This document shows, piece after piece, positions 1-64,000 of a DNA stretch of 64,000 bases. The position numbers and the translations under genes were made by a program. The stretch lies in the IMG/VR virus record IMGVR_UViG_3300049460_000128, positions 1-64,000 of that record. The stretch is one strand, 5' to 3'. Position 1 is the first letter of the stretch; the number at the start of each line of letters is the position of its first letter. The notes below the pieces were generated by a model. The model searched no databases and was not told the DNA's origin. It saw only the letters and a program-made list of their open reading frames with translations.

Positions 1-58
1 CACAAACTTTACAGGTATTGAATTGCATAACCGACTCCGTTTTGTTTACCATGTATCA

Positions 59-87
59 AGTATAAGTTCAAATGAACCACAAATCAA
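59..87 (-). promoter_or_regulatory. sigma70-type promoter with spacer operator motif
   Basis: Minus strand TTGATT-17 nt-TATACT; spacer ends GGTTCATTTGAACT. Confidence 0.75.
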
Positions 88-100
88 CTTTTATTTGCTT

Positions 101-451
101 TTACAGGCGGGCCGCTTCTTCAGCGGTTTCCACCTTGTAGCAGAGTGGCAACGGTTCGCCGTTCTCGCCCTTGCAGAAGTCGTCATGGCGATTGGCATGG
201 CTCAGCATTTCAGCACAACCACGGCAGTAGAATTTCATGCTACCACGATTGTACCAGGTAGCTGATGCTGGCCGCAGGCATGCGCTATAGAAGCAGGTGC
301 CGCCATAAAGGCCAGCATCGGCCGGCTTCTTAGGCCGCTCATAGCGCAACGTGTCTTCACTTTTGGGAACCGACGCCCTGGAATTGTAGGAGGACTTGGT
401 GGATTTGGATTTTACTTTGACGAGCTTGCCGTTTACGGTAGTGTATGCCAT
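101..451 (-). CDS. hypothetical Cys-rich protein
   Basis: 116-aa ORF with CxxxxC and CxxC; TAATG overlap with upstream gene. Confidence 0.7.
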   Translation of the reverse strand: MAYTTVNGKLVKVKSKSTKSSYNSRASVPKSEDTLRYERPKKPADAGLYGGTCFYSACLRPASATWYNRGSMKFYCRGCAEMLSHANRHDDFCKGENGEPLPLCYKVETAEEAARL

Positions 452-660
452 TATTGTTCGTATGCCAGGATGGCGAGAGGTTTATCACCCAGCACAGTTG
501 GCTGGCCTTTGATTGCATTTGCGAGTTCATTGCGTGCCGAATCTTTCATCGACAGTTCACCCATTACCTGCGAGCGTGCCGTCTCGATATCACTTGCGAC
601 CGCAATAAAGCGGCCAATATCAGTGTCCCACAGGTAGACCGTCAAAGCATTGGTTGCCAT
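451..660 (-). CDS. hypothetical protein
   Basis: Start reassigned to MATNAL (ATG at 660, preceded by GGAGG). Confidence 0.75.
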   Translation of the reverse strand: MATNALTVYLWDTDIGRFIAVASDIETARSQVMGELSMKDSARNELANAIKGQPTVLGDKPLAILAYEQ

Positions 661-682
661 ATTTCCTCCAAGTAGATACCAC

Positions 683-711
683 ATTATAGGTTCAAATGAA
701 CCAAAGATCAA
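683..711 (-). promoter_or_regulatory. sigma70-type promoter with palindromic operator
   Basis: TTGATC-17-TATAAT; spacer contains GGTTCATTTGAACC. Confidence 0.8.
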
Positions 712-712
712 C

Positions 713-737
713 AAAAAAGCCACACTAGGTGGCTTTT
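713..737 (-). terminator. intrinsic terminator
   Basis: AAAAGCCAC-CTAGT-GTGGCTTTTTT on minus strand. Confidence 0.75.
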
Positions 738-757
738 AGGATCACACGCTGGTACCA

Positions 758-905
758 GTGACATGAAACCTTTACGCGCCAGAGCACCATTTCTGGTAGG
801 TCTACACTTGGGCACTCCGGAGCTCGTGCGCTTCTCCGGATAGGTTGATAGGACTATCTCAACAGCAGGCGATTTACGGTGTCCACCGCCACGTTTCCGT
901 GTCAC
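758..905 (-). ncRNA. candidate structured ncRNA
   Basis: Intergenic; closing helix GTGACACGGAAAC/GTTTCATGTCAC with several internal hairpins. Confidence 0.5.
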
Positions 906-947
906 CTAACCGCATGGTAATACGTCTGGTACTACCATGCAAGCTTT

Positions 948-1505
948 TTAGTCAGCATCAAAAGCACTGACGTATACTGGGCGACCCACCAGCTTAACCA
1001 GTTCCGCTGAAGCAGTTGCACGATCAAAACGGTTGCGGATACGTGGGTTGGTGCTGAACGTGTAACCGGTGCCCATGTGGCCGGGCTGGTATTGGTACGA
1101 CTTGCCAGCTTGCAGATCTGCAACGATCTTATTAAGGTCTTCTGGAGTGAAGAAACGCTTGGCAGGGCCCAGGTTGAATTCGCGGGAATTTGCCAGACGT
1201 GCTTGAGCAGCTTTGACACGCTCGATTTGTTCAGGAAGCTCTTTGGCGATAGCCGCGGCAGTATCGATATAAAAGCTATCATCGTGGCCACGGCGGCTGA
1301 ACGTGAATTCTTTGCCTTGTGCTTTGTACTTGGTATCGCAGCTTGGCGCACGATCGTTGCCGTTCCAGAAGCTGAATACGACGCTCATACCTTCGCCTTC
1401 GCGGATAAACAGCATGACGTCTTCCTCGCCGGGAATCACCATTCCGTTGTATTGTGGAGCCAGAGTTTGCAGTAGGGCAGTTACTTGATCACGAAAAGTT
1501 GTCAT
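948..1505 (-). CDS. hypothetical protein
   Basis: 185-aa ORF, AGGAGG RBS, upstream promoter. Confidence 0.8.
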   Translation of the reverse strand: MTTFRDQVTALLQTLAPQYNGMVIPGEEDVMLFIREGEGMSVVFSFWNGNDRAPSCDTKYKAQGKEFTFSRRGHDDSFYIDTAAAIAKELPEQIERVKAAQARLANSREFNLGPAKRFFTPEDLNKIVADLQAGKSYQYQPGHMGTGYTFSTNPRIRNRFDRATASAELVKLVGRPVYVSAFDAD

Positions 1506-1530
1506 ATTACCTCCTGTTTATCATGTTCGT

Positions 1531-1559
1531 ATGATAAGTTCATTTGGTGTTTTAGTCAA
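1531..1559 (-). promoter_or_regulatory. sigma70-type promoter, operator in reverse orientation
   Basis: TTGACT-17-TATCAT; spacer ends ACACCAAATGAACT. Confidence 0.7.
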
Positions 1560-2077
1560 GCATCTCGCTCGAAAAGGATGACTTCCGGATGACGTGCTGC
1601 GGCAGCAGTCATCATCCGACGCAGATACAATTCGCCGTCGGGTTCATAACGAGAATTCGAGATGTTTCGTTTGCTGGACTTAGCATATTGGAACAATGCC
1701 TCAACGATCGCTTTGGAGACACCGCCCTGCTTGTATTCATCATGGGTGCTAATGTAGCCCACACCGATGGAATTTTCATGCCAAACAGTCGTCTCTGATA
1801 TGGCCGCAACGCCGACCAATTGCTCACCGCGTAAAGCCGCAAAATAGGTACGACTTTGAGTGTTCAGGTTGTGACGATTGAAGTTCCAGATATGATCGCC
1901 GACGTCAGCGTCGCGAAGGATGTAAAGGTCTTCGTAGGTCTTAATGATGCGAACTTCAATTGGCTTAGCCCAGTTCGCATCAACTTCACGTTGCCGTGCT
2001 TGCGCCTCAGTGCCGTGTTCTGGACAGTCTGGATCTTCAGCGATCCAAGGGCCACCAATAATATAGCATTCGCACAT
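1556..2077 (-). CDS. GNAT-family acetyltransferase with N-terminal Cys/His motif
   Basis: LVGVAAI...YISTHDEYKQGGVSKAIVEAL (acetyl-CoA motif A-like); N-term CEC...CPEHG. Confidence 0.7.
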   Translation of the reverse strand: MCECYIIGGPWIAEDPDCPEHGTEAQARQREVDANWAKPIEVRIIKTYEDLYILRDADVGDHIWNFNRHNLNTQSRTYFAALRGEQLVGVAAISETTVWHENSIGVGYISTHDEYKQGGVSKAIVEALFQYAKSSKRNISNSRYEPDGELYLRRMMTAAAARHPEVILFERDA

Positions 2078-2099
2078 GATTCCTCCAAAAGTTGATTAC

Positions 2100-2128
2100 A
2101 TTGTACGTTCATTTGGGCCATTAATCAA
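2100..2128 (-). promoter_or_regulatory. sigma70-type promoter, operator in reverse orientation
   Basis: TTGATT-17-TACAAT; spacer ends GGCCCAAATGAACG. Confidence 0.7.
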
Positions 2129-2354
2129 CTTCTGGTTGAGGCTCAGGGACCAGCAAGTGTGCAAAACGCAACTTGAACAACGTGGAGGCAGCGTCATTGC
2201 CATTAATGCAAATGGGAAATATCATTTCAAAATTAACTCGAGCCGTCCACCAGTCAATTTCTTCACTGGTAGGTTGGGATTCAAACCAGTTATATATTTC
2301 TGGGTTAAATACATGCCAGCTGTCAACTGACAGATAAAATTTATTGATTGCCAT
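2121..2354 (-). CDS. small hypothetical protein (C-terminal FxL family)
   Basis: 77 aa ending DAASTLFKLRF. Confidence 0.6.
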   Translation of the reverse strand: MAINKFYLSVDSWHVFNPEIYNWFESQPTSEEIDWWTARVNFEMIFPICINGNDAASTLFKLRFAHLLVPEPQPEVD

Positions 2355-2365
2355 ATTGATGATGT

Positions 2366-2389
2366 AAAAAAGCCGCCCGAAGGCGGCTT
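2366..2389 (-). terminator. intrinsic terminator
   Basis: AAGCCGCC-TTCG-GGCGGCTTTTTT on minus strand. Confidence 0.85.
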
Positions 2390-2395
2390 AGCGGA

Positions 2396-2507
2396 TACCA
2401 CAGTGAGGCGCCACTCTCAAAGGGGGTGCGTGTCAAGGAGTCTTCGTACGCACCACCAGACGAAATGTTTCAACCCCAGCACTTAGGCTCGTCACACCAC
2501 TATAGTA
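2396..2507 (-). ncRNA. candidate structured RNA (3' UTR or sRNA)
   Basis: Closing helix TACTATAGTG/CACTGTGGTA, internal GGTGCGT/ACGCACC helix, followed by terminator. Confidence 0.4.
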
Positions 2508-2516
2508 ACAGGTATA

Positions 2517-3257
2517 TCAAGCGAGGTCACGAGCTTTGCGGATATTTTCCGCACAGTCCATGAATTGTTGATACAGCTTTGGATTACGGAAGGCTTCGAT
2601 CTCGCACAGACGAATTGCAATCTCGATGTTCGCCTTGGAATCCAGTTCAGCCGCTGCTGGGGTGGCGAAGCTTGCTACCGGGTCGTTTTCCTTAGGCTTG
2701 ACGCCCATCTGGAATGGAACGCGGTTTTCAAACGGCTTAACCACCAGTTGTGTGATCTTGGCATCGGCTGCCCAGTAGCAATAGCCCGCACCTGGATTAC
2801 CAGGCTGGATTTGCTTGCGTTGGATCAACTTGTCGTTGGTGAGGTCTGCCAAAATACCAGTTGCCGTTTCCTTAGCACCGTGGCCCAGGAGTGCAAACTT
2901 GGTACGAATTCGCATTGACGTGATACCGGGATTTGTTTCGATCAAGTCCAAGATGAAATCAACTTTCTCTTGGGCTTTGTTTTTGATTGCAAGTTGAGCA
3001 TCCGAGATACCACCGGGCAATTCAATACGATCGTTGTTGTACCAGAAGTAATAACCCTTGTGGAGCTTGTCGGCGTCGATCGGCACACGATAGAAAGTTT
3101 CGGTCTCGACCAAGCGAGCGATCAAGCTATTGACGCGATTCTTGAGCTGTTCGGTCAATGGTTCGTCGGTGGCGCCGCAGCGTATATCGAACGAAGTTTG
3201 GCCTGGGTTTGCTTTCACGTAGTCGATGATTTTCGACTTCAGGGTTGTGGAGTCCAT
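2517..3257 (-). CDS. putative DNA-binding protein with two winged-helix-like repeats
   Basis: Repeats IIDYVKANPGQTSFDI and ILDLIETNPGITSMRI, each followed by GYxxW. Confidence 0.65.
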   Translation of the reverse strand: MDSTTLKSKIIDYVKANPGQTSFDIRCGATDEPLTEQLKNRVNSLIARLVETETFYRVPIDADKLHKGYYFWYNNDRIELPGGISDAQLAIKNKAQEKVDFILDLIETNPGITSMRIRTKFALLGHGAKETATGILADLTNDKLIQRKQIQPGNPGAGYCYWAADAKITQLVVKPFENRVPFQMGVKPKENDPVASFATPAAAELDSKANIEIAIRLCEIEAFRNPKLYQQFMDCAENIRKARDLA

Positions 3258-3337
3258 TGTTTCTCTTAGTTAGTGTTGAACAATTGGTGCCAGTCTATAC
3301 TGGCATTGTGCCAAACACCAAAACTAAGATTTCAACT

Positions 3338-3694
3338 TCATGCAGAAACTTCGTCTGCCCAGTCACCCGACAACGTGGCACCCTTGCGACCAAGCGGGGA
3401 ACGCTCCAAAACGCCGTCTGGCTTGACCCATGCCACACAGTTGTCCAAAGCTACACCGAAGGCGACTTTGTCTTGGGCGCGACTGGTTACGACACGGATG
3501 ATATCCCAGCCAAGCTTATATAGCTTTGCGAAGGTTGCAATTTGCTGATCGGTGGCGAGGTTTTGCATTTTATCTTCGCAGATCCACGCAAAGCGAGCAT
3601 TGATGCCCTGGCTACCGCGCACCATATCATGCGTGAGTGCGGTGATAGACAGTTTATCTTCGCGGCTTACCTTGAATGCAATGCGTTGTGCCAT
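3338..3694 (-). CDS. hypothetical protein
   Basis: Start MAQRIAF with GGAG RBS, downstream of promoter. Confidence 0.7.
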   Translation of the reverse strand: MAQRIAFKVSREDKLSITALTHDMVRGSQGINARFAWICEDKMQNLATDQQIATFAKLYKLGWDIIRVVTSRAQDKVAFGVALDNCVAWVKPDGVLERSPLGRKGATLSGDWADEVSA

Positions 3695-3723
3695 TTGTTG
3701 CTCCGTGTCTTTAACGTAAAAAC

Positions 3724-3752
3724 ATGATAGCACCAAATGAATCAAAGGTCAA
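3724..3752 (-). promoter_or_regulatory. sigma70-type promoter with operator motif
   Basis: TTGACC-17-TATCAT; spacer ends GATTCATTTGGTGC. Confidence 0.7.
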
Positions 3753-3796
3753 CAAAAAGGCCCACCGAAGTGAGCCTCTATTGACTGGTTACCAGA

Positions 3797-4825
3797 TTAC
3801 TTATTGTTGACCGCCAGGTAATGGCACAGTGGAATCATTTCATTCCAGGTTTCGGCAATACCTGCCAGCGTAGTGCTTTTGCCTTTTTTGGCCGAGAATT
3901 CTTTCGTCCAGTCATGGATTTCACCGTTTACCGCATCGAAGCCTTCCTGCTCTTCCATCACGTTGCGCAGTGCATCCTTGGCGATATACCGGCAGTTGGA
4001 CAGGTTGGTGAGGTCGGCAGTAGTGCGTTGTTCGACCATGGTGAATTTGTTGCCCTCGATAGTGTACTTGGCGTTCTGGCCTAGGTTGCTGATGGTAAAC
4101 AGCACTGCCAGCAGATCAATTTCGGGATTGGTCATACGTCGATCAGCTTTTTTCAAAGCTGCCATCTTATCAGTTGTAATTTCGCCGACCTTGCGAGCTT
4201 TTTGCACAAGATCGTACCAGGCTTGCTGCACTTCAGGTTTCAAGGCCGATGCAAGCTGACCTTCACGCGGGTACAGATTGATGCCAGTGTGGCTTGGTGC
4301 TTCTTTGTGGTAAACGTTCAGGGCGATATGCGTGCGATGGAATTCAATCGTACCGCGCAGCGTGCCATCGGCCGAATCACCTACCGCCCGAGTTTCGTAA
4401 GATGGTTCCAGGTTCAGGCCCGCAAAATCGAAGCCGGCGAATATCTCGGCCGCAAATGCGTTCGCCTTGATGTTCCAATTACGGCCATATTCGATCATGG
4501 CGTGTTGTTGAGCCACATAAGCGGCCAGTGCGTCGATGTCACGTTCGAGCGATTGTGGATTACCGCGCTGGTTCGAGAATTCTTTTGTGTCGACCAACAT
4601 AGCCTCCAGGCCTTTGTTAACCGTTTCTTCGTAGACGATGCCATCCATTTTGGTGGGAATATCGTTATGCTGGACCTCTACAGTCACGTTATACGGCAAT
4701 TGATACGTTTCTGGGTAGCGAGTACCAAACAGACTTGCGGTTTTAGCTGACATCGGCTCCTGGTTCAGTTTTTTGAAGAATGCGGTCAGGATGTCTGCTT
4801 GTGCTTGGGTCAGATTTGGGATCAT
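3797..4825 (-). CDS. hypothetical protein
   Basis: 342-aa ORF with own promoter and terminator. Confidence 0.85.
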   Translation of the reverse strand: MIPNLTQAQADILTAFFKKLNQEPMSAKTASLFGTRYPETYQLPYNVTVEVQHNDIPTKMDGIVYEETVNKGLEAMLVDTKEFSNQRGNPQSLERDIDALAAYVAQQHAMIEYGRNWNIKANAFAAEIFAGFDFAGLNLEPSYETRAVGDSADGTLRGTIEFHRTHIALNVYHKEAPSHTGINLYPREGQLASALKPEVQQAWYDLVQKARKVGEITTDKMAALKKADRRMTNPEIDLLAVLFTISNLGQNAKYTIEGNKFTMVEQRTTADLTNLSNCRYIAKDALRNVMEEQEGFDAVNGEIHDWTKEFSAKKGKSTTLAGIAETWNEMIPLCHYLAVNNK

Positions 4826-4857
4826 GTTTTACTCGCTAGTGCGTTTAAGATGTTCCT

Positions 4858-4886
4858 ATTATAGATTCAAATGAACCATTAATCAA
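4858..4886 (-). promoter_or_regulatory. sigma70-type promoter with operator motif
   Basis: TTGATT-17-TATAAT; spacer ends GGTTCATTTGAATC. Confidence 0.8.
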
Positions 4887-4887
4887 C

Positions 4888-4911
4888 AAAAAAGCCACCC
4901 GAAGGTGGCTT
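4888..4911 (-). terminator. intrinsic terminator
   Basis: AAGCCACC-TTCG-GGTGGCTTTTTT on minus strand. Confidence 0.85.
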
Positions 4912-4929
4912 CTTGAATCAAGTATTTGA

Positions 4930-5574
4930 TTAAGCTGGGTCTGTTACCGTTACCGCGATAGTAGCAGTCACGGTATTCAGTGCAGTGCTCGTGATCGTAA
5001 TCGTTGCCGAACCAGCAGCTACCGCAGTCACCAGACCGCTTGCTGATACAGTTGCAAAGCCAGTTGCGGACGACGTGTAGGTGACAGTCTGAACAGCACC
5101 AGCCGGAACAACCGAGGCAGTGATCTGACTGGTGTCACCGACCACCAGAGTCATAGTGGCTGGTGAACGTGTGATGCTAGTTGGAGCAGGTGGTGGGGTT
5201 GGTACCACTTCCAGAGCTGCTTGAGTTGCCGATGCCGAACCAAGAGTCCACGACAGAGTTGAGCCATCAGTTGTGTTGCACGAAGCCGACATCAGTTTCG
5301 ATACGTAACGAACAGTGCTCGATGCATCAGTGATCTGGATGGTTGCTTGACCAGCAGCCAACGAGGTTGCTTGTGCGGTGGTGACCACGAGGTCAACGGT
5401 GAACATGTTTGTGCCGTCAGCGGTAACCAGGTACTTGACTGGACCCAGTTGCTTGACGATGTAGCCGGTTACGACTGCGGTGCCGTTATGGAAACGAACA
5501 CGAATTTTACCTGGCTCTGCGCCAAAGTTTGAGTTGTTGATTGGACGACCCATAAGTATCTCCTGAAAAGCCAT
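4930..5574 (-). CDS. virion protein with C-terminal Ig-like (Big_2) domain
   Basis: TLVVGDTSQITASVVP...VTYTSS...ATVSASGLVTAVAAGSATITIT; TAAATA late-type motif upstream. Confidence 0.8.
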   Translation of the reverse strand: MAFQEILMGRPINNSNFGAEPGKIRVRFHNGTAVVTGYIVKQLGPVKYLVTADGTNMFTVDLVVTTAQATSLAAGQATIQITDASSTVRYVSKLMSASCNTTDGSTLSWTLGSASATQAALEVVPTPPPAPTSITRSPATMTLVVGDTSQITASVVPAGAVQTVTYTSSATGFATVSASGLVTAVAAGSATITITSTALNTVTATIAVTVTDPA

Positions 5575-5630
5575 TTCGCAATGACATGATTATGAGGTAT
5601 TTATGACTTTTCAGTGAATCGTCGCTGAGG

Positions 5631-5858
5631 TTATTTGCCCACAAATCCTTCGGCTTTGATGGCCATACGTTCACGCCCCATAGCCTTCAGGAGACGATCG
5701 GCGCAGGAATGATGCAGCTCAACTTGATAGTGTGTGTGACGGCCAATAGTCGCCGTCGCGGAGGAGATCACCTGCCCATGGAATTCTGGTACCGGACTGT
5801 TATTGGCGATGGTCTCGATAGGATGACCACATGCGTCGCAAATGACTTGGATTGCCAT
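5631..5858 (-). CDS. small Zn-binding hypothetical protein
   Basis: MAIQVICDACG...HHSC; AAGGA RBS. Confidence 0.65.
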   Translation of the reverse strand: MAIQVICDACGHPIETIANNSPVPEFHGQVISSATATIGRHTHYQVELHHSCADRLLKAMGRERMAIKAEGFVGK

Positions 5859-5866
5859 GATATTCC

Positions 5867-6004
5867 TTAGTCGACTAGATGATAGGTGAAATAGATATGA
5901 CTGCCGTTTTGGCGTGTCATTTTGCGAGTGCGAGGATGTGCAAGACCACCCAGGGTACAAAAGTACAAGTAGGTGATTTGGTTTGCTGTCGTGCAAGGCA
6001 TCAT
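5867..6004 (-). CDS. 45-aa hypothetical protein (not in ORF track)
   Basis: TAAGGAG RBS then MMPCTTANQITYLYFCTLGGLAHPRTRK...; directly after promoter. Confidence 0.6.
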   Translation of the reverse strand: MMPCTTANQITYLYFCTLGGLAHPRTRKMTRQNGSHIYFTYHLVD

Positions 6005-6025
6005 GCGCTCCTTAATAGATGTTCC

Positions 6026-6054
6026 ATTATAGAGCCACATGAACGAAAAATCAA
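6026..6054 (-). promoter_or_regulatory. sigma70-type promoter with operator variant
   Basis: TTGATT-17-TATAAT; spacer ends CGTTCATGTGGCTC. Confidence 0.7.
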
Positions 6055-6188
6055 CTATTGTCTTTCCCTCGATTCGTCTTGATGATGAACCAGAAATTCA
6101 GTCCACACGTTAGTACCAGGGCAATTGTTGCCACCGTGACTTGGAAAACTACGCCCGCGCACTCGGCCATCATTACTTGAATTTCCAT
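6051..6188 (-). CDS. small membrane protein
   Basis: MEIQVMMAE..., one hydrophobic stretch, GGAG RBS. Confidence 0.5.
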   Translation of the reverse strand: MEIQVMMAECAGVVFQVTVATIALVLTCGLNFWFIIKTNRGKDNS

Positions 6189-6247
6189 ACAAGTGTCTCC
6201 TGTTATTTTCCACCAATATAGCATGATATGGTATTTAGAAGACAAAT

Positions 6248-6275
6248 AAAAAAGCCCGCCGAAGCGAGCTTTTTT
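6248..6275 (-). terminator. intrinsic terminator ending the tmRNA operon
   Basis: AAAAAAGCTCGC-TTCG-GCGGGCTTTTTT. Confidence 0.85.
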
Positions 6276-6280
6276 GAGAC

Positions 6281-6606
6281 TTGGATGATGAGGTATGTCT
6301 CTACCCCCACCGTTTAGGCTGCTACAGCCTGACGGAACGAAGAATCGTTTGCATTTACAACGTGCCGACTTTTATTTTCGTGAATCATCGACTTTCACGT
6401 GTTGTCATCTTCGGCTTATTCACCCTGTCGAAACCAGGTCAGGCCCATCATATAAGATTCTCTCGCTTACGTCTCGCGGGATACTGCGCTTTATCCTGAT
6501 AGTGGCCAGCGAAGTTTATCATGCGCTGCTGGTCTAACCTACCGAAAATCTATATGGTGGACCTGTGGGGAATCGAACCCCAGTCCAGAATGCCTCTACG
6601 TCCAAA
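6281..6606 (-). ncRNA. ssrA: tmRNA, circularly permuted (two-piece)
   Basis: Acceptor piece ...GGACTGGGGTTCGATTCCCCACAGGTCCACCA ends at 6555; coding piece starts GGGCCTGACCTGGTTTCGAC at 6446; G3:U70 pair; tag ORF 6352-6314 = ANDSSFRQAVAA*. Confidence 0.92.
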
Positions 6607-6668
6607 TCTGTCAGTTGCCTGACCACAACAATGTAATGCGCCTATCAGGCGGGGTAAGCCCCGTCATC

Positions 6669-6750
6669 AATGCGTATTGGTTAGAATACGTTTCCCCTGT
6701 GACCGCTCGAAGTGTCACCCCTGTACTCAGTACCCTAACCAATAAACATT
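6669..6750 (-). ncRNA. candidate small structured RNA
   Basis: Long closing helix AATGTTTATTGGTTAG/CTAACCAATACGCATT with two inner hairpins. Confidence 0.5.
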
Positions 6751-6759
6751 TGCAAAATC

Positions 6760-6898
6760 GTTTAAGCGTGAAGGGAGTCGAACCCTTGAGCGCCCTGCCG
6801 CTACGTTACCGTAGTGTCTGACTCGAACAGACCACTAGGCTCTCCATGCTCTAGTATGTACTCAACCGGGAGATGCCTACCACCCACTGGACCTAAAC
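6760..6898 (-). ncRNA. tRNA-like RNA with two T-loop hairpins
   Basis: 7-bp closing stem GTTTAGG/CTTAAAC; GTCTG-TTCGAGT-CAGAC and GGG-TTCGACT-CCC hairpins. Confidence 0.6.
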
Positions 6899-6936
6899 TT
6901 TTTGCTGGTGACACATTACTGCATCACCAAGACCAC

Positions 6937-6965
6937 AGTATATGGCAATCCATACATGCGGTCAA
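6937..6965 (-). promoter_or_regulatory. sigma70-type promoter of the ncRNA/tmRNA operon
   Basis: TTGACC-17-TATACT. Confidence 0.75.
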
Positions 6966-6984
6966 GCATTATTTACCACTTTGT

Positions 6985-7890
6985 TTAATTCATATGCGAA
7001 TAATCATCTGCCATATGAGTGCGCAGCTTCTTCAAAGCCGCCACCTCAATCTGACGAACACGTTCGCATGAAATATTGTACTTGTCTGCCATCGCCCGCA
7101 ACGGCACACCAGCCCCTTCATCATTTACCAGGAAACGTTGCTCGATGATATACTGCTCGCGTTCGTTCAACTTTTCCATGTACTTCTGGAGGCCGGTTGT
7201 CTGAAGTTCAACCATACGCATACTGGACAATACGTTGGTGGGTTCCAGCGTGTCGTCACTCAGATAATGGTATACGAAGTCATCCATATCAGCACTGTCA
7301 AGGAACTGATTGGTTGGAGGCACATCGATGGAGCTATCACCGCCACGCATACGCATTTCAACTTCACGCACGTCTTCTGGTCTGACCTCCAACGCATCAG
7401 CGGCCCATTTGATCTGTTCTTCGGTCATGCTGCGCCCTACTTCCAAACGACTACGCAGGTTGAAGAACAGCTTGCGATGAGCTTTGGTAGTGAAGCTTTT
7501 CACTATGCGAGAATTGCGAATCACATAGTCCATCATCTCTGCTTTGATCCAGGGAATCGCATAGGTGGCAAAACGCACATTCTGGGCGGGATCGAAGCGA
7601 TGAATTGCTTTCATCATTCCAATACTTCCTTCTTGAACTAGATCATCTTGGCTCATGCCGTAGAATTTCAATTGACGGGCTTGGCTCATGACCAAACGCA
7701 TATAGCTATGAGCCAGTGCGTCAATTGCCTTTTGATCATTGTTTCTCACTCGTACCCACAGCGCATCTTCTTGCGGCGGGGTAAGCATGGGAAACCGCAT
7801 GGCGGTGCTATGGTAATTGTCAATGCTGCTGAGGTTTACCGTAACACCAAGGTTCAATGGCTTATTAATACCAGTAGCGTCAAGTTTCAT
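6985..7890 (-). CDS. rpoH: RNA polymerase sigma factor, RpoH (sigma-32) family
   Basis: DLVQEGSIGMMKAIHRFDP, RFATYAIPWIKAE, RpoH box HRKLFFNLR, region 4 ISCERVRQIEVAALKKLR. Confidence 0.9.
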   Translation of the reverse strand: MKLDATGINKPLNLGVTVNLSSIDNYHSTAMRFPMLTPPQEDALWVRVRNNDQKAIDALAHSYMRLVMSQARQLKFYGMSQDDLVQEGSIGMMKAIHRFDPAQNVRFATYAIPWIKAEMMDYVIRNSRIVKSFTTKAHRKLFFNLRSRLEVGRSMTEEQIKWAADALEVRPEDVREVEMRMRGGDSSIDVPPTNQFLDSADMDDFVYHYLSDDTLEPTNVLSSMRMVELQTTGLQKYMEKLNEREQYIIEQRFLVNDEGAGVPLRAMADKYNISCERVRQIEVAALKKLRTHMADDYSHMN

Positions 7891-7919
7891 TCTTATTCTG
7901 CATTATTGTAAGTTCATGC

Positions 7920-7948
7920 AGTATAGAGCAACAATCACTTGACGTCAA
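7920..7948 (-). promoter_or_regulatory. sigma70-type promoter of rpoH-like gene
   Basis: TTGACG-17-TATACT. Confidence 0.65.
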
Positions 7949-7961
7949 TGCCGTATGAATA

Positions 7962-9020
7962 TTACATGCGAGAATTTGCCTCAACGGAGATATAGTTCTT
8001 CTCTTCAGTGGTCCAGCGCACTTTGACGTTCGGGTATTTTGCCTGAATTTCATCAACGATTTTCTGCATCTTGGCACCCCATTCGTCATCCAATTCTTCC
8101 CAGTCGTAGTCTTGTTCGTCACCATCTTCAAGTTCAGCATCGACCGGAATCTGCCAACCACCCCAGTTACGAACCTCGAAACTATAGCCCGTCCCTTCTT
8201 TTGCAATATCACGCCATTCACCAGTATAACCTGAACTATACCCAAGTTTTCCAGACGACATTGCCGATTTCATCAAGGAACGAATCCGTGATAAAACGTC
8301 TTGCATTTCTTGTGGTGATGCTTTGGCGATAGCCTGTGGTTCAGCTTTTGGCTTAGGTGCTTCTACGGGTTTTGGATCAGATTGATCTTTCAAGGCAAGA
8401 TTACCCTTACCATACGATACTCGCCCACGTCCTGGCACCATTTGAGAACTAGTCCATTCCCAACGCCCCAAAGGTTGATTGGTCTCTGGATTATAGTACA
8501 TGATGACTTGATTCTTCTTACCTGAACCATAGCTATGCAATGACGGCAAGTTAGGCGCATCAATATAGGCGATTGGAACATCGCCAAAGGTTTGCTTTAT
8601 AGCATCTTTAAGCTCCCGAATTTCAGTCCAACTGGTATATTCGTTAAATTTTGGATTGGTGGGCAATGGTGGAAGTTCTTTCTTGGGCTCGGGTTTTTGT
8701 TCCACGGCTTTCGGTTCAACTTTAGCTGCTGGTGCTTTCGTCGTTGGCGCCGCTTCTTTGCCTGGTTTCTTCGCAGGCATGAACGGTTCTTTGGCCAAGA
8801 CGTATTTGAATCCACCACCGTCTGGTGTTCGGAAACCCACAATACCAACTTTTGGATCCATGTAGTAAACCGCACCACCAGCTTGTGGCTTGCTTTCTTT
8901 CCACGCGGTAGCGCCCAGCTTACGTATGCCAGCTTCAAATTCAGCTTTGGAGGAGAGGGGATTTGCGAGGTCGAACTTGTTCTTGTAGTTCGCCTCGAGG
9001 ATGATTTGATTGTAACGCAT
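7962..9020 (-). CDS. putative internal head protein (modular, Pro/Ala/Lys linkers)
   Basis: N-term MRYNQIILE; TAAATA upstream. Confidence 0.65.
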   Translation of the reverse strand: MRYNQIILEANYKNKFDLANPLSSKAEFEAGIRKLGATAWKESKPQAGGAVYYMDPKVGIVGFRTPDGGGFKYVLAKEPFMPAKKPGKEAAPTTKAPAAKVEPKAVEQKPEPKKELPPLPTNPKFNEYTSWTEIRELKDAIKQTFGDVPIAYIDAPNLPSLHSYGSGKKNQVIMYYNPETNQPLGRWEWTSSQMVPGRGRVSYGKGNLALKDQSDPKPVEAPKPKAEPQAIAKASPQEMQDVLSRIRSLMKSAMSSGKLGYSSGYTGEWRDIAKEGTGYSFEVRNWGGWQIPVDAELEDGDEQDYDWEELDDEWGAKMQKIVDEIQAKYPNVKVRWTTEEKNYISVEANSRM

Positions 9021-9057
9021 GAAATACTCCCAATTAAGAGAGTATTTATCCGTGGCA

Positions 9058-9249
9058 TCAATCTACTGATTTGATGTTTTTCAATCGTTGCTGCTTGATT
9101 TCTTCTTCACGCTGGATTCCCCAACCGATCATTTGATCAGTAAATGCCTTGCGCATTGCAGGGTTTTCACGGAACTTTTTATCAAATCGCCAGACGAATG
9201 CTCGATAGACGATTTGATAGTCAAACCAGGCAATCAAGCGAGCGATCAT
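9058..9249 (-). CDS. hypothetical protein
   Basis: Start MIARLIAW directly after upstream stop. Confidence 0.6.
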   Translation of the reverse strand: MIARLIAWFDYQIVYRAFVWRFDKKFRENPAMRKAFTDQMIGWGIQREEEIKQQRLKNIKSVD

Positions 9250-9250
9250 A

Positions 9251-9616
9251 TTATGCCACAATGTTGTGACGTTCCATTGCGGCCTGGATGGCATCAAGGT
9301 CAACATGATGCCGTGCAATCGCACGTTTCAGTTCAGACATATACTTGATGTCCCAGAACAGATTGAATTCGTTTGGCAAGTGCGGATCGCGTGCTTGCGG
9401 GAAGTCGTTCAGTTCAGTGCGCGGTTTCCAGGACTTGAATTCGTCCATGGATACAGTATGGCCACCAGCCTCATCGTCGAAGTAATAATGGATGCGTTGT
9501 TTGGCACCATCATAGCCATAGGTCTTTGCAATACGACCACATGGTAGTTCATAAAAAATACCTACGGTATTCATTGTTATCTTTCTTGCCTCTTTGGGCA
9601 TGTTGTAATTCGTCAT
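9251..9616 (-). CDS. hypothetical protein
   Basis: 121-aa ORF in operon. Confidence 0.7.
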   Translation of the reverse strand: MTNYNMPKEARKITMNTVGIFYELPCGRIAKTYGYDGAKQRIHYYFDDEAGGHTVSMDEFKSWKPRTELNDFPQARDPHLPNEFNLFWDIKYMSELKRAIARHHVDLDAIQAAMERHNIVA

Positions 9617-9675
9617 GAGACGTCATGGTTCGTCACCAGTGCGACAAACATTAACGGGATGACCCAAGTGTCAGA

Positions 9676-9960
9676 TTAGTCTCGCCACTCGCCTATACCA
9701 TCCCAATTGGATGATAACACAGTTCTGGCAACTGAGCGAGCTACTGGATGATTGAAACGTGGATCGGATATGATGGCATAGAAGACGTCCTGCATGTCTT
9801 CCAGATTTGGCGGGAGTTGTTGACCGAATTGACGTACTTCGTTTTTGAATTGAGCAATCTGCGCACGATTGTGGGTTTTAAGCACTTCATAATCGCAGAT
9901 CACACACTCCATGAGAATGAAGAAGTCGATGACGTAATATAGACGTTCCTGAGAGATCAC
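9676..9960 (-). CDS. hypothetical protein
   Basis: GTGA overlap with upstream gene. Confidence 0.65.
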   Translation of the reverse strand: MISQERLYYVIDFFILMECVICDYEVLKTHNRAQIAQFKNEVRQFGQQLPPNLEDMQDVFYAIISDPRFNHPVARSVARTVLSSNWDGIGEWRD

Positions 9961-10169
9961 AGTGTAATCAACTCCGTGGTTTCGCCTGTTTTCGGATCAC
10001 GCCACATCACCTTGCTACCAGCGTCTTGGTGGGCAAGGATCGTCGCCTGCAAGGCCAGGGCTTTGCGCACGACTTCGGTGTATGATGATGCTTCGGTTTT
10101 GTCCTTGAGACGTTTTAACCGGTCGTATGCACTTGCGGGTAATTCCAATTGAACACGCGTCTTAGCCAT
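9957..10169 (-). CDS. ribbon-helix-helix (CopG-like) DNA-binding protein
   Basis: MAKTRVQLELPASAYDRLKRLKDKTEASSYTEVVRKAL. Confidence 0.75.
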   Translation of the reverse strand: MAKTRVQLELPASAYDRLKRLKDKTEASSYTEVVRKALALQATILAHQDAGSKVMWRDPKTGETTELITL

Positions 10170-10434
10170 TGTGTTGCTCCGGCCACAATTCATTGATACG
10201 TGCGATGAACAGATCAATGTCGCGGAATACTTCGTCAGGGTTGGAGAAGGCGATGCAGTCTTCTTGACTTGACCGCCACAGTCCATATACGTTCAGGATT
10301 GGGCGATGTGCAATGGTGTATTCTTGCCCATTGTATTGGAAGTCGAAAAACGCCTCAGCATTTGGATCATATGCACCATCGCGTATGATCGTTAAGTGGG
10401 GCAGCTCCGCTTTCAACCTATCATCAATTTTCAT
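10162..10434 (-). CDS. hypothetical protein
   Basis: Start MKIDDRL; the longer ORF start runs into the tRNA-like RNA. Confidence 0.65.
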   Translation of the reverse strand: MKIDDRLKAELPHLTIIRDGAYDPNAEAFFDFQYNGQEYTIAHRPILNVYGLWRSSQEDCIAFSNPDEVFRDIDLFIARINELWPEQHNG

Positions 10435-10449
10435 AACTGCCTTTTTGTT

Positions 10450-10626
10450 AGGCACCCCGGGTGGAATCGAACCACCGACCCTTCGATTAAATATCGACCG
10501 CTCTATCGTCAAAACTATTCAACAGGTCAACAGCGGGACGTCACTCGCTATCTTGCTGTCTAGCCGTTTATTCAATTCCACCGGCGACCGTCGTCACCTT
10601 ATGTGGTACCTCTGAGCTACGGGGCA
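10450..10626 (-). ncRNA. tRNA-like RNA (Lys-UUU-like) with ~110-nt D-loop
   Basis: GCCCCG-TA-GCTC...GAGC, anticodon loop TATTTAA, GGTGG-TTCGATT-CCACC, CGGGGT; ends CCT rather than CCA. Confidence 0.7.
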
Positions 10627-10665
10627 TTGCTTGGTTAAAAGATGATTGCTCATCTCTTGAATTCT

Positions 10666-10826
10666 TGGCGTCAACTGCCGGATTCGAACCGGACGACGGA
10701 ATACACTTTTGACCTCTATGAGGCGGGTATGCCCTTACTTTCACCGTTAGGCTGTCCACTTCTGCCCATGCCATTCAGCAAAGACATATCTGCGGCGTTC
10801 GTTCTGCCAGACTGAACTAAGTCAAC
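10666..10826 (-). ncRNA. tRNA frame with anticodon arm replaced by ~105-nt insert
   Basis: Acceptor GTTGACT/AGTTGAC-G-CCA, D arm GTTC-AGTCTGGCA-GAAC, T arm CCGG-TTCGAAT-CCGG. Confidence 0.75.
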
Positions 10827-10828
10827 AA

Positions 10829-10933
10829 GTATGGCGGGGAATTGAACCTCCAGTCCAAAATGAGCAGCACCATGGCGCCGTTTCACTTGGCCCTAGTTTC
10901 CTAGGCTGCTTCCCAAAGCAGCGTCGACCATAC
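10829..10933 (-). ncRNA. tRNA/tmRNA-TLD-like structured RNA
   Basis: GTATGGT/GCCATAC stem, GGACTGGAGG-TTCAATT-CCCC T-arm, three hairpins including CCTAG-GAAA-CTAGG. Confidence 0.55.
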
Positions 10934-11087
10934 AATGTGGGTTGGAGTAACTTGGCGATTTAATCCGGGACTCTGCATTCTTGCCCGACTTCATGTTTCG
11001 CCACCTGAAAGCTAGTTTGTCTAGTCCTCACCACGGAGTCAATAGTACAGCAAACCACGGAAGTTCGCAACACTATTGACACCACAT

Positions 11088-11939
11088 TCACTTGCGGGGT
11101 TTCTTTATTGCACTGAAAAGTAGCATCAATGCAACACCGGTAAGGAACATCACCCAACTTTCAGGCTCTGGAACAGGAGTCGTAATGGGTGGAGTGACGA
11201 TTGGCGGAACAATCGGTGGAGTAATTACAATGCAGCAACCACCGCCACCACCACCGCCATTGTCGATCGGGCTCCACGGAGTGAATCCGTGCCAACCGTT
11301 ACCGCCAGGATTCACCAATGAATTGTTGGGCTCACCTGAGCCAGTAGTGATACTCCCTGGGGCAACATTTGACGCACCACCACCCCCGCCTCCGCCACCA
11401 CCTTCAGTTGGTTCTGCGGGTTGTTCAGCTTGTGCTTGAGCAACTTCAGCAGTTTCACCACCACCTTTATGTGAACCAGTAGTTACCTGGGTTTCCGGCA
11501 ACCGCTTCACACGGCTGATATTTTGGCAAATAGTTGGTACCAGGATACAAGTTTCGCCCTCGCAGTACACCAATGCTTCCTCTTTACGAGTGGGTGACCA
11601 TTTGTCACGAGTTGTTGCCAGACAGATTTGCGGCTTAGCACTCTTGCCACCAAAGTGCATATCGGTGATGGTCGACTCATATGCGTGGATGCCAGTAATT
11701 CGATCTTTCGTGATGGTCACGACTTCATCGAACTGCTTTTTCTCCAAACGCTGTTTGAACTTAGCCCGCAGTTCAGGCGAAAGATCACGATAATGATCAA
11801 TCGCATTCGAGACGGCGCCCTTGTAGGGATTGACACCTGGGTTGTCCCACGAACAGGTGTCAAGTATTACCGCTTGGGAACTGGCCATGGTCCCCAGGAA
11901 CAAAAGTCCCATCAATGCCTTAAAAAGTTTCATATACAA
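11088..11939 (-). CDS. MHFG-type PEP-CTERM surface protein
   Basis: Signal peptide, CSWDNPG, DMHFGG, Gly-rich linker, C-term VPEPESW + TM helix + KKPRK. Confidence 0.85.
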   Translation of the reverse strand: MYMKLFKALMGLLFLGTMASSQAVILDTCSWDNPGVNPYKGAVSNAIDHYRDLSPELRAKFKQRLEKKQFDEVVTITKDRITGIHAYESTITDMHFGGKSAKPQICLATTRDKWSPTRKEEALVYCEGETCILVPTICQNISRVKRLPETQVTTGSHKGGGETAEVAQAQAEQPAEPTEGGGGGGGGGASNVAPGSITTGSGEPNNSLVNPGGNGWHGFTPWSPIDNGGGGGGGCCIVITPPIVPPIVTPPITTPVPEPESWVMFLTGVALMLLFSAIKKPRK

Positions 11940-12040
11940 TTCCTCAATTGGTTGCCCTATATATCATATGGCGCAATCGAATGGTATATTAAAATTATGC
12001 TAATTCATAAAACCAAATCATCAACTATTTGATATTTGCC

Positions 12041-12069
12041 TTGATCTGGCAACCAAATGAATGTATCAT
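12041..12069 (+). promoter_or_regulatory. sigma70-type promoter with operator motif
   Basis: TTGATC-17-TATCAT; spacer ends CAACCAAATGAATG. Confidence 0.7.
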
Positions 12070-12091
12070 GTATTCATTAACTGGAGGGAAT

Positions 12092-12520
12092 ATGAAAACC
12101 ATCTCGGCAACGGTAACTCAATATCAAGCAGATGACGGCACGCCATTCGACAGCGAAGCGGCATGCAAGCTGTACGAGGATGAACTGAAACGCACCTCCT
12201 ACTGGATCGTGTACTTCAATCCAGACCTCACGGAAGGGCGGGGCACGCAGTATTCCACGGCATTCAGTGTGGTCACGCCATACGGCAAGAGTGATGCGCA
12301 AATGTGGATGACGGACTACTGCATGCAGAAACATGGTCGCCCAGTGGCATTCGTGCAAGGCGCATCGCCATGCCCAAACTGGACTCTGAGTGAGCTCGAT
12401 CGCAAAGCATACGAAGCCCACAAGGCCCGTACTCCTGATCGTTACAACCAGCACACGGTTGGCGTGTTGAAGCTGAAAGGTGACGACAAGCTGCACTACG
12501 CCTTGACCTTGGTCAAATAG
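12092..12520 (+). CDS. hypothetical phage protein
   Basis: GGAGG RBS, MKTISAT...YQADDGTPFDSEAACKLYE...PDLTEGRG. Confidence 0.8.
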   Translation: MKTISATVTQYQADDGTPFDSEAACKLYEDELKRTSYWIVYFNPDLTEGRGTQYSTAFSVVTPYGKSDAQMWMTDYCMQKHGRPVAFVQGASPCPNWTLSELDRKAYEAHKARTPDRYNQHTVGVLKLKGDDKLHYALTLVK

Positions 12521-12524
12521 TCGT

Positions 12525-12552
12525 AAAAAAGCCCCTAGGCTAGGGGCTTTTT
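12525..12552. terminator. bidirectional intrinsic terminator
   Basis: AAAAAAGCCCCTAG-G-CTAGGGGCTTTTT between convergent units. Confidence 0.85.
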
Positions 12553-12555
12553 GTT

Positions 12556-12709
12556 TGGTGGCGAGAGGAGGGGTCGAACCTCCAATGTGCTACACATTGA
12601 CAAATATGCGTGCTCGAGGATCCGGATCCAATTGGCCGCCCTACACTCGTCAACTTAGAACACTCTCCAGCTCATCGGCTGGCGTATCTACCAATTCTAC
12701 TACCCCGCC
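12556..12709 (-). ncRNA. tRNA frame with ~80-nt variable-region insert and 6-nt anticodon loop
   Basis: GGCGGGG/TCTCGCC-A-CCA, D arm with AATTGGTAGA, CCAGC-CGATGA-GCTGG, GGAGG-TTCGACC-CCTCC. Confidence 0.75.
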
Positions 12710-12712
12710 TAA

Positions 12713-13062
12713 AATGTAATGGTGGATGACCGTTGGTGTGCTATTACGCCCAATGCTCAACGGGTCTTGTACGACATCGCGCTTACTCTAATCCCTTTAC
12801 CCTCAGCGCTTACCTAGGGGCCGTTATCCTTCGGCATCCTGTAGTCATGGGCTACGCCCCATAACATGATGACCAATTTCCTGCCAGCTGGGAAATTGTT
12901 GCCATCTTATCGTACAAACTGTACTTGTCCTTCCCCGGTGGATTATGCGCGATGATTGCCACCATCTGAAGCTGGGATCGCTTCCGCCCTTATCCACTTT
13001 GCAACTCTTTAAAGGATGGCTGCTTCTAAGCCCACCTTCCAAAAGTCATCCACCATTACATT
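12713..13062 (-). ncRNA. structured RNA containing a split mimic of 23S rRNA H43/H44 (GTPase-associated centre)
   Basis: Perfect 18-bp terminal helix; GGCTTAGAAGCAGCCATCCTTTAAAGAG (13032-13005) and GCGTAATAGCACAC (12749-12736). Confidence 0.85.
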
Positions 13063-13063
13063 C

Positions 13064-13280
13064 ATGTGCTTTGTTGGGCACCATCCGCCACCCCCATCGG
13101 GTCAGCATCCACAGCGGGATTACTAGGGACTCGAACCCTTCTTCGCTTGACTGTACGGGCCAAGCTAGTACGCTATCATGAACCATCTGCATCACTTACC
13201 GCGAATAGGCGATGTTTCCCGTTCATGCTTCCCAAATTAATGGTTTTTCACGTAGACGACTGATGTCCAACAAAGCACAT
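13064..13280 (-). ncRNA. structured RNA with T-loop hairpin
   Basis: 14-bp closing helix ATGTGCTTTGTTGG/CCAACAAAGCACAT; AGGG-TTCGAGT-CCCT; starts just after promoter. Confidence 0.7.
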
Positions 13281-13287
13281 ACATGAC

Positions 13288-13316
13288 ACTATACTGCTGG
13301 TTCAGCTACCAGTCAA
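13288..13316 (-). promoter_or_regulatory. sigma70-type promoter of ncRNA operon
   Basis: TTGACT-17-TATAGT. Confidence 0.75.
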
Positions 13317-13340
13317 GCATTCTTTTCTGGTAGCTGAACC

Positions 13341-13700
13341 TTAAATGTCCCACGGATTAGCCCAACGCTGATATTTGCGATCATCGATGAAGTCCCGCAG
13401 GTCTGGCTCATAGTCGGGATTCTGGAGGTGACGCACCAGTTCGTGCTCGTTATGAGCCCTTGCCGAATTCTTGCCACCCTTCACAGCATACCAACCATAG
13501 TATTTCTTGCTGTCGCGATGAAAGCGCCAGTAGCCTTCATCCAACTCTTTACCAGTCTTCCAAATGCGTGGGAAAGCCCACACGGTATCATGGCGACCGG
13601 AATTACCATTCCACTCATCTGGGATGGTGGTCAGGTACCTTTTAATGTTGCTGCTGCGCCCGATGCGCTTTTCGCCTTTACGGCGGATGGTTCGACTCAT
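13341..13700 (-). CDS. small basic hypothetical protein
   Basis: MSRTIRRKGEKR...; GGAG RBS inside a hairpin. Confidence 0.75.
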   Translation of the reverse strand: MSRTIRRKGEKRIGRSSNIKRYLTTIPDEWNGNSGRHDTVWAFPRIWKTGKELDEGYWRFHRDSKKYYGWYAVKGGKNSARAHNEHELVRHLQNPDYEPDLRDFIDDRKYQRWANPWDI

Positions 13701-13723
13701 GTTAGATCTCCAGTAATGGTAAC

Positions 13724-13762
13724 CTAACGAGTCGATTTCTCCTTGTATGCGTACACTTTCAT
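13724..13762 (-). CDS. putative 12-aa leader peptide
   Basis: GGAG RBS, MKVYAYKEKSTR-TAG; stop overlaps hairpin covering next RBS. Confidence 0.45.
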   Translation of the reverse strand: MKVYAYKEKSTR

Positions 13763-13808
13763 GTTTCGCTCCAGTTTGCCGCCAATCAGGCTAGCAGGTT
13801 AAAAAAAT

Positions 13809-13942
13809 GCACTGACTTTATCCTCCGCGGCGTATCAATCCTTTCGGACTAACCCACGAATGTGGGTGATCGGCGCGCTGCTATGGTCAACCCATAGTGA
13901 GGTGCTACAAGTCTAGCTTGGGTGGCATAACCTCCCCAGTGC
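13809..13942 (-). ncRNA. candidate structured RNA
   Basis: GCACTG/CAGTGC closing stem followed by U-tract; multiple hairpins. Confidence 0.55.
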
Positions 13943-13947
13943 CAAAG

Positions 13948-14074
13948 TGGATGCTGAATTTACCGCGTATCGACCTAGCTGGCTTACGGGGAGCAACTCA
14001 GTTACTCGCCACCACTGGTCACGTGGTGCAACAATTCTAGCATGGGGCAAACACTACGTCAGCCCCTGCATCCA
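13948..14074 (-). ncRNA. candidate structured RNA
   Basis: TGGATGC/GCATCCA closing stem right after promoter; multiple hairpins. Confidence 0.55.
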
Positions 14075-14083
14075 ACATGTTCA

Positions 14084-14112
14084 ATAATACGGCAAATGGT
14101 TCATTGAGTCAA
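14084..14112 (-). promoter_or_regulatory. sigma70-type promoter
   Basis: TTGACT-17-TATTAT. Confidence 0.7.
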
Positions 14113-14168
14113 GTGAATATTTCAACAATGTTGATAAGATGTTGCTCTGGTGCTGAATAGCCAGTCTA

Positions 14169-14579
14169 ATGGCAATTTTAGGAACTATCATGACTCCCAT
14201 CATTATCTTACTGGTGCTCATCCAGTTGAAACACTACCTCTGCGACTTTCCGCTGCAAACCCAAAATCATCTATCCACGAAGGGCATCTACGGCAATCTG
14301 GGTGGTATCAGCCACAGCGTCAATCATGGACTTGGTACCTATGTGGTGTTTGCCATCATGGGGCTTGGTATGGTTGAAAACAATCTGCAACTAGCGATCA
14401 TCATGGGTTTGATCGATGCTGTGATTCATTATCACATTGACTGGATCAAGACTCGCTTCGGACAAAAGGACATAACGAAAAAATCGTTCTGGAATCAACT
14501 GGGGCTGGATCAATTGGCACATCAACTCACGTATGTGCTGATCATTGGCTTGTATTTTAACGAGATCTTGAAATCCTGA
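14169..14579 (+). CDS. DUF3307-like membrane protein
   Basis: KHYLCDFPLQ...HSVNHG...HYHIDWIK...GLDQLAH. Confidence 0.8.
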   Translation: MAILGTIMTPIIILLVLIQLKHYLCDFPLQTQNHLSTKGIYGNLGGISHSVNHGLGTYVVFAIMGLGMVENNLQLAIIMGLIDAVIHYHIDWIKTRFGQKDITKKSFWNQLGLDQLAHQLTYVLIIGLYFNEILKS

Positions 14580-15061
14580 TTCTGGCTATTTCTGACTAGA
14601 AATCAATCAAGTTTCAAAATACCTACCTGGAGTTTACGACATCAGGTGTTCGATTTCTGACATAATTCTTCAAGAAATGATATTTCGATGATCCTCATCT
14701 TCCTCAAGAAGATCTCTATCATTGGTTATAGTTCGTGAAGACTATAAGGGGTTTGGTATATGGCTAGTATTCCCATATGGCGTATGTGTGATGCCTTAGT
14801 GAGTTGTAGTTGGTTGGTTACCTATCGTAGTTTCAATATCCACCTTATGGGTTTTGTTGGAGTTCGGGATATCAATTATGCTATTCGAGTTTTCTATAAG
14901 GGGTTTGAGGATCGGTTGAGTGGTAGTGGTATTTGTGTAAGGAGTTGTGTATGGGCGGGTGGTCCTTCGTGTGAGTTGATTGTGAGTTTGTGTGGTAGTT
15001 CGAGTATATTGAGTGATGACGAGTGGATTCGGGTAGTATTTTTATTGGGGCGGTAAGAGAT

Positions 15062-15259
15062 ATGATTGCGGAGATTGTGTATCAGAAGTATCGTCATGGT
15101 GATTCGATCAATGATGACGATGTTCTTCGTGGACTTGAGGTTTATTTGAGTGCTCAGGCGGCGTTACGGGGATTTGGTCCTGTGTTTCGTTTGAGTATAG
15201 AGGAGATTGATCGTGTGGTGGTATGGTTGACTGATATTCGTGCAGTGCGACGGTTATGA
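15062..15259 (+). CDS. hypothetical protein
   Basis: MIAEIVYQKY..., weak RBS. Confidence 0.5.
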   Translation: MIAEIVYQKYRHGDSINDDDVLRGLEVYLSAQAALRGFGPVFRLSIEEIDRVVVWLTDIRAVRRL

Positions 15260-15325
15260 CTATGGTTCGTCATAGATCGTCACCAGTGTGTCGTGTAGAT
15301 TTCTTTAGTGTGTTGGGGTAGGGTC

Positions 15326-15601
15326 ATGTTATCTACGGTATGGGAGTTGATTGGTGAGGTTTGGCTGTATTTGTTTTCAATGCCCAGATTAATCGTGTAT
15401 GCGACTATTCCGGTCGCATTTGTGCTTTTGGGTAAATGGTTGTATGACAATCGCCGTATACCGAATTCTATAGTGATTCAGGATATCACATATGGTGCAG
15501 CGTCGTTCAATTGTGTAGTGGTTATGATTAAAGTTGATGGTAAGTGGCGTCCTGCTGTGAGTCAGGACATTGTGCATTTACCGCCTTGGGAGATGAAATG
15601 A
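15326..15601 (+). CDS. hypothetical membrane protein
   Basis: Hydrophobic segment; ATGA overlap with next gene. Confidence 0.55.
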   Translation: MLSTVWELIGEVWLYLFSMPRLIVYATIPVAFVLLGKWLYDNRRIPNSIVIQDITYGAASFNCVVVMIKVDGKWRPAVSQDIVHLPPWEMK

Positions 15602-16074
15602 CAGAAGATCAAATGGTAGTAATAAGGAAAGCTCTTGACAATGATGATATCGAGCTAGTTAACAGCATTGTGGGGCCGTTGTTGGAGATCAATCCCAACG
15701 ATGTTGATGCTTTGTTTCTTCGTTCCACCTATACGATGGGTGATGAGACCGAGGAGGAGTTTGCGCTTCGTACTGTTGCGATGATGACGCGTGCCTGTGA
15801 TTTGGGTTATGCGCCAGCTCAGTACCAGATGGCGGTATGGTTGCATGCTGGTGAGATTATGGCCGCAGATTTAAATCGTTCTGGTCATTTTGCGAAACTT
15901 GCGAGTGATGCCAAGTATCCGCCAGGTATGTTTGAGCATGGGCGGAATGTTTTTCATGGCACACATGGTAATATCAAGGATGAGCGAGCGGGGATTTCTT
16001 TGATTGAAAAAGCGGCAATGATGGGTGATTCTGATGCTGCTTTGTGGATGCTTACCGTGGTATACGACGCGTAA
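15598..16074 (+). CDS. Sel1/TPR repeat protein
   Basis: RACDLGYAPAQYQMA, LASDAKYPPGMFEHG, KAAMMGDSDA. Confidence 0.8.
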   Translation: MTEDQMVVIRKALDNDDIELVNSIVGPLLEINPNDVDALFLRSTYTMGDETEEEFALRTVAMMTRACDLGYAPAQYQMAVWLHAGEIMAADLNRSGHFAKLASDAKYPPGMFEHGRNVFHGTHGNIKDERAGISLIEKAAMMGDSDAALWMLTVVYDA

Positions 16075-16156
16075 TCGTCACCAAACTGTCTAGTGGTGGG
16101 TGTTTAGGGTCTAGGTCATCCACTACCAGACTATCACATGGGTGACATTCTGCCCT

Positions 16157-16324
16157 TTATTGTCTTGCTTTCTTTGCAGTGTCAATCATTCGGTTGAACT
16201 TCTTCAGAATTTCTTCTTTTGTCATTCCAGCATGGAAGCAGGTGGCAGTAGCCGAGTCAAACGTTTCAGCTCTCTTGGCCATTTCTTCCATGACCTCTTG
16301 TTGAGTTAGTTCTCGGTCGGACAT
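16157..16324 (-). CDS. hypothetical protein
   Basis: TAATG coupling, MSDRELT. Confidence 0.6.
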   Translation of the reverse strand: MSDRELTQQEVMEEMAKRAETFDSATATCFHAGMTKEEILKKFNRMIDTAKKARQ

Positions 16325-16608
16325 TATTCTTTGGTTCCTGAAAAATTGATATGAAACTGGCATGGTAGGACTTGTTCTTTGCTCAAGAACAGATCAATGA
16401 AATCCATGTACATATCAACCGCACATTTGGCTGTACATGGGATCAAGTATGTGAGGTGAACAGCCGTCAGTTCTGGATGATCGTATTCGTCGATCATCGT
16501 GGTGACCTGATAGCCTTTCAGTATTTCGTTGGCTGTCTGCATCAAGGCTTTGGCGTGTGTGGAGTCAACCTTGTATTTCTTGAGTGCCTGTTTGAGTTCT
16601 GGGGTCAT
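16324..16608 (-). CDS. hypothetical protein
   Basis: 94-aa ORF, ATGA overlap. Confidence 0.65.
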   Translation of the reverse strand: MTPELKQALKKYKVDSTHAKALMQTANEILKGYQVTTMIDEYDHPELTAVHLTYLIPCTAKCAVDMYMDFIDLFLSKEQVLPCQFHINFSGTKE

Positions 16609-16874
16609 CGCTTGATCTCAGCATGCTTCATTGTTTTGCGTATTGGGGGTGCGCCGCAAGTACGGCATTTTTGACATTCTGCAACCATATCACGATCGCA
16701 TTTGTAGCACCAGAAATAGCCACCTCGTGGGTATCTGGATTTGAATCTATTCACCTTGCGTGTTTGCTCGGTCAGTTCTTTCTTGTAAGCCATATACTGT
16801 CTCCACAACATCCTGTAGGGCGTCATATTCCTGCGCCTCCATGGATTTATTCCAGATATCCATATATGCCTCAT
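16605..16874 (-). CDS. small Zn-ribbon protein (start uncertain)
   Basis: CYKC...CRTC. Confidence 0.5.
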   Translation of the reverse strand: MRHIWISGINPWRRRNMTPYRMLWRQYMAYKKELTEQTRKVNRFKSRYPRGGYFWCYKCDRDMVAECQKCRTCGAPPIRKTMKHAEIKR

Positions 16875-16964
16875 TTGCGTCCTTAAACCCTAGGGCGGTC
16901 GCATAATCGTCTTCGTCGAATGTGTCCATGCCACCATTTTACTTAGTGGAGCCATGATATCAAA

Positions 16965-17282
16965 TTATAGGTTACGCCATTTCCATCGTGAGTTATTGCA
17001 GCCATCTGCGTGTGCTTTGGCATACCAGAGGGCGACATTAAGGCTATTGGTGGAGCTTGGGTCGCCGATCATTGGTGTGAATCTACCTCGACGTTTCGTC
17101 TTATGACGCGTGGCTTGCGAAATGGGATAGAGTTTGTATTCGTACCGGAAACCGTAATAGCCATTGTTGAACATGACTATTTTGACTCCCTTATACATGA
17201 TTGTCTTCATTCGCTTGAACAGTGCGGCCTTGGGCCAAGACCGTTTCTTATAGAGGCGACGAGTAACTAGTTGTTGTCCCAT
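16965..17282 (-). CDS. hypothetical basic protein
   Basis: 105-aa ORF. Confidence 0.55.
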   Translation of the reverse strand: MGQQLVTRRLYKKRSWPKAALFKRMKTIMYKGVKIVMFNNGYYGFRYEYKLYPISQATRHKTKRRGRFTPMIGDPSSTNSLNVALWYAKAHADGCNNSRWKWRNL

Positions 17283-17332
17283 GATGAATTTGATTTTTAA
17301 TAGTCGTAGAAAAGGGCGTTGCCGCCCTTTCG

Positions 17333-17602
17333 TTATTTGCGATCTACCAACGAGCGTTCCAACAATGCCTTAAGACGCAACGTAGTATCTTGATCGAACA
17401 CCGTGGTATCCCAATGTCCGTATTTGCATTTGTAGCCAAACACGTATTTGACGGCTTTCCACACACGGATATACCATGGATCAAAGTCGTTCAAGAATAC
17501 GCTCAAGTACAAGTCACCGTCGTCGGGTTCGTATTGGAAGCGGATAGTATGTTCATCGCTGTGGCAAGAACATTCAATATAGTGGTACTCAGTTTGTTTC
17601 AA
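17333..17602 (-). CDS. hypothetical protein
   Basis: CSCHSDEH...AVKYVFGYKCKYGHWD. Confidence 0.7.
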   Translation of the reverse strand: MKQTEYHYIECSCHSDEHTIRFQYEPDDGDLYLSVFLNDFDPWYIRVWKAVKYVFGYKCKYGHWDTTVFDQDTTLRLKALLERSLVDRK

Positions 17603-17687
17603 TGTTTTCTCCAGCGTGTTGCCCCTCGTCTGAACTATTCAGATTTCTTCGGGGCCACGCATGTGTAGAGATTCGTTCATATTACTC

Positions 17688-17912
17688 CTAGCACCAAGTA
17701 AGGCGGAACAATGCTGCACCTTCTTCGGTTTCAAATTGAAGTTCACCGTGGGGGTCAGACCAATATCGATTGCCTGTGGTCAATATAAGATTTACCCATT
17801 GACCAGGGCGTAGCCGTTTGGTCAGCAAGCTTATATTTTGGGCAGTCAACCATTCGTTGATTGCAACCAGTGTATCATCATCGGTTAAAAAAGTCACGTA
17901 GAACGTTTTCAT
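17688..17912 (-). CDS. small FxLxW-family protein
   Basis: Ends FETEEGAALFRLTWC. Confidence 0.65.
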   Translation of the reverse strand: MKTFYVTFLTDDDTLVAINEWLTAQNISLLTKRLRPGQWVNLILTTGNRYWSDPHGELQFETEEGAALFRLTWC

Positions 17913-17947
17913 GTTTGGCGCATTGGTTATACGCCATCCAATATCAG

Positions 17948-18190
17948 TCAACACCACAAATGACCCCAAGTTAGTTTGAAGAGAGTCAGATCTTCTTCTG
18001 TATAGATGGAAGTTTCAATCATTGGGTTACCACTATTGAAACGAGGACACACTGTAGCTTCTGGCAAATTGACCTTGAACCATTCCATATACTCGCGTGA
18101 TTCTTCCGTTGTGGCGTAGAAAGCCCAAAAGTACCAATATGGCAGATCATTATCGTAAGCTTCTTGATGCCCGTAATTTTTGATCAGCAT
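17948..18190 (-). CDS. small FxLxW-family protein
   Basis: PRFNSGNP...EEDLTLFKLTWG. Confidence 0.7.
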   Translation of the reverse strand: MLIKNYGHQEAYDNDLPYWYFWAFYATTEESREYMEWFKVNLPEATVCPRFNSGNPMIETSIYTEEDLTLFKLTWGHLWC

Positions 18191-19203
18191 TATGGGCATC
18201 CTGGTCTCAACACACTAACGATTTGACCACGAGCTGGCGTCCAACCACTTTTCCAAGAGTTTGTGACGTCACCATCGGAAGGATTATTACCACCACTGCC
18301 AGTTGGTGTTTGATTACCACCCACAAACGAAAACTTACCGTTGTTCGCAGTATAGCAAAAATTCACGTGATGGAAACTCCACAATACCAAGTCGCCGGGT
18401 TGCATATCGGCAATCGCTACTTGCGTCATTCCCAACGATGGGCCTTTAGCAAACATCGCTTGTGCTCCTGCTTCTTTGGCATAGGCGAGGCCGCTTTCTT
18501 TCAAGGCGAAGTTCACAAAGCCCGCACACCAAGCAGTTTGATCTGACAACCATGCGCCGCTTTGTGGGAAGCCCAATGATTTCCAGATGTTCAGGATATT
18601 TTGGTTAGACTGACGACCACCCTGTCCTGATTCACGCCACAAACCATTGGATGCTTCTGCGAGTATCTTTTGCAAGAATGGAACAACCGTTGCGGCATGT
18701 CCGTTGCTACACGTCTTAGGAGGCTCAGGATCGACCATGCCAGTCGTATCTGGAGTACCAGCATAGTTTTCCTTGACGCCGTTTTCGGCAGCGACTGGGT
18801 TCTTGTATGCTGATGGGTTCGAGACATAACTGTTGGTCTTGGCCGTATTCTGCGACTCGACTACTGGATCTGCCTCAACGGGAGGATCAGCTGGTTTAGT
18901 GAATGACTGACTGACGGTCACGGATGAGTCGCCAATATCACGGGTGCCACTACCTTGAAGAATAGTGGCACCGCATGAGAGTGGATCACCCACTCGTGCA
19001 GTTTTGCGCCCATTGGTTAGCGTCAAGCTTGCGGTTGCCGAGATAGTGACAGTACCATGCCCTTTCTTGCTGCATGATGCCGTATCACCATCTCGTGCCA
19101 CACCCTTGCCTTCATCAGTCGTATCTGAGCTAGCGGACGTAATTTGTCCTGTCACTTCAGAGCCGTGACCAATCTGGTCACCCAAACGAGCGACTTTAGG
19201 CAT
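18190..19203 (-). CDS. PAAR-domain spike protein fused to a TIGR02594/CHAP-like Cys peptidase
   Basis: VARLGD, VARDGD, TARVGDPLSCGA; C-term TAWCAGFVN...HHVNF...GGNQ. Confidence 0.85.
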   Translation of the reverse strand: MPKVARLGDQIGHGSEVTGQITSASSDTTDEGKGVARDGDTASCSKKGHGTVTISATASLTLTNGRKTARVGDPLSCGATILQGSGTRDIGDSSVTVSQSFTKPADPPVEADPVVESQNTAKTNSYVSNPSAYKNPVAAENGVKENYAGTPDTTGMVDPEPPKTCSNGHAATVVPFLQKILAEASNGLWRESGQGGRQSNQNILNIWKSLGFPQSGAWLSDQTAWCAGFVNFALKESGLAYAKEAGAQAMFAKGPSLGMTQVAIADMQPGDLVLWSFHHVNFCYTANNGKFSFVGGNQTPTGSGGNNPSDGDVTNSWKSGWTPARGQIVSVLRPGCP

Positions 19204-19538
19204 TACTTGATCAGTGAACCCGCCGAAGCGATTTCAATGCCACTGGTGACAGTCAGGTACTGCTTGGCAGCATCTGCACGAGCTGCGACTGGAGCAGTCA
19301 CCATATGACTACGCAGCACTTCGTAGGTAGTGTGCATGTCGTCGTCGATGCCCATGCTGAATGGGGCAAAGGTGACGGTTGGGTGACCGGTTTCTGGATC
19401 ACGTACCAGCATCAGCACGTATGGGCGTGCCAGTGTGTACACCTCGCCTTCATGTGAGACAACCTTGGTGATGATTTCCTGGCCATTGACCAGTTTTACA
19501 GCTACTACTTCGTTTACGATGGATTTCTTCAACAGCAT
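19203..19538 (-). CDS. Sm-like fold phage protein
   Basis: VVAVKLVNGQEIITK...FAPF...YLTVTSGI. Confidence 0.6.
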   Translation of the reverse strand: MLLKKSIVNEVVAVKLVNGQEIITKVVSHEGEVYTLARPYVLMLVRDPETGHPTVTFAPFSMGIDDDMHTTYEVLRSHMVTAPVAARADAAKQYLTVTSGIEIASAGSLIK

Positions 19539-19551
19539 TTTATTTTCCTTT

Positions 19552-20058
19552 TTACAGCAGACCAGCGGCTTTCAGTACCGCAGTGGCTTTTTCATAGTTA
19601 CCACGAGATACTTCGATGGTAGTCAGGGTTGCTTTGCGAGCAGCGGCAGCGGCTTCACGAGCCACTTGTTCCAGGCGTTCTTGTTCGGCTTCCTCTTCTT
19701 CGCGCTTCTCTTGCAGTTCACGGGCTTTTTCGAGGTCAGATTCAAACATGCCTTCCACGAAGTCGTAGTCGAAGTCGAGCCCGTAACCAGTCAGGTCGTC
19801 GTAATCGAAGCCTGCCAGTTGACGTTCGAATTCAGTACGCACATCAGCACGCACCTTGATGGTCTCGCTGTCGAGACCCAGTTCGTCCAGGTCTACTTCG
19901 TAGCCCAGTTGATCCATGATGTTATCCAGGAAGTCTTCGAACAGCGAGTATGGTACATCCAGGGTCATTTCGCCGTATACGCCGCGTTTTTCACGACGCT
20001 TCAGGTCAGCCAGTACAGCAGCGGTGTCCGGAGCTTGGTCAGTTTTAATTTTTGCCAT
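19552..20058 (-). CDS. acidic hypothetical protein
   Basis: 168-aa ORF. Confidence 0.8.
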   Translation of the reverse strand: MAKIKTDQAPDTAAVLADLKRREKRGVYGEMTLDVPYSLFEDFLDNIMDQLGYEVDLDELGLDSETIKVRADVRTEFERQLAGFDYDDLTGYGLDFDYDFVEGMFESDLEKARELQEKREEEEAEQERLEQVAREAAAAARKATLTTIEVSRGNYEKATAVLKAAGLL

Positions 20059-20122
20059 TTTGTTTTTATTGTAGTGGGTTAAGAGATTGCAAGTATGCTA
20101 GGTAAGACTTGATGCATCAATA

Positions 20123-20395
20123 TTAATGTTGGATGCAAAACAGAAATGCTTCATCATCTGGTACGTTAAGGCCAAACTCAAAGTTCAAAAACGTATGAGT
20201 CTTGCCTTGTGTGCCGTAATGATTGCCACGGTCAATATTTACACATGGATATTTGGCTTGTGGCCACTCTCTACGGAATGATTCACCCATGTATTGAGTG
20301 ACCATATCCTCCACTTCTTCAAGACTTAGGGCCTTGAAGTCAAAGTGGGCGAGTGGTAGCAAGTGATACGTGAATGCGATTTTATGAATGTCCAT
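20123..20395 (-). CDS. hypothetical protein
   Basis: 90-aa ORF, AGGAG upstream. Confidence 0.6.
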   Translation of the reverse strand: MDIHKIAFTYHLLPLAHFDFKALSLEEVEDMVTQYMGESFRREWPQAKYPCVNIDRGNHYGTQGKTHTFLNFEFGLNVPDDEAFLFCIQH

Positions 20396-20489
20396 GAGGT
20401 CCTATTTCTCCTTTGCTGTATGGTAAAGATGACAGAAAGTTAAGTCAAAATAAAAGCCCACCTGAGTGGGCTCGTAAGGTCAACTAGGA

Positions 20490-21491
20490 TTAGAAATCTT
20501 CGTCAAAGCCAACATCACCACCAATACCGATGCTGTATTCAGCAACTGTACGTTCGAAGAAGTTGGTAACAGCTTGCATGTCTTGCAGTTCCATGAATGG
20601 GAACGGATTCTTGACATTGAAGCGTGGTTTCATACCCAGACGTACCGAGCGAATGTCGGCAATGAATTGCAAGTATTGCTTCATGTCAGTCTTGCTCATG
20701 CCTGCAACACCCAGATCCAAGGCATCTTCTGCGAACTGATATTCGCAATCAATAGCTTCGTCCAACATTTCGTTGACTCGTTGTTCCATGCTGGCATCCC
20801 ACAGATCTGGATACTCTGCACGCACGGTATCAACAATCTCAAATGCAACGTTCATGTGGAACGATTCGTCACGGAATACCCAGTTTGTGCCAGAACCCAG
20901 ACCATGCAACAGGCCACGTGAACGCAGGAAGTACACATACGCGAAGGCGCCGAAGAAGAACATGCCTTCGATAACAGCAGCAAATGCGATGAGGTTCAGC
21001 AAGAACTTACGACGGTCGTCTTCTGTGCGGCATTCGTCAATCTCCATAACACTGTCGATGTATTTGAAGCAGAAGTCAGCTTTCTTTTTGATCGACGGAA
21101 TGTTGTTGATTGCATCAAATGCGGCAGCACGTTCGGATTCGTCTTTGATGTATTCATCTAACAGAGTCAAGTAGAATTGAACGTGCAATTGCTCTTCAAA
21201 CAGTTGACGGCCGTAGTACATACGGGCTTCTGGGGAGTTCACGTGCTTGTACAGACTCAACACCAAGTTGTTGCCCACGATGGTGTCACCGGTAGCAAAG
21301 AATGCTACCAAGCGTTTGATGACGTGGAGCTCGGCTGGGGAAACTTTATCACGCAGGTCAGCAATGTCAGTGCTGAACGAGATCTCTTGAACTGACCAGT
21401 TGTTAGCTTGGGCATTGATGAAGTGTTGATAGAATGCTGGGTATTTCATAGGACGCAACGTTAAGTTGAATCCTGGATCTAAGATGGCCAT
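20490..21491 (-). CDS. nrdB: ribonucleotide reductase class Ia beta subunit
   Basis: FFATGD, EEQLHVQFY, IEGMFF, RDESFH, NFFERTVAEY. Confidence 0.95.
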   Translation of the reverse strand: MAILDPGFNLTLRPMKYPAFYQHFINAQANNWSVQEISFSTDIADLRDKVSPAELHVIKRLVAFFATGDTIVGNNLVLSLYKHVNSPEARMYYGRQLFEEQLHVQFYLTLLDEYIKDESERAAAFDAINNIPSIKKKADFCFKYIDSVMEIDECRTEDDRRKFLLNLIAFAAVIEGMFFFGAFAYVYFLRSRGLLHGLGSGTNWVFRDESFHMNVAFEIVDTVRAEYPDLWDASMEQRVNEMLDEAIDCEYQFAEDALDLGVAGMSKTDMKQYLQFIADIRSVRLGMKPRFNVKNPFPFMELQDMQAVTNFFERTVAEYSIGIGGDVGFDEDF

Positions 21492-21524
21492 ATATCTCCT
21501 TTTCTTTCTTATCTTTTAGGGCTT

Positions 21525-22025
21525 TTATTTAGTAAACAGTGTATCGAAGATATCTTCTTCGATTTCATACTCAAGCTCGATTGGTTCCGAGTACTCTCCC
21601 CGCAGGTAAATGGGGAAGTCAGGAACCGGCAAGGTCGAGACGTCGTAGTCTTGGCCAATATCGTAGCTGAGTGAAATGTGTGGTTTGTATTCGTCAAAGT
21701 CGTATGTGGCACCGGCTTCCATTGCTTCTTCGAAGCGTAAGCGCAAGTACGTACTGTCGTAGTGCCACACCAGACAGCGAGCACCGGATGGGGTGTCCCA
21801 GCCCTCAATGATTGAATCGGTAGTGTCTACCGTAATGTCAATCGAGTGGTTGGGTTCAAAGTCATTTACGGGTACCTTGCTGTACACGATTGTGGTGTGA
21901 AAGCCAGGTGACTTGATTGGATTTGGTATATTATAGTCAGCCAGATATTTGGCGATTCTTTGATTTGTTTCGTCATCAAAGTAAGCGGCAACATAGAGGC
22001 CGCTTGATTGTTCTTTGTCACTCAT
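21525..22025 (-). CDS. acb1: anti-CBASS 2H phosphodiesterase (T4 gp57B/Acb1-like)
   Basis: GLYVAA, HTTIVYS and HISLSY 2H motifs, GATYDFDEYKPH, EYSEP. Confidence 0.88.
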   Translation of the reverse strand: MSDKEQSSGLYVAAYFDDETNQRIAKYLADYNIPNPIKSPGFHTTIVYSKVPVNDFEPNHSIDITVDTTDSIIEGWDTPSGARCLVWHYDSTYLRLRFEEAMEAGATYDFDEYKPHISLSYDIGQDYDVSTLPVPDFPIYLRGEYSEPIELEYEIEEDIFDTLFTK

Positions 22026-22034
22026 TAGAGACCC

Positions 22035-22580
22035 TTATTGTTCTTGTTTTAGTCTGAGCAGCATCTGGAATGTCAGATCACATGCCTCATCAAGATCACC
22101 AGTAAGCTCAATCTCCGGAGCTTTCTTCTCGATGGTGTATTGGAGATATTTTTCGTTTGTGAAACCTGGTTCTATACCAACCACCACATTTTTGTGGCCT
22201 TCTTCGCCAATGATTTCACCCAATTCAAACAACGTAGTCAGGCAATAGTTACGCTTGGTGTCAACTGTTTTATTTGCCAGCCATGCCAACTTAACGCCTT
22301 TGCCGCCTGCTCGTGCGATGTGAATATGTTCCCAATCCACCTGTTGATAAAAGGTGTCATCGTCAAAGTCTTTCAAGTCTTTGAACTGTGGTTGTCGGGG
22401 ATTGAATACTACCAATTCCAAGTCTGATGAATCTTGCTGTGCCAGAAACTCCAGACGATTCTTGGCGTATTCTTGCCATTCCCAAGTCCCCAGGATGGGT
22501 CCAATAAGGAATACCGAATATGCGTTGGCGGTATGGGTTGGTTGGAAGTTTGGTGCGTCTACAAAGTAAATTTTTGCCAT
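22035..22580 (-). CDS. nucleoside 2-deoxyribosyltransferase-like protein
   Basis: VFLIGPI...WQ...VFNPR...QVDWE...TLFELG. Confidence 0.75.
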   Translation of the reverse strand: MAKIYFVDAPNFQPTHTANAYSVFLIGPILGTWEWQEYAKNRLEFLAQQDSSDLELVVFNPRQPQFKDLKDFDDDTFYQQVDWEHIHIARAGGKGVKLAWLANKTVDTKRNYCLTTLFELGEIIGEEGHKNVVVGIEPGFTNEKYLQYTIEKKAPEIELTGDLDEACDLTFQMLLRLKQEQ

Positions 22581-22673
22581 ATTGTTTCTCTCTCAGTGTC
22601 ACTATACTAAAATATTTAGCTCACTCAAAATAAAAGCCACCCGAAGGTGGCTCTTTTTTAACTTGCCATCAGA

Positions 22674-25112
22674 TCAAGTGCAGGATTCGCAGATTTCTGG
22701 ATTCTCTGGTGCCTGTTGAACCTGGTTTTCAGTTGCAGCAGTTACCTTGTTGATCTTCGTTGCCGAACGACCACGCAGGTAGTAGGTAGTCTTCAGACCT
22801 TTGCCCCATGCGTACATGTACATGGAACTCAGAACGGCAATACGACGATCTTCCGCAAATTTGTTCAGATCCATGAACAGGTTCAGGGATTGACTTTGGT
22901 CGATGTATGCACCACGTGCAGCAGCATGATCGATGACCACTTTCTGTGGAACTTCCCATACAGTTTTGTACAGTGCGTACAGCTCGGCTGGCAGGTCAGG
23001 AACAGTGGTCAGGCTACCTTCGCTCAGTTTCAGCTGATTGATGGTGTCTTGATTCCAACGACCCAATTTGATCAGATCTTGAACCAGATACTTGTTCACA
23101 GAAACAAACTCACCCGACAGAGTTTCGCGCTTCAGCAGATTGCTCTTCTGAACTTCGATACACTCTTCAGCACCAGTAATTGCCGCGATAGTTACCGTTG
23201 GAGCGATAGCAATCATGAGGCTGTTGCGCAGACCATACTTGGCGATCTCTGCTTTCAAGGCATCCCAACGAGTGGTATCGGATGGAGTAACACCCCACAG
23301 GTCGAATTGCAGTTGACCCTTAGCCGCATGTGTGTGCTCGAAGTCGCGGTGTGGACCGTGTACCTTAGCCAGTTCGCATGAGGTTTTCAAAGCCTGGTAG
23401 TAGATCTCTTCCTGAACTTGTGCCGATAATGCGATCGCTTCTGGGCTTTCAACAGGCAGACGCAGTTGGAAGAACAGATCAGCCAGACCCATCAGACCCA
23501 AGCCAACTGGACGCAGACGTGCATTCGAGGCTTTTGCTTCTGGTACTGGGTAGAAGTTACGATCAATAACACGATCCAGGTATTTCATAGCAGTAGCGAC
23601 ATTCTTGTGCAGCTTGGTAATATCCAGTTTGCCATTTTTCAGGTAACCACGACCAATATTGATCGATCCCAGATTGCACACTGCCACTTCACTACCCTGG
23701 ATTGCCTCGACGTCAAACGAGTCAGGGTTCAAACCAATCACGTTGATGTTACGTTCTACTACTTCCTGTGGAGTCAAGCGCATAAGCTCTTCTCGTGTCA
23801 GGGTGACGTATTTACCGCTTGCTGTAGGCTCGATGATCTCCGTGCAGAGATTCGAGAGGTGAACTACACTACCATTCACTGCACTGTTGCACAGCTGATT
23901 GGAGCGATCTTTGAAGCACATCCAGCCATTACCGGTCTCAGCCAAGGTCTTCATCATACGAGCAAAGATTTTTTGGGCTGGCATCTGTTCATGGTACATC
24001 TTTGCTTCTTCCAGCTCCAAATAGCGAGCCTTGTAAGCATCACCGAACAGGTCGGTCAGCTCTGGTGCAACCGCTGGATCGAACAGACTCCACATTGCAC
24101 CATCTTTCACACGTTCCATGAACAGGTCAGGAACCCAGTTAGCCAAGTTCAAGTTGTAGGCACGCTTCTCTTTCTCGCCCACGTTGTCGCGCAGTTGCAG
24201 GAAGTCCAGGATATCCGGGTGATGCGTTTCCAAGTACACGCAAGCCGCACCTTTACGTTTACCGCCTTGGTTAACTGCCACGATCGAACCCGACAGTTTG
24301 TGCAGCCAAGGGATGACGCCGTTGGATTTGCCATTTGTGCCTTTGATCAATGAACCGCTCGAACGAACGCGCGAGTACGAGAAGCCAATACCACCAGCGA
24401 ACTTACTCAAACGTGCCATGTCTTGGGTACGTTTGTAGATATCACGCAGGTCATCCATTGGCGAATCCAACAGGTAGCATGACGACATCTGGCTGTGTAC
24501 TGTGCCGCTGTTGAACAGGGTAGGCGACGAGTTCATGTACTCCAGGCTTGACAGCAGGTTGTACATTTCAATCACTTCAACGGCATTGTCAGCCAAACCA
24601 GCAGCGACGCGCATGAAGAAATATTGTGGGGTTTCGAACACTTGGCGGTTGGTTGGATGCTTCAACAGGTAGCGATCGTATACGGTTTTAATGCCGTAGT
24701 ATTCGAACAGTTGATCACGTTCTGGCTTGATAGCCGCATTCAGCTTGCGCTTGTTTGCTTGAACGAGGTCCAGGGTTGCTTGACTGATCAGACCGTTGTC
24801 GTAACCAAATTGGATAGACTGGCTGAACGACTCAACGCCTTGTGCTGCGACTTCCTTGGCAACAAAGTTGCTTTGCAGGATGGTGGTCACTTTGTGGAAG
24901 ATAGGATCTTCCAATGCGAAACCCAGGGCAGTTTGGATCGACAACAGATCCAGTTCGCGAGTGCTAACACCGTCATACAGCCCACCTACGGTTTTAATTG
25001 CGATTTTGGTGTAGTCAATCTCACCGAGGTCACCGCAAACTCGTTTCAAACTACCAACGATCTTATCCAGGTTTACTGGTTCAAGTTCACCATTACGTTT
25101 TTTTACGTGCAT
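22674..25112 (-). CDS. nrdA: ribonucleotide reductase class Ia alpha subunit
   Basis: ATP cone (VKKRNG), SPTLFNSG, SSCYL, SNLCTEI, VCNLGS, APT, GLKTTYYLR, C-term CESC. Confidence 0.96.
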   Translation of the reverse strand: MHVKKRNGELEPVNLDKIVGSLKRVCGDLGEIDYTKIAIKTVGGLYDGVSTRELDLLSIQTALGFALEDPIFHKVTTILQSNFVAKEVAAQGVESFSQSIQFGYDNGLISQATLDLVQANKRKLNAAIKPERDQLFEYYGIKTVYDRYLLKHPTNRQVFETPQYFFMRVAAGLADNAVEVIEMYNLLSSLEYMNSSPTLFNSGTVHSQMSSCYLLDSPMDDLRDIYKRTQDMARLSKFAGGIGFSYSRVRSSGSLIKGTNGKSNGVIPWLHKLSGSIVAVNQGGKRKGAACVYLETHHPDILDFLQLRDNVGEKEKRAYNLNLANWVPDLFMERVKDGAMWSLFDPAVAPELTDLFGDAYKARYLELEEAKMYHEQMPAQKIFARMMKTLAETGNGWMCFKDRSNQLCNSAVNGSVVHLSNLCTEIIEPTASGKYVTLTREELMRLTPQEVVERNINVIGLNPDSFDVEAIQGSEVAVCNLGSINIGRGYLKNGKLDITKLHKNVATAMKYLDRVIDRNFYPVPEAKASNARLRPVGLGLMGLADLFFQLRLPVESPEAIALSAQVQEEIYYQALKTSCELAKVHGPHRDFEHTHAAKGQLQFDLWGVTPSDTTRWDALKAEIAKYGLRNSLMIAIAPTVTIAAITGAEECIEVQKSNLLKRETLSGEFVSVNKYLVQDLIKLGRWNQDTINQLKLSEGSLTTVPDLPAELYALYKTVWEVPQKVVIDHAAARGAYIDQSQSLNLFMDLNKFAEDRRIAVLSSMYMYAWGKGLKTTYYLRGRSATKINKVTAATENQVQQAPENPEICESCT

Positions 25113-25153
25113 GAATATTGTTCTCTCTTCTTATTATTGTTTTGGGAATCTAT

Positions 25154-25606
25154 TTATATTTTCGACCACATATCTTGTTTCCATTGATATGCGTACTCGA
25201 CTTCGATATTTGCGTCCAAGTCATGTACTGGAACACATTTGCCGTAACTATAGTTGAGAACAATCAGGTTATCAATTTTGACCACAAAATATTCTGACCC
25301 TAGTGCATCGGCTTCACGAATCATGACCAGTTGCAGGCGTTGTGGATCCCAGCCACTGAAACGCAGGGTTGCTTCAATGCCTACGGCCACACTGTTGATG
25401 CAGTATTGGCCTTCGTAGAGCATCTCCCAGACAGACATCCATTCTTTCGGCGCAGTGGGGTCAATTACCCATCGATCAAATGGGCATTGCTGCCAGAATT
25501 CCGCAACCGCTTGGAGTTGTTCTGCTTCTGGCATAGATGGCAATGAATCTCTAAACTCGCTCCAAGCGGCAAGGCGTTGGGTCGGAGGTAACTTGAAAGA
25601 GTTCAT
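25154..25606 (-). CDS. conserved jumbo-phage hypothetical protein
   Basis: RLAAWSEFR...FWQQCP...W...VLNY. Confidence 0.7.
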   Translation of the reverse strand: MNSFKLPPTQRLAAWSEFRDSLPSMPEAEQLQAVAEFWQQCPFDRWVIDPTAPKEWMSVWEMLYEGQYCINSVAVGIEATLRFSGWDPQRLQLVMIREADALGSEYFVVKIDNLIVLNYSYGKCVPVHDLDANIEVEYAYQWKQDMWSKI

Positions 25607-25627
25607 GGTATTTCCTTTATTGATGGT

Positions 25628-26311
25628 TTATTCTTTCGCTGCTTGTTTGGCATAGAAGAGTTCTACACGCGCCTCCCACATTGCCAAATATTTGTCAAAC
25701 TCTTCGCCTTCGATAACGAAGGTCTTGAACTGTAAATCTCTACTTACCATAAAGATGACCACAGTTCGGATGTCAGTACCGTAGAGGATGTTATGTGACA
25801 ACGCATATGCACATGACTGCAAGAAGTAGTCGGTGATCATGTCTGCGGTTTTCATCTTACTGGCTGTCTTATAGTCAGCGATACAGGGCTTGCCTTGATA
25901 TACGCCGATCAAGTCAGCGGTACCAGCCCAACGTTCAGGATAGTAAAGTGGACTTTCAATGCCCCATACTTCATCCATATGAATCAAGCCGTTGGCGATA
26001 ATGGTGTCGGCCATATTTCGGGCCATTTGACGAACAAGGTTTGAACCCTTTGGGCGATCGATCTCTTGAATATGGCATTCCAAATGTTCGTGCATCAGCG
26101 AACCCAATCCCGTTGCTTCGTCGCGGATTTGATTTGCTCTAGACTCGCCCACAAACTCACGCCAGGCTTGAAGGCCCGCATTGTCTGATGTGCTGGAGAG
26201 GATGGTGGTAACACTTGGGAGTGCGCCAAATGGAGTCACGTAGACGCGTTCTCCTGTTGGCTGTGTGGATCGTTCGAGTGCTTCATAGCAGTAGTGGTTT
26301 TTGATTAACAT
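25628..26311 (-). CDS. PD-(D/E)XK exonuclease
   Basis: LPSVTTIL, GSLMH, AGTADLIG, IADYKT, QSCAYA. Confidence 0.88.
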   Translation of the reverse strand: MLIKNHYCYEALERSTQPTGERVYVTPFGALPSVTTILSSTSDNAGLQAWREFVGESRANQIRDEATGLGSLMHEHLECHIQEIDRPKGSNLVRQMARNMADTIIANGLIHMDEVWGIESPLYYPERWAGTADLIGVYQGKPCIADYKTASKMKTADMITDYFLQSCAYALSHNILYGTDIRTVVIFMVSRDLQFKTFVIEGEEFDKYLAMWEARVELFYAKQAAKE

Positions 26312-26413
26312 GATTATAGGTAAGGTTGGTTAGAGTACAAAATATCTACCAAGTATTTACCTTCATGAAAATCTCATGCCGTCAATAAAAAAGCCCGGGG
26401 TCTCCGGGCTCTT

Positions 26414-26764
26414 TCATTGTGTTGCTGCTTTTATCGCTTGTTTTGTTGCAGTCTTGGCTATCTGACTTTGTTCCTTTTCTGCCTGTTGATCACTGACCGA
26501 TCGTTCAGGCCCAGACAAACTAGGATTCAAGTATATCTTATCGCCCTCAATCTTCTTGATCAAAGGCAATTGATTAGGATCCAGAGCCTGCATGATCAAT
26601 TCACGATCGATGTGAAGACCGCTTGGGATGGTCTTCAGTTTTTGAATGACTTGTTGGAAGGTCACATATTCAACACCACTAGCAGCGATGGGAGTCAACA
26701 TATCCATGATGGATTGCTGGAACCCATCATCTGGACCTTCTGTGATTATTTCATGATATCGCAT
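26414..26764 (-). CDS. putative head-associated protein
   Basis: N-term MRYHEIITE. Confidence 0.65.
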   Translation of the reverse strand: MRYHEIITEGPDDGFQQSIMDMLTPIAASGVEYVTFQQVIQKLKTIPSGLHIDRELIMQALDPNQLPLIKKIEGDKIYLNPSLSGPERSVSDQQAEKEQSQIAKTATKQAIKAATQ

Positions 26765-26767
26765 TGA

Positions 26768-27490
26768 TTATTTGCGACCTGCATATTTGGCCATGAAGCC
26801 ATTTTCCAGGTGACGACCTTCACGTACCAATGCGATGATGTCTTCAGCATCTACACCGAACTGTTGAGCGGTTTCCTGGATCGCATCGATACCTTTCATG
26901 CCATGTTTCATACGCATTACGGTTGCGGCCAACAGGATTTGATCAGGGTCTTCTGATTCACGCAGCATATTGATAGAGCGTGCCTGAATACTTTCCTTCT
27001 TGGCACGATCTGGAGTAGGTGCATCCGAGAAGACGTCATCCAAGTCACCATTCGATACCGCTGGAGCGGCCGGGGCTGCTGGAGTTTCTGGAGCTTCTCC
27101 GCCTGCTTCAGGTGCTGCTGGTTCAGCTGGCGCCGCAGGTGCGGTTGGCAGTTCTTCGCCAGGTACGCCGGCGTTGGTTGCCATATCATTGCCTGAATTT
27201 TCACCCGTAATGACGTTTTGCATCTTATCAATATTTGCGCCAATTTGATCCTTGGCACCTTTAATTGCAGCCACGACGTTCTGCAAGGCAGCGGTGGCAT
27301 CTGCGCTCAGCTGTTGCGAGAATTCAGGGCCAAAGTTCATACGAATGGTATCCAACAATGGCATGATGTTGTTAGCTTCAAGCTTGGCGATTTTTTCGGC
27401 CATATCTTGCAGTGTATCAGTAACGGCTTTTGCGGCCAAAACTGCTTCTGCTTGGTCCATTTCGTTTTCCAAAATGATTTTCTTACTCAT
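26768..27490 (-). CDS. putative head/scaffold protein
   Basis: ILENEMDQAEAVLAAK...; Pro/Ala linker. Confidence 0.65.
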   Translation of the reverse strand: MSKKIILENEMDQAEAVLAAKAVTDTLQDMAEKIAKLEANNIMPLLDTIRMNFGPEFSQQLSADATAALQNVVAAIKGAKDQIGANIDKMQNVITGENSGNDMATNAGVPGEELPTAPAAPAEPAAPEAGGEAPETPAAPAAPAVSNGDLDDVFSDAPTPDRAKKESIQARSINMLRESEDPDQILLAATVMRMKHGMKGIDAIQETAQQFGVDAEDIIALVREGRHLENGFMAKYAGRK

Positions 27491-27762
27491 TACTTTCTCC
27501 TGATGGTTTTTCTGCGTTTAGGCGCGATTTCATATAGGTAGATCCTGAGTGCTTCAGTGATCAATACAAACTTGGTATACTCTCTACTCTGCACGCCTTC
27601 ATACAAGGCATGTTGGCGAAGTTGCTCGTATGATTTCAAAGCATCACTAGCGGCTGCTTCGTCGAGGAAAGCATCCTGTGACATTCCATAGGTTTTCACC
27701 AGTATGTCGACAATCTGTTGTAATTTGCGTTCTGAACTCGAACTAAAATCCGAAACGTGCAT
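27490..27762 (-). CDS. hypothetical late protein
   Basis: TAAATA upstream; TAATG coupling. Confidence 0.7.
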   Translation of the reverse strand: MHVSDFSSSSERKLQQIVDILVKTYGMSQDAFLDEAAASDALKSYEQLRQHALYEGVQSREYTKFVLITEALRIYLYEIAPKRRKTIRRK

Positions 27763-27856
27763 GAAACCTCTACCTGAAAATTATTAGGTATTTATGGTAG
27801 GCGCAAAAGAAAACAGCCAAGTTAACTTGGCTGTTTGAACAATGACTACGGGTGGT

Positions 27857-28522
27857 TTACACCAAATTGTTGATCTGAACAATTTGTGCCTTGTGCTTGA
27901 GAGCCAAGGCACGACTTTCTTGATAACGATCGTCGGCCACACATGCTTCAAACCGATTCTGAGATTCGTTCATGCGGCGGGCTTTGCGTTTGAACAACGC
28001 TGCTTCCTGACGCGCACGAGCGTATTGATCTTCTAGAGTCAACACTTCCATGACGTGACGATGGTTGATGCCCATGTTCTTGTTCAGCATCTTGGTAATA
28101 GCCAGTGCTGATTCATACAAGGTCAGATCACGAGCGATTGGCTCATTGGTCTTCACATTGACGATATCGTATGTTTTGTTGCCTTGATCTTCGTATACCT
28201 TGATTTCCCATGAACCAACTTTGACACCATCTTTGGTACGTTCGGTAACCAGAGCGGTGTGGAATTCACGGTCGGTGTCTTCATTTTCAGTGATGCGTTG
28301 AACACTCATGCTTGCGCCTTGATTAAAGCGTCGCAGGATTTCTTTCATGTCGTCCGTGCCGTCAGTTGACGTACCGAGTTCACGTGACGGAGTAGTAACT
28401 CCATGACTCTGATGTTCAGCGATATAGTCTTGTGCTACATCGTGTTGAACATCCTGATATTCGCCGTTAAGAATGCGGCGAATACGTGCCATTTCTTCGA
28501 TTTCTTTTACTGAAACTGTCAT
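27857..28522 (-). CDS. hypothetical (probable virion) protein
   Basis: 221-aa ORF in late operon. Confidence 0.75.
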   Translation of the reverse strand: MTVSVKEIEEMARIRRILNGEYQDVQHDVAQDYIAEHQSHGVTTPSRELGTSTDGTDDMKEILRRFNQGASMSVQRITENEDTDREFHTALVTERTKDGVKVGSWEIKVYEDQGNKTYDIVNVKTNEPIARDLTLYESALAITKMLNKNMGINHRHVMEVLTLEDQYARARQEAALFKRKARRMNESQNRFEACVADDRYQESRALALKHKAQIVQINNLV

Positions 28523-28744
28523 TTAGAATCTCCCAATATTCTCTAAGCCATTTTGCACATAGTATACTTTGTCGTCGATTTCAAGTCTATTTAAAAGCCC
28601 TCGTGACAACATCTTACATGCAACTTCGACTTCACGTTCGTCAAGCTTTTCTTCCAATAGGCCATCGAGAGCACTATCAAGGATCGTCTGCTCTTCTTCA
28701 GAAATATCGAGACGGAAACCGCCAGCAATTTCAAAGTATCGCAT
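28523..28744 (-). CDS. hypothetical protein
   Basis: MRYFEI...; coupled to neighbours. Confidence 0.7.
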   Translation of the reverse strand: MRYFEIAGGFRLDISEEEQTILDSALDGLLEEKLDEREVEVACKMLSRGLLNRLEIDDKVYYVQNGLENIGRF

Positions 28745-29721
28745 TATTTGCCCGTGATAGAATTGCCCATGCGATCAATCTGCGACATCAAATCAGCCAT
28801 CAGATTACGCACTTCGGCAAACTCGCTTACCTTGATATCACCCAGGCCTGCTTGGATTTGTTTGAACGACATGCGAATGTGTTCCATGGTCGCCCATTCT
28901 GGCAAACTGTTACTGATATCGTGGTTGACTGGTTCTGGAATCTCTTGAACTTCAACATCATTCAACGGAACATCAACGACTGACGAAATCGTCATATCGT
29001 CGTCGCATTGAATGATTGGCATATCCATCTCATCTTCCATCGGTGGACGACCAGCGAGCGTTAGCAGACGCGGCAGCATGGAATCCATGCCGGTCATACC
29101 CATAACACCTTCCTCGATCAGATCGGCGTCGAGGTCAAGGTGTTCCGTATAGTCAGTGCGTCCTTTGTGTTTGCGTTCAGCCTTATCCTGAATCCCTTTT
29201 TTGCTAGGGGTGGCTTTTGGTTGATACTGAGGTAACGCCAAAGCTTTAGCCATTGGGTCACGTGGTTTAGGTACAGGTGTACCTGGTTTTGGTGGTTTCT
29301 GTGCCATGTCTTTAAATGTCTGGAGGTTTGTATCTACTGATGCGCGCAGCTGAGTAACTTTACGGCTCAACTTATATGCGACATCGCGATCTGCGCAATC
29401 TACAACAATCACGTTATTGAGTCTATTGGTATATGGAATATTTTCATCTTCCAACCAATCAACCAATTGATCTTTTGCTGTTTGTGTTTTGAACTTAGCC
29501 GTATATTCCAGACCTTCGTTGGTTTTACGGAAGTAAGCGCTCTCACGGATAGGATCAATGAAGTCAATGATCGATGCCTTATCGCCTTGGCGCACCAAGT
29601 CGTTAAGTTTATAGATGTCGTCAATAGGAATGTTGGCCAGTTTTTCCTGAACTTCATCTTCAGTTTTGCCAGTCAATTTGACGATTGAGTCGATTAGTGA
29701 TTTATCCATAGGTCCCGCCAT
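28744..29721 (-). CDS. hypothetical (probable virion) protein
   Basis: 325 aa; TAAATA upstream. Confidence 0.75.
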   Translation of the reverse strand: MAGPMDKSLIDSIVKLTGKTEDEVQEKLANIPIDDIYKLNDLVRQGDKASIIDFIDPIRESAYFRKTNEGLEYTAKFKTQTAKDQLVDWLEDENIPYTNRLNNVIVVDCADRDVAYKLSRKVTQLRASVDTNLQTFKDMAQKPPKPGTPVPKPRDPMAKALALPQYQPKATPSKKGIQDKAERKHKGRTDYTEHLDLDADLIEEGVMGMTGMDSMLPRLLTLAGRPPMEDEMDMPIIQCDDDMTISSVVDVPLNDVEVQEIPEPVNHDISNSLPEWATMEHIRMSFKQIQAGLGDIKVSEFAEVRNLMADLMSQIDRMGNSITGK

Positions 29722-29784
29722 TTGTTTGGATTATTTAGTCAAAAAAAGAAGGGCCATATGGCCCTTCTTTTTAGCTAAAACAGA

Positions 29785-30198
29785 TTACTGTGCAGTAACA
29801 GTGATCAGAGCAGCCGCAGCAGCCAGATCAGCAGCGTCGCCAGCAGCAACGATTGCAGCAGCCAAAGCAGCTTGCAGACGGGCTACGTCAGCAGCGCCAA
29901 CGTGTTCCAGTGCGAAGGTGAAGCCTTGGGTGTCGCCGTTTGCGTCAGCAGCAGTTACTGGCAGCATGGTCAGGATTACTGGCTGTGCGAAAACGTTAAC
30001 GGTTTGCACGAAGTAGTCCAGACGTTTCTGGCCAGCGGTTTCTTTCTCGATTTCACCAGCATCAACACCGCCAGCTGGCAGAGTTGGGTTAGCGATCAGG
30101 CCTGGTTGAACATCCAGCGAAGTTTTCACTGTGAAGAATTCCAGACGCGAGCCCAGATGACCACCTGCTTTAGCGGTGAGGTAGGTTGGTTTTGCCAT
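29785..30198 (-). CDS. virion structural protein, paralog A
   Basis: LEFFTVKTSLDVQPG...QKRL...AQPVI...FALEH. Confidence 0.7.
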   Translation of the reverse strand: MAKPTYLTAKAGGHLGSRLEFFTVKTSLDVQPGLIANPTLPAGGVDAGEIEKETAGQKRLDYFVQTVNVFAQPVILTMLPVTAADANGDTQGFTFALEHVGAADVARLQAALAAAIVAAGDAADLAAAAALITVTAQ

Positions 30199-30249
30199 AA
30201 TGTATTACTCCAAAATTAAGGTTTAACTTTATTTATGAATGGTTGATAA

Positions 30250-30687
30250 TTACAGTGCGTTATAACGAACGACTGATACGTTATCTGAGGAACCATGGGT
30301 GAAAACGAAGTCCATGACTCCGTTCAACGACTCAGCCAATGATGGTGTAGCACCACTCCAAGCACCAAAGTGCTCAAGGGCGAACTTCATTACATAAACT
30401 GATACTGCACCGGAACCGGCTACTGGTAGATCCGATGGTGCTGTTTCCAATGATACTGGCTCAACACTCACAATGATAGGCTGTGCGCGCAAACCAATAA
30501 CTTCAATCAAAGCATTCAAACGAGTTTGTGATGTAGTCCCGTAAGCACCTGGAGTAATATCCAGCGTCGTACGAATAGTGTAAAAGTCGAGCTTACGACC
30601 GAAAGCTTCACTGTTAGTGGCAGCGTGCTTACGGCCCAATGATTCCACCGAATCAACTGGGACAAAAGGTGATGCTGGTTTTCCCAT
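30250..30687 (-). CDS. virion structural protein, paralog B
   Basis: LDFYTIRTTLDITPG...QTRL...AQPII...FALEH. Confidence 0.7.
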   Translation of the reverse strand: MGKPASPFVPVDSVESLGRKHAATNSEAFGRKLDFYTIRTTLDITPGAYGTTSQTRLNALIEVIGLRAQPIIVSVEPVSLETAPSDLPVAGSGAVSVYVMKFALEHFGAWSGATPSLAESLNGVMDFVFTHGSSDNVSVVRYNAL

Positions 30688-30736
30688 AAAAACTCCTTAC
30701 GAAATTATGTATTCTGTATTTAGTTAAAACTTCACT

Positions 30737-30895
30737 TTATGAACGTTTCAACACTACTGGTTTCTTGGGCTTCTTACTCGTCGTTGTCGGGTTGGTAAAG
30801 AATGGTGCTGCAACGGTAGCCACCGACGCAGATGCAGTGGCGCCCGCAGTTGCGTCTTCTTTGATGACCGGTTTTGTGATTTCGTTATATCTCAT
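30737..30895 (-). CDS. 52-aa protein (not in ORF track)
   Basis: MRYNEITKPVIKEDATAGATASASVA...; ATGA overlap with upstream gene. Confidence 0.65.
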   Translation of the reverse strand: MRYNEITKPVIKEDATAGATASASVATVAAPFFTNPTTTSKKPKKPVVLKRS

Positions 30896-31743
30896 ATTGC
30901 CCTCGGCGGAATAGGTATGTCCATTTCAGTAAGTTGGCGGCAATATAGATCCCATATGAGATCACTACACTGGATCAAGGTGGGATTTTCTCGTATACGC
31001 TTAGCCACTTCTTCGTAACTATTTACGTCTTTTTCCATTACGCCGCACCCAAACAACACTTCGCATATCTGATCAGGATTGTCCCAATGATGTTCACCCA
31101 GATACAATAGCTCTGGGAATAAGGTTGAGAAGTCAGGAGCCACTGCATCGGTCACTCGTACCATTGTTGCAGTAAAGCCATGCCCGTCTTTGCGTGGTGG
31201 GCACCATCTTGCACCATAATGCAAACCAGTATCACTCATGAGTGTATACCCAATTCTAGCCACAACTCGACCATCCCTGATTGCAGTCACACTGAGGGCT
31301 TTTGCGACGGCTTTGATCAGTTGAGTTCTATGACTGCCAGCATAGTTACTAGTTGAGGGATGTGGTGCCCAATTGGTGAATTGCAATAAGGTGGCATTGC
31401 CTATCATGAAGTCAACTTGGCAGAACTTCCGACCCTTTGTATTCGGTATTGCGACCCTACTGTACACTTGGCTGAACTGTGGCTGCACCTTCACGTTATC
31501 TTGACCAAAGGCAGTCTTGAGACGATCAATGAAATCCACGTATGAGTATTCCTTGTGATTGACTGCTAGATCAATATCGCCGCATATTGATTTCTTGCCC
31601 GTACTTCCCAGCAATGTGAAATTGATTGGGTTTACGAGCTTCCGTTTGATAGAGCGAATCACACTGGGAATCAGTGTCGCATCTATGGGTTTTGTGTTGT
31701 TAAATGCGTTACCGCCCATTGATGATTCCATTAAGTTGATCAC
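30892..31743 (-). CDS. nucleotidyltransferase (Pol beta superfamily)
   Basis: MGGNAF, LLGSTGKK..GDIDL, QVDFM. Confidence 0.75.
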   Translation of the reverse strand: MINLMESSMGGNAFNNTKPIDATLIPSVIRSIKRKLVNPINFTLLGSTGKKSICGDIDLAVNHKEYSYVDFIDRLKTAFGQDNVKVQPQFSQVYSRVAIPNTKGRKFCQVDFMIGNATLLQFTNWAPHPSTSNYAGSHRTQLIKAVAKALSVTAIRDGRVVARIGYTLMSDTGLHYGARWCPPRKDGHGFTATMVRVTDAVAPDFSTLFPELLYLGEHHWDNPDQICEVLFGCGVMEKDVNSYEEVAKRIRENPTLIQCSDLIWDLYCRQLTEMDIPIPPRAI

Positions 31744-32638
31744 GAAGACTCAGCACAGCCTCCAGATTTCGTGCGTGAACCCATTCATCCAATGTTGCCG
31801 TCTGTGGGTCAAGCAAGTATGCATCAAAGTGCTGTTGTATTGATGCCAACGCAGCATATGACGCTCCAACGATATCTTGGGTAGAATCTCGTGTGTGTAT
31901 GTCCATGACCGTCATATCGCGCATATACGACGATCTCATCAGTTTGCGACGAAGTCCTTGATTGTGAGTATTAAGTGTGGTGAAGAATGCCCGGTCCACA
32001 AGCTTCAACTGCCAGCCACTGTTATGACGGAATACCAATCCTTCAATTTTAGTTGGACCAAACATCGAAGTTCGTCCACGCACCAGTTTATCCAATAGAG
32101 TTTCGTAATCGTATGCTTCAAGTGACTTGAAGGTATCTAGCCACTCAGATGATGGAATCTCTTTCAGATCGGTCATCTGCCAATCAGTAGTTCTGGTCTT
32201 CTTAATATTGCGAATACCATCATCGGTGCTGGGATATTGGAAGTTTTTGACTTGACCTTCAGCATAGAATCCAATGTCATCAGGGTGAAATACCACGATG
32301 CGATTAACTACCTGGTCGTACTGAATTGTATTGGGATGATTGACTGAAAGGATTTCAGCTTTGATCTCAGCATTGGTGCCGTATGTTGCCACCAATTGAT
32401 CCTCGATTGATTTCAGGAAGGTATGTGCTTCGCGGAAGTCAGTAGTCCAGAAATTGAAATCCCAGCCAGTTGGTTCGTAGACATTGAAACGACCTTGACG
32501 AATTGAAACTTCGCCTTCTTCGATATCAATTTGAAATGTAGAGCCATCCACTTTTTCCTGACATATGAATTCTTCAGGATGTTCAAGGAACAGTTGTTGG
32601 CGCTTTTTGGAGAGTTTGTCGTAATGTAAAATGCTCAT
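31709..32638 (-). CDS. RNA ligase-like covalent nucleotidyltransferase
   Basis: EKVDGS (motif I), IEGLVF (motif IV), LKLVD (motif V). Confidence 0.65.
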   Translation of the reverse strand: MSILHYDKLSKKRQQLFLEHPEEFICQEKVDGSTFQIDIEEGEVSIRQGRFNVYEPTGWDFNFWTTDFREAHTFLKSIEDQLVATYGTNAEIKAEILSVNHPNTIQYDQVVNRIVVFHPDDIGFYAEGQVKNFQYPSTDDGIRNIKKTRTTDWQMTDLKEIPSSEWLDTFKSLEAYDYETLLDKLVRGRTSMFGPTKIEGLVFRHNSGWQLKLVDRAFFTTLNTHNQGLRRKLMRSSYMRDMTVMDIHTRDSTQDIVGASYAALASIQQHFDAYLLDPQTATLDEWVHARNLEAVLSLRDQLNGIINGR

Positions 32639-32674
32639 GTACTTGATAATACATGAGCATTTGTAGATTGCAAA

Positions 32675-33886
32675 TTAAGCTGCTGGTGCTGCTGGTGGCG
32701 TTTGCTCTGGTGCCGCCGCTGGAGTTGCCGCCGCTGGTTTAGGCTTTGCCGGTGCTTTGGGCTTTGCTGCTGGGGCAGGGGCGGGAGTGCGTTTCTTGTA
32801 ATCGTTGAAGGCAGTCTGCATTACCTTACGAGCCAATTCCTGTACCTCAGGATCGGTCGCAGTAACCTGACTGCCTAGATTGGTGCCAGCCGGGAACGCA
32901 TTCATGAGTTCTTTGTCACGATCACTAAACTGAATATCAACACCAGGTGCCGCTGTGCCAGGCTGTTGATTTGCTGCTGGTTGTGCTGGGGCAGCCGCAG
33001 GTTGCGGTGTTGTCGCGGCTGCTGGTGCGGGTGTTTGTGCCTCGCCTGGTGACGATCCAGGAAGTGGCTTACGAGTGACTGGAGCAGCTTGTGCAGGTGA
33101 TTCTTGTTCGGGAGCAGCTTGTTGTGCTGGAGCCGGTTGAGCCTGTGTTGGTTGTTGCGTATTCGAAGACGAACTGGTTGGAGTAATATCAACAGTTTTT
33201 TGAGCTGCTGATTTTGCTTCACCAGATTTCAAAGCACGTTTTGCCAACTGATCGAAGAATTTACGCAGTTCAGAATCTTGAACCACGTCTTCCATTACCG
33301 TTTCAATACTTTCACGAGTAGCTTTCTTGGCCTGAAGCTTGTTCTTCATAGCGATCTGATCTTTGATCTTCTGATCATTCGCTTTGGTGGTGTCATTCTT
33401 AGCCGCCGCATCTTTCTGTGCTTGCGATTGCGGAAATGGTTTACGGGTAGTTTGTTGGGCTGGCTTAGCACTTGCACGGGCGTCACGTGCTTTTTGTGCG
33501 GCAGCATCCAAGTGATCGTTCGCCGATTTTGGTGCTTCAGCGGCAGGAGCTTGACCTGGTGCATTGGCTTGTGGGGCTGCACCATTTGCCGGCCCTACTG
33601 ACGGCGCAATGAACTTTTTCAGTTCGGCGGTTTCGGTAGAGGTAAAGTCTTGGCTGAAACCCATTTTACCCATGAATTGAGTAAAGTTTTGTGCATCGAG
33701 TGGTGAATCAGTTGAGGCTGACCATTCTTTCCATTGCTGGAACATAGCATCACTCAACAGACTGGCCGAAAGCTTGCCCTTAGCAGCGCCACTACCAAGG
33801 GCACCAGCTGCCGCATACGCGCCTTGTTTGGCTTTGGTTACAAGCGAATCCCAAAAGCCTTCAAACAGGATGTGTTCATTTGTCAT
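32675..33886 (-). CDS. Pro/Ala/Gln-rich probable virion protein
   Basis: Start MTNEHILFEG; low-complexity linkers. Confidence 0.7.
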   Translation of the reverse strand: MTNEHILFEGFWDSLVTKAKQGAYAAAGALGSGAAKGKLSASLLSDAMFQQWKEWSASTDSPLDAQNFTQFMGKMGFSQDFTSTETAELKKFIAPSVGPANGAAPQANAPGQAPAAEAPKSANDHLDAAAQKARDARASAKPAQQTTRKPFPQSQAQKDAAAKNDTTKANDQKIKDQIAMKNKLQAKKATRESIETVMEDVVQDSELRKFFDQLAKRALKSGEAKSAAQKTVDITPTSSSSNTQQPTQAQPAPAQQAAPEQESPAQAAPVTRKPLPGSSPGEAQTPAPAAATTPQPAAAPAQPAANQQPGTAAPGVDIQFSDRDKELMNAFPAGTNLGSQVTATDPEVQELARKVMQTAFNDYKKRTPAPAPAAKPKAPAKPKPAAATPAAAPEQTPPAAPAA

Positions 33887-34133
33887 TCTTTGGTTCTCTG
33901 ATTTGACGAATTTTACGGCAGAATTTCTCCGTGTCATCGTTCTTGATTGCACTGAGCAATCGTTTGGTTAAGTCGTCTGCTGTTTCTTTATCGAAACTGT
34001 CTTCCACCAGTTTTATCAAATGGCGAGCACTGGCGATTACTTGTTGCGCACGACCTTCGATAAAGGTGTTTTTGTTTTTGGTAGGCACATAGGTGTTGAG
34101 TTCGTCAACTATGCTTTTGAACTGTTTGTCCAT
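33876..34133 (-). CDS. conserved hypothetical protein
   Basis: IEGRAQQVIASA...RLLSAIK. Confidence 0.75.
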   Translation of the reverse strand: MDKQFKSIVDELNTYVPTKNKNTFIEGRAQQVIASARHLIKLVEDSFDKETADDLTKRLLSAIKNDDTEKFCRKIRQIREPKNDK

Positions 34134-34135
34134 TT

Positions 34136-34402
34136 TTAGCCTCTTAATCTTTCAAGCAAATTTTCAATCATTTCGGCTGCGCGGGACATTCCTGACTCTA
34201 CACCATCAGCAAACTCCCCAGGTTCCGGGTCACGGTAGCTGCGGAGTTTGAAGATGAGTGATCGGATCTGTTCGTCAACTTCAGAATCCAATACTGGTAC
34301 TGAAGCCTCAGTAATCATGATATCCTCGCGAACGATTTGTTCATTTTCGGTAAGCATGATACTGGCAATCTCAATAAAGTTTCTGATTTTTTCGTTGTTC
34401 AT
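34136..34402 (-). CDS. hypothetical protein
   Basis: TAAATA upstream. Confidence 0.7.
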   Translation of the reverse strand: MNNEKIRNFIEIASIMLTENEQIVREDIMITEASVPVLDSEVDEQIRSLIFKLRSYRDPEPGEFADGVESGMSRAAEMIENLLERLRG

Positions 34403-34466
34403 CCGAATTAAAGCAAGGGTTTATGGTCTATTTATGAAGTAATAAACCACGTAATAACTGCTACTA

Positions 34467-35897
34467 TTACTTATTGCGTACCTTGTTCAGGATGTCCATC
34501 ATGTTAGCCCTTACTGCACTCGACTGTGGCATAGGAGCCGTGCCTGCACTTGTGGCTGGCGTATTGGCTACCTGACTCTTTTGTTTCAAGTCTTTGGTAA
34601 TGTCCGCATTCGACTTCACTTCCGTGATATCACGATCTGGATCTGGATCAGTAATCCGCAATGTACGTTGATCGAAGCCCAGTTCAATACGATGGCCCAC
34701 ACATGAAGCTGAACGTGCTTTCAATACTTGCAACTGATACTCACCGCGTTCCTTCATAGCCATACTGGTGTAGATACCAAACACGTTGTCGGCGGTGTTG
34801 ATCTTGGAAATACCACCAGCAATGTGGCTGTGATCAAACTCTTGAGCCTCAACGGAGGCACGATTCAGCTGAGATGCGGTGGCGAACAGCAAGTTGTATT
34901 CACTCGCCAGTGCGCGCAATTCTTCAGCCACGAATTTATCTTTGACGAACATGTCAGACGGATTGATCTTCGCATTGTTGGGATACATCAAATCCAGGTA
35001 ATCGCAGATCACAGCAGTAGGTCGAACCCCAGTTTGAATTTCGTATTCTTTCAGATAGGCTCTGAGTTCGTTGGTAGTAGTACCAGCTTCACTCATCTTC
35101 TTGATCTTGAGGTCACCAGCTTTCTTACCGGCCATACGCACCTTGAGGTCAACCTCATCAATCTTGCGGAATACTTCCTTGGTACCATATCCAGAAACCA
35201 TACTATCCAGACGAGCAGCAACCAGGTTTTCGGCCAACTCAAGCGAGAAGTAGATCACGGTATGACCCATGAATGACCAGTTCAATGCTAAGTTTTGCAG
35301 GAACAAACTCTTACCTGAGCCTGAACCACCAGCGAAGATATTGAGTGCGCCTTTGGTGAAGCCACCATACAGTTTGTCGTCGATTGCTTTCCAGCCTGTA
35401 GAAACCATATCACTACGGTCCAATACTTGTTGGATACGAGTTTTTGGATCATCAAAGTAGCTAGTACCAAGATCAGTCGTAAGCGTGATCGTCAGTGCTT
35501 CTTTGAGCTTGGCTTCATATTCGGCATAACGACCTTCAGTGATGAGATCTGCTGCCTCAAATGACACGTTTTCGATTGCTCGGTGTCGGCAGAAGCCTTC
35601 AATCTCAGCCATAAACCATTCTGAGTGTTGAGGTTGAATATCTTGCACGAGATCAATTGCAACTTTGGTCTCAGCTTTGACTTGATCCGCAGTTGGCAAC
35701 GATCGATACTCGTCGCTGAAGCTCATGATATATCGGACAGCTGGCTTCAGACGATCGTGGAAGTATTCATCTTTGATGATGGATCGCGCCCGGATGAACG
35801 AATTGGGATCGCTCATCATGAAATTCAAGTACAGGGCTTGCAAATCAAGGTCATAGTTCTTGACTTGCTCGCGTTTATTTTTATTGTTTTCGCTCAT
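34467..35897 (-). CDS. replicative DNA helicase (T4 gp41/DnaB-like)
   Basis: GGSGSGKS, SLEL, DYLDL, TASQLNR, KAR. Confidence 0.93.
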   Translation of the reverse strand: MSENNKNKREQVKNYDLDLQALYLNFMMSDPNSFIRARSIIKDEYFHDRLKPAVRYIMSFSDEYRSLPTADQVKAETKVAIDLVQDIQPQHSEWFMAEIEGFCRHRAIENVSFEAADLITEGRYAEYEAKLKEALTITLTTDLGTSYFDDPKTRIQQVLDRSDMVSTGWKAIDDKLYGGFTKGALNIFAGGSGSGKSLFLQNLALNWSFMGHTVIYFSLELAENLVAARLDSMVSGYGTKEVFRKIDEVDLKVRMAGKKAGDLKIKKMSEAGTTTNELRAYLKEYEIQTGVRPTAVICDYLDLMYPNNAKINPSDMFVKDKFVAEELRALASEYNLLFATASQLNRASVEAQEFDHSHIAGGISKINTADNVFGIYTSMAMKERGEYQLQVLKARSASCVGHRIELGFDQRTLRITDPDPDRDITEVKSNADITKDLKQKSQVANTPATSAGTAPMPQSSAVRANMMDILNKVRNK

Positions 35898-36914
35898 TTA
35901 TTTCATCTTTTTTCTTGCTAAATTTATTCTCAACTTGTTGTCAGTCGCGCTATCAATTATGGTTCGTACCGTGTATAACTGGCCATATTTGATTACAGCA
36001 TCGTTGGCGTCCTTTACTTCGTCATCCCATTCTGGGAAACTGACCATCCAGTCATGCTTCAATGCCAAGTCAACCATTTTTTGTCCTGCCTCATCTCGGT
36101 CGGGAAGGACGATGATTTGCTTGCCTGTGTCTTTAAGCCAGTATGCCTGTTGATCTGAAAGCTTTGCACCTTGTGTGGATACTGCATCTATGGCCAGTGC
36201 GTCAAACTGACCCTCGACCAGAACAATAAATTTCCGGTCTTTGTACATGTTGATGTTGTTGAACAGAAAATGGCCTGGTGTATTAGTCATATAGCGCGGC
36301 AGTATCGTGCTATCGATTGCTCGTCCGGTCCAACCAACTATTTTGTTTCTCCAGTAGAATGGTATAATCAACCTACGATTCATACTATTAGTTTTATCAG
36401 GACTCCAATAAAACTCATTGTTACCAAAAACGTGATCGCCACGTGTCATCGCGTAACTGACCACATCCAAGAAATCTGAATCTTCGCATTCCATTGATGC
36501 CCATTGGCTGATTGGCATTGCATCGGCGGGCAATTCAAGTTCAACAAAATTCGGAATGAAGATAGGGCTTTCGCGTTCGATAGCCCCTTCAAAATTTTGT
36601 GATAATTGCCACGCGGTGAAATTCAGCTGTTTGATTTCAAGATCATTCGCGCCAATGTTCTTCAAAAAATGTCTAATGCCCGTACCTATACGAGAACCAG
36701 GCGTCCATCGGCTTTTGAAACCACAATTGAAACAGTTGATAGAAATTGAACCATCGGCAAAGGTCCTAATACCACAGCGCTTCTTGGTATCAGGGCGTGC
36801 TTCGCCTCGGGATAAACACATTGGGCAGTCAATATTGACTGATCCATTAGGTGAGCGTTTTCGCTGACCTGGTAGGAGGTTGATTAGTTTTTGGCTGAGG
36901 AAGTCGTTTTGCAT
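35898..36914 (-). CDS. DNA primase (Zn finger + TOPRIM)
   Basis: CPMC...CFNC, IIPF..GWTGR, VEGQFDA, PDRDEAG, KDAND. Confidence 0.9.
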   Translation of the reverse strand: MQNDFLSQKLINLLPGQRKRSPNGSVNIDCPMCLSRGEARPDTKKRCGIRTFADGSISINCFNCGFKSRWTPGSRIGTGIRHFLKNIGANDLEIKQLNFTAWQLSQNFEGAIERESPIFIPNFVELELPADAMPISQWASMECEDSDFLDVVSYAMTRGDHVFGNNEFYWSPDKTNSMNRRLIIPFYWRNKIVGWTGRAIDSTILPRYMTNTPGHFLFNNINMYKDRKFIVLVEGQFDALAIDAVSTQGAKLSDQQAYWLKDTGKQIIVLPDRDEAGQKMVDLALKHDWMVSFPEWDDEVKDANDAVIKYGQLYTVRTIIDSATDNKLRINLARKKMK

Positions 36915-36982
36915 AATTGATAAGTCTCTAAGGACATGATACGTAGCAGTACCAGTTCTATCAATTTATAAAACGACTTGAT

Positions 36983-37795
36983 TCAGTTCTTGAAGAGCAC
37001 CTTGCTAACGGTGCCCGTATTTGTTGGGTCTGGAATATAGATGAAGCGCACCCACATGAGGCTTCCCTGGAAAGTCATAGCTGTGATACCGGAGACTTGG
37101 TCCAAGGTGATGTTCGCCCCCTCAACATCAAACCAGCCCATATCATCAGTTGGTAGGCTGTTATCCAGACTAGCCTGCACTTTGAACAAGCCCTTAAAGT
37201 TCTGGCTATAAATAGCAACTGTGTGCTGACCCGCACGATTGTCACGTTGGGCGGCTCCTGGTGTGCCGCCTGATACTCGGTAAGGAATACCCGATACTGG
37301 TTGATTGGTTACGCCATATGTTTGATGGGCAAACTGATCATCACCAATCTCGTAGATGTTGTTTGGGGGTGGTAGTGGGCCAGCCTTTACTTCCAGAAAG
37401 CCGTACGATGACCGATTCTGGTCGCAGTAAATAAGGATCTGAGAACCATCTGTTCTCTCAAGTACCAAACTGTATGAGTAGTATGCTTCAGCCCACTCAC
37501 CAATATCAGATGGTGAAATGGTTAAGCGGCAGTGGCCGCGAGCATCGTTGATGACTTGGAGATTTTTTTGCAGTTTGAGGGTTTGGGAATCTGAATCCAC
37601 GACGTACATTACGATCGACTTGTTTGCCAAACTAATTGGCCGACGATCGATATCTTTGAGTAAGAATTCGATTTCATTGGTGACGTTTTTGCTCAGATCG
37701 AAGTCGATGCGGGTTGTGGCGGAGTTGACTCCGGTCGCTCCAGCTCGTGTGATCTGCGTCACTTGCGGTATTTGATAAACAGTAAGACTTGGCAT
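36983..37795 (-). CDS. virion structural protein
   Basis: Beta-rich; TAAATA upstream. Confidence 0.65.
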   Translation of the reverse strand: MPSLTVYQIPQVTQITRAGATGVNSATTRIDFDLSKNVTNEIEFLLKDIDRRPISLANKSIVMYVVDSDSQTLKLQKNLQVINDARGHCRLTISPSDIGEWAEAYYSYSLVLERTDGSQILIYCDQNRSSYGFLEVKAGPLPPPNNIYEIGDDQFAHQTYGVTNQPVSGIPYRVSGGTPGAAQRDNRAGQHTVAIYSQNFKGLFKVQASLDNSLPTDDMGWFDVEGANITLDQVSGITAMTFQGSLMWVRFIYIPDPTNTGTVSKVLFKN

Positions 37796-37875
37796 TGTTG
37801 ACCTCGTTTTTACCTATTTAGCGGAAGCGAAAATTCATTTCACTAAATACACCACGACTATAAGGACTAACCTTC

Positions 37876-38247
37876 ATGAATGAAAAAATACAACAGATCT
37901 TGGATGCGTTTCCGTTCTTGAGTTATGGCGTTTTCGATGGCCGTGACTACTTGGGTATCATCCAAAATTCTGATAACAAACTGCTGTCTATCTATTTACT
38001 AGATATGATCCCAACTGAGGAACTGCGTCAACAATTTCTCAAGTGTGGCGAAGAGTGGTGGTGGTCAAGCAATCGCCAGATTCCGATCAACATCTTTCTG
38101 AAAGATCAGTTTGCAGTTTATCGTCCATACATCAAGCACTTCTCGCGTAAGGACTTCAATCTGGTGCATGGTCATGCCGTAAGCTTGGCTGATACTATTG
38201 CCCGTCGAATCAGAAAGCGTCAGATCACTCTGATCCGTAAGATATAA
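37876..38247 (+). CDS. conserved hypothetical protein
   Basis: FPFLSY...WWWSSNRQIPINIFL; CTAAATAC upstream. Confidence 0.8.
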   Translation: MNEKIQQILDAFPFLSYGVFDGRDYLGIIQNSDNKLLSIYLLDMIPTEELRQQFLKCGEEWWWSSNRQIPINIFLKDQFAVYRPYIKHFSRKDFNLVHGHAVSLADTIARRIRKRQITLIRKI

Positions 38248-38272
38248 TAATGGCACCTTAGGGTGCCATTTT

Positions 38273-38461
38273 TTATGGAAGGGGACAGCCCAACAGCTTG
38301 ATCTTTATTGCCGTCCAATCATCCTCGACTCTGATGTGCCATGAATTAATGTGGCTGTCAGTGATGGGCGGAATGAATTTGAATGGAATTTGATGCTGCC
38401 ATAACCAGTTCCGTACATCCTCGCGTGCGATCCATCCTGAACCAATATTGATGTCGGTCAT
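38273..38461 (-). CDS. small hypothetical protein
   Basis: ATGA overlap; ends DDWTAIKIKL. Confidence 0.55.
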   Translation of the reverse strand: MTDINIGSGWIAREDVRNWLWQHQIPFKFIPPITDSHINSWHIRVEDDWTAIKIKLLGCPLP

Positions 38462-38664
38462 TGATGTAGTTTGAACGGTACATGTTCGACCGTTGCTCCC
38501 CATGCTATTTTAAACATAGTTGCCAAATTCTCATCTGGAATGTCAATCGTTAACCAGCCATGCCATGGAATAAGGGTATAGTCAGTATCGAGAAAATTTA
38601 CAGCCAGCCATGTGTGAATTTCTTGTATAGTTTCAAATGTTCGTATGACCACCTTAAAGATCAT
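38458..38664 (-). CDS. small FxLxW-family protein
   Basis: DENLATMFKIAWG. Confidence 0.65.
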   Translation of the reverse strand: MIFKVVIRTFETIQEIHTWLAVNFLDTDYTLIPWHGWLTIDIPDENLATMFKIAWGATVEHVPFKLHQ

Positions 38665-39064
38665 ACGAACCTCGATAGTAGCCTCGATTCAAGGCAAAAC
38701 ACACCAAATAGTTGTCGGCGTCTCGTTGATCATCAAATGACACCAACATCTCACGTTCCATATGCCAATGATGGGACTGTGCGTTCAATTCTATATTCCA
38801 TCTTGCCGTACAGTTATCCGCGCACCAGTCAATCGTACTATGAATGAATGACTCTTTCTGCACATCATCACTAACAAACGGTTGGGTGACGATTTGGCAA
38901 GCCTTATCGGACCATAACGCAAAACGTCCTGCATTCAATTCCAACTCATTGTCAGCCAAATACATGACTGGCCGCATGAACATATAGCCATTGTACATAC
39001 CACCAATAGCTCTGAGCATTTTACGTTTCGGCAACACTTCAAAGTACGATACCACGTCACTCAT
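38654..39064 (-). CDS. hypothetical protein
   Basis: DWCADNC..RW...FDDQRDA. Confidence 0.65.
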   Translation of the reverse strand: MSDVVSYFEVLPKRKMLRAIGGMYNGYMFMRPVMYLADNELELNAGRFALWSDKACQIVTQPFVSDDVQKESFIHSTIDWCADNCTARWNIELNAQSHHWHMEREMLVSFDDQRDADNYLVCFALNRGYYRGSYDL

Positions 39065-39645
39065 TTTTTGCTCCATGATTTTTCAACAATGGCATTCAGT
39101 TGGACAACAATTGATACCGCATAGGCAACCGCATGGGCCTTCTTGTAGTGATAGCTACCATCAGATGGTCGCTCCCATATTTCGGCATCAATTTCTGCAC
39201 GAGATTTATGTAACAGATGGCGCTTGGCAGGGCGAATCAATGCCAACACCACTGACAAATCTTCAACTGATTTTGGCTTAATGATATTAACGATATCGAA
39301 GTGGCTATGGATGTGGACTAACATCGAAACAATGTCTGGATCATCCAGCAACTCCCATGTTGGCTCCATGGCCAGTAATGTCTCCAGGTGTTCTGAATCT
39401 CGAATGTCGGTGTAAACCGTATTGTTGATGAAGTCCATCTTGAAGTATCCCATATCTTCAGCTTTGAGGTATGTGATACTGGCTTGATCTGTCAGTGGGT
39501 CGACTGGGATATTATGGAAGTACACCCCAGTATTATGTCGTGTGACTTTGCCCTGATGCGACATGGTGGCTGGGATATGTGGCAAAACGCTCAAGGCCGC
39601 GTTGCGGTCCTTGAGATCTATATCGATGTCAGTTTTGAGGGTCAT
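39061..39645 (-). CDS. miniature DnaE (Pol III alpha)-like protein
   Basis: DIDID, HNTGVY, GYFKMDF, LALIRP, YKKAHAVAYA. Confidence 0.8.
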   Translation of the reverse strand: MTLKTDIDIDLKDRNAALSVLPHIPATMSHQGKVTRHNTGVYFHNIPVDPLTDQASITYLKAEDMGYFKMDFINNTVYTDIRDSEHLETLLAMEPTWELLDDPDIVSMLVHIHSHFDIVNIIKPKSVEDLSVVLALIRPAKRHLLHKSRAEIDAEIWERPSDGSYHYKKAHAVAYAVSIVVQLNAIVEKSWSKK

Positions 39646-40126
39646 TCTTGTCAGTGTTGTCAACTACAATTTTAAGACCAGATTTTGGCGCAGCAGGCAA
39701 GGCCAGCATTTGCTTGCGATCCGAAATCATGGAAATATTGAACTCGAAGCTTAGTTCATTGGAGTTGATACGCATCACGCGCATTTGATCCACTGCTGCT
39801 CCGGTTCTCAATTGTATGCAATAGGCCAAGCCCATCAATAAAAAGTACAGGCTTTGGATCAAAGGATTGTTTTCGTCAAAGTGTTCTTTAGCTTTGACCT
39901 TGTTGTCGCGTGATGAAAAGACAGTCAGGATCAGCATCTTGAAGTGCGCAGGTTCAAGTTTACTCCAGGTATCCTTACCAGCAAAGATATCCCATGCTTG
40001 TAGTTCAGTCAAGAGCGGATCTGTACTTTTCCATTTGTCAATCACTGTTTTAAATTGTGATTCATTGAACATCAGGGATGATCGTTTGTTGATAACGTAG
40101 TCATCGATTATGCAACTGGTTGCCAT
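39629..40126 (-). CDS. hypothetical protein
   Basis: AAGGAG RBS; C-term LKIVVDN. Confidence 0.7.
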   Translation of the reverse strand: MATSCIIDDYVINKRSSLMFNESQFKTVIDKWKSTDPLLTELQAWDIFAGKDTWSKLEPAHFKMLILTVFSSRDNKVKAKEHFDENNPLIQSLYFLLMGLAYCIQLRTGAAVDQMRVMRINSNELSFEFNISMISDRKQMLALPAAPKSGLKIVVDNTDKNDPQN

Positions 40127-40134
40127 AAATCTCC

Positions 40135-40467
40135 TTATAGTTTGTCAATTTTGTTATCCAGCTCACGTGCCAGCTTCGTGATATGGTTTGACATCTTGGT
40201 AAGTGCCAATTTCAATTGGCGATTTTCACTGGCTAGCTGATTTACACGAGTTTTCAACGAATCAACTTCCTTGGATATTTCCTGAACATGACCCACCGTC
40301 GGAACAGCAATCGCTTGTTTGTTGATCTTGATGATCGTCACATTGCGACGTGGTTCCAAGCTTTGCTCGTTTACTTGAATCCGTTCTTGGACTTTTTCAA
40401 CTATCTTTTTAGCACCGTCACCACTAAACATAGCAGCAACAATGCGTGAGTCATTTTTGTCAGTCAT
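40135..40467 (-). CDS. coiled-coil hypothetical protein
   Basis: Heptad pattern in C-terminal half. Confidence 0.7.
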   Translation of the reverse strand: MTDKNDSRIVAAMFSGDGAKKIVEKVQERIQVNEQSLEPRRNVTIIKINKQAIAVPTVGHVQEISKEVDSLKTRVNQLASENRQLKLALTKMSNHITKLARELDNKIDKL

Positions 40468-41195
40468 AAACCTGCTTCCTTTAGAAGTTCTCTGATGAAT
40501 TTCACATCTTCTGGGTGTTCCTTCAATTTGCGATCCCAGAATATTGGGGTGACATATTGTTCGATTAAGACCATTTGTTCTTCGGTCATACGACCCAAAA
40601 GATCCATTGCACTATCGGCGGTGTACAGCAACCATGGGCTCAGTCGGCCAGCGCGTATGAGTGCGGTTGCTGAGTTAGTATTGACCTTGCGGAAGAAATC
40701 GTACCAGGGCTCGTTGTTGTCAGTTTCCCACTGCTTCATAATGAGAATGTTACGTTCGAATGCAGCATCAGCGGGTTCACGCTTGGCCAACTCACGAACA
40801 AACTGCTCATATACAAAACCAGCCTCCCAATTTTTCATGGGGACTTCAGCCTTAACCAAAAACTCCACAAAGGCCTCAGGGTTCAACGCCTGGATTTCAT
40901 GCAAATAACGACCGAACCGAATGAAGCCCGTATAGTGCGGACTATCCATAAAGTCCTGATACGTGCGTGGTTTGTTATTGCGATATGACACCTCGTAAAA
41001 CTTCCGAAACACCAAAAAAGCCATACGTGAATACTTGTCGTCCTTATTTAACCAACGACGTTTCTTCTCACAGATGTGATTCAGCAACGTGGTACTTTTT
41101 GAGAATGACTTATTGCAGAATTCACAAGTGTTTTCCGCATCCTCATTTTTTGGTTTTTCGGGCTTTTTCCGGCTTGCTACCAGTTTCTTTGTCAT
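40464..41195 (-). CDS. C2HC zinc-finger conserved phage protein
   Basis: CEFCNKSF..TTLLNHICE. Confidence 0.75.
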   Translation of the reverse strand: MTKKLVASRKKPEKPKNEDAENTCEFCNKSFSKSTTLLNHICEKKRRWLNKDDKYSRMAFLVFRKFYEVSYRNNKPRTYQDFMDSPHYTGFIRFGRYLHEIQALNPEAFVEFLVKAEVPMKNWEAGFVYEQFVRELAKREPADAAFERNILIMKQWETDNNEPWYDFFRKVNTNSATALIRAGRLSPWLLYTADSAMDLLGRMTEEQMVLIEQYVTPIFWDRKLKEHPEDVKFIRELLKEAGL

Positions 41196-41778
41196 AGGTG
41201 TCGAGGGTGGTTTTAAGCTCGTCGTCTGTGGCGCCGGTGGATTTAACGAAGTTTTCAAAGTCGTCTCGATTCATAGAGTTGATTATCATGTTCAGTTCAT
41301 CATCGTTGGCACTTGGATACCATTGAAGGAAAAACTGTTGTAGCTTACTTATCTTTTTGCGCTGTGACATAGCCAGCCATTGATGCCGTTGAACCTTACC
41401 AGATCCACATGCTGCCATCAATTTCCATTGTAAGTCAGGATAATCTTTCAAGTTCCAGAAGTTGAGGTTCATGATCTCGTTTGTGAGGATCAAGTGATAG
41501 TCGCGCATTGGTGAGCTATCAGCCACTGTACTAAACCAACGCATCGCCACCAAGGGTGAGAATGTACTGGCCATTTCTGGAGTCTGCTGATTCAGGTAAT
41601 CAAGATTCTTCAAGTCTGCATTTTTCATCTCATCAAAGATGTCAAGGCCAGGTTTCTTGGCAGGCTTGGTGCCTTTGTTTTTTCCTACATGATCATCGAA
41701 ATCGAATTCAGAATTGTCAACGGTCCAGCCGGAGAACATAAGATTGTCATTTTCGGACGATGTTGATTTTTCACTCAT
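41143..41778 (-). CDS. putative clamp-loader small subunit (gp62-like)
   Basis: FSPLVAMRWFS...YPDLQWKLM...HQWL; context. Confidence 0.5.
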   Translation of the reverse strand: MSEKSTSSENDNLMFSGWTVDNSEFDFDDHVGKNKGTKPAKKPGLDIFDEMKNADLKNLDYLNQQTPEMASTFSPLVAMRWFSTVADSSPMRDYHLILTNEIMNLNFWNLKDYPDLQWKLMAACGSGKVQRHQWLAMSQRKKISKLQQFFLQWYPSANDDELNMIINSMNRDDFENFVKSTGATDDELKTTLDTYDKETGSKPEKARKTKK

Positions 41779-41914
41779 TTGTCATACTCTATGGGGTGAT
41801 TGAATAAATATTTGTACAAGATACTATGGCAAACATGAGTATCAAAATTGTTGTTCCTGAGTCTCCCAAAAACACAGGTGAAAAAGCCCTTGGTTGGTTC
41901 CAAGGGCTTTTTCT

Positions 41915-42124
41915 TTATAGGACTTTCCACGCATCGAACAATCGTCCATCAGGGTGGTAATACACATAGGCGGTATGTGTATGTTGATAAATCGTGCCCA
42001 ACAGGTCATCTGATCGCGGAAAAGGCCAAGCAGTTTTTGCTCCAGGAGTTACGGGCATAAGCTCATCACCAATACACCATTTCTGTGTGACTCCTGGCTG
42101 AGTCACAATCGTTCCTGGCTTCAT
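41915..42124 (-). CDS. hypothetical protein
   Basis: ATGA overlap. Confidence 0.55.
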   Translation of the reverse strand: MKPGTIVTQPGVTQKWCIGDELMPVTPGAKTAWPFPRSDDLLGTIYQHTHTAYVYYHPDGRLFDAWKVL

Positions 42125-42621
42125 ACAATCTTGGTGATGTCCAGCACTTCAGGCAGTTTGTTGATGTCTTTGACAACGAAGATACACAGCGGTGATTCGC
42201 CATCTTCCAATGGAATAGCCAACACATGCCCATACTTCAGCTTAGGGAAGAACCAGTTTACATCTGGGTAGATGTTGACGATTTGAATGTCAAGGAAATG
42301 TGGCATGTAGCCATCTAACGGGTTATACGCAAAGGCGTCAAACTGACGATCGTTGATGTTTTTGAGTTCCAAAACTTCCATGGCACCAGACTCTTTGTCG
42401 CAGATAACAATGCTCCAATCAAGTGGCAATTGAATGCGATATGGGCCCAACTGCAAGTCAGCAGCAGGGCGTGGGAAGTTGTCAAGGAAGATCAGTGGAA
42501 TCCAGTAGAAGTCAACATCTGCGGGGTCACTGTAATCAAGAACACAATAACGAACATCATCGATCTCGTCGGGAATGTTATTCATTGAAAATGAATTGTT
42601 TGAGGGTAAGAGGATATTCAT
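42121..42621 (-). CDS. conserved hypothetical protein
   Basis: 166-aa ORF next to uvsW. Confidence 0.75.
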   Translation of the reverse strand: MNILLPSNNSFSMNNIPDEIDDVRYCVLDYSDPADVDFYWIPLIFLDNFPRPAADLQLGPYRIQLPLDWSIVICDKESGAMEVLELKNINDRQFDAFAYNPLDGYMPHFLDIQIVNIYPDVNWFFPKLKYGHVLAIPLEDGESPLCIFVVKDINKLPEVLDITKIV

Positions 42622-42726
42622 AGAACCTTTTTGTTATGGTTATGACTTGATATTACTTGAAGTGGTATCAGGTATCAATTTCTACCTGATACAGAAAAGA
42701 AAAAGCCCGGAACTTCCGGGCTTTTA

Positions 42727-44271
42727 TCATTCGGCTTTCGCTTTTTTGGCTTCCGCTTTTGCTTTCTTCTCCAATGCTTCAACTACCACATCCTCGACCT
42801 TAGTGGCCGCGCTTCGGTAATCAACCTTGGACAGCGTAATTGGATATTCGGCATCACGATAGAACTCTTTCCGCTTAGTCAAGTGCTTGGCACTGAACTT
42901 CATATTGCTGGTAAGATCCCAGATGTCAACCGCATCCTTATCGTTTGCTTTACGAATACCACGACCGATGGTCTGAATAACCCTCACGAAGCTCTTGCCA
43001 GGCTCAACCATGATTACGTGAAACAATCGAGGTACGTTCAAACCAACCGCAGCCACGCCATATGTTGCAATCAATACTTTGTTGGTTGCCGTTTGGACTT
43101 CCTTGTATTGATCCACACGATCTTGGTTCTTGGTGCCGCCATTCACGAATGCACTATCTGGAATCATGCTTTGGAGCAGTTCACCAGTTTCGATCTTGTT
43201 GACCAGAATTAACGTGTTGCCTTGTTTTGCAATCTCTTGTGTGAGCTTTGCCATCCATTCAATTCGCTTGTAGTCGGTAGTCAGGTACATACTTTCACTC
43301 GCGTAATCGTTGTACTCAACATGACTGTCATCTGTCTGAATAGCATGCACGTGACATTGTGCCAATACACCTTGTTCTTGCAGATCGGATGCACGGATCT
43401 CGCCTACAATCGGTCCAAGGCTTGACAACAGTGTCATCTGCGCGTCTTCTTCCTTCGGAATAGTACCTGTGAGGCCGATTCGAATTGGAATGTGCGCCAT
43501 GGGCCCTACCAGCAATTCTTTTAAAACATTGCCTTTTGCGCTGTGGACTTCGTCGACGATAATTGCCGCAACACCGTCTACCATATCCCAAATCGTGAAC
43601 TCTTCTTCAAGTGCATCCTTGCTGTTTTTCATCAAGGCTGATACGCTTTGCCAAGTACAGATCGTGTGGGTACGACCCAGTTCTTTCCGTTCGCCAAAGA
43701 ACACACCAACGTCAAGGCCTAAGTTCACATAGTCTTCTTCAGTCTGTACCACCAAGCTCTTACTTGGAACGATAACGATCGACCGACCATATTTCTCGGC
43801 AAGGATGGACAGCGTTGCAGTCATCAGCGTTTTACCCGCACCAGTACTGATACTCTGGATACATTGCTGATGCTTCATGTAGCGATTGACTGCATCGACC
43901 TGATAGTCGCGCAGCATGATTGGTTTACCTTCAGCCACGTGACCTTTTGGCCATACGCGATCAGCCAGGAACAGCTCATCAACCTCTTCGAATTCGTAGG
44001 TGATTTGTGGACGCTCATCTTGAATGTCAACTTCGTATCCTTCACCAATTACGATCGGCAACAGAATATCAAGCAGGTTCAAATATGATGCACCACTCAC
44101 TTGGAAGAACGAGATGGTTCCGTCCCATCGACCCAGTTTGAATGCTGGTGTATGACGTGCATGAGGGAGGAAAAATTTCACACTCTCAACCAGTTTACGG
44201 CGAGTGTGAGGATCAAGGTCAACAAACTTAATGTTGACTTGATCAATGATTCGTAATGTACATTTTGCCAT
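42727..44271 (-). CDS. uvsW: UvsW-like SF2 DNA helicase
   Basis: LRDYQ, STGAGKT, DEVH, GLTGT, QTIGRGIR. Confidence 0.9.
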   Translation of the reverse strand: MAKCTLRIIDQVNIKFVDLDPHTRRKLVESVKFFLPHARHTPAFKLGRWDGTISFFQVSGASYLNLLDILLPIVIGEGYEVDIQDERPQITYEFEEVDELFLADRVWPKGHVAEGKPIMLRDYQVDAVNRYMKHQQCIQSISTGAGKTLMTATLSILAEKYGRSIVIVPSKSLVVQTEEDYVNLGLDVGVFFGERKELGRTHTICTWQSVSALMKNSKDALEEEFTIWDMVDGVAAIIVDEVHSAKGNVLKELLVGPMAHIPIRIGLTGTIPKEEDAQMTLLSSLGPIVGEIRASDLQEQGVLAQCHVHAIQTDDSHVEYNDYASESMYLTTDYKRIEWMAKLTQEIAKQGNTLILVNKIETGELLQSMIPDSAFVNGGTKNQDRVDQYKEVQTATNKVLIATYGVAAVGLNVPRLFHVIMVEPGKSFVRVIQTIGRGIRKANDKDAVDIWDLTSNMKFSAKHLTKRKEFYRDAEYPITLSKVDYRSAATKVEDVVVEALEKKAKAEAKKAKAE

Positions 44272-44432
44272 TTGTTATTTTTGTTATGTGGTCTCTTTCA
44301 TGATTCGAATACTCAGCAGACAGCATTATCGTACTGTGAAGTATTTATTGGGTGGGGAGTTTGTTTGATAGAATCAAACATGACACAAACCTGAGTTATG
44401 ATACTTGATAGACTCAGGTTTGCAAAATTGAA

Positions 44433-44669
44433 TTAACGGTATTTGTTGAAGGTGTAGTGCGCGGAAAGTTCATACATGTCTACCTGAAGCTCTTCAGACA
44501 TGCGTCGTACGGCCTCTACTTCGGCTTCGTTTAAGGTAGCGATTACGGTACGATTGGTTGCAGTTTGGGCGCCCATCGAGGCGGCGATGTCCAGTCGCTG
44601 TCGATGCGTGGCAACGACTTCGGGACTATTGAGAAAGCGGGTTTGGGATGAGTTTAAGATGGTTGGCAT
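44433..44669 (-). CDS. hypothetical protein
   Basis: AGGAG RBS. Confidence 0.65.
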   Translation of the reverse strand: MPTILNSSQTRFLNSPEVVATHRQRLDIAASMGAQTATNRTVIATLNEAEVEAVRRMSEELQVDMYELSAHYTFNKYR

Positions 44670-44717
44670 ATGATCTCCTATATGCCAACACTACATGGAT
44701 CACGAGTTGATTACAAA

Positions 44718-45020
44718 TTATTTCTCGCAGTTTTGATAGCCCAAACGAGCCGCCATCTGAAACGGCAAATGGCCATCTAGCATGAATGTGGTCAACTCAG
44801 CCAATTGTGCATCCGAGAGGCGATACCGCGAGTTACAGAGTTCATACAAGGCGTTGTGGGATTGAACTGAGCCAGACTTGTTGCGATGATAATAGGCCAT
44901 GGCTCCCTTCTCAGCAGCCAATTGAATAAGTCTAGCCAATGACAAGAATTCAGGCTCCATACCAGCCTGTATGAAACCCTGCATGTCAGCTGTCGTCAGT
45001 ATGTGTTCATTTTTCTTCAT
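44718..45020 (-). CDS. hypothetical protein
   Basis: Start MKKNEH. Confidence 0.6.
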   Translation of the reverse strand: MKKNEHILTTADMQGFIQAGMEPEFLSLARLIQLAAEKGAMAYYHRNKSGSVQSHNALYELCNSRYRLSDAQLAELTTFMLDGHLPFQMAARLGYQNCEK

Positions 45021-45879
45021 TGTCTTCTTCAAAGAAGTATGCACGCGAGGTCAGCATGTCAACGTTCACATTGAGGATCTTGCCAATTTTCGATGGCAAT
45101 ACTGTTGTCAGACCAAGCCCGGCAACCTGCGACTTATTGGTGTTGTCCGGGGCCAATGCGCGGGCGATGCGATTACTTGAATTGATGGCATCGATCATGG
45201 CAACTACACGTTTTTCCGTTGACCAGTATTTGATACGATTAACTGGCGTATGCAGATCCAAGTAGAAGCCCATCACACAGTAGGGGAATTCTTTGGCAAG
45301 ATTTTCCAATGTGTAGCTCAAACGCGGCTTATTGCGGTGCTGTTGACGCTGACCGTCGTCGTTATTATGCCATACCATGAAATCGTAGTGATGGGGCACA
45401 AAAATCAACACACGATCACGCGCATGGTTTTTCATTGTCATCAATGTCTTGTCGTCCTTGACTACAATGACCTTGGCCGTGATTGGTTGCAGGGGATCAA
45501 CAACTGTCTGATATTCGATACCAAAATGCGGTAGCAGCACTTCCCACATCACACTGTCTTGATCATCCAATATGACAACGTCTCGTCCACTAGACAATGC
45601 CCCAATGAGAACTATTTCGCAAATCTCAAGATCAGTCATGGATCCAATTACCGCACGATAATCAGTATCGGCAATGAACTGCACGACCTCTTGTTGCCTT
45701 GCATTCAGCTCGTGATTGAGATTACCAACTAGCTGTTCTTTGACAAATGCTGGATCCAGCAGGTCGCGAGTTACATGATTCATAATCCGCGGGTCGAGGT
45801 CGACCGGGATGATAGAATTCAGATACGAGAGACGACGTGCCACCTTACCCGACATAGGGATTTTGAAATCCAAATTCAT
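45007..45879 (-). CDS. hypothetical protein (possible degenerate helicase lobe)
   Basis: ELNARQQEVVQFI Q-motif-like, no Walker A. Confidence 0.65.
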   Translation of the reverse strand: MNLDFKIPMSGKVARRLSYLNSIIPVDLDPRIMNHVTRDLLDPAFVKEQLVGNLNHELNARQQEVVQFIADTDYRAVIGSMTDLEICEIVLIGALSSGRDVVILDDQDSVMWEVLLPHFGIEYQTVVDPLQPITAKVIVVKDDKTLMTMKNHARDRVLIFVPHHYDFMVWHNNDDGQRQQHRNKPRLSYTLENLAKEFPYCVMGFYLDLHTPVNRIKYWSTEKRVVAMIDAINSSNRIARALAPDNTNKSQVAGLGLTTVLPSKIGKILNVNVDMLTSRAYFFEEDNEEK

Positions 45880-46544
45880 ACTACTTGGCCGTTCATTAAA
45901 TTGAATACAACATGTGCAAGGAGAGGATTATTACAGATATTCACGTATACTGTTTCTTCATCATCATCCATCACCACGGTACTTGGTTGTGTCTTGCTAT
46001 TCGTACAAAGGGTCAGATACTCAGCAGTGTCATTATCAAAGTTGAATTTGTGACGACGAATAACGTCGAATACGCGCTCAAGGTTATCTTCAACTACGGG
46101 CACAATCCAGATGCGTTGCTCTGGATTCCAGCAGGTATTTGAACCAAGCTGCGACTTTTGATGAATGAATGGTTGCTTGACTGACAGATTGCGCAAATCG
46201 GAAACTACCGTGGGATCACGCTTGAAGCGGAATGCCAGCTTGTTCATTCCCACATAACGTACCTCGCGTGGCACGTTCGTGCTTTGATACGGAGTTCTTT
46301 GGTAGCGGGGATTTTGAATGGCAGCAGTCACATCGTCACGCGAAAGTCGCATGACCTTGGCCAAGCTAGCCAAGTGATTGCTTGCATTCTTGCAAATTAT
46401 TTCACTTTGCTTGGTAGACAACGCATTGCCATTTTGCAGATGTGATGCCACATTGCCAACAAAGTTCGTCAGCCAGTTATCACGAATTGTTTGATTAGCA
46501 ACCAGCAGCGTGAGGCCACGGAGTAAATCTTCTACTGAAGTCAT
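45876..46544 (-). CDS. hypothetical protein
   Basis: ALSTKQ; WNPEQRIWIV HARP-like segment. Confidence 0.7.
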   Translation of the reverse strand: MTSVEDLLRGLTLLVANQTIRDNWLTNFVGNVASHLQNGNALSTKQSEIICKNASNHLASLAKVMRLSRDDVTAAIQNPRYQRTPYQSTNVPREVRYVGMNKLAFRFKRDPTVVSDLRNLSVKQPFIHQKSQLGSNTCWNPEQRIWIVPVVEDNLERVFDVIRRHKFNFDNDTAEYLTLCTNSKTQPSTVVMDDDEETVYVNICNNPLLAHVVFNLMNGQVV

Positions 46545-46618
46545 TGACCTTATCCCAGTTAAAAACGCCACCATAGTATAACATCACAGTGGCGTTTCAG
46601 TGGTATCAGTTTGCCACA

Positions 46619-47953
46619 TTATCCAACATTCACTTGGGCAGCTGGCGTTTCCTGCGAAGCGATGACCTCAGACAGATCAATGATCTTGGGTTCGTATGCT
46701 TTTGTCTTGCCGCTGTCGGATTCGTCACCAGGCACGCTTGCGACAAGTTTGCGCTTAGTGAACGTAGTATCGTTCAAAAGAGCGCGGGATGACAACAGGG
46801 TCAAGTCTGCAACTCGTGCCCAATTACCATGAAGCAAACACAGCTTACCAATCTTCTCTACTGAGCGAATGCTAACCTCACGCAGGTTAAGAAGATTCTG
46901 GGTGAAGTAATCCATGGTCTCTTTCACCTGCGGCGCAGCCAAGCCCAATTTCTCCAACACATCCTTGTCTTTGCACTGGTGCTCAATCCACAAGAACTTG
47001 TCACGCAGCGAGTTCATGGTCAGATCCAGATAATACGTGCGATCCATCAAAGCCCGTAAGTGTTCCGTGAGAGCATTTTCACGCTTACTATCAAGATCAT
47101 CGAAGTTGATATTGGTAATAAAGATGATAGATCCCTTGAATACAAAGCGAGGCGGAGCTTCCATGCGATTGATGTATGGCGAGCTCCAGGTGAGTACGCG
47201 ATCTTTGCCGGAAATGTCCATTGCTTTCTTAAGCAAATTCAACGAGTCCTCGTTCTGCAATACGCTATCGCAGTCGTCAAATACCACGACTGACCGTTCT
47301 TCGGCAGCTTTCCACAAAATATCATACAGACCAGTTGGGCTTACTTTGCCGGAAATGAACTTGTAGCGAAGGTCGAATTGTTCCGCATATTTGGTTTCAT
47401 CTACTGGTTCCAATTTCTCACCCAAGTAGGTGGGAACAAAGTTCAACCGCTTCATAACGTCAGGTTCGTACAAAACATTCATGAGCGAGTTTTCAACACC
47501 CCAGCTTTTACCAACCCCGGGCGGACCACTGATGATAACACTTGTGATGTGACCCTCAGCGGCACTTTGGACCAGATAGTTCATGGTGTCAAAGCGTTCA
47601 GCAATACGAGCCTTAATGTATTCATCGTCGGGTCCATGCAGACTATCAATGAAGTCATCCATTGTGGCATCTGGTGTTTCAACCAATACCGTGGGTGCTT
47701 TCACGATGTGACTGATCTTAGGCAATACTTGCAGCTCGCCTTCCGTCACAGCAAAGTCACTTTCGCCGTTGATGAAGATTTTGAACACTCGTTTGGGAAA
47801 GCCTTTGACTGGCACGCCGTCAACCTGGATATAGCGCCCTTTCTTATTGGTGCCGATAGTGCTGTCAATGAGAGGGAATTGCACATTCAGGATGTCACGG
47901 AATTTTTCCTTACCAGTGCTGAACTTACCGCGATGTACTGTTACTAGTTTCAT
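46619..47953 (-). CDS. AAA-type P-loop ATPase
   Basis: IISGPPGVGKS, VVFDDCD, IIFITN, ALMDR. Confidence 0.88.
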   Translation of the reverse strand: MKLVTVHRGKFSTGKEKFRDILNVQFPLIDSTIGTNKKGRYIQVDGVPVKGFPKRVFKIFINGESDFAVTEGELQVLPKISHIVKAPTVLVETPDATMDDFIDSLHGPDDEYIKARIAERFDTMNYLVQSAAEGHITSVIISGPPGVGKSWGVENSLMNVLYEPDVMKRLNFVPTYLGEKLEPVDETKYAEQFDLRYKFISGKVSPTGLYDILWKAAEERSVVVFDDCDSVLQNEDSLNLLKKAMDISGKDRVLTWSSPYINRMEAPPRFVFKGSIIFITNINFDDLDSKRENALTEHLRALMDRTYYLDLTMNSLRDKFLWIEHQCKDKDVLEKLGLAAPQVKETMDYFTQNLLNLREVSIRSVEKIGKLCLLHGNWARVADLTLLSSRALLNDTTFTKRKLVASVPGDESDSGKTKAYEPKIIDLSEVIASQETPAAQVNVG

Positions 47954-48038
47954 AGACTGTTAGTGTTGGGTTATGGCACCATTAGACAACATGGAGTTGA
48001 ATCATACAAGTCGCAGACATGAATAATCAATGAATAAA

Positions 48039-48410
48039 TCATTTGACTTGCAGTAAGCCATTTAGTTTCAATATGGCCGCGTTTGCATCATCGAGCTGTA
48101 ACCAATATCCGTATCGCCCGTTAGGCTCGTACTTACTGTCGGGGAAGTGGCGGTAATGGTAGTCGTATGGATCCATATCGTGTTCGTGGCCCGCCGTTAT
48201 CGACCATCCATCACCCATTTGTGGCAATCGATAAAGTTCTGAAGTGGCTGGCCCCACGTTAGCAACCAACCACTGCACTAAGGCAATATCACGAGCACTC
48301 ACACGCCAATACCGCCTCTGTTCCTTTGCGTCAAAATCGTAGATGAAGCCAGTCGTGTACCTGAAATTTGGTATTTCAAGTTTTACTGTAGCGTGGTGTT
48401 GTTTTGACAC
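48039..48410 (-). CDS. hypothetical protein
   Basis: WLVANVG...GDGW...DDANAAILKL. Confidence 0.6.
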   Translation of the reverse strand: MSKQHHATVKLEIPNFRYTTGFIYDFDAKEQRRYWRVSARDIALVQWLVANVGPATSELYRLPQMGDGWSITAGHEHDMDPYDYHYRHFPDSKYEPNGRYGYWLQLDDANAAILKLNGLLQVK

Positions 48411-48798
48411 TGTCGATTACCTTCCAACGAAGATCGTGACACAATAGACGAATATAGTGCATGACCAGAATGTTTACTGATTCCATAGTTAGCACCAATT
48501 CGCCGTGGTTATCAGGTCGAACCAATGCAGTGGCTAATTGATCATCCACAAACATTTCTTTGAGACGGATCATCCAGTCTTCTGATATGCACACTAAACA
48601 CTCATAATCTTCACGCCGCGCATGAGCGTTATCGGCCAAGTCTGATATGTTGAGATCGTACATCTTGGTGGCCATCTGATAATAATCTTGAACCTCTTGC
48701 ATGGTTTTATTGCAATAAAATGAGGTCTGCAAACGAGTTACATCCATGGTGAGGCCAATAGTGACAATGTTCGTCAGATCAGTCGTAGAAGTGTCCAT
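48376..48798 (-). CDS. paralog 4 of tandem family (diverged)
   Basis: FYCNKT..V...Y...YDLNI...YIRL...DLRW. Confidence 0.65.
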   Translation of the reverse strand: MDTSTTDLTNIVTIGLTMDVTRLQTSFYCNKTMQEVQDYYQMATKMYDLNISDLADNAHARREDYECLVCISEDWMIRLKEMFVDDQLATALVRPDNHGELVLTMESVNILVMHYIRLLCHDLRWKVIDSVKTTPRYSKT

Positions 48799-49192
48799 AA
48801 CCACCAATGTGAAGAGTTGCTCTGCGATCGTATGCCCGTTTCCACTGCAATTCTGGGTCTGACAAGCTAGCAATAGCCAGGAATATTTCACCATGTTCGT
48901 CAGTGCCAATCTTGTTGTCGGCGTCAACCAAGCTCAAAATCTTTTGGTTATCAGCAAACAGTTCATGGAAAAGATCCATGAAATCATCACTCAAAGTGCT
49001 GTCTTCATAGTCTTCACACTCGCTCGTAATGTCGATGCCATGGGCTTTCATAGCAGCATCGTACAGTTTTTCTACCGTCTGGGTGTCACGATTACACGCA
49101 TAGGTATGATTGACAGTTGAGCCATGCCCATCGCCACCTGGATCGCCCATGACCAGAACGACGCTGTGTTTCAAATCAGCAGTAGTAGCCAT
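48779..49192 (-). CDS. paralog 3 of tandem family
   Basis: GDPGGDGHG...CEDYED...SDPELQW...IGGYG. Confidence 0.8.
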   Translation of the reverse strand: MATTADLKHSVVLVMGDPGGDGHGSTVNHTYACNRDTQTVEKLYDAAMKAHGIDITSECEDYEDSTLSDDFMDLFHELFADNQKILSLVDADNKIGTDEHGEIFLAIASLSDPELQWKRAYDRRATLHIGGYGHFYD

Positions 49193-49595
49193 ATCCGCCC
49201 ACATCGATTGTATTATTGTGCGTGCTTTCTTCTTTCCACACTAGCTCTGGATCCGACAGACGTGCAATCTCCCAGTAAATTTCCACATGAGTATCTAAGT
49301 CGATACGGTTTTCACCGTAACCAGCATCCTCGATCAACTTGAGGATTTCTGGTTGATCTTTGAAGACCTCATTGAACTTGGCCACAAACTCATCGCTGAG
49401 GGTATTGCATTCATATTCCTCGCATTCGTCCACGATGTTGATGCCATATTGCTTGACAGCGTTGCCATACAGTCGACGTACGTCAGCGGCTGAGCGATTG
49501 CATGCAAAGGTTGTACTATCTGATTGTCCATGACCATCGCGACTGGTGTCGCCAGTGTCGATGATGATGGTGTGTTTAAGAGTAGAAGAGTCCAT
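49176..49595 (-). CDS. paralog 2 of tandem family
   Basis: GDTSRDGHG...CEEYE...SDPELVW...VGGYG. Confidence 0.8.
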   Translation of the reverse strand: MDSSTLKHTIIIDTGDTSRDGHGQSDSTTFACNRSAADVRRLYGNAVKQYGINIVDECEEYECNTLSDEFVAKFNEVFKDQPEILKLIEDAGYGENRIDLDTHVEIYWEIARLSDPELVWKEESTHNNTIDVGGYGYYC

Positions 49596-50007
49596 ATCCG
49601 CCTATGTAGTGAGGAGTAATATCAGGTTCAGTGTGAACCCACGTTAAATCGCGATCAATCAAACGAGCAATCATGAAGTACAATTGAACATACGTGGCCG
49701 CATCCAGCCACAAGATGTCAAGCTCGTCTTCATCTGAAGTACCAAAATTTGCATCGTAGATCCTTTGAAAATCAGCATCGTCTTTGAACACTGCTTTGAG
49801 TTGATCGAGAAAGTCATCAATCAACCAATCCGCCTCATGGTTATCGCATTGTTTAGTGAGGTGCAGATCATACATGGCACTGGCCATGGCATAACTGCTA
49901 CGCACTTCATCAATTGTGCGATTGGAGCTATAATGGCGAGTTTCACTTTGGCCATGACCAGTGCCATGTTCTGAGCCGATGCGAAGAGCGATAATATGTT
50001 GTGCCAT
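49576..50007 (-). CDS. paralog 1 of tandem family
   Basis: GSEHGTGHG...IARLIDRDLTW...IGGYG. Confidence 0.8.
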   Translation of the reverse strand: MAQHIIALRIGSEHGTGHGQSETRHYSSNRTIDEVRSSYAMASAMYDLHLTKQCDNHEADWLIDDFLDQLKAVFKDDADFQRIYDANFGTSDEDELDILWLDAATYVQLYFMIARLIDRDLTWVHTEPDITPHYIGGYGLFYS

Positions 50008-50107
50008 TTGATGCTTGTTTGTTTGCGATATCACAGAGTAGTGGGCAAACATGGCAACACAAAATTAAGTTGAAATTACCATAATACTAAATAGGTAATG
50101 AGGATAG

Positions 50108-51049
50108 GTGAAATTTATGAGACGATTGACTAACGACGAATTTGTAACAAATGCCAAACAGGTGTATGCAGACCAATACGATTATTCATTGACCGCATAC
50201 ACGACAATGATTGTCAAAGTCAAAGTACGATGTAAGAAACATGATTACGTTTTTGACGTGGCCCCAGTAAAGCACTTGAGTGGACGTGGGTGCCCAAAAT
50301 GTAAAACTGAAAAAATGTCAATACTGCATAAAATAGACACTACTGAATTTATAAAAAGAGCTCGAGCGGTACATGGCACTGAGTACGACTATACAAATAC
50401 GGTATATGTGAATAGTGCTACCAAAGTTGAAATACGGTGTGTTATACATGGCCCGTGGATGGCATCGCCCAATAATCACACAAGCAAAGCGAATAAATGC
50501 GGGTGCCCATCGTGTGGTCATACAAAAATTTCAACAAGTAAAATCAAAACAACTGACTGGTTTATATCGCAAGCAAAATCAATACACGGCGATAAATTTG
50601 ATTATTCAACTAGTCGGTATGTTGATTGGGCCACCCCTATATCGATTATCTGTCGTATTCACGGAATATTTGAACAAAAAGCCTATCAACATTTCACAAG
50701 CAATGTATGCTGTCCACAATGTACCCCGTCAGTAAGCATTGGCGAAACTGAATGGTTGGACCACATGAATATAGCGCCTGACTTTAGACAAAAACGTCTG
50801 TTCATCAATGGTAGAAACCTGTCAGTTGATGCCATAGACTATCGTACAAATACCATATACGAATACTACGGAGATTATTGGCATGGCAATCCAGAAACCA
50901 CTCACTTAGATAAAATGAATGAACATGCCAATGCTACATTTGGTGAATTATATGCCAAAACTTTAGAACGTGAGAATTTTCTAAAAGCAAATGGCTACAA
51001 CGTTGTAGCCATTTGGGAAAACGATTGGAAGAAGCTCAAGTTACAATGA
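50108..51049 (+). mobile_element. free-standing homing endonuclease (three Zn-binding repeats + C-terminal PD-(D/E)XK/Vsr-like domain)
   Basis: Repeats FI..A..VHG..YDY...C..HG...CP.C; C-term VDA...YEYYGDYWHG...IWE; AT-rich, opposite strand. Confidence 0.8.
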
Positions 51050-51508
51050 AGCGTCTTCTATTCCGGCGATTCTGAGCTTCACGACGTTGGATATTTGGTA
51101 ATGCAAGTATTCAATACCTTTACTGATGCCCAGGAATTTGTTACGCAGCAATGCCACATGATTGATCATCAATGCAAGGTCAACCACTTCAGTATCACCA
51201 GCAGCAAATTTGTCAGCATCACTAGATTTCAATTCACGATCGTATTTTTCCATGTAGAAACGGAAACGGCCAGCTCGAACTTTATCCATACGAATGTTCA
51301 GGTACTTCAAAATAGCTTCGAGCTCTTGAAGCTGATTGAATCGATACTCAGCCATACCAGGAAGCTTTTTGGCCATGACTTCGATACGACCCACGACATC
51401 TAAATCCTCCCTAGCCTCAATGAGTTGTTTCTCATAGTAGGCAAAGCAATCGACCAGGGGAGTTAGATCATCTGGGTCGGCAGTAATTTTATCATACCAA
51501 CCGCTCAT
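51041..51508 (-). CDS. uvsY: UvsY-like recombination mediator
   Basis: RFNQLQELEAIL...YDREL...KLRIAG; next to uvsX. Confidence 0.75.
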   Translation of the reverse strand: MSGWYDKITADPDDLTPLVDCFAYYEKQLIEAREDLDVVGRIEVMAKKLPGMAEYRFNQLQELEAILKYLNIRMDKVRAGRFRFYMEKYDRELKSSDADKFAAGDTEVVDLALMINHVALLRNKFLGISKGIEYLHYQISNVVKLRIAGIEDASL

Positions 51509-51510
51509 GA

Positions 51511-51762
51511 TTAATCCTCTCCCGAGTAACCGTCTTCGTCGTATTCGTCAACCGACTCTTCCACTTCTTCTTCATACAGCGTCTTGTATGCTTCTTCCAA
51601 ATACTTGTCTTCGCCGATCAGATCAGCCATATCTTCGATATCGAAGCCATATTCTTCAAACGCACGTAAATGCTGTTGGGCGATCTCCGCACGTTTTGGT
51701 GCAGGGATGATATCCCGTACAGTTTCCCAAATTTCAGAGATCAGTCTTGCTTCGCTATTCAT
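51511..51762 (-). CDS. small acidic conserved protein
   Basis: 83-aa ORF between uvsX and uvsY. Confidence 0.75.
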   Translation of the reverse strand: MNSEARLISEIWETVRDIIPAPKRAEIAQQHLRAFEEYGFDIEDMADLIGEDKYLEEAYKTLYEEEVEESVDEYDEDGYSGED

Positions 51763-52037
51763 CTTGTTCCTTTTTTATTATCAATGCGGCCGAATGTAAG
51801 GACCGCACACATTGTTGGTGATCCGCAGATCCATACCATTTATGATATCAGCAATGTTTGTCTATGCGTCATTATGCGACATGGCAAATTTACGTCAATA
51901 AACTTTTTGTTCTTTTCATGTCTGGAGGTCAACGAGATCGTCACCAAACACGACTTTGATGTGGAGATGAGGCCAACATCATTCGCCAATAAAAAAGACG
52001 GTAAACGTTTACCGTCTTTCCCATTAAGCAAGTTAGC

Positions 52038-53144
52038 TTAGTTGGCCAGTGCAGCCAAGTCGTCGTCGCTTGGGGCTTCCAGTTCAACGATGCCTTCAGC
52101 AATTACACCATCAGCATCTGCTTCTTGACGAGCATCAAACTCTTGCATCATCTGCATCAACAGTTCATCGCTGATCTGTTTGCGGAAGTGCTTGTGTTCG
52201 ACACCTTTCATGTCAATGTACTTCAGCTTATTGCCGTCCTTCTGGAACACGCCTTTCTGTTCGAAGAACTCAATCAGACCGCTGTATGGGTCCATACCAG
52301 CTTCGTATGGAATCTTGATTTCCATAGTCTCGAATGGCTTGGCGTAACGCGACTTCATGATCTTGATTGCAGCACGAATACCGTTAACTTCAGAAGTCTT
52401 GTTGCCGTCTTCGTCTTCCTTCAGCTTACGTTTGTCCATCGCAACAACGATCGATGCAGCGTAAACGATACCAGCACCACCTGACATTTTTGGATCAGGG
52501 TCAAACATGTCTTGTGACGCGTAGGTGTGGTTAGTTGCGACCATACCAATGTCGTATTCACCGAACATGTTGGTCACGTTTGTAACCAGTGCCTTGAGGG
52601 CTTTTGGCTTACGACCCATGTCGCCCTTCATTTCACCACGTTCGAACTGGTCGACGTCAGTTGCAGTCATCAACATACCCAACGAGTCAACAACGAACAT
52701 GACTTTCGGACGATTTTCCTTCGGCTCGCTTGCGTAGTTGCTCTTGTAGTCTTTCATGAAGTCACTGATGATTTTTGCCACATCATCAATCATGGAAGCG
52801 CTAATACGCAGAATTTTGTCTTCAGCGGTATCAACACCAAGAGCTTTCAACCATGCTTCGTCCAATGCGTTTTCGGTGTCGATCAGCACCACGAAGATGC
52901 CCATCTTTTGAGCTTCGCGTACGACGTTACCCGACGCGATGAAGCTCTTACCAGAACCCGAGGCACCGCCCAGGATGGTACTTTTGCCCAGCGGAATACC
53001 TTTGAAGAAGGAATTGCTGATCAGTTTGTTCAAGCAATAGTTGCCTGTAGGAACCCAAGTTTTTGGGTCATTAAAGCCAGTGCTGATATTCGGGAGTGCT
53101 TTTGTGAGGTCCTTTCGGAATTTACTGAGATCAAGAGGTTTCAT
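52038..53144 (-). CDS. uvsX: RecA/UvsX recombinase
   Basis: GASGSGKS, IDTENA, VVDSLG, TNHTY, SGG, KSR; start MKPLDL. Confidence 0.92.
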   Translation of the reverse strand: MKPLDLSKFRKDLTKALPNISTGFNDPKTWVPTGNYCLNKLISNSFFKGIPLGKSTILGGASGSGKSFIASGNVVREAQKMGIFVVLIDTENALDEAWLKALGVDTAEDKILRISASMIDDVAKIISDFMKDYKSNYASEPKENRPKVMFVVDSLGMLMTATDVDQFERGEMKGDMGRKPKALKALVTNVTNMFGEYDIGMVATNHTYASQDMFDPDPKMSGGAGIVYAASIVVAMDKRKLKEDEDGNKTSEVNGIRAAIKIMKSRYAKPFETMEIKIPYEAGMDPYSGLIEFFEQKGVFQKDGNKLKYIDMKGVEHKHFRKQISDELLMQMMQEFDARQEADADGVIAEGIVELEAPSDDDLAALAN

Positions 53145-53333
53145 TTTTGCCTTGTTATTTTTGTTATAGTGACTCAACTTCAAGTCATGTTTCATGATAG
53201 TGTGGTATCAGCATTCACTCAATATCTTTTCAGATTTTCCTGACAGGTATACCGTGAGGGCAAACATGAAAAACTTGAAGGGATGAAACTCAAAATAACG
53301 GCGAGAGGTTTTCTCGCCGTTATCGTTACCAGA

Positions 53334-54311
53334 TTACTGGTTCAGCGTGCGCTGTTTGATACGCGCCAGGATGTCCTGTGCGTTTGGCTTAGCGCCGTCA
53401 GCTGCTGGAGCCGAAGGAGCTGGTGCTGCTGGTGCTGCTGGAGCATTGTAGCTTGGTGGTACAAAGTGGCTCGAGACCGACTGTGCTGCTGGAGCCGCTG
53501 GGGCACCACCACCATCACCACGTGCGCCGTTTGCACGGTATACCGCGCCGTACGATGCGGTGTCGAATGGACGACCAGCCAGCGAGTCTTCGAACATCGC
53601 TTTGATCATTTCGATACCATCTTTGTCTGGACGGGTGCCCAGGAAAGATTTCAGATCGTACAGACCAAACTGATCAATTGCACCCAGTTCGTCAGCACTC
53701 AAAGCGCGGGTACGCATCGACCACGACGAAGTGCCGTAGTTGGCGTATTCGCCTTTCTTGATTTTTGCCAGTTTGAAGTCACGGCCACCAACGTAGTCGG
53801 TTGGCATGTCTTCCATTTCTGGGTTCATCAACGAGTTCTTGATGATTTCGTAGATCGATGGGTTGATCACGAAACGACGGATTGGATTTTCTGGAACGCT
53901 TGGCTCTTCGAACGGGCTAGCAACCACGAAACCTTGGAACAGGAACGACTTCTTCTTGTAGTAGGTACGTGCCAGGTCTTTCTTGCTGTCATCTTTCCAC
54001 CAAGGACGGATGTGAGCAGTGATCGGGCAAGCATCGCCGAACATGTCAACGCAAGGAACCTGAACTTCAACTGGACGGTCATCGCGACCAACAACGCCCT
54101 GGAAAGGCAGTTTGATGATCTGGCGTTCAACCCAGAAGAAAGTGTTGTCAGGATCTGCGTCAGGCAGGAAACGGATGGAAGCTGAAGTGTTCTCTGGAAT
54201 GTTCCAGAATGGGAAACTAGCGTTATCGCCACTGTAGGCGCCGGTAGTTTTGGTGTCGGTTTTTGCTGCTTGAGCGAGGAGTTTAGCTTGGATTTCTGCC
54301 AACGATGCCAT
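53334..54311 (-). CDS. single-stranded DNA-binding protein (gp32-like)
   Basis: IRFLPD, VPC..MFG..CPI, GRDFKL.K...YANY..S. Confidence 0.9.
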   Translation of the reverse strand: MASLAEIQAKLLAQAAKTDTKTTGAYSGDNASFPFWNIPENTSASIRFLPDADPDNTFFWVERQIIKLPFQGVVGRDDRPVEVQVPCVDMFGDACPITAHIRPWWKDDSKKDLARTYYKKKSFLFQGFVVASPFEEPSVPENPIRRFVINPSIYEIIKNSLMNPEMEDMPTDYVGGRDFKLAKIKKGEYANYGTSSWSMRTRALSADELGAIDQFGLYDLKSFLGTRPDKDGIEMIKAMFEDSLAGRPFDTASYGAVYRANGARGDGGGAPAAPAAQSVSSHFVPPSYNAPAAPAAPAPSAPAADGAKPNAQDILARIKQRTLNQ

Positions 54312-54385
54312 ATGAATTACCTTTTATTGTTATTTTTGTTTTGTTGTTTTTGTGTTTCAGTTTTTACTACAAGATCAAGTATATT

Positions 54386-54958
54386 TTAGTTTTCAGGTTT
54401 CGCAAAATAAAAACTACCATCTTCTCGATAAATTCTTTTCTTACCTGTTGTCGGACATTTCTGTCCTTGACGAGCCAAAGACAATGCATCTTTTTGCTCT
54501 TGAGTATATCGATATCCCTTATTGCTATGCTGCCCAATATGAGTTTGACGTAATTTCTTCTTTGTTTCTTCTGCCACTGGAGCGACCCGGTTATACTTGG
54601 ATCGATCCGCCTTTCTCATCTTCTCTTTTGTTTCTTCGGTATGCTTATGGCCACTAGTGCCTTCTCCGCCATCAGTCAAGTTTCTCAATGGACCCTTGCC
54701 AAGATCTTTTCTACCATATTGCGCAATCAACTCTTTTTCTTTCAAGAATGCCAACTCTTCAGTTAGGTCTTCCAGCAAGTACACAATGCCAGGTTCAAGT
54801 CCGTCTGCACGGATAGCTTTGATGGCACTTTGTTTTGAGTTGCATTCACGATTGGCTGATACAGTTAAATGATTCGTTGCTCGATGACCATGACCTTTCC
54901 CAATATAGAAAATTTCATTATCTTTGCGCGGATCAGTTAAAGCGTAGACGTAAAACAT
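54386..54958 (-). mobile_element. GIY-YIG homing endonuclease with NUMOD3 motifs
   Basis: FYVYAL.DPR...FYIGKG...R; NLTDGGEG; HTEETKEKM. Confidence 0.85.
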
Positions 54959-55254
54959 ACGTTACGATTGATAGTACCTTACGATACTAGATGATGAGAG
55001 AGTTTTCATAAAATTTGCCTATTATTTGTAGTTGTTTGCCAATTGAAGAATTTTCTTCTTCAAATCTATTTAGGAAACCGCATCATATTACATGTGCAGT
55101 TATCGTCTACTTGGCGTTGCAGTTGTCTTAACCACGAATCAATTCTATACAGTCACATCATCTTTCGCAAATTAAATTCTGATTCTTTTTAGATATTTCT
55201 GACACTCAAAAATATGGCCCGGGATCACCGAGCCATATTAAATTCACTACCGTA

Positions 55255-57864
55255 TTACTTGAGGCCAGCCAATGCCTTCATACGTTTGATGTAAGCCAGT
55301 TGCTGCTCTTCACCATTGCGGCCACCGACTTCAATCTCATCTTCCAGACTCTTCTGCTGATCGCGTGGAACTTTAACTACTTGTTCACTTTCTTCTACGC
55401 CAACATCGCCCATCTTGGCTACATGTACCTTGCCGTCATCATCAACGCCAATCACGCCCCAGCCACTATTCTCTTCCATGAAGGCATTTGCAGCAGCATC
55501 AGTATCGAACACGTAGGTGTTGAATACTTTACCCCAAGTCTTATAGGTGCCCTTGGTCAAACCACTACCGGCCGCATCAAAGTAGTCGGTGACGCGTTTA
55601 TCCAGGTAATCTGAAGCAGACAAGCCGTCGTCGCTTTCTTCCATCTGACGATCCTTCCATTGCTGGTATGGATCATGGCTAGAACCATGCAGATCATCAG
55701 CCCCTTCACCAGCATCTGCACAGCCTTGTTCCAACATGGCGCGTTGCTCTGATGTGATCGACTTGGTGATATCTTCGCCTGTGTCATCACGAGTAATCTT
55801 GGTGATATTCACCATAGCACCACTTGGTTCATCGCGGCCGCCATCGTGATATTCGTACGTGTATTCAACAGTAACATCAACATCGTCAGTCTCGTAGTCA
55901 GGATCGTCAACTGGCAGTTCCAATGTCGAATTGCGAACCTTAGCGTGTTCTGCTTCTTCCAACGGTTCTGCGTCATCTTCTGATTCCTTGATTGCCATAC
56001 CAACCTTAGCCAGTTCATTAAAGGCCAAACGGGCAATAGCTTCAATGTCGTCAGCCGTTTTGCCCAATTTGGCAATCATTTTGCTGACCCACTTTTCTAC
56101 AACCGCGTAGGTGAGGTTGGGCAAGCCCATGATCTCGTGAACAACTTTACGGGCAGCACGTTGATCGCTGATTGGTGCTTCTGCGGGACGCATATCTTCG
56201 TCCAATGATTCGTTGGCTTTGTTCCAGATATGACGATCAATTGCTGCTTGATCATTCTCTTCTTTGGCATAGGCCAGATAATCTTGGTAACATTCATCTT
56301 CAACAGTCACGAGATCTGCTGGATTGATTTGACCTTTGATGTCTTCGTTTGTGTCTTGGCGATTTACCGAACGAATAACTGCATAGCTGCCGTCATCGTC
56401 ACCATCAACATCATAGTGAACCACAACATCAATGTCGTCTTCCTCTGAAGTTGAAACCAGGGTCTTCAATTCGAATTGACCATTTTGATCACTCTCGACC
56501 ATTGGAGTATCACATTCAGCCATTTCACTTTCGTCGAAATGTGCGTGGAAGCATTGCGACGTAAGGTTGTATGAGTCAATGACACTCAATTGTTCTGGTT
56601 TGATGGTTTCACCAGTATCCAGACGCGTAACCTCAATCAGTTCGATTGGCGAGTCGTCGCCATTTTCCTGATAGGCATACGTCACTTCGACATTTACCGG
56701 GTGTCCTTCGATGTCCAGAACTGCCTGTGCTTTATCACGAGCCATATCGATAGTTGCTTCGCTACCTTCAGTCATGACGTCGCCATCTTCGCCAATCTCA
56801 CCATCAGCACCATCGGTACTTTCGATTTCTTCTGCTTCAGAGACGTCAGCATCACCAGCACTCATTACCGTAGTGGTGTTGCTTTCTGGTTCATGCTCAC
56901 AGTCATCTTGCGTTGCAGTTGGGAAGCCATACAGGTGTTCACGAGCACGTTTGAAATGTGCATTCATGATCTCACGGTGTTTACTTGATTCATTCATATT
57001 TTTATAATCCACAAATTTACCAATTGACTTCAGCTTTTCAACAAATACATGAACAATTGATTTTTGTTCTTCTTCTGTTTTATCACTGAAATTGGTTTTA
57101 ACTAAAGTTGTTGCACGATCGAGATTGATCGCACCATAATTCTTCATTCTGGCTATCAAGTATGAGGCGTCACGGTCAGCCTCAACATCGACCAACGGGC
57201 CCATAACAACAGGGTGTCGTTTGCGTTTGGCTTCAAGCTTCTGGTACTCAGTAGCTTCATCAACACCCATATTGTCGCCTCGAATATTACGACGAGCAAA
57301 TTGGTGAATCTGTTTGGCTAAAGCCAACTCTTCAGCATGTTTCCGTTGATGTTCGCCAGCTGACATACTAGACGCACGCTCATCGGCAGCGGCCAAAGCA
57401 TGTACGTCTGGGGTTTCATTAACTGGGGTACTGACAAACTTACCATCCAGTTTCAGGTATTTAACGAAACGCAACAGAGTATCGTGAATATCTGGGCGAC
57501 TTTTCTCGCCATCATACTTACGATGTACTAACTTGGTAGCACGGGACAGATTTATTGGCTGATACCTACGCATCTGATCACGCAAGTACAAAGCCGCTTC
57601 TTCATTGGCTTCAGCATGGATAGTTTCATCGTCCATAGCAGCCAATGACAGCTCATCCAACATGCTTTCATTCATCTTGCCTTCAGATGCTAGAATTTCA
57701 GATACACGTTTGGTCACATAGCCCAAATCCTGTGGGCGATGGCCCATCATAGACAAGACACGCATGATCATGCCTTTGACATTGTGAGGAGTGATATCCG
57801 GATATGCGCCGATCTTGTGGGCAATCAATTGTGCGACGTCGTCGTCGCTACCATAATCAATCAT
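55255..57864 (-). CDS. large acidic modular protein, probable internal head protein
   Basis: Repeated modules separated by xxE(S/G/A) motifs; ends KRMKALAGLK. Confidence 0.7.
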   Translation of the reverse strand: MIDYGSDDDVAQLIAHKIGAYPDITPHNVKGMIMRVLSMMGHRPQDLGYVTKRVSEILASEGKMNESMLDELSLAAMDDETIHAEANEEAALYLRDQMRRYQPINLSRATKLVHRKYDGEKSRPDIHDTLLRFVKYLKLDGKFVSTPVNETPDVHALAAADERASSMSAGEHQRKHAEELALAKQIHQFARRNIRGDNMGVDEATEYQKLEAKRKRHPVVMGPLVDVEADRDASYLIARMKNYGAINLDRATTLVKTNFSDKTEEEQKSIVHVFVEKLKSIGKFVDYKNMNESSKHREIMNAHFKRAREHLYGFPTATQDDCEHEPESNTTTVMSAGDADVSEAEEIESTDGADGEIGEDGDVMTEGSEATIDMARDKAQAVLDIEGHPVNVEVTYAYQENGDDSPIELIEVTRLDTGETIKPEQLSVIDSYNLTSQCFHAHFDESEMAECDTPMVESDQNGQFELKTLVSTSEEDDIDVVVHYDVDGDDDGSYAVIRSVNRQDTNEDIKGQINPADLVTVEDECYQDYLAYAKEENDQAAIDRHIWNKANESLDEDMRPAEAPISDQRAARKVVHEIMGLPNLTYAVVEKWVSKMIAKLGKTADDIEAIARLAFNELAKVGMAIKESEDDAEPLEEAEHAKVRNSTLELPVDDPDYETDDVDVTVEYTYEYHDGGRDEPSGAMVNITKITRDDTGEDITKSITSEQRAMLEQGCADAGEGADDLHGSSHDPYQQWKDRQMEESDDGLSASDYLDKRVTDYFDAAGSGLTKGTYKTWGKVFNTYVFDTDAAANAFMEENSGWGVIGVDDDGKVHVAKMGDVGVEESEQVVKVPRDQQKSLEDEIEVGGRNGEEQQLAYIKRMKALAGLK

Positions 57865-57926
57865 ATTAATTCCTTTGAATGGTACAAAAGCCGACTTAAC
57901 GGCCTTTGTACTCTTGTGCAGCTTAT

Positions 57927-60900
57927 TTACTTCTTGATGGCACGAACCGAATTTGGATCAATGTTTAGGCTAGAAGCTTCAAACCATTTTTCCTGACCTT
58001 CGGCTGTTGTAACCAAAGCCTTGGATTCATTGATGCTCTTGCAGAACAGCAATTCACTTTCACCCAGGAGCTTGAAGAATGTGCCAGCAGTCAATGCAAC
58101 AGACTCTTTGACCTTCTTGCTTGCAGCCAGTTCCTTCTTGGCTTTGTCCAACTCAGCCTTGATTTCGTGACGCGCAGTTGGGAAGTCATCGCAGTCAGCA
58201 TACTCTTTCTGGAGTCGTGCCACTTTGTCTTCCAGAGTTTCCTTGCCTTCAGACACTTGTTCGCGTTTCTGCTTGGAGCCTTCCTTGCGCTCTTTATCAG
58301 ACTTCTTCTTGTCTTCGGCATCATCATCCTTACCACGCTTGAATGTCTTGCCTTCAGAAACCATATCACCCAGTTCGGTGTGAACCAGAGCAGCCAAGTG
58401 TGGCACATCAGATTCTGCTTTGTCGACCATAGTCAGGTAACGAGTTACCATTGCTTTGATCTTTGGCATAGTCAGATCAGGAGTGCCCTTGATCTTGTCG
58501 GCGATCTTTTTGGCTGCAACTTCGTCGCTCATACCCATTGCAGCTTCATCGATTGGTTGCTTCTTGGCATCACGTTTCTTCTGGTCGTCTTTCTTCTTGG
58601 CTTTGACGTCCACTTCATCATCGTCATTGCGTTTGAAGCTTTTACCTTCTGATACGCCTGATTTGTACACGCTGCCTTTCTCGCCATCCCATTCACCGAT
58701 ACCCTTGGTCTCGCCGCGTTTGTATGGGTTAGGGCCAACCATAGCATTGCAAGTTTCTTTGTCACCATCAAACCACACAGCAGCGTCGGCTTTCTTTGCA
58801 GCAGCTTTCCAACCAGTATATGTGCCGTATTCGTTTTCGCCCATATGATTTTTAGCTTCAGAGACTTTCTCGCCCAATACTTTAGAGGTGAAGTCAACAC
58901 CCGCGTAACCATTCGCTGCCGAATTGTTCACAGCATTGTTGAGATTCTTGACCAAGGCTGCGATGTTTTTTGGATTCTGGTTGATCTTCGAGTTACCCTT
59001 CTCGTGTGAGTAGCTTGCGCCAACTTCCAACGTGTAGCTATAAGCCTTGAGCAATTCAGCGAGCGTGCCTTCTTGCTTGTAGGTACGATCGCCCTTTGTC
59101 TTAGTGACTTCGTAGCGAGTTTCCTTGCCTTCATTGATTTGAACACTTTCAGTCATGGCCATCAGATCTTTTTCACTGACTTGCAGAACGGTATACGGAC
59201 TGATATCGTTACGATACTTGATCTTGATATCAAATTTCGTTTTACATGGACCATCAACCACCGATCCCTCTTCAGAAAAAGCATACCATCCTGGTTCGGT
59301 TACCTGGTCAATCAGATCTTTCATTGCGCCTTCAGTCAATGACTTCTCAAAGCCAAAGCGGAATGCACCTTCAGTCATAGCTGGTTTGAACTCGAAGCTT
59401 GAACGCATTGTTTTCTTGTCTTCGCCATCGACATTCAGAACCCACTGATCTTTAGGATTAGTAGGCACCGTTACGACAGTTGCAGTCTTACCCTTGTACT
59501 TACCCGCAGTGGTAACAGTTACGGTGTCACCAGCCGTCGGCTCAGGGTCAAATGCTTCGTGAACTGGAGTGGCGTCATAGATTGCTTTCAATTCGCTTAC
59601 CAGTCGTTCTACGCGCTCTGGTGACAGCATGTCAACACAGTCGGCAATCGACTTTTCATTCTTTGGGTCAACGATATTCAGGCACGAGTTCAACACGCTA
59701 TTGAATTCATCGCGACTACCTGGTGCCACACTAGTGTTCATGTGTTCGATGTCGGCAATTTGTGTCGAGTAATCTTGTTTCGGACCATCGTATGGTTTTG
59801 TGAACATACTTGGGCGCAGATCCTCGTCTACTTCTTCGCCTTTATCACGTTGACGCGCTTCTGCGGCAGCTTTGTCAGCTTTCCACTTGATATCTTTTGC
59901 GCGCTTCTTCTCATCAGCAGTGCGATCGATATTACTGGAAGCCAGACGGCTTACCTCATTGTAGGCACGCGAACCCACACGCAGCGCACCTTCATCCATT
60001 ACTGGGTCTTCCGTGCCAGTGATCACGAAACGTTCGTCATTTTCATGGTCAGCAATCCAGTCGTCACGGGCGGCTTCGTCATCGAATTTCTTCTTGAATT
60101 TGCCATTAATACCCATTGTACCAAATACGATCCACTTGTCTTGTGCCACTGGTGGAGCCATGTCTTCCATTGCCATTTCTGGTTCTGCTACATTGACCGA
60201 CATCAGTTGCGGGGCATCGAAATTACGACGTGAGATCTGGAATGGTTTACCAGCCAGCATCACAACATATACGCCGTCAGGATCAGTTGGCACCTTTGCA
60301 ATGACTGCACTCTTACCAAAGTGATCACCACGAGCTGTGATCGTTACCGTGTCACCATCTTCCAGTTTGCCCTGGAATGTTTCTTCAACTGCTTCTTCGC
60401 CAGTATCGCCACTCATGTCGTCGTCTTCGGCAACCGGCTTGCCACCAAACATGTTATCTGGGTCGAACGATTCCAGCCAATTATCAAACTGCTTGATTGC
60501 TGGGTGATTTGAGCACTCGCCCAACGAATGACCTGGCACCTTGAAGCGTACGGTTGCTTCTTCCATATCGTCCATATCTTCGCCCATAACTGCCGAGCCA
60601 ACTTCAGCATCGAGTTCAGTATCCAGCTCGTAGCACCACATACCAAACTCATGGTTAAGCTGTGCTTCTACGGTTGGATCGATTGCTTCGCCGCCGCCGA
60701 AGTGTGGGAAGAAGAAGACCACATAACCCTTCAGGTCGACGCCTTCGATGGTCAATGCTTGGTTGTTTTCAACAAAGTCACTCATGATGCGATCAGTCAA
60801 TTCTGCTGGAGGCATTGCACGAACCAGTGGCGCATCTTCTGGGATTTCAGCTTTGTACATTGGAGTAACATCTTCAGCCAGATCCATACCGTCGCCTTCA

Positions 60901-62030
60901 TCTTCCGACAATGGTTGAGTCAGAGCTTCCAGAGTTACCACGCGGGCAACAGTCGCGATTGCATCTGCATTTACACCTTCGCCCAGCATTTCAGTAACAC
61001 GAGCGACGCGCTCATTGATAGCATCAACATCTTCGCTCAGTTGTTCGCCAGTAACCAAACGGGCTGCTTCTTTCATGTAAGTTTCTACCACATACAGACG
61101 ATCGAACGAACGTTTGAAGCCGTGCATGGATTCAAAAATAGACTTACGCAGTGCCAACACTTGAGTAACTGCTTCTGATACTGGTTGTTCAACTTCACTT
61201 GATGCATGAACTTCAGCATCGTTTTCATCGCACCATTTATTCATGGCCTCTGAGTTCTTGAAGATCTTACGCCATGGTTTGCTGGTGAGACCTTTTACGC
61301 CGTATGCTTCGATTTTTGGTTCTTTCTTCTTTGCTGCTTCCGCGATACCAGGCATCACATTAATGTGACCGGTAACTTGGGCCAGATCGCTGAAGTCACG
61401 GGCCATACGAATGATTTGCGAACCAACTTCATCCGCAAAAGTACCGCCGTTGCTAACGTGTTGAGTCATAGCACGAGCACCGCTCAGCATGTTGACTGGG
61501 AAACGCAGACGTTCACCTTCTTGATTCTCAACGAAAATAGCTTGAATGTGACGACCACGGTCACCAATCACTCGCTCATTTACACGCGCACTGTGGCGCA
61601 CGATCATACGGGCATTTTCCAGCTTGAGGTAAGAGCTCTTGCTTGTGCCGTACAGACCTTCCATAATATTCATGTGATTCTCCTGTTGTTCTTCGATTGT
61701 TGCTTGCATGGCAAAATCTTTTGGTTTGATTTCCTTGTTATATTTCTTCACATGAAACAACAAGTTTGATTGCACGGAAATTGTGCGCAGCGTATCCAAC
61801 AAGCCCTCAACTTGTGAGAGGTTGAATGACGGGCTAAGGTAAAATTTCAATGCACTATTATCGCCATCTTCCACAATTGATACCAAGAGATTATCGCCAA
61901 TCACATACATGCGGCGCGCATCTCCCGGCTCAAACACTCGTGTGCCATTCTCGTCGTAAAGGACGATTTCCTTTTCATACGAACGGAGGATCTGGAAGAT
62001 TTCGGTACTGAAGGCGTTAAAGTCGATCAT
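57927..62030 (-). CDS. very large modular virion/head protein
   Basis: N-term GTSKSSY...IFVEN.EGER.RFP...GARAM.QH; TAAATA upstream; repeated modules. Confidence 0.75.
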   Translation of the reverse strand: MIDFNAFSTEIFQILRSYEKEIVLYDENGTRVFEPGDARRMYVIGDNLLVSIVEDGDNSALKFYLSPSFNLSQVEGLLDTLRTISVQSNLLFHVKKYNKEIKPKDFAMQATIEEQQENHMNIMEGLYGTSKSSYLKLENARMIVRHSARVNERVIGDRGRHIQAIFVENQEGERLRFPVNMLSGARAMTQHVSNGGTFADEVGSQIIRMARDFSDLAQVTGHINVMPGIAEAAKKKEPKIEAYGVKGLTSKPWRKIFKNSEAMNKWCDENDAEVHASSEVEQPVSEAVTQVLALRKSIFESMHGFKRSFDRLYVVETYMKEAARLVTGEQLSEDVDAINERVARVTEMLGEGVNADAIATVARVVTLEALTQPLSEDEGDGMDLAEDVTPMYKAEIPEDAPLVRAMPPAELTDRIMSDFVENNQALTIEGVDLKGYVVFFFPHFGGGEAIDPTVEAQLNHEFGMWCYELDTELDAEVGSAVMGEDMDDMEEATVRFKVPGHSLGECSNHPAIKQFDNWLESFDPDNMFGGKPVAEDDDMSGDTGEEAVEETFQGKLEDGDTVTITARGDHFGKSAVIAKVPTDPDGVYVVMLAGKPFQISRRNFDAPQLMSVNVAEPEMAMEDMAPPVAQDKWIVFGTMGINGKFKKKFDDEAARDDWIADHENDERFVITGTEDPVMDEGALRVGSRAYNEVSRLASSNIDRTADEKKRAKDIKWKADKAAAEARQRDKGEEVDEDLRPSMFTKPYDGPKQDYSTQIADIEHMNTSVAPGSRDEFNSVLNSCLNIVDPKNEKSIADCVDMLSPERVERLVSELKAIYDATPVHEAFDPEPTAGDTVTVTTAGKYKGKTATVVTVPTNPKDQWVLNVDGEDKKTMRSSFEFKPAMTEGAFRFGFEKSLTEGAMKDLIDQVTEPGWYAFSEEGSVVDGPCKTKFDIKIKYRNDISPYTVLQVSEKDLMAMTESVQINEGKETRYEVTKTKGDRTYKQEGTLAELLKAYSYTLEVGASYSHEKGNSKINQNPKNIAALVKNLNNAVNNSAANGYAGVDFTSKVLGEKVSEAKNHMGENEYGTYTGWKAAAKKADAAVWFDGDKETCNAMVGPNPYKRGETKGIGEWDGEKGSVYKSGVSEGKSFKRNDDDEVDVKAKKKDDQKKRDAKKQPIDEAAMGMSDEVAAKKIADKIKGTPDLTMPKIKAMVTRYLTMVDKAESDVPHLAALVHTELGDMVSEGKTFKRGKDDDAEDKKKSDKERKEGSKQKREQVSEGKETLEDKVARLQKEYADCDDFPTARHEIKAELDKAKKELAASKKVKESVALTAGTFFKLLGESELLFCKSINESKALVTTAEGQEKWFEASSLNIDPNSVRAIKK

Positions 62031-62058
62031 TGCTATCCTGGGAAATAATAATATGTTT

Positions 62059-62066
62059 TATTTATC
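62059..62066 (-). promoter_or_regulatory. late-promoter-like TAAATA motif (example of a recurring motif)
   Basis: TAAATA also precedes genes at ~5600, 9045, 27790, 29733, 30232, 30719, 34431, 37816, 63742; resembles T4 TATAAATA. Confidence 0.6.
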
Positions 62067-62091
62067 AATTGAACTGGTAGTTCTACGGATT

Positions 62092-63675
62092 TCACATAAT
62101 TGCAAGAGGCATTGAGTCATCATCTTCTGGACTGACAATCTCTTTCAAGCTTTCGCTGTAATCTTCGTTAAGCCAACCAATAATAGCATCAAGAATACGT
62201 ACCACCAATAAGGTGGCTGAAATCAAATCATCATGTTCGCCACTCTTAGCCGCATAGCTGGCGCCGCTACTTACGAAGTTCTTGAATTGACGAATCAGTG
62301 ATTGACTGTTGACTTGCATACGGCCACTTTCCATCAATGATTTCAGCTTACTGCATGCACTCAGTTTCTTCGCATTGCTGGTGTTCAGACCCTTGCGGAA
62401 ACGACCACGACCCTGTCCAGCCACACGTTTTTCACTCACAAAGATACCTGGGAAGTTATGCTCACCCGTATCTTCAATGATTTGCAGTACAGCTTCGCCG
62501 ATACTGTTGTTTTCAACAGTCCAGAATATCTCAGGCTCTCCTTGTTGTTCTGGATTCTCCAGCAGACTTTGATTCAACATCAACAAGGTTTGCATGAGAA
62601 TTTTGATCTGCCCTCGTGGTGGAGTTTTGTTGTGCTGCCACTCAGCAACTTGAATCATTTCAGGTACTTGAAATACCTGAATAGCCGCATAGTCACCACC
62701 TGTACCCAAACATGGATCCAATCCCAACAGGAAGGTCTTATTTGGTTCAGGCTCGCAGAACCAACGTACTTGACCGGTATAGAATTCTGGTTCGCTGTAA
62801 CGCAGTTGCACCAATGTCAGAGCATCAATTAAGGTCTCGTCATCTGATACGAATTCGCATTCAAATTCCTGTTGGAATCGTGCGGCACCCAAACTGGCGC
62901 GGAATGGTGCAGCCCATGCTTCATCTCGATCTGGGTGACGATCCCACTTGACCTTGATAGGAAAGAAACCATTTGCACCTTCGCCATTTGGCAGCTGATT
63001 ACCAAATTCGTCAGTATTTTGATTTGCTCCACGCCAGATCTTAGCAAATTGGTCTTCGTCATTCTTTGGCGTTGATGTGATAATGCAGCCACCACCAGTA
63101 GCCAGAACAGGCTGAATAGCAGTCCAGAATTCGTTTGCCATACTTGGACGCACGAATGCAAACTCGTCGCAGTACAGAAGGGTAATGGACAGACCACGAC
63201 CAGCATCGGCGGTGGTTGCACGCGCAGTAATGGCCGAACCATTGTCGAATGAGATGGTACCTTTGTTGTACTCCATCACACCAGCTCGTAAATGGTTTGG
63301 GCATTCCTCGTAGCCGTATCGAATACGGTCCATAATCTCCATAGCCTGATTGAACTTATTAGCAGCAATCAGAATCTTGGTGTCTGGGACAAACATTGCA
63401 CGCCACAGCAGATATGCAGCAGCCACGGTAGTTTTACCCATTTGTCGTCCAGTCAATGATACACAGAAGCGATGATTGTGGTACGCTTCAATCATCTCGT
63501 GCTGGAATGGATACAACACGAGTGGAATAGAGCCCTTGATTGGGTGCTGAACTTTCAGGAAATTCTCGATGAAATAAAGTGGATCATCCAGGCATTTTTC
63601 CAGTTCTTCTCGTTGTGTTTTGGTGAAAGGAACCTTACTGTGTCCTTTCTTGGTGAGTTGATACTCGTTAGCCAT
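62092..63675 (-). CDS. terminase large subunit (T4 gp17-like)
   Basis: LYPFQ, GRQMGKTT, YCDEFAF, ITSTP, FQQEFEC, GLDP..G.GGD, HDDL. Confidence 0.95.
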   Translation of the reverse strand: MANEYQLTKKGHSKVPFTKTQREELEKCLDDPLYFIENFLKVQHPIKGSIPLVLYPFQHEMIEAYHNHRFCVSLTGRQMGKTTVAAAYLLWRAMFVPDTKILIAANKFNQAMEIMDRIRYGYEECPNHLRAGVMEYNKGTISFDNGSAITARATTADAGRGLSITLLYCDEFAFVRPSMANEFWTAIQPVLATGGGCIITSTPKNDEDQFAKIWRGANQNTDEFGNQLPNGEGANGFFPIKVKWDRHPDRDEAWAAPFRASLGAARFQQEFECEFVSDDETLIDALTLVQLRYSEPEFYTGQVRWFCEPEPNKTFLLGLDPCLGTGGDYAAIQVFQVPEMIQVAEWQHNKTPPRGQIKILMQTLLMLNQSLLENPEQQGEPEIFWTVENNSIGEAVLQIIEDTGEHNFPGIFVSEKRVAGQGRGRFRKGLNTSNAKKLSACSKLKSLMESGRMQVNSQSLIRQFKNFVSSGASYAAKSGEHDDLISATLLVVRILDAIIGWLNEDYSESLKEIVSPEDDDSMPLAIM

Positions 63676-63743
63676 AAAGCCTCACAAATCAATAGTCGTT
63701 AAAAAAGGCATCATGGATGCCTTTTCATATGGTTGACTTGTAT

Positions 63744-64000
63744 TTAGTCGCTCAATTTCGAGATATACTCAGTCAAGCTAGATTTGAAGTCATTGATCAA
63801 GCCGTTGAAGTGTTGGGCAGCAACCTTACCCTCAACATCGCCATCTTTCATAGCCTGGTTGTACATGCTTTGGATCTTGGTCTTCATCGCGGTCAAGTCA
63901 GCATTCAAGCTGCTAAGGGCGTCAACTGATTGTTGTGATGCACCGAAGAAATTATTCACGGCCACATCTTCGTCAATTGATTGCTCACCGCTTTCCATGA
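63744..64000 (-). CDS. hypothetical protein, probably 5'-truncated by window edge
   Basis: Open frame reaches the window end. Confidence 0.6.
   Translation of the reverse strand, partial: MESGEQSIDEDVAVNNFFGASQQSVDALSSLNADLTAMKTKIQSMYNQAMKDGDVEGKVAAQHFNGLINDFKSSLTEYISKLSD

What the first reader, a model, noticed from the sequence alone, without database searches (positions are those of the whole stretch)
10450..10626. tRNA-Lys-like frame with a 110-nt structured D-loop
Seen: the D stem GCTC/GAGC encloses 10504-10613 instead of about 8 nt. The insert contains nested helices (CCAC/GTGG, GGTGAC/GTCGCC, AGCG/CGCT). The T arm is perfect, the anticodon loop is TA-TTT-AA (A at position 33) and the end is CCT. 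Bacterial tRNA introns are self-splicing and much longer, so this does not fit a normal intron. Inference: a tRNA scaffold with cargo, or a tRNA-Lys decoy (tRNA-Lys(UUU) is the PrrC target).
Basis: partly seen in the sequence, partly recalled or inferred. Interest (0 to 1): 0.72.

Follow-up and report, generated by a model that had tools for sequence, protein, structure and literature searches.

The report
Phage tRNA-Lys frame carrying conserved RNA module
A jumbo phage of soil bacteria encodes a complete tRNA-Lys-shaped RNA whose D-loop carries a conserved, folded module of about 103 nt (104-112 nt in relatives); the module appears in an RNA-library contig without being spliced out, so this looks like a natural "tRNA with cargo" rather than an intron or a dead gene.

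Summary
The element lies on the minus strand, 10626 to 10450. It has a full tRNA frame whose D stem encloses 110 nt instead of about 8.

With the insert deleted in silico, ARAGORN calls tRNA-Lys(UUU). It does the same for four relatives. Three are syntenic phage contigs. The fourth is a 194-nt contig from a soil metatranscriptome, colinear with the element and with no gap at the insert.

Across these lineages the tRNA frame is 81-99% identical. The insert is only 51-59% identical, yet it keeps its length and its two-hairpin architecture.

- Two loops are invariant: the C-GACG-G tetraloop and the GAGUGACGUCCC loop.
- 18 of 42 modelled pairs show compensatory changes (7.6 expected; 0 of 500 shuffles reach this).
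- The anticodon loop UAUUUAA, including the abnormal A33, is also invariant.

No group I core, splicing endonuclease or RtcB was found.

Three neighbouring elements are also tRNA-shaped with large inserts, and they have no usable anticodon loop.

Best reading: a functional, unspliced tRNA-derived chimeric RNA. The tRNA body would give processing, stability and recognition, and the insert would be a second binding module. I think it more likely acts as a bait or regulator in tRNA-centred phage-host conflict than as a routine decoder. Its function is untested. It is a new variant of a known kind.

The parts
10450..10626 (-). E1, the whole tRNA-Lys(UUU)-type RNA with the D-loop module (177 nt)
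   Evidence: Sequence read. Homologs at L096:2646-2834, L099:4008-4188 and L098:8552-8739 score 171-194 bits against model R1. An RNA-library contig is colinear with 10447-10640.
10620..10626 (-). Acceptor stem, 5' strand (UGCCCCG). It pairs with 10453-10459 (CGGGGUG). The tail CCU is at 10450-10452.
   Evidence: The acceptor covaries across relatives: 4 of the 6 modelled pairs change on both sides and 100% of cells are paired. L096 and L098 have a perfect 7 bp stem plus G73 plus CCA.
10607..10617 (-). D stem 5' strand GCUC (10614-10617) and the 5' part of the D-loop, AGAGGUA, which holds A14, G15, G18 and G19
   Evidence: This stretch is nearly invariant (one variable position, AG-N-GGU) in all relatives.
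10578..10606 (-). Insert hairpin A. It has an outer helix CCAC/GUGG and an inner helix GGUGAC/GUCGCC. The inner helix is capped by the invariant tetraloop GACG (10589-10592).
   Evidence: The same hairpin is predicted independently in 5 sequences. Pairs anchored on the loop are kept with A-U, G-U and G-C exchanges. See also helices 3 and 4.
10506..10575 (-). Insert hairpin B, a long irregular hairpin capped by the invariant loop GAGUGACGUCCC (10535-10546)
   Evidence: The four pairs below the loop are paired in 5 of 5 sequences, with 3 different pair types at each of three positions. Helices 5 and 6 carry 9 pairs with changes on both sides. The loop motif occurs once in the 296.6-kb record, once in each relative's fetched locus (L096, L098, L099), and once in the reconstructed X2 contig.
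10500..10505 (-). 3' end of the D-loop (U, then A21) and the D stem 3' strand GAGC
   Evidence: A21 and GAGC are invariant.
10482..10498 (-). Anticodon arm: GUCGA, loop UAUUUAA (10487-10493), UCGAA. The anticodon UUU is at 10489-10491 and A33 at 10492.
   Evidence: The loop is invariant in 5 sequences. Pair 31-39 switches between A-U and G-C. ARAGORN reads it as Lys(ttt).
10460..10481 (-). Variable loop GGGUC and T arm GGUGG-UUCGAUU-CCACC
   Evidence: Conserved in relatives.
10666..10826 (-). E2, a neighbouring tRNA-shaped RNA. It has normal acceptor, D and T arms and ends in GCCA. A multi-helix domain of about 105 nt replaces the anticodon loop.
   Evidence: Conserved in L096 and L099, absent in L098.
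10829..10933 (-). E3, a neighbouring tRNA-shaped RNA. It has a GAAA tetraloop where the anticodon loop should be, and a long extra arm.
   Evidence: Weak tRNA-Sec-like match of 24.2 bits. Conserved, with a covarying stem, in L096 and L099.
12556..12709 (-). E4, a tRNA-shaped RNA with a variable arm of about 80 nt and an ACCA end. Its anticodon loop is not conserved.
   Evidence: Rfam tRNA match of 31.5 bits. In the alignment with L096 and L098 the loop is 6, 7 or 11 nt long, while the long arm is conserved.

Best explanation
E1 is a functional tRNA-derived chimeric RNA of a jumbo phage. Its host is probably a Burkholderiales bacterium.

**What the sequences show**
- E1 has a complete Lys(UUU)-type tRNA body.
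- A structured module of two hairpins is grafted into the D-loop. It sits just after G18-G19-U20 and before A21. It is about 103 nt in the window and 104-112 nt by a common measure in all five sequences.
- The module stays in the RNA.

**What I infer**
- The RNA is probably transcribed in one precursor with the adjacent tRNA-shaped RNAs E3 and E2.
- The tRNA body would let RNase P and the 3'-end enzymes cut it out. It would also give the L-shape and stability, and present a Lys-type anticodon arm.
- The two invariant loops of the insert would be a second binding surface, for a protein or for another RNA.
- The insert emerges next to the elbow that the ribosome and RNase P contact. U33 is replaced by an invariant A. 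The sister RNAs in the locus have no anticodon loop. For these reasons I think it more likely acts as a bait, competitor or regulator for a factor that reads tRNA-Lys than as an everyday decoder. Such a factor could be an anticodon nuclease, a synthetase or a modification enzyme.
For: **The frame is a real tRNA**
- After in-silico removal of the insert, ARAGORN calls tRNA-Lys(UUU) in all five lineages at its default threshold.
- All tertiary-interaction nucleotides are present and invariant.

**Conservation**
- Syntenic homologs were found in three Logan phage contigs.
- A fourth lineage comes from a soil metatranscriptome.
- The frame is 81-99% identical. The insert is 51-59% identical but keeps a length of 104-112 nt.

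**Structure under selection**
- 95.1% of cells are paired, against 83.6 +/- 2.0 in shuffles (0 of 500 reach it).
- 18 pairs change on both sides, against 7.6 +/- 2.0 in shuffles (0 of 500), and against 3-5 when partners are slid.
- The same two-hairpin fold is predicted separately in each sequence.
- The loops GACG and GAGUGACGUCCC are invariant.

**The insert is not removed**
- A 194-nt contig from an RNA library matches 10447-10640 with 18 substitutions and no gap.
- No joints were reported in that run.
- In 4.4 kb laid, real matches in that run fall only on E1, E2 and E3.

**The anticodon arm matters**
- The loop UAUUUAA is invariant and its stem covaries.
- In sister element E4 the corresponding loop varies freely.

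**Locus context**
- E2, E3 and E4 are tRNA-shaped RNAs with inserts at other positions.
- The locus also holds a permuted tmRNA and a look-alike of a 23S rRNA fragment.

**Precedent**
- An engineered tRNA carrying the Spinach aptamer in the variable loop (183 nt in total) is stable and active in translation (PMC5397188).
Against: - No function was tested, and no binding partner is identified.
- The RNA evidence is one low-depth contig (depth 2.9) from a relative. DNA carry-over in that library cannot be excluded, and assembled contigs drop rare forms such as a spliced product.
- There are only four independent DNA lineages plus one RNA contig. The pair counts come from an alignment fitted to the model's own structure.
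- An invariant UUU loop, intact tertiary nucleotides and a G73-CCA end in two lineages would fit a real decoding tRNA equally well.
- An engineered D-loop insertion between positions 16 and 18 was unstable in E. coli. D-loop grafts are therefore not automatically tolerated.
Confidence: 0.55

Rival explanations
1. E1 is a genuine decoding tRNA-Lys(UUU) with an expanded elbow. It would be charged by the host LysRS and used on the ribosome. The insert and the A33 change might make it resistant to, or invisible to, host anticodon nucleases.
For: - The full tRNA frame and the invariant UUU loop are present, and ARAGORN calls Lys.
- L096 and L098 have a perfect acceptor with G73 and CCA.
- The phage uses AAA for 53% of its Lys codons. 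Its probable host clade is GC-rich and would favour AAG; this last point is an inference.
- A tRNA carrying the Spinach aptamer in its variable loop still works in translation.
- Anticodon-loop changes in phage tRNAs have been proposed as a way to evade tRNA nucleases (PMC10264068).
Against: - A33 replaces the near-universal U33 in every lineage.
- Pair 27-43 is a G.A mismatch.
- The insert emerges one nucleotide after G19, at the elbow that ribosomal sites contact. That contact is established structural knowledge, not tested here.
- The 3' end is CCU in the window and CCC in L099, and the acceptor is degraded in those two lineages.
- The sister RNAs E2, E3 and E4 cannot decode.
- G73 is the Asn-type discriminator, not the Lys-type.
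Confidence: 0.25
2. The tRNA body is only a processing and stability handle. The insert alone is the effector, acting as a small RNA, an aptamer or a protein sponge unrelated to tRNA biology.
For: - E4 behaves this way: its anticodon loop drifts while its long extra arm is conserved.
- Engineered tRNA scaffolds work on this principle (own knowledge; for a tRNA fusion).
- The insert has invariant loops.
Against: In E1, the 7-nt anticodon loop and all tRNA core nucleotides are invariant, while the insert stems diverge to 51-59% identity. A mere handle would not need a fixed Lys-type loop.
Confidence: 0.12
3. The insert is removed after transcription. Either it is an intron that is spliced and religated, or it is an intervening sequence cut out without ligation. 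The second route would leave a two-piece tRNA, like the two-piece tmRNA of the same phage.
For: - The phage encodes an RNA ligase family protein (PF09414, 26.1 bits, just under the 27-bit cut-off).
- It has a permuted, two-piece tmRNA gene.
- Hairpin B is long enough to be a candidate double-strand RNase substrate (inference).
Against: - Rfam gives no group I or group II match at E up to 10.
- No helix joins the two insert boundaries, so there is no bulge-helix-bulge motif.
- The record holds no EndA or RtcB, though it is only 70% complete.
- The RNA-library contig spans the insert with no gap, and no joint was reported.
- Invariant apical loops are not expected in a segment that is discarded.
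Confidence: 0.07
4. E1 is a tRNA pseudogene disrupted by an insertion.
For: Standard tRNA finders miss it. The window copy has an imperfect acceptor and a CCU end.
Against: - Insert position, length and fold are conserved across lineages that share only about 74% of nucleotides in the region.
- Compensatory changes are frequent and two loops are invariant.
- The element is present in an RNA library.
- Flanking genes come and go while E1 stays.
Confidence: 0.01

Closest known systems
Canonical phage tRNA-Lys(UUU) and tRNA-Asn(GUU) genes, for example in Ralstonia phage RsoM2USA and Salmonella phage SSU5
   Same: - The cloverleaf frame and the tertiary nucleotides match.
- The 3' half is 82-83% identical to phage tRNA-Asn genes.
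- With the insert removed, ARAGORN calls Lys.
   Different: - The D-loop is 110 nt instead of 7-11 nt.
- A33 replaces U33.
- The discriminator is G73 with a UUU anticodon.
- The intact sequence falls below the detection thresholds of ARAGORN and Rfam.
Engineered tRNA fusions: the Spinach-tRNA fusion (Masuda et al. 2017, PMC5397188) and recombinant tRNA scaffolds (own knowledge)
   Same: A folded RNA module of about 100 nt is carried by a tRNA body. The total length is about 180 nt, and the body provides processing and stability.
   Different: - These constructs are man-made.
- The tolerated graft site was the variable loop, or the anticodon stem in scaffolds.
- A D-loop graft between positions 16 and 18 was not stably expressed. 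E1's graft lies after position 20 and is natural and conserved.
Intron-containing tRNA genes: bacterial group I introns in the anticodon loop, and archaeal bulge-helix-bulge introns at non-canonical positions including the D-loop
   Same: A tRNA gene is interrupted by extra sequence. Archaeal introns can sit in the D-loop (own knowledge).
   Different: - There is no group I core.
- There is no bulge-helix-bulge motif.
- No splicing endonuclease or RtcB was found.
- The insert is retained in the RNA contig.
- The apical loops of the insert are conserved.
tmRNA, including the permuted two-piece tmRNA at 6247-6645 in this window
   Same: It is a tRNA-like module fused to a large functional RNA domain, it is phage-encoded, and it lies in the same locus and on the same strand.
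   Different: tmRNA has no anticodon arm, and its extra domain lies between the acceptor halves. E1 keeps all four arms and matches no tmRNA model.
Bacterial Y RNAs (YrlA) with a tRNA-like module (own knowledge)
   Same: It is a non-coding RNA that mimics the tRNA acceptor, T and D arms and is sometimes phage-encoded.
   Different: In Y RNAs the 5' and 3' ends form a Ro-binding stem. In E1 the ends form a normal acceptor stem. No Ro (TROVE) gene was found, and Rfam gives no match.
GOLLD and ROOL, large ornate RNAs found beside phage tRNA genes (own knowledge)
   Same: They are structured non-coding RNA of unknown function, physically tied to phage tRNA clusters.
   Different: They are 500-800 nt stand-alone RNAs. 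E1's module is about 103 nt and sits inside a tRNA. Rfam gives no match.

Membership tests
Canonical tRNA (Rfam RF00005 / ARAGORN) | Cloverleaf with acceptor, D, anticodon and T arms and the conserved tertiary nucleotides | tested here: met
   All arms and the nucleotides U8, A14, G18, G19, A21, C48 and U54-A58 are present and conserved.
Canonical tRNA (Rfam RF00005 / ARAGORN) | Size of 70-95 nt with a D-loop of about 7-11 nt, scoring above the family's gathering cut-off | tested here: not met
   The element is 177 nt with a 110-nt D-loop. The Rfam match is local at 21.7 bits, below the 29-bit cut-off. ARAGORN finds nothing on the intact sequence.
Canonical tRNA (Rfam RF00005 / ARAGORN) | 7-nt anticodon loop with U33 | tested here: not met
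   The loop is 7 nt, but position 33 is A in all five sequences.
Canonical tRNA (Rfam RF00005 / ARAGORN) | Aminoacylation and use in decoding | not testable with these tools
   This needs acid-gel or periodate assays and ribosome-binding assays.
tRNA gene with a group I intron | Group I catalytic core (P3-P9), more than about 200 nt, inserted in the anticodon loop | tested here: not met
   Rfam gives no intron match at E up to 10 over 5500-16000. The insert is about 103 nt, consists of two simple hairpins, and lies in the D-loop.
Archaeal-type tRNA intron (bulge-helix-bulge) | Bulge-helix-bulge motif across the two exon-intron boundaries | tested here: not met
   Constrained folds of five sequences show two independent hairpins and no helix joining the boundaries.
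Archaeal-type tRNA intron (bulge-helix-bulge) | Splicing endonuclease (PF01974) and RtcB-type ligase available | tested here: not met
   Neither is found in the 296.6-kb record. The record is about 70% complete and the host genome is unknown, so this is weak negative evidence.
Any spliced intron | A joined (insert-less) form present in RNA | tested here: inconclusive
   No joint was seen, and a colinear unspliced contig is present. The data are low-depth assembled contigs, which drop rare forms.
Natural tRNA-scaffold chimera (working definition: a tRNA body plus a conserved structured module that is retained in the RNA) | Module conserved in position, size and fold, with covariation | tested here: met
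Natural tRNA-scaffold chimera (working definition: a tRNA body plus a conserved structured module that is retained in the RNA) | Module retained in the mature RNA | tested here: inconclusive
   One 194-nt contig from an RNA library spans the module. The mature ends were not mapped.
Anticodon-nuclease decoy (for example for PrrC-type enzymes) | Binding to, or cleavage by, a tRNA-Lys-specific nuclease, and protection of host or phage tRNA | not testable with these tools
   The only evidence is indirect: an invariant Lys-type loop with A33. The host and its nucleases are unknown.
Bacterial Y RNA (YrlA) | Ro-binding terminal stem and an associated Ro (TROVE) protein | tested here: not met
   The ends form a tRNA acceptor stem. 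No TROVE gene was found and Rfam gives no match.

The most novel reading that the evidence does not exclude
This clade of jumbo phages makes a set of natural tRNA-scaffold RNAs. Each is a tRNA body carrying a functional RNA module at a different position: the D-loop in E1, the anticodon loop in E2, and the variable arm in E3 and E4.

E1 would be the first natural tRNA with a structured D-loop domain of about 100 nt that is still recognised as tRNA-Lys. It would either be charged and used, or it would serve as a bait that disarms a tRNA-Lys-targeting defence.
Probability: 0.3. Interest if true: 0.85.

Novelty: new variant of a known kind. Interest (0 to 1): 0.72.

Why it matters
- tRNAs are regarded as size-locked molecules. 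The authors of an engineered 183-nt tRNA fusion noted that it exceeded the length of any natural tRNA. A conserved natural tRNA-Lys frame of about 180 nt with a folded D-loop domain would show that nature also uses the tRNA body as a carrier.
- It would give a concrete natural design for a graft site after position 20.
- tRNA-Lys is a recurrent target of anti-phage nucleases. The invariant but abnormal Lys loop therefore makes this RNA a testable candidate for a new kind of counter-defence or tRNA-mimic regulator.
- Standard annotation misses these genes entirely, so similar elements may be common in large phages.

Tried and rejected
**Searches for more relatives that gave nothing**
- `search for related loci` with the 90-aa ORF next to E1 found no relatives. 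In the 5.8-billion protein set that ORF matches only itself. It is a window-specific gene that is absent in L096.
- Exact and gapped DNA patterns from E1 were scanned in IMG/VR, JGI metagenomes and GTDB genomes. They returned nothing or chance hits in coding or GC-rich DNA.

**More distant jumbo phages**
- Relatives found through the terminase (about 55% amino-acid identity) have no DNA homolog of E1.
- Model R1 searched in XacN1, RsoM2USA, Phosso, Atu_ph07 and a 417-kb IMG/VR phage matched only ordinary tRNAs. The long matches checked turned out to be two adjacent tRNAs or a tRNA with flanking sequence.

**Technical dead ends**
- MAFFT's structure-aware modes are not installed, so I used loop-anchored counts and a model-based alignment instead.
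- `genome search` cannot read Logan contigs. The tRNA content of the three relatives' contigs is therefore unknown.

**Readings considered and rejected**
- Coding: the indels are not multiples of 3 and the stems covary.
- Group I or group II intron: see the membership tests.
- Archaeal-type intron: see the membership tests.
- Y RNA: see the membership tests.

**Intramolecular kissing interaction between the two loops**
- The GACG tetraloop is complementary to CGUC in the large loop.
- Both loops are invariant, so covariation cannot test this.
- A 4-nt loop is also a poor kissing partner.

Full report
**Where the window comes from**

The window is the first 64 kb of a 296.6-kb IMG/VR virus record that CheckV estimates to be about 70% complete.
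- By terminase, its nearest isolated relatives are tRNA-rich jumbo myoviruses: Sinorhizobium phage Phosso (62%), Agrobacterium phage Atu_ph07 (55%) and the PA5oct group.
- The phage carries an RpoH-like sigma factor closest to those of Burkholderiales.
- It has a two-piece tmRNA of the betaproteobacterial type and a PEP-CTERM protein.
- A betaproteobacterial soil host is therefore likely. This is an inference.
- The only DNA run that holds the region is a rhizosphere metagenome.

**Checking the observation**

On the minus strand, 10626 to 10450 reads as a tRNA in this order:
- acceptor 5' strand UGCCCCG, then U8 and A9
- D stem GCUC and the start of the D-loop, AGAGGUA
- about 103 nt of insert
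- U, A21 and the D stem 3' strand GAGC, then G26
- anticodon stem GUCGA, loop UAUUUAA, stem UCGAA
- variable loop GGGUC
- T arm GGUGG-UUCGAUU-CCACC
- acceptor 3' strand CGGGGUG and the tail CCU

ARAGORN finds no tRNA here. Rfam gives only a local sub-threshold match. If the insert is deleted in silico, ARAGORN at its default settings calls tRNA-Lys(UUU). This copy departs from a textbook tRNA in four ways:
- A33 replaces U33.
- Pair 27-43 is a G.A mismatch.
- The acceptor has two wobble pairs at the top, or only 6 bp in the other register.
- The 3' end is CCU rather than CCA.

**Relatives**

Pattern scans and the adjacent ORF found nothing useful. The neighbouring sigma factor led to three Logan contigs with the same gene order: L096, L099 and L098. 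Over the region, L096 and L099 are about 72-74% identical at the nucleotide level, and L098 matches in shorter pieces at about 66-83%. All three carry E1.

A fifth lineage comes from a soil metatranscriptome. One 194-nt contig matches 10447-10640 end to end, with 18 substitutions and no gap. I rebuilt it from the 15 substitutions that the tool listed.

**What is conserved in the tRNA frame**

- The frame is 81-99% identical between lineages.
- Its stems covary. The acceptor has 4 pairs with changes on both sides, and pair 31-39 switches between A-U and G-C.
- L096 and L098 have a perfect 7-bp acceptor followed by G73 and CCA. L099 has an A1xC72 mismatch and ends in CCC. The window lineage has lost one acceptor base pair and ends in CCU.
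- The 7-nt loop UAUUUAA is identical in all five sequences, including A33.

**What is conserved in the insert**

- The insert always begins after AG-N-GGU and ends before A21-GAGC. That places it in the variable pocket of the D-loop, just after G18 and G19.
- Its length is 104-112 nt, while its sequence identity between lineages is only 51-59%.
- Folded separately, each sequence gives the same two hairpins. Hairpin A is capped by the invariant C-GACG-G. The longer hairpin B is capped by the invariant GAGUGACGUCCC.
- The four pairs under the hairpin B loop are paired in 5 of 5 sequences, with three different pair types at three of the positions.

On an alignment fitted to model R1:
- 95.1% of cells are paired, against 83.6 +/- 2.0 in shuffles.
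- 18 of 42 pairs change on both sides, against 7.6 +/- 2.0 in shuffles. No shuffle of 500 reaches either value.
- Sliding the partners gives 3-5 such pairs.

Two caveats apply. There are only four DNA lineages, and the alignment leans towards the model's structure. A plain MAFFT alignment already gave 17 such pairs.

**Is the insert removed?**

Nothing says so.
- No group I or group II intron model matches.
- The two insert boundaries are not joined by a helix, so no bulge-helix-bulge motif exists.
- The record holds no splicing endonuclease and no RtcB. It does hold an RNA-ligase family protein at 31709-32638.
- The RNA-library contig contains the whole insert, and no joints were reported.
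- In that run, of 4.4 kb laid, real matches fall only on E1, E2 and E3. The only other piece is a 35-nt partial match in a low-complexity stretch at 11414-11448. This pattern fits stable RNAs better than DNA carry-over. Depth is low, though, and assembled contigs hide rare forms.
- Invariant apical loops are not what a discarded spacer would show.

**Locus context**

E1 is the last of three adjacent tRNA-shaped RNAs.
- E3 (10933-10829) has a GAAA tetraloop in place of the anticodon loop.
- E2 (10826-10666) has normal acceptor, D and T arms and a conserved CCA end. A domain of about 105 nt replaces its anticodon loop.
- E4 (12709-12556) lies upstream. It has an 80-nt conserved variable arm, while its anticodon loop varies in length and sequence.

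The locus therefore encodes a set of tRNA bodies with cargo at different positions. E1 is the only one with a conserved, readable anticodon loop. That contrast argues that E1's anticodon arm is itself functional and not just scaffolding.

**How it most likely works**

*Shown by the data*
- E1 is a conserved, structured chimeric RNA that is probably expressed.
- It consists of a complete tRNA-Lys-type body plus a two-hairpin module that stays in the RNA.

*Inferred*
- The tRNA body directs RNase P and 3'-end processing from a multi-RNA precursor. E3 and E2 are 2 nt apart. No terminator-like site separates E1 from the E2-E3 cluster (the scan's one hit in this stretch is an internal hairpin of E3), and none follows E1 before the next ORF.
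- The body also stabilises the RNA and presents a Lys-type anticodon arm.
- The two invariant loops bind a partner.

The module emerges one nucleotide after G19, beside the elbow used by the ribosome and by RNase P. That use of the elbow is established structural knowledge and was not tested here. U33 is replaced, and the sister RNAs cannot decode. For these reasons I favour a bait, competitor or regulator role towards a factor that reads tRNA-Lys.

A true decoding tRNA-Lys with an elbow expansion remains a serious rival:
- The phage uses AAA for 53% of its Lys codons.
- An engineered tRNA carrying Spinach in the variable loop still translates.
- Anticodon-loop changes in phage tRNAs have been proposed as a way to evade nucleases.

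**Comparison with known systems and novelty**

- **Canonical tRNA.** E1 works like a tRNA in frame, but it fails the size, D-loop and U33 criteria.
- **Introns.** It fails every tested criterion for group I and archaeal-type introns.
- **Other RNA classes.** It is not a tmRNA, Y RNA, GOLLD or ROOL.
- **Nearest functional analogue.** Engineered tRNA fusions come closest. There a D-loop graft between positions 16 and 18 failed and only the variable-loop graft worked.
- **Literature.** Full-text searches found no description of a natural tRNA with a structured D-loop domain, and none of these phage elements.

I rate it a new variant of a known kind, namely a tRNA-derived non-coding RNA, and of high interest. 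Its function is still open.

Noticed in passing
window 12713-13065 (-), with L095:1490-1735, L115:584-796, L116:546-798 and L117:~570-860: A structured RNA of about 350 nt (E5) lies here.
- It holds a near-exact copy of the 23S rRNA helix 43/44 sequences, the L11-binding GTPase-associated centre. These are GGCUUAGAAGCAGCCAUCCUUUAAAGAG and, further on, GGCGUAAUAGC.
- A variable domain splits the two pieces, and a long-range helix of about 25 bp closes the whole RNA.
- Unannotated homologs sit inside the tRNA arrays of Pseudomonas phages UNO-G1W1 and pf16 and just upstream of a tRNA-Met gene in Aeromonas phage 4_4572.
- Another homolog lies next to a 2'-5' RNA ligase gene in Xanthomonas phage XacN1.
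- No Rfam family matches it beyond a 39-nt rRNA fragment hit.
   Followed up: partly
window 10666-10826 (-), 10829-10933 (-), 12556-12709 (-): Three further tRNA-shaped RNAs (E2, E3, E4) carry large conserved inserts at the anticodon loop or the variable arm.
- E2 and E4 keep a CCA end.
- None of the three has a conserved 7-nt anticodon loop.
- E2 and E3 are missing in L098, where an ORF takes their place.
   Followed up: partly
window 10937-11034 (-): A conserved structured RNA of about 95 nt (E6) follows the PEP-CTERM gene and precedes E3.
- Its inner stem covaries: CGGG/CCCG, CGGA/UCCG, UGGA/UCCA and CUAG/CUAG.
- It is kept even in L098, where an ORF follows it instead of E3 and E2. It may be a leader or a riboswitch-like element.
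- Rfam gives no match.
   Followed up: partly
window 13070-13280 (-): Another conserved non-coding stretch lies upstream of E5 and contains a T-arm-like hairpin, GGGUUCGAGUCCC.
- It is 74-79% identical in L098 and L099.
- A good sigma-70-like promoter precedes it at 13316-13288 (TTGACT, 17-nt spacer, TATAGT).
   Followed up: no
window 6247-6645 (-) and 6740-6960 (-): A phage-encoded permuted (two-piece) tmRNA lies at 6247-6645, with the tag ANDSSFRQAVAA. It is conserved in L096, L098 and L099. The 220 nt just upstream of it hold two more T-arm-like hairpins, at 6832 and 6787.
   Followed up: partly
window 6985-7890 (-): A phage RpoH-type sigma factor lies here. It is 45-47% identical to RpoH of Burkholderiales such as Janthinobacterium and Castellaniella, and it is the best hint to the host.
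   Followed up: partly
window 31709-32638 (-): This protein matches the RNA ligase family PF09414 at 26.1 bits, just below the 27-bit cut-off. It has a KVDGS motif near the N-terminus. It may be relevant to tRNA repair.
   Followed up: no
window 11088-11933 (-): A secreted-looking phage protein ends in a PEP-CTERM sorting motif. It sits between the two groups of tRNA-like RNAs and is conserved in L098.
   Followed up: no
L114 (Xanthomonas phage XacN1, 30000-50000): Several annotated XacN1 tRNAs have long, class II-like variable arms of a kind normally seen only in Leu, Ser and Tyr tRNAs. They are Lys-CUU (87 nt), Gly (86 nt), Thr (91 nt), Cys (89 nt) and Asn (89 nt). Enlarged tRNAs therefore seem to be a trait of this group of jumbo phages.
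   Followed up: partly
G000:C1:255936-256092 (+), outside the window: The only canonical tRNA genes in the 296.6-kb record are two adjacent tRNAs with a CAU anticodon. A 417-kb relative carries more than 50 (54 Rfam tRNA matches above the cut-off). The missing 30% of this genome may hold a tRNA array.
   Followed up: no

What the first reader, a model, noticed from the sequence alone, without database searches (positions are those of the whole stretch)
10666..10826. tRNA with intact acceptor, D and T arms and CCA, but the anticodon arm replaced by ~105 nt
Seen: acceptor GTTGACT/AGTTGAC-G-CCA and canonical D and T loops. Region 10694-10800 replaces the anticodon and variable arms and has its own hairpins. 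This is the layout of engineered tRNA-scaffold expression constructs, occurring naturally. Inference: it is processed by RNase P and 3' nucleases into a stable carrier RNA.
Basis: partly seen in the sequence, partly recalled or inferred. Interest (0 to 1): 0.75.

Follow-up and report, generated by a model that had tools for sequence, protein, structure and literature searches.

The report
Oversized tRNA-shaped gene in jumbo phage
A jumbo-phage gene has both ends of a normal tRNA but about 88 extra bases where the anticodon loop should be; such oversized tRNA genes prove common in large phages (earlier noted as 'enigmatic introns'), and whether or how the extra piece is removed is still unknown.

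Summary
On the minus strand, 10826..10666 carries a 7-bp acceptor stem, U8, a canonical D arm, a T arm and G-CCA, with no anticodon arm. A strict descriptor finds only this element and the two true tRNA-Met genes in 593 kb, and nothing in shuffles. The middle is not unusually structured. It is closed by a 4-bp anticodon-stem-like helix, so 88 nt replace the loop.

It is not unique. Three neighbours (B, C, D) are also aberrant tRNA frames. Two other large phages carry A-like frames, one with a homologous insert core. One D-arm pattern recovers at least 85 insert-bearing tRNA frames in IMG/VR. Lak-megaphage work already reported 'enigmatic tRNA introns', and T4 rnaC has the same layout.

In A no excision restores a tRNA better than chance. 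Its homologue L031 restores a CAA tRNA, with the cut at the same site (nt 32/33). No known splicing machinery or ribozyme was found.

Best reading (0.4): A descends from an insert-bearing tRNA(CAA) gene. It is now a non-decoding, tRNA-processed stable RNA that keeps its insert. Main rival (0.3): it is still spliced. It is a new member of a known but unexplained kind.

The parts
10666..10826 (-). Element A: whole tRNA-shaped gene, 161 nt including the encoded G-CCA
10820..10826 (-). Acceptor stem, 5' strand GUUGACU
   Evidence: Read from sequence. All 7 pairs covary among A, L031 and L029, but acceptor pairing was my selection criterion for those two.
10801..10817 (-). D arm: GUUC-AGUCUGGCA-GAAC
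10795..10798 (-). Closing helix, 5' strand ACGC, at the anticodon-stem position (nt 28-31)
   Evidence: one compensatory pair (A-U to U-A) between A and L031
10707..10794 (-). 88-nt insert replacing the anticodon loop. The candidate intron is 10793-10713 (81 nt, between nt 32 and 33), which would leave the loop CUCAAAA.
   Evidence: Not more stable than shuffles. No Rfam match.
10703..10762 (-). Roughly 60-nt core shared with the insert of L031: ACAGC(C)UAA(C)GG .. AAGUAAGG .. AUACC(C/U)GCC .. UCAA(A)AGUG
   Evidence: local alignment z=3.5; 4 of 500 shuffles score as high
10703..10706 (-). Closing helix, 3' strand GUGU (nt 39-42)
10677..10693 (-). T arm: UCCGG-UUCGAAU-CCGGC (4 of 5 pairs)
10666..10676 (-). 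Acceptor stem 3' strand AGUUGAC, discriminator G, and encoded CCA
10829..10933 (-). Neighbour C: tRNA-Sec-like frame. Its anticodon stem is capped by GAAA and it has an enlarged variable arm. Its discriminator is one nucleotide before A's G1.
   Evidence: 24.2 bits, below the gathering score of 47
10452..10626 (-). Neighbour B: complete tRNA-Lys(UUU) body (loop UAUUUAA, with A33) carrying a roughly 100-103-nt insert in the D loop (10504-10606)
   Evidence: An RNA-library contig spans 10447-10640 with the insert included.
12556..12709 (-). Neighbour D: tRNA-Leu-like frame with a 6-nt anticodon loop (CGAUGA), a 77-nt variable-arm hairpin, and A-CCA

Best explanation
A descends from an insert-bearing tRNA(CAA)-type gene of the kind common in large phages. 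It now most likely works as a non-decoding, tRNA-shaped stable RNA that keeps its insert.

Shown:
- The acceptor, D and T arms and the CCA are intact and far beyond chance.
- A short helix at the anticodon-stem position closes an 88-nt insert.
- That insert shares a roughly 60-nt core with the insert of an A-like element in an unrelated 178-kb phage.
- A sits one nucleotide after another tRNA frame (C) and 39 nt before a third (B).

Inferred:
- The cluster is transcribed as one precursor.
- RNase P cuts at G1 (position -1 is U). That same cut releases the 3' end of C.
- The 3' end is trimmed to the encoded CCA.
- The elbow and acceptor/T stack give the RNA tRNA-like stability and access to tRNA-binding factors. 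The degenerate body and missing anticodon loop keep it out of decoding.

What the insert does is unknown. It could be cargo or a decoy for tRNA-directed host factors.
For: 1. The frame is real.
2. No excision restores an anticodon arm better than chance. The best spliced product (ARAGORN 109.5-109.9) scores below every restored member of my 67-frame survey (minimum 113.2). It has a 4-bp stem, an 8-nt variable loop, a T-stem mismatch and two G.U pairs in the acceptor, which looks like a body kept for its shape rather than for decoding.
3. The neighbours are also non-decoding frames. C has its anticodon stem capped by GAAA. D has a 6-nt loop.
4. Neighbour B appears in a soil metatranscriptome as a 194-nt contig that spans just the element, with its insert. 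Fourteen of the 15 listed differences lie in the insert, and one G-C to A-U change in an insert hairpin is compensatory.
5. The four inserts in this window share no sequence, so they are not copies of one mobile element.
6. No RtcB or splicing endonuclease was found in the three phages, and no T4 Rnl1-type ligase in this one. There is no ribozyme or intron hit in Rfam.
7. There is a precedent. T4 rnaC, an annotated small stable RNA in the T4 tRNA cluster, has a T arm and acceptor-like stem around non-tRNA hairpins.
Against: - There is no RNA evidence for A itself.
- The insert is not thermodynamically structured.
- A's 3' junction reads U33-CAA-A37-A38, directly followed by the strand that pairs with nt 28-31. 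Normal-length phage tRNAs with the same loop CUCAAAA exist.
- The homologue L031 restores a good tRNA(CAA) with the cut at the same site, 32/33 (122.3 against 115.6+-3.2; 1 of 40 shuffles).
- Across phages most insert-bearing frames restore high-scoring tRNAs (41 of 67).
- The unspliced contig for B could be a precursor, because standard RNA-seq under-samples mature tRNA.
- A near-threshold Rnl2-type RNA ligase ORF exists at 31709-32638.
Confidence: 0.4

Rival explanations
1. A is still an intron-containing tRNA gene. About 81 nt (10793-10713) are cut out between nt 32 and 33 and the halves rejoined. The enzymes are not yet identified; candidates are a host RtcB-type ligase or the phage's Rnl2-like ORF, plus an unknown endonuclease. 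The product would be an 80-nt tRNA with loop CUCAAAA (anticodon CAA) that decodes UUG.
For: - Insert-bearing tRNA frames are widespread in phage contigs: at least 118 loci from one D-arm pattern, 85 with at least 6/7 acceptor pairs.
- 41 of 67 unique frames give ARAGORN >=122 after one excision.
- A 13-member family has its insert at one fixed site (nt 28/29) with a shared hairpin plus (U/A)AC(A/U)GCAA motif, in seven tRNA identities.
- The Lak megaphage paper reports conserved tRNA introns and alignments with intron-less alleles.
- L031 has a homologous insert core, the same cut site and the same anticodon, and restores at 122.3 (1 of 40 shuffles as good).
- Normal 77-78-nt phage tRNAs carry the loops CUCAAAA and UUCAAGU.
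- A has a 4/5-paired stem in the correct register.
Against: - In A the restored tRNA is no better than chance and weaker than every survey member.
- At 81-88 nt the insert is far below group I size (group I size from my own knowledge), and I saw no bulge-helix-bulge arrangement when reading the junctions by eye.
- No RtcB or EndA in G000, G001 or G002, and no T4 Rnl1-type ligase in G000.
- No splicing mechanism for such inserts is known in bacteria.
- Neighbours C and D cannot be rescued by excision.
Confidence: 0.3
2. A is a decaying relic: a former insert-bearing tRNA gene that no longer has a function and has not yet been deleted.
For: - Degenerate body: two G.U pairs in the acceptor, a T-stem mismatch, and a weak anticodon-stem remnant.
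- Unstructured insert.
- No close relative was found in which to test constraint.
Against: - All seven acceptor pairs, the D stem, the tertiary-contact nucleotides and the CCA are intact.
- The G.U pairs keep the stem paired.
- The insert core is still recognisable against a very distant phage.
- Spacing within the three-gene cluster is tight.
- From general knowledge, phage genomes purge useless DNA quickly.
Confidence: 0.15
3. A is a small tmRNA-like or Y-RNA-like molecule. That is, its tRNA-like domain recruits SmpB or Ro-type proteins, and the insert acts as a tag template or tether.
For: - The phage encodes a two-piece tmRNA and SmpB.
- The topology (tRNA ends around an internal domain) is that of tmRNA.
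- A 23-codon open frame runs through the insert (read by eye).
Against: - No G3.U70; the acceptor has U3.G70 and G4.U69.
- A full D stem is present, which tmRNA lacks (from my own knowledge).
- An open frame of that length is expected by chance about 30% of the time.
- No TROVE/Ro gene.
- No Rfam tmRNA or YrlA hit on A.
- In Y RNAs the 5' and 3' ends form the Ro-binding stem, not an acceptor stem (from my own knowledge; the paper was only listed, not read).
Confidence: 0.03

Closest known systems
'Enigmatic' tRNA introns of Lak megaphages and other huge phages (Devoto et al., bioRxiv 10.1101/356790; Nat Microbiol 2019, PMC6784885)
   Same: Both are oversized tRNA genes in very large phage genomes, with inserts of tens of nucleotides and no recognised intron class. 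[quoted passage not shown] My survey bears this out.
   Different: In Lak phages the inserts are described as excisable, with intron-less alleles. In A no excision restores a tRNA above chance, and the insert is longer (81-88 nt).
Phage T4 rnaC (species 1 RNA), a small stable RNA in the T4 tRNA cluster
   Same: It lies in a phage tRNA array. It has a canonical T arm (CCGGG-UUCGAAU-CCCGG) next to a terminal acceptor-like stem, with non-tRNA hairpins between. It is 139 nt and its function is unknown.
   Different: rnaC has no D arm, and its terminal stem has 5 of 7 pairs. It is very stably folded (z=-4.6), whereas A is not (z=+0.7). There is no detectable sequence similarity.
Engineered tRNA scaffold for recombinant RNA expression (Ponchon/Dardel approach; PMC3753655, listed, details from my own knowledge)
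   Same: Same topology: acceptor, D and T arms plus the anticodon stem are kept, and the anticodon loop is replaced by foreign RNA.
   Different: The scaffold is artificial, and its payloads are structured. For A, stability and processing are untested.
tmRNA
   Same: A tRNA-like domain formed by the two ends, enclosing a large internal domain. The same phage encodes one, plus SmpB.
   Different: A has a full D arm, no G3.U70, no pseudoknots, and no Rfam hit.
Bacterial group I tRNA introns, and archaeal/eukaryal bulge-helix-bulge tRNA introns
   Same: The insert lies in the anticodon loop of a tRNA gene.
   Different: A's insert is far shorter than group I introns (about 200 nt or more, from my own knowledge). 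There is no Rfam intron hit. No bulge-helix-bulge motif is visible at the junctions by eye. No splicing endonuclease or RtcB is present.

Membership tests
Canonical tRNA (Rfam RF00005 / ARAGORN) | Acceptor stem, D arm and T arm with the conserved tertiary nucleotides, and an NCCA end | tested here: met
   7/7 acceptor pairs, U8, A14, G18G19, A21, UUCGAAU, G-CCA
Canonical tRNA (Rfam RF00005 / ARAGORN) | Anticodon arm: 5-bp stem and 7-nt loop with U33 and R37, at the canonical spacing | tested here: not met
   not called by ARAGORN or Rfam, and no such hairpin exists in the element
Insert-bearing ('intron-containing') tRNA genes of large phages | A single tRNA frame (paired acceptor strands, D and T arms) in a phage, with tens of extra nucleotides in or near the anticodon arm | tested here: met
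Insert-bearing ('intron-containing') tRNA genes of large phages | One precise excision restores a normal, high-scoring tRNA | tested here: inconclusive
   A scores 109.9 against a null of 110.8+-3.3. However, the homologue L031 scores 122.3 with the cut at the same site (1 of 40 shuffles as good), and A's junction reads U-CAA-AA followed by the stem strand.
Insert-bearing ('intron-containing') tRNA genes of large phages | The insert is removed from the RNA | not testable with these tools
Group I intron in a tRNA | Conserved catalytic core (P3-P9) and a size of about 200 nt or more | tested here: not met
   The insert is 81-88 nt. No Rfam intron hit at E<=10.
Bulge-helix-bulge (archaeal-type) tRNA intron | A 3-nt bulge / 4-bp helix / 3-nt bulge at the junctions, and a splicing endonuclease plus RtcB available | tested here: not met
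   No such motif found by eye at the 10794/10793 and 10713/10712 junctions (sequences). PF01974 and PF01139 are absent from G000, G001 and G002. The host's own enzymes were not testable.
tmRNA | G3.U70 alanine identity, a D-loop analogue without a stem, pseudoknots, and a tag reading frame | tested here: not met
   U3.G70 and G4.U69, and a full D stem. No tmRNA model hit on A.
T4 rnaC-like stable RNA of phage tRNA clusters | Located in a phage tRNA array, with a T arm adjacent to a terminal stem enclosing non-tRNA RNA | tested here: met
   (resemblance in layout only; no sequence homology)
T4 rnaC-like stable RNA of phage tRNA clusters | Accumulates as a discrete stable RNA | not testable with these tools
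   Only neighbour B has an RNA-library contig.

The most novel reading that the evidence does not exclude
Large-phage tRNA arrays act as a display platform for non-tRNA RNA modules. tRNA frames (A, B, C, D and the A-like elements of other phages) and tRNA punctuation are used to make, trim and stabilise RNAs that imitate parts of the translation apparatus. Right next door sits a near-exact copy of the 23S rRNA L11/L10-binding centre. In this reading the RNAs are decoys or sponges for host factors or defence nucleases that act on tRNA and rRNA. A's insert would then be retained cargo, not an intron.
Probability: 0.2. Interest if true: 0.85.

Novelty: new member of a known kind. Interest (0 to 1): 0.55.

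Why it matters
Bacteria have no known way to splice short protein-dependent tRNA introns. Yet insert-bearing tRNA genes appear in hundreds of phage contigs, some at a fixed site with a conserved motif. There are two possibilities: an unrecognised RNA cut-and-join pathway operates during phage infection, or phages make tRNA-shaped RNAs that are not tRNAs.

This locus is useful because it holds four different versions side by side: an insert in the D loop, an insert in the anticodon loop, a capped anticodon stem, and a giant variable arm. It also sits next to a ribosomal-RNA mimic and a phage tmRNA/SmpB pair. One RNA-end-mapping experiment on such a phage would settle a question left open since the Lak phage report, and arguably since T4 species 1 RNA.

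Tried and rejected
- **ARAGORN with introns allowed** finds nothing at default thresholds and only noise at lowered ones.
- **Close relatives.** None found in IMG/VR, the JGI metagenomes or the 5.8-billion-protein set, using exon patterns, the sigma factor or the adjacent 90-aa protein. My first protein query (12077-12496, minus strand) was an antisense artefact; the real gene is on the plus strand.
- **Insert-motif scan** (AAGUAAGG..AUACC.GCC): 39 loci, all but L031 apparently chance matches lacking a T loop or the shared context.
- **GTDB scan** with a frame-plus-GAUAU pattern: only chance hits; none has a tRNA frame.
- **Last IMG/VR scan** with a 3'-exon pattern gave normal tRNAs plus one unclear long frame, L331.
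- **Shared mobile element.** The inserts of A, B, C and D share nothing.
- **Antisense targets.** No significant complementarity of the inserts to the rest of the phage genome.
- **rRNA mimicry by the A, B or C inserts.** None against a complete rRNA operon.
- **Rfam ribozymes, riboswitches, Y RNA.** No hit.
- **Reverse transcriptase, Ro/TROVE, CCA-adding enzyme, T4 Rnl1.** Absent from the held contig. The Rnl1 control rang nowhere, so that absence is weak.
- **Cultured phage with the fixed-site insert.** The BLAST query matched only exon sequence.

Full report
**Where and what.** The window is the first 64 kb of a 296.6-kb IMG/VR jumbo-phage contig. The element lies on the minus strand, 10826..10666. 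Read 5'->3' it has:
- acceptor strand GUUGACU, then U8-A9
- D arm GUUC-AGUCUGGCA-GAAC, then G26
- about 107 nt of other sequence
- T arm UCCGG-UUCGAAU-CCGGC
- acceptor strand AGUUGAC, discriminator G, and CCA

All seven acceptor pairs form (two are G.U). The T stem has one U x C mismatch.

A descriptor asking for a 7/7 acceptor, U8, a 4-bp D stem with A14 and GG, and a T arm matches only this element and the two genuine tRNA-Met genes (255936-256092) on both strands of the genome. It matches nothing in 20 shuffled genomes. ARAGORN and the Rfam tRNA model do not call the element, and no anticodon-arm-like hairpin exists inside it.

**The middle.** It is not more stable than shuffled sequence: z=+0.70 for the whole element and z=+0.31 for the middle alone. 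So 'its own hairpins' is not supported. It matches no Rfam family even in a 201-nt search. It has no significant complement elsewhere in the phage and no similarity to rRNA.

I deleted every possible segment and rescored with ARAGORN. The best products are a Leu-like form with a long variable arm, or an 80-nt form with loop CUCAAAA after removing 10793-10713. Both score about 109.5-109.9. With the middle shuffled, the same procedure gives 110.8+-3.3, and 25 of 40 shuffles do at least as well. In A itself, no excision restores an anticodon arm beyond chance.

**Neighbours.** A is one of four aberrant tRNA frames on this strand.
- *B (10626..10452)* is a complete tRNA-Lys(UUU) body. Its D-stem 3' strand, G26, anticodon arm (loop UAUUUAA, with A33), 5-nt variable loop and T arm are contiguous. 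It is interrupted by about 100-103 nt in the D loop. It folds unusually stably (z=-3.1), partly because 13 nt of the insert are complementary to its own T arm.
- *C (10933..10829)* aligns end to end with the tRNA-Sec model at 24 bits, below threshold. Its anticodon stem is capped by GAAA and its variable arm is enlarged. Its discriminator is one nucleotide before A's G1.
- *D (12709..12556)* passes the Rfam tRNA threshold (31.5 bits). It has a Leu-type D arm, a 6-nt anticodon loop, a 77-nt variable-arm hairpin, and A-CCA.

The four inserts share no sequence.

**RNA evidence.** One soil metatranscriptome run holds a 194-nt contig, about 91% identical, spanning 10447-10640. That is element B with its insert and only a few flanking bases. 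No contig covers A, C or D. Of the 15 listed differences, 14 lie in the insert, and one pair (AGCG/CGCU to AACG/CGUU) is compensatory in an insert hairpin. Three differences near the contig ends are not listed, so the contrast between exons and insert is only suggestive. The contig shows that an insert-containing form exists in an RNA library. It cannot exclude a spliced form, because mature tRNAs are poorly captured, and DNA carry-over is not excluded either.

**A is not unique.** Using A's D-arm and T-loop consensus with a 90-120-nt gap, IMG/VR returned 20 loci. Eighteen are simply two adjacent tRNAs. Two are single frames with 7/7 acceptor pairing and no ordinary tRNA: L031 (G001, a 178-kb phage) and L029 (G002, a 239-kb phage). 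Both lie inside tRNA arrays. G001 also has a permuted tmRNA whose tag (ANDSQYRVAA) resembles this phage's (ANDSSFRQAVAA).

Across the three elements the frame helices are 94.8% paired, with ten pairs changed on both sides. Acceptor pairing was my selection criterion, and the D stem and two T pairs were fixed by the pattern, so this is not independent proof. All three keep a 4-5-bp helix at the anticodon-stem position.

The inserts of A and L031 share a core of about 60 nt (z=3.5; 4 of 500 shuffles as good). L029's insert is unrelated. In L031, removing 85 nt between nt 32 and 33 gives a tRNA with loop UUCAAGU scoring 122.3, against 115.6+-3.2 for shuffles (1 of 40). L029 is not significant. 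A's best cut is at the same site and gives the same anticodon, CAA. Normal 77-78-nt phage tRNAs with loops CUCAAAA and UUCAAGU exist.

**The wider class.** A second pattern used the commonest D arm and a 50-80-nt gap, which is too short for two adjacent tRNAs. Of these, 85 have at least 6/7 acceptor pairs, giving 67 unique sequences. After one excision, 41 of the 67 score at least 122.

Thirteen form a family with a 39-52-nt insert at about one site, between nt 28 and 29 in the 5' strand of the anticodon stem. The insert is built as a hairpin plus (U/A)AC(A/U)GCAA. The family interrupts tRNAs for Pro, Asn, Ile, Gln, Thr, Asp and Lys. Other frames carry inserts in the anticodon loop, some with a T-arm-like hairpin. 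[quoted passage not shown] So the kind is known, and its mechanism is not.

**Machinery.**
- RtcB and the splicing endonuclease are absent from all three phage contigs.
- T4 Rnl1, a CCA-adding enzyme, Ro and reverse transcriptase are absent from this one.
- A 309-aa ORF (31709-32638, minus strand) matches the Rnl2-type RNA ligase family just under threshold (26.1 against 27 bits).
- The contig is estimated to be 70% complete, and host enzymes are unknown.

**Known comparators.** T4's tRNA cluster encodes rnaC ('small, stable RNA; species 1 RNA', 139 nt). It has a canonical T arm beside a terminal stem, and two hairpins where the rest of a tRNA would be. That is the same layout, and its function is unknown. 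The engineered tRNA scaffold has the same topology. tmRNA, Y RNA, group I introns and bulge-helix-bulge introns each fail a defining feature (see the membership table).

**Verdict.** The history seems clear: A derives from an insert-bearing tRNA(CAA) gene of a widespread phage class. Its present function is not settled.

I favour a non-decoding RNA that is end-processed like a tRNA and keeps its insert (0.4). The reasons are that A's body is more degenerate than any restorable member of the survey, its neighbours C and D are plainly non-decoding, B is seen unspliced, and no splicing route is evident. The spliced-tRNA reading stays close behind (0.3), because of L031 and the behaviour of the class. 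A relic gets 0.15.

RNase P and 3' trimming are inferred from geometry only. Nothing here tests them.

Noticed in passing
window 12713-13062 (minus strand): core mimic 13000-13038, second piece about 12735-12750: A noncoding RNA domain closed by an 18-bp helix (13062-13045 with 12730-12713). It begins with a near-exact copy of the 23S rRNA L11/L10-binding centre: 30 of 32 nt match positions 1045-1076 of a real 23S gene. It ends with GGGCGUAAUAGCAC, which resembles the rRNA strand that follows. It ends 3 nt before tRNA-like D. A promoter-like site lies at 13316-13288 and a terminator palindrome follows D. The same mimic sits in unannotated gaps in or beside tRNA genes in Pseudomonas phages pf16, UNO-G1W1 and Astolliot and in Aeromonas phage 4_4572, and in an unannotated gap beside a 2'-5' RNA ligase gene in Xanthomonas XacN1. 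BLAST also hit Milchi, XaC1 and Paenibacillus Pd_22F (contexts not inspected), and it occurs twice in G001. I found no Rfam family and no paper on it..
   Followed up: partly
window 10452-10626 (minus strand): Element B: a tRNA-Lys(UUU) body with A33 instead of U33 and an insert of about 100 nt in the D loop. Thirteen nt of the insert (GGUGGAAUUGAAU) can pair with its own T arm, giving an alternative non-tRNA fold (z=-3.1). It is the only element seen in an RNA library, and it is seen unspliced..
   Followed up: partly
window 10829-10933 and 12556-12709 (minus strand); G001:134308-134380: tRNA frames with disabled anticodon loops. C is tRNA-Sec-like with its anticodon stem capped by GAAA. D is Leu-like with a 6-nt loop (CGAUGA) and a 77-nt variable arm. 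The unrelated phage G001 also has a frame with a 6-nt loop ('ac')..
   Followed up: partly
IMG/VR loci L192-L306, e.g. L288, L206, L232, L210, L209, L192, L306: A family of 39-52-nt inserts at about one fixed site (between tRNA nt 28 and 29), built as a hairpin plus (U/A)AC(A/U)GCAA. It interrupts tRNAs of seven identities in many phage contigs. Excision restores ARAGORN scores of 122-129. Its ACAGC block resembles that of the A/L031 core. Two other frames (L213, L271) share a different conserved insert (GUAGGGAGUCAUGACCUGAG)..
   Followed up: partly
window 6223-6647 (minus strand); genome 269253-269684 (plus strand): The phage carries its own two-piece (permuted, beta-proteobacterial type) tmRNA with tag ANDSSFRQAVAA, and a full SmpB gene. 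Upstream of the tmRNA (6650-6940) are further T-arm-like hairpins behind a promoter-like site at 6965-6937..
   Followed up: partly
window 31709-32638 (minus strand): A 309-aa ORF with a near-threshold, almost full-length match to the Rnl2-type RNA ligase family (PF09414; 26.1 against 27 bits). It is a possible RNA repair or joining enzyme..
   Followed up: partly
window 11088-11933 (minus strand): The gene just upstream of the tRNA-like cluster encodes a secreted-looking, glycine-rich protein. Its C-terminus reads like a PEP-CTERM sorting signal (…PEPESW, then a hydrophobic stretch, then KKPRK). This was read by eye; there is no Pfam hit. If real, it hints at an exosortase-bearing host.
   Followed up: no
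window 12077-12520: The 139-aa minus-strand ORF here is an antisense artefact. The real gene is on the plus strand (GGAGGG, then ATG at about 12096) and converges on the bidirectional terminator at 12525-12555..
   Followed up: yes
G002:95746-95848 and G002:90382-90510 (minus strand): The phage that carries the A-like element L029 has two more oversized frames (99 and 125 nt). Their anticodon stems are extended or have the loop replaced by about 30 and 55 nt..
   Followed up: partly

What the first reader, a model, noticed from the sequence alone, without database searches (positions are those of the whole stretch)
12556..12709. tRNA frame with ~80-nt variable arm and 6-nt anticodon loop, next to the rRNA mimic
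Seen: encoded CCA and normal D and T arms. The anticodon hairpin CCAGC-CGATGA-GCTGG has a 6-nt loop without U33, and an ~80-nt insert includes a TTGAC/GTCAA helix. It begins 3 nt after the closing helix of the GAC mimic, so RNase P cleavage would also define the mimic's 3' end. This is a third distinct insertion site among the tRNA frames, which argues against a single mobile intron.
Basis: partly seen in the sequence, partly recalled or inferred. Interest (0 to 1): 0.7.

Follow-up and report, generated by a model that had tools for sequence, protein, structure and literature searches.

The report
Anticodon-less tRNA-like RNA with giant arm
Right after a ribosomal-RNA look-alike, a jumbo phage encodes an RNA that keeps the full shape and the leucine-type marks of a transfer RNA but has no usable anticodon and an 83-base extra arm, so it most likely works as a processing handle and stable scaffold, not as a decoder.

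Summary
A 154-nt tRNA frame lies on the minus strand at 12709-12556 (Rfam tRNA 31.5 bits, cut-off 29). It has a 7-bp acceptor stem, a leucine-type D arm, a canonical T arm, A73 and an encoded CCA. A 16-nt hairpin with a 6-nt loop stands where the anticodon arm should be, and the variable region is 83 nt.

A second assembler gives the same sequence. A low-coverage relative in another metagenome keeps the 5' 30 nt unchanged. It has one compensatory pair change in the hairpin stem and a different loop, so the loop is not an anticodon.

The frame is the last module of a unit that runs from a promoter-like site to a terminator: a structured domain, the 23S GAC-like domain, 2-3 nt, the tRNA frame. 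In other phages the same GAC-like RNA sits inside tRNA arrays, with a tRNA starting 14-32 nt after its last conserved motif.

Best reading: a non-decoding class II (Leu-type) tRNA-like scaffold. RNase P cleavage at its G1 would set the mimic's 3' end and release a stable RNA carrying a long arm. Processing and charging are inferred, not shown. Similar leucine-type frames with 75-105-nt middles are common in viral metagenome contigs. Novelty: new variant of a known kind. Interest: moderate to high.

The parts
13288..13316 (-). Sigma-70-like promoter match (TTGACT, 17 nt, TATAGT). The predicted start is near 13281, at the foot of the first RNA domain.
   Evidence: consensus match only, 10 of 12 positions
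13064..13280 (-). RNA domain 1, closed by a 14-bp helix (13280-13267 / 13077-13064). It contains a T-arm-like hairpin.
   Evidence: 766-nt fold, z -6.6; sequence
12712..13063 (-). 23S GAC-like domain, closed by an 18-20-bp helix (13063-13044 / 12731-12712). H43-like core at 13041-13004; H44-like GCGUAAUAGC motif at 12750-12734.
12710..12711 (-). 2-nt linker (3 nt if the terminal G-U pair is not counted) between the mimic's closing helix and tRNA position 1. This is the predicted RNase P site, 5' of G12709.
   Evidence: cleavage is inferred
12556..12709 (-). The tRNA-like frame, 154 nt including the encoded CCA.
12684..12700 (-). D arm: 3-bp stem GUA/UAC and the 11-nt loop GAAUUGGUAGA, which is identical to that of canonical phage tRNA-Leu genes.
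12667..12682 (-). Hairpin in the anticodon-arm position: 5 bp and the 6-nt loop CGAUGA. The relative has a G-C to U-A double change in the stem, and its loop is CCCUGG.
12584..12666 (-). 83-nt variable region. It folds into one imperfect hairpin that starts 3 nt after the anticodon-position stem and ends 3 nt before the T stem.
12567..12583 (-). T arm GGAGG-UUCGACC-CCUCC.
12556..12559 (-). Discriminator A73 and the encoded CCA.
12525..12552 (.). Bidirectional intrinsic terminator hairpin with A and U tracts. It begins 3 nt after the CCA and also ends the convergent ORF 12092-12520.
   Evidence: z -4.1

Best explanation
The element is a non-decoding, class II (leucine-type) tRNA-like RNA that the phage uses as a tRNA scaffold.

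Shown:
- It keeps every part of a tRNA that processing enzymes and LeuRS read: a 12-bp acceptor/T stack, the D-loop/T-loop elbow, A73 and CCA.
- The anticodon arm is reduced to a plain hairpin whose loop is free to change.
- The variable arm has grown into an 83-nt hairpin.

Inferred:
- The unit 13281 -> ~12525 is transcribed as one RNA.
- RNase P cuts 5' of G12709. That single cut creates the 3' end of the GAC-like RNA, 2-3 nt beyond its closing helix.
- RNase E and exonucleases trim the terminator back to the encoded CCA.
- The released ~154-nt RNA folds into an L shape that protects it and displays the long arm as a payload.
- It is probably a substrate for host LeuRS, because bacterial LeuRS needs neither the anticodon nor the variable arm. 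It cannot decode.

What the payload arm binds is unknown.
For: Structure:
- Rfam tRNA score above its cut-off, with the insert placed in the variable region and a loop one base short.
- The MFE is the full cloverleaf, alone and in the 766-nt context (z -6.6 for the unit).
- The D arm best matches tRNA-Leu among 195 phage tRNAs (10 of the top 20 matches are Leu, against 23 of 195 overall).
- All E. coli-type Leu determinants are present: A73, the D-loop G18 G19 and A20a context, U8:A14, U54:A58, and a U before the T stem. The review PMC9976931 states that the anticodon and the long arm are dispensable.

Selection:
- The relative in runs X2/X3 has 0 changes in the 5' 30 nt but 5 changes in the next 11 nt.
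- Those changes include a compensatory G30-C40 to U-A pair and 3 of the 6 loop bases. The neighbouring ORF differs at 8 of 92 positions.

Processing context:
- The GAC-like RNA is embedded in same-strand tRNA arrays in other phages.
- A tRNA or tRNA frame starts 14-32 nt after its H44-like motif in 7 distinct loci, the window included.
- A promoter-like site sits at the start and a terminator 3 nt after the CCA.
- RNase P separating polycistronic tRNA units (PMC2190699) and RNase E removing terminators next to CCA (PMC5291269) are established.

Generality:
- Other anticodon-less frames exist in this window (10933-10829, with a GAAA tetraloop) and in a relative phage (L114, with a CCGG-UAGC-CCGG hairpin and a D-loop insert).
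- 73 of 113 IMG/VR pattern hits are single Leu-type frames with 75-105-nt middles, about a dozen of them with the same layout of short hairpin plus long arm.
Against: - No transcript, end-mapping or charging data exist; no RNA run was listed.
- Fold z-scores for the frame alone are weak (-1.3; the arm -2.0).
- The comparative support for the hairpin rests on one 151-nt contig at depth ~3.4 from one sample that is filed twice. The relative's variable arm and T arm were not seen.
- The promoter is only a consensus match, and jumbo phages often use their own polymerases.
- If processing were the only role, a minihelix would do. The conserved elbow, the CCA and the long arm are not explained by processing alone, so the 'payload' part is a guess.
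- No partner protein is encoded nearby.
Confidence: 0.55

Rival explanations
1. It is an active tRNA-Leu mimic. The RNA is leucylated, or at least bound by tRNA-handling or tRNA-attacking proteins. It acts as a decoy or sponge, for example against acceptor-end or elbow-recognising defence toxins, or by titrating LeuRS, or as a dedicated non-ribosomal Leu donor. The processing role is secondary.
For: The full Leu identity set, the encoded CCA and the intact elbow are kept while the decoding parts are lost. Most members of the IMG/VR class are solitary (55 of 73 have no canonical tRNA within 1.5 kb) and keep A73, which a pure punctuation role does not explain.
Against: There is no charging evidence. 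The 70%-complete genome has no phage LeuRS, L/F-transferase, Ro60 or CCA-adding enzyme. No known defence system is tied to tRNA-Leu here. The 83-nt arm could sterically hinder LeuRS or EF-Tu.
Confidence: 0.2
2. It is a decaying tRNA-Leu pseudogene. A once-functional phage tRNA-Leu lost a loop base and picked up junk in its variable arm. It has no function beyond, perhaps, accidental processing.
For: The genome has only two canonical tRNAs (both CAT), whereas relatives have 27-55, so tRNA loss happened in this lineage. Fold z-scores are weak.
Against: All 20 helix pairs of the four arms are standard or G-U, and all tertiary and identity bases and the CCA are intact. The 5' 30 nt are invariant in the relative while the adjacent ORF has diverged, and a compensatory pair preserves the hairpin stem. 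The arm is a continuous hairpin seated exactly as a class II arm. Several frames of the same design exist.
Confidence: 0.13
3. It is an interrupted true tRNA. The long segment is an intervening sequence that is spliced out to give a canonical decoding tRNA.
For: Some phage tRNA-Leu genes fetched here do have clear anticodon stems and normal variable arms split by 47-62-nt inserts in the anticodon loop (L184, L186, L201). There is also a sub-threshold RNA-ligase-like ORF at 32288-32575.
Against: Removing the arm still leaves a 6-nt loop (405 of 580 ARAGORN-called deletion variants). The remaining variants scatter over more than 15 anticodons. 83 nt is far too short for a group I intron, and there is no Rfam intron or ribozyme hit. 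No RtcB was found. The relative's loop differs at 3 of 6 bases.
Confidence: 0.04
4. It is a sequencing or assembly artefact, either an indel in the loop or a chimeric insert.
For: The data are a single metagenome source at ~12x depth.
Against: Logan's independent contig is identical over 1.1 kb. The relative from a different habitat shows the same hairpin length. The palindromic sites in the arm (GGATCC twice, CTCGAG, CAATTG) are ordinary in this genome (42, 24 and 209 copies), so it is not a linker.
Confidence: 0.02

Closest known systems
Bacterial and phage class II tRNA-Leu
   Same: 7/5 acceptor/T stack, 3-bp D stem, identical 11-nt D loop, A73, encoded CCA, and an extra arm that emerges between the anticodon stem and the T stem.
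   Different: The loop has 6 nt, lacks U33 and carries no Leu anticodon. The extra arm is 83 nt, against roughly 12-20 nt in the 23 tRNA-Leu genes fetched here. It cannot decode.
tRNA-like processing signals: plant mitochondrial t-elements (PMC1920247), the MALAT1 mascRNA, and mitochondrial tRNA punctuation (the last two from my own knowledge)
   Same: A tRNA-shaped element placed directly 3' of another functional RNA, so that RNase P cleavage makes that RNA's 3' end. There is no decoding role.
   Different: Those elements are eukaryotic or organellar and usually degenerate. This one is in a phage, keeps a complete identity set and CCA, and carries a very large arm.
Non-decoding aminoacylatable tRNA mimics: the tmRNA tRNA-like domain and plant-virus 3' TLSs (from my own knowledge; the tmRNA review PMC3985003 is listed)
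   Same: An acceptor/T-arm mimic with CCA, no anticodon, processed by RNase P, and with large extra RNA attached.
   Different: tmRNA has Ala identity (G3-U70), no true D stem, and its insert replaces the anticodon arm and holds an ORF. Here the pair is C3-G70, the D arm is complete, the identity is Leu-type and the insert sits in the variable arm.
Engineered tRNA scaffolds for recombinant RNA (Ponchon and Dardel; PMC3753655)
   Same: A tRNA frame is used to get correct processing and nuclease resistance for an embedded hairpin payload.
   Different: The scaffold is man-made and the payload replaces the anticodon stem. Here it is natural and the payload is in the variable arm.
Bacterial and phage Y RNA-like YrlA (PMC4201824)
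   Same: A non-coding RNA with a tRNA-like D/T elbow, found in some phages.
   Different: There is no YrlA Rfam match and no Ro60/TROVE gene. In YrlA the ends lie in the Ro-binding stem, not in an acceptor stem with CCA.
Stable non-tRNA RNAs inside phage tRNA clusters (T4 species 1 and 2 RNAs; from memory, not checked here)
   Same: Small stable RNAs that are co-transcribed and co-processed with phage tRNAs.

Membership tests
Canonical tRNA (Rfam RF00005) | Covariance-model score at or above the gathering cut-off | tested here: met
   31.5 bits against 29
Canonical tRNA (Rfam RF00005) | 7-bp acceptor stem, D arm with G18 G19, T arm with a UUCRA loop | tested here: met
   MFE cloverleaf
Canonical tRNA (Rfam RF00005) | 7-nt anticodon loop with U33 and a conserved anticodon | tested here: not met
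   The loop is the 6-nt CGAUGA. The relative has CCCUGG. ARAGORN reports a two-base 'anticodon'.
Canonical tRNA (Rfam RF00005) | Variable region within the natural range (4-5 nt, or about 10-25 nt in class II) | tested here: not met
   83 nt. ARAGORN fails on the native sequence.
tRNA-Leu identity (E. coli type, PMC9976931) | Discriminator A73 | tested here: met
   A at 12559
tRNA-Leu identity (E. coli type, PMC9976931) | D-loop determinants (A14, A15, G18 G19, A20a) and the T-loop U54:A58 | tested here: met
   The D loop is identical to that of bona fide phage tRNA-Leu genes. The T loop is UUCGACC. The A15:U48 pairing is inferred from the U that precedes the T stem.
tRNA-Leu identity (E. coli type, PMC9976931) | Actual leucylation by LeuRS | not testable with these tools
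   Needs an in vitro charging assay or in vivo acylation mapping.
tRNA-like processing signal (t-element / mascRNA type) | tRNA-shaped element directly 3' of another functional RNA on one transcript | tested here: met
   It lies 2-3 nt after the GAC-like domain, with a promoter-like site upstream and a terminator downstream. The same arrangement with tRNAs occurs in 6 other loci.
tRNA-like processing signal (t-element / mascRNA type) | RNase P cleavage at its 5' end in vivo | not testable with these tools
   No RNA run was listed.
tmRNA tRNA-like domain | G3-U70 alanine identity, a degenerate D arm, an internal tag ORF | tested here: not met
   The pair is C3-G70 and the D arm is intact. The phage's own permuted tmRNA is elsewhere, at 6223-6647.
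YrlA / Y RNA | Rfam YrlA match and a Ro60 (TROVE) partner | tested here: not met
   No match. No TROVE in the genome.
Group I intron-containing tRNA | Intron of 200 nt or more with a group I core, in the anticodon loop | tested here: not met
   The insert is 83 nt and in the variable region. There is no Rfam intron hit at E <= 10.
tRNA-Sec | 8/5 or 9/4 acceptor/T stems, UCA anticodon, G73 | tested here: not met
   7/5 stems, no UCA, A73.
Phage Leu-type tRNA frames with 75-105-nt middle (class seen here in IMG/VR; I found no published name) | Paired 7-nt acceptor strands, Leu-type D arm, T arm, A73, and a large arm ending within 4 nt of the T stem | tested here: met
   Window frame: arms of 16 + 77 nt, 3 nt before the T stem. 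Of 66 unique class members, 46 have their last helix ending within 4 nt of the T stem, and about 12 have the same short-hairpin-plus-long-arm layout. Homology as opposed to convergence was not established.

The most novel reading that the evidence does not exclude
The frame is one member of an undescribed, widespread class of phage RNAs. These are natural tRNA scaffolds built on a leucine-type class II tRNA. The anticodon arm is lost or reduced, and a hypervariable 75-105-nt payload sits in the variable arm or in the anticodon arm. LeuRS-type identity (A73, elbow) is kept. If so, these RNAs are charged or bound like tRNA-Leu yet never decode, and they act as modular effectors: decoys for tRNA-directed defences, or carriers of protein-binding or antisense arms. 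In this phage, one of them doubles as the 3' processing cassette of a 23S GAC mimic.
Probability: 0.3. Interest if true: 0.8.

Novelty: new variant of a known kind. Interest (0 to 1): 0.62.

Why it matters
tRNA-shaped processing signals and non-decoding tRNA mimics are known, but not in this form. Here a bacteriophage RNA keeps a complete leucine-type tRNA body, drops the anticodon and carries a variable arm about four times longer than any in the canonical tRNAs compared here.

It is physically coupled to a mimic of the ribosome's GTPase-associated centre, so one RNase P cut would mature both RNAs.

Similar frames recur in this phage, in a related jumbo phage and in dozens of uncultivated viral contigs. 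Phages may therefore routinely reuse tRNA bodies as scaffolds for other RNA functions. That would change how 'tRNA pseudogenes' and 'undetermined tRNAs' in phage genomes are read. It also offers natural designs for RNA expression scaffolds. Finally, it gives simple assays for an open question: do viruses deploy chargeable but non-decoding tRNAs?

Tried and rejected
1. Close relatives by DNA:
- blastn of 11000-15000 against isolated phages found only the 37-49-nt GAC core.
- A 20-mer from the frame's 5' half has no hit in IMG/VR.
- Its single JGI metagenome hit, L030, is a chance match.

2. Relatives by flanking proteins:
- ORF 13344-13700 has none.
- ORF 12092-12517 has only 46-49%-identical homologues, in unrelated, protein-dense contexts.

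3. Transcript evidence: no RNA run was listed. Only Logan contigs could be laid.

4. Mobile-element idea: the 83-nt arm has no second copy in the genome.

5. Synthetic-linker idea: the GGATCC, CTCGAG and CAATTG sites are common in this genome.

6. rRNA-mimic idea for the arm: no similarity to E. coli rRNA apart from the neighbouring GAC core, and no Rfam hit.

7. Splicing idea: an exhaustive in-silico deletion scan gives no consistent canonical tRNA, and there is no RtcB.

8. Partner search in the 70%-complete genome: no Ro60, CCA-adding enzyme, L/F-transferase or LeuRS. Neighbouring ORFs are uninformative.

9. Conserved neighbour gene for the IMG/VR class: none.

10. One class member (L125) against isolated phage genomes by blastn: no match.

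11. Literature searches found no description of such RNAs or of the phage GAC mimic.

12. Complex prediction was not used, because jobs with RNA get no verdict.

Full report
WHAT IS THERE

The window is the first 64 kb of a 296.6-kb IMG/VR virus record. It is a jumbo phage. Its large terminase is 62% identical to that of Sinorhizobium phage Phosso, 55% to Atu_ph07 and 48% to PA5oct.

The element lies on the minus strand, sense 12709 -> 12556. Rfam's tRNA model matches 12559-12709(-) at 31.5 bits (cut-off 29). The alignment puts all extra sequence in the variable region and finds one base too few in the anticodon loop. ARAGORN does not report it.

My map of the frame:
- acceptor 12709-12703 / 12566-12560
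- U8 A9
- D stem GUA/UAC with the 11-nt loop GAAUUGGUAGA
- G at 12683
- hairpin CCAGC-CGAUGA-GCUGG at 12682-12667
- variable region of 83 nt at 12666-12584
- T arm GGAGG-UUCGACC-CCUCC at 12583-12567
- A73 at 12559
- CCA at 12558-12556

The unconstrained MFE of the 154 nt is the full cloverleaf with one long extra arm. The same fold appears when 766 nt of context are folded. The 16-nt hairpin alone has z -3.2, the long arm alone about -2.0 and the whole frame only -1.3. Thermodynamics alone is therefore not decisive.

IS IT AN ARTEFACT?

No. Logan's independent contig from the likely source run (rhizosphere metagenome, depth 12) is identical over 12300-13400.

A freshwater metagenome (runs X2 and X3, one data set filed twice) holds a relative at depth ~3.4. 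One 151-nt contig equals 12680-12819 with 4 differences. Its 11 further letters read, in sense, UCCCCUGGGAU where the window has GCCGAUGAGCU.

The relative's hairpin is therefore CCAUC-CCCUGG-GAU.., against the window's CCAGC-CGAUGA-GCUGG:
- The fourth stem pair changes on both sides (G-C to U-A).
- Three of the six loop bases change.
- The length is kept.
- The 30 nt from G1 to the start of the hairpin are unchanged, whereas the nearby ORF differs at 8 of 92 positions.

The loop is not a conserved anticodon, and the frame is under constraint. This rests on a single low-depth contig.

The cluster of palindromic sites in the arm (GGATCC twice, CTCGAG, CAATTG) looked like a linker. Those sites are ordinary in this genome, at 42, 24 and 209 copies.

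WHAT KIND OF tRNA BODY?

The D arm is of leucine type. Among 195 tRNAs called in the phage loci fetched here, 10 of the 20 best matches to the frame's D arm are tRNA-Leu, against 23 of 195 overall. The 11-nt D loop is identical to that of several of them.

The discriminator is A. According to the review PMC9976931, E. coli LeuRS needs the following:
- A73
- the A15:U48 pair
- G18 G19 and A20a
- the D/T-loop contacts, including U54:A58

It needs neither the anticodon nor the long variable arm, and minimal tRNA-Leu variants lacking both arms are still charged. All the required elements are present here. The arm leaves the body exactly where a class II arm does, 3 nt after the anticodon-position stem and 3 nt before the T stem.

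The '~80-nt insert' is therefore better described as a four- to five-fold expansion of the natural class II variable arm. It has no second copy in the genome, no Rfam match and no similarity to E. coli rRNA.

COULD SPLICING RESTORE A DECODER?

I deleted every segment of 40-100 nt between the D arm and the T arm (1891 variants) and ran ARAGORN.
- 580 variants were called.
- 405 of them keep the native hairpin and are reported as a tRNA of unknown type with a two-base anticodon, that is, the 6-nt loop.
- The rest scatter over more than 15 anticodons.

There is no RtcB and only a sub-threshold RNA-ligase-like match. Splicing is unsupported.

CONTEXT

- A sigma-70-like match (TTGACT, 17 nt, TATAGT) ends at 13288.
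- The 766-nt fold (z -6.6) gives three modules, each closed by its own helix:
  1. Domain 1, 13280-13064.
  2. The GAC-like domain, 13063-12712, closed by 18-20 bp.
  3. After 2-3 nt, the tRNA frame.
- A hairpin with flanking A and U tracts starts 3 nt after the CCA (z -4.1). It also terminates the convergent ORF 12092-12520.
- The GAC-like core (13041-13004) matches 23S rRNA in all 5426 E. coli genomes at 88-94% and Rfam's LSU model at positions 1183-1230.
- Its 28-nt core occurs exactly in 25 IMG/VR contigs and, nearly exactly, in phages XacN1, pf16 and UNO-G1W1.
- In pf16 and UNO-G1W1 it lies between annotated tRNA genes on the same strand. ARAGORN finds same-strand tRNAs next to it in most IMG/VR contexts.
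- In 7 distinct loci, including the window, a tRNA or tRNA frame begins 14-32 nt after the family's downstream GUAAUAG (H44-like) motif. In several loci an upstream tRNA ends about 20 nt before the core.

The family is evidently matured by the tRNA-processing machinery. In this phage the downstream 'tRNA' is the anticodon-less frame. RNase P separating polycistronic tRNA units (PMC2190699) and RNase E removing a terminator next to CCA (PMC5291269) are established in E. coli. Their action here is inference.

OTHER FRAMES OF THE SAME DESIGN

The whole genome has only two canonical tRNAs (both CAT, at 255936-256092) and a permuted tmRNA. Relatives carry 27-55 tRNAs.

The window holds further tRNA-like frames on the minus strand:
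- 10933-10829: a weak tRNA-Sec-like match of 24.2 bits. Its MFE is a cloverleaf with a CUAG-GAAA-CUAG hairpin in the anticodon position and a 41-nt extra arm, z -2.3.
- 10826-10666: a paired acceptor, G73 and CCA.
- 10626-10453.

Related cases elsewhere:
- In a related 417-kb phage, one frame has a 39-nt insert in the D loop and a CCGG-UAGC-CCGG hairpin instead of an anticodon arm (L114).
- In another lineage, a 105-nt frame with 49 nt in place of the anticodon arm follows the GAC-like RNA by about 20 nt (L018).

A WIDER CLASS

- 73 hits (66 unique) are single frames of 128-158 nt with paired acceptor strands, a Leu-type D arm, a T arm and, mostly, A73 followed by non-CCA tails.
- Their 74-104-nt middles are unrelated between contigs even where the frame ends are identical.
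- Conversely, one middle occurs with different, compensating acceptor stems (for example GGGTAAG/CTTATCC against GGAGAAG/CTTCTCC).
- ARAGORN with introns allowed assigns them almost every amino acid.
- Only three (L184, L186, L201) look like tRNA-Leu with a 44-62-nt insert (ARAGORN intron lengths) in the anticodon loop and a normal extra arm.
- The middle folds into one or two arms. In 46 of 66 the last helix ends within 4 nt of the T stem, and about a dozen share the window's layout of short hairpin plus long arm.
- Only 18 of 73 have a canonical tRNA within 1.5 kb.
- There is no conserved neighbour gene.
- Rfam sees them only as weak tRNA hits of 32-47 bits.
- The same pattern in 185,579 prokaryote species genomes gave 16 frames in 121 matches. 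Most of those are tandem tRNA-Leu fragments, and about 7 are real.

The class is therefore phage-enriched. I found no paper describing it. Whether the window's frame is homologous to this class or convergent with it is open.

MECHANISM

Shown:
- the anatomy
- its constraint in one relative
- the modular promoter-to-terminator unit
- the family-wide embedding of the GAC-like RNA among tRNAs

Inferred:
- one transcript
- an RNase P cut 5' of G12709, which makes the mimic's 3' end
- 3' trimming to CCA
- a stable L-shaped RNA displaying an 83-nt arm
- probable recognition by LeuRS, with no decoding

The payload's target is unknown.

I put 0.55 on this scaffold-plus-processing reading. The rivals, in order, are:
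- an active Leu mimic or decoy, 0.2
- a decaying pseudogene, 0.13
- a spliced decoder, 0.04
- an artefact, 0.02

COMPARISON AND NOVELTY

The element works like a t-element or mascRNA (a tRNA-shaped 3' processing signal) and like an engineered tRNA scaffold. It resembles tmRNA and viral TLSs in being a non-decoding tRNA mimic.

It is not a canonical tRNA, because the loop and arm criteria fail. It is also not tmRNA, YrlA, tRNA-Sec or a group I intron host.

I rate it a new variant of a known kind. If the class-level reading holds, it is considerably more interesting.

Noticed in passing
window 13063-12712 (-); loci L001-L003, L005-L029: The 23S GAC (H43/H44)-like RNA is a widespread phage family that is absent from Rfam 15. 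Its 28-nt core occurs exactly in 25 IMG/VR contigs and, nearly exactly, in XacN1, pf16 and UNO-G1W1, usually inside same-strand tRNA arrays. A variable domain of about 90-300 nt separates the H43-like hairpin from a GUAAUAG (H44-like) motif. In XacN1 it lies next to a 2'-5' RNA ligase gene.
   Followed up: partly
window 13280-13064 (-): A further structured RNA domain upstream of the mimic. It is closed by a 14-bp helix that abuts the mimic's closing helix with no spacer, and it contains a T-arm-like GGGUUCGAGUCCC hairpin. There is no family match.
   Followed up: partly
window 10933-10453 (-): A tandem run of three more tRNA-like frames with large inserts: 10933-10829 (GAAA tetraloop in place of the anticodon loop, 41-nt extra arm), 10826-10666 (G73-CCA) and 10626-10453. 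None is called by ARAGORN.
   Followed up: partly
loci L123-L235 (IMG/VR); L285, L311, L318, L342, L347, L352, L355 (genome contigs): A large, apparently undescribed class of phage Leu-type tRNA frames (128-158 nt, A73, mostly no encoded CCA) with hypervariable 74-104-nt middles. Frames and middles appear to be shuffled independently between contigs.
   Followed up: partly
L114 108-210 (-), L113 132-254 (+), L018 13640-13745 (-): tRNA frames with inserts in other jumbo phages: a D-loop insert plus a tetraloop hairpin (L114), a 52-nt stretch where the model has 3 positions in the anticodon loop (L113, 58.8 bits), and 49 nt replacing the anticodon arm directly after a GAC-like RNA (L018).
   Followed up: partly
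G000 whole genome; window 6223-6647 (-): The 297-kb genome has only two canonical tRNAs (both anticodon CAT, at 255936-256092), whereas relatives have 27-55. It encodes a permuted (two-piece type) tmRNA with the tag ANDSSFRQAVAA, which matches the betaproteobacterial model.
   Followed up: no
G000 whole genome: CTGCAG and GTGCAC are completely absent (0 copies, about 61 expected for each), and CTTAAG is nearly absent (7 against 82 expected). This suggests strong restriction-site avoidance.
   Followed up: no
L002 (UNO-G1W1), about 1.05 kb downstream of the GAC core; record annotation tRNA-Asn 69536-69621: An 86-89-nt 'tRNA-Asn(GTT)' has a Leu-type D arm (AAATTGGTAGATAC) and the length of a class II tRNA. 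This is an odd pairing of body and anticodon.
   Followed up: no
window 32288-32575 (-): A sub-threshold RNA-ligase (PF09414) match, 21.7 bits against a cut-off of 27, inside a 321-aa open frame.
   Followed up: no
L158 576-626 (+): A DUF2693-FD RNA (Rfam RF02926, 59.9 bits) lies about 80 nt upstream of one of the long Leu-type frames. This hints that part of the class comes from Bacteroidota phages.
   Followed up: no
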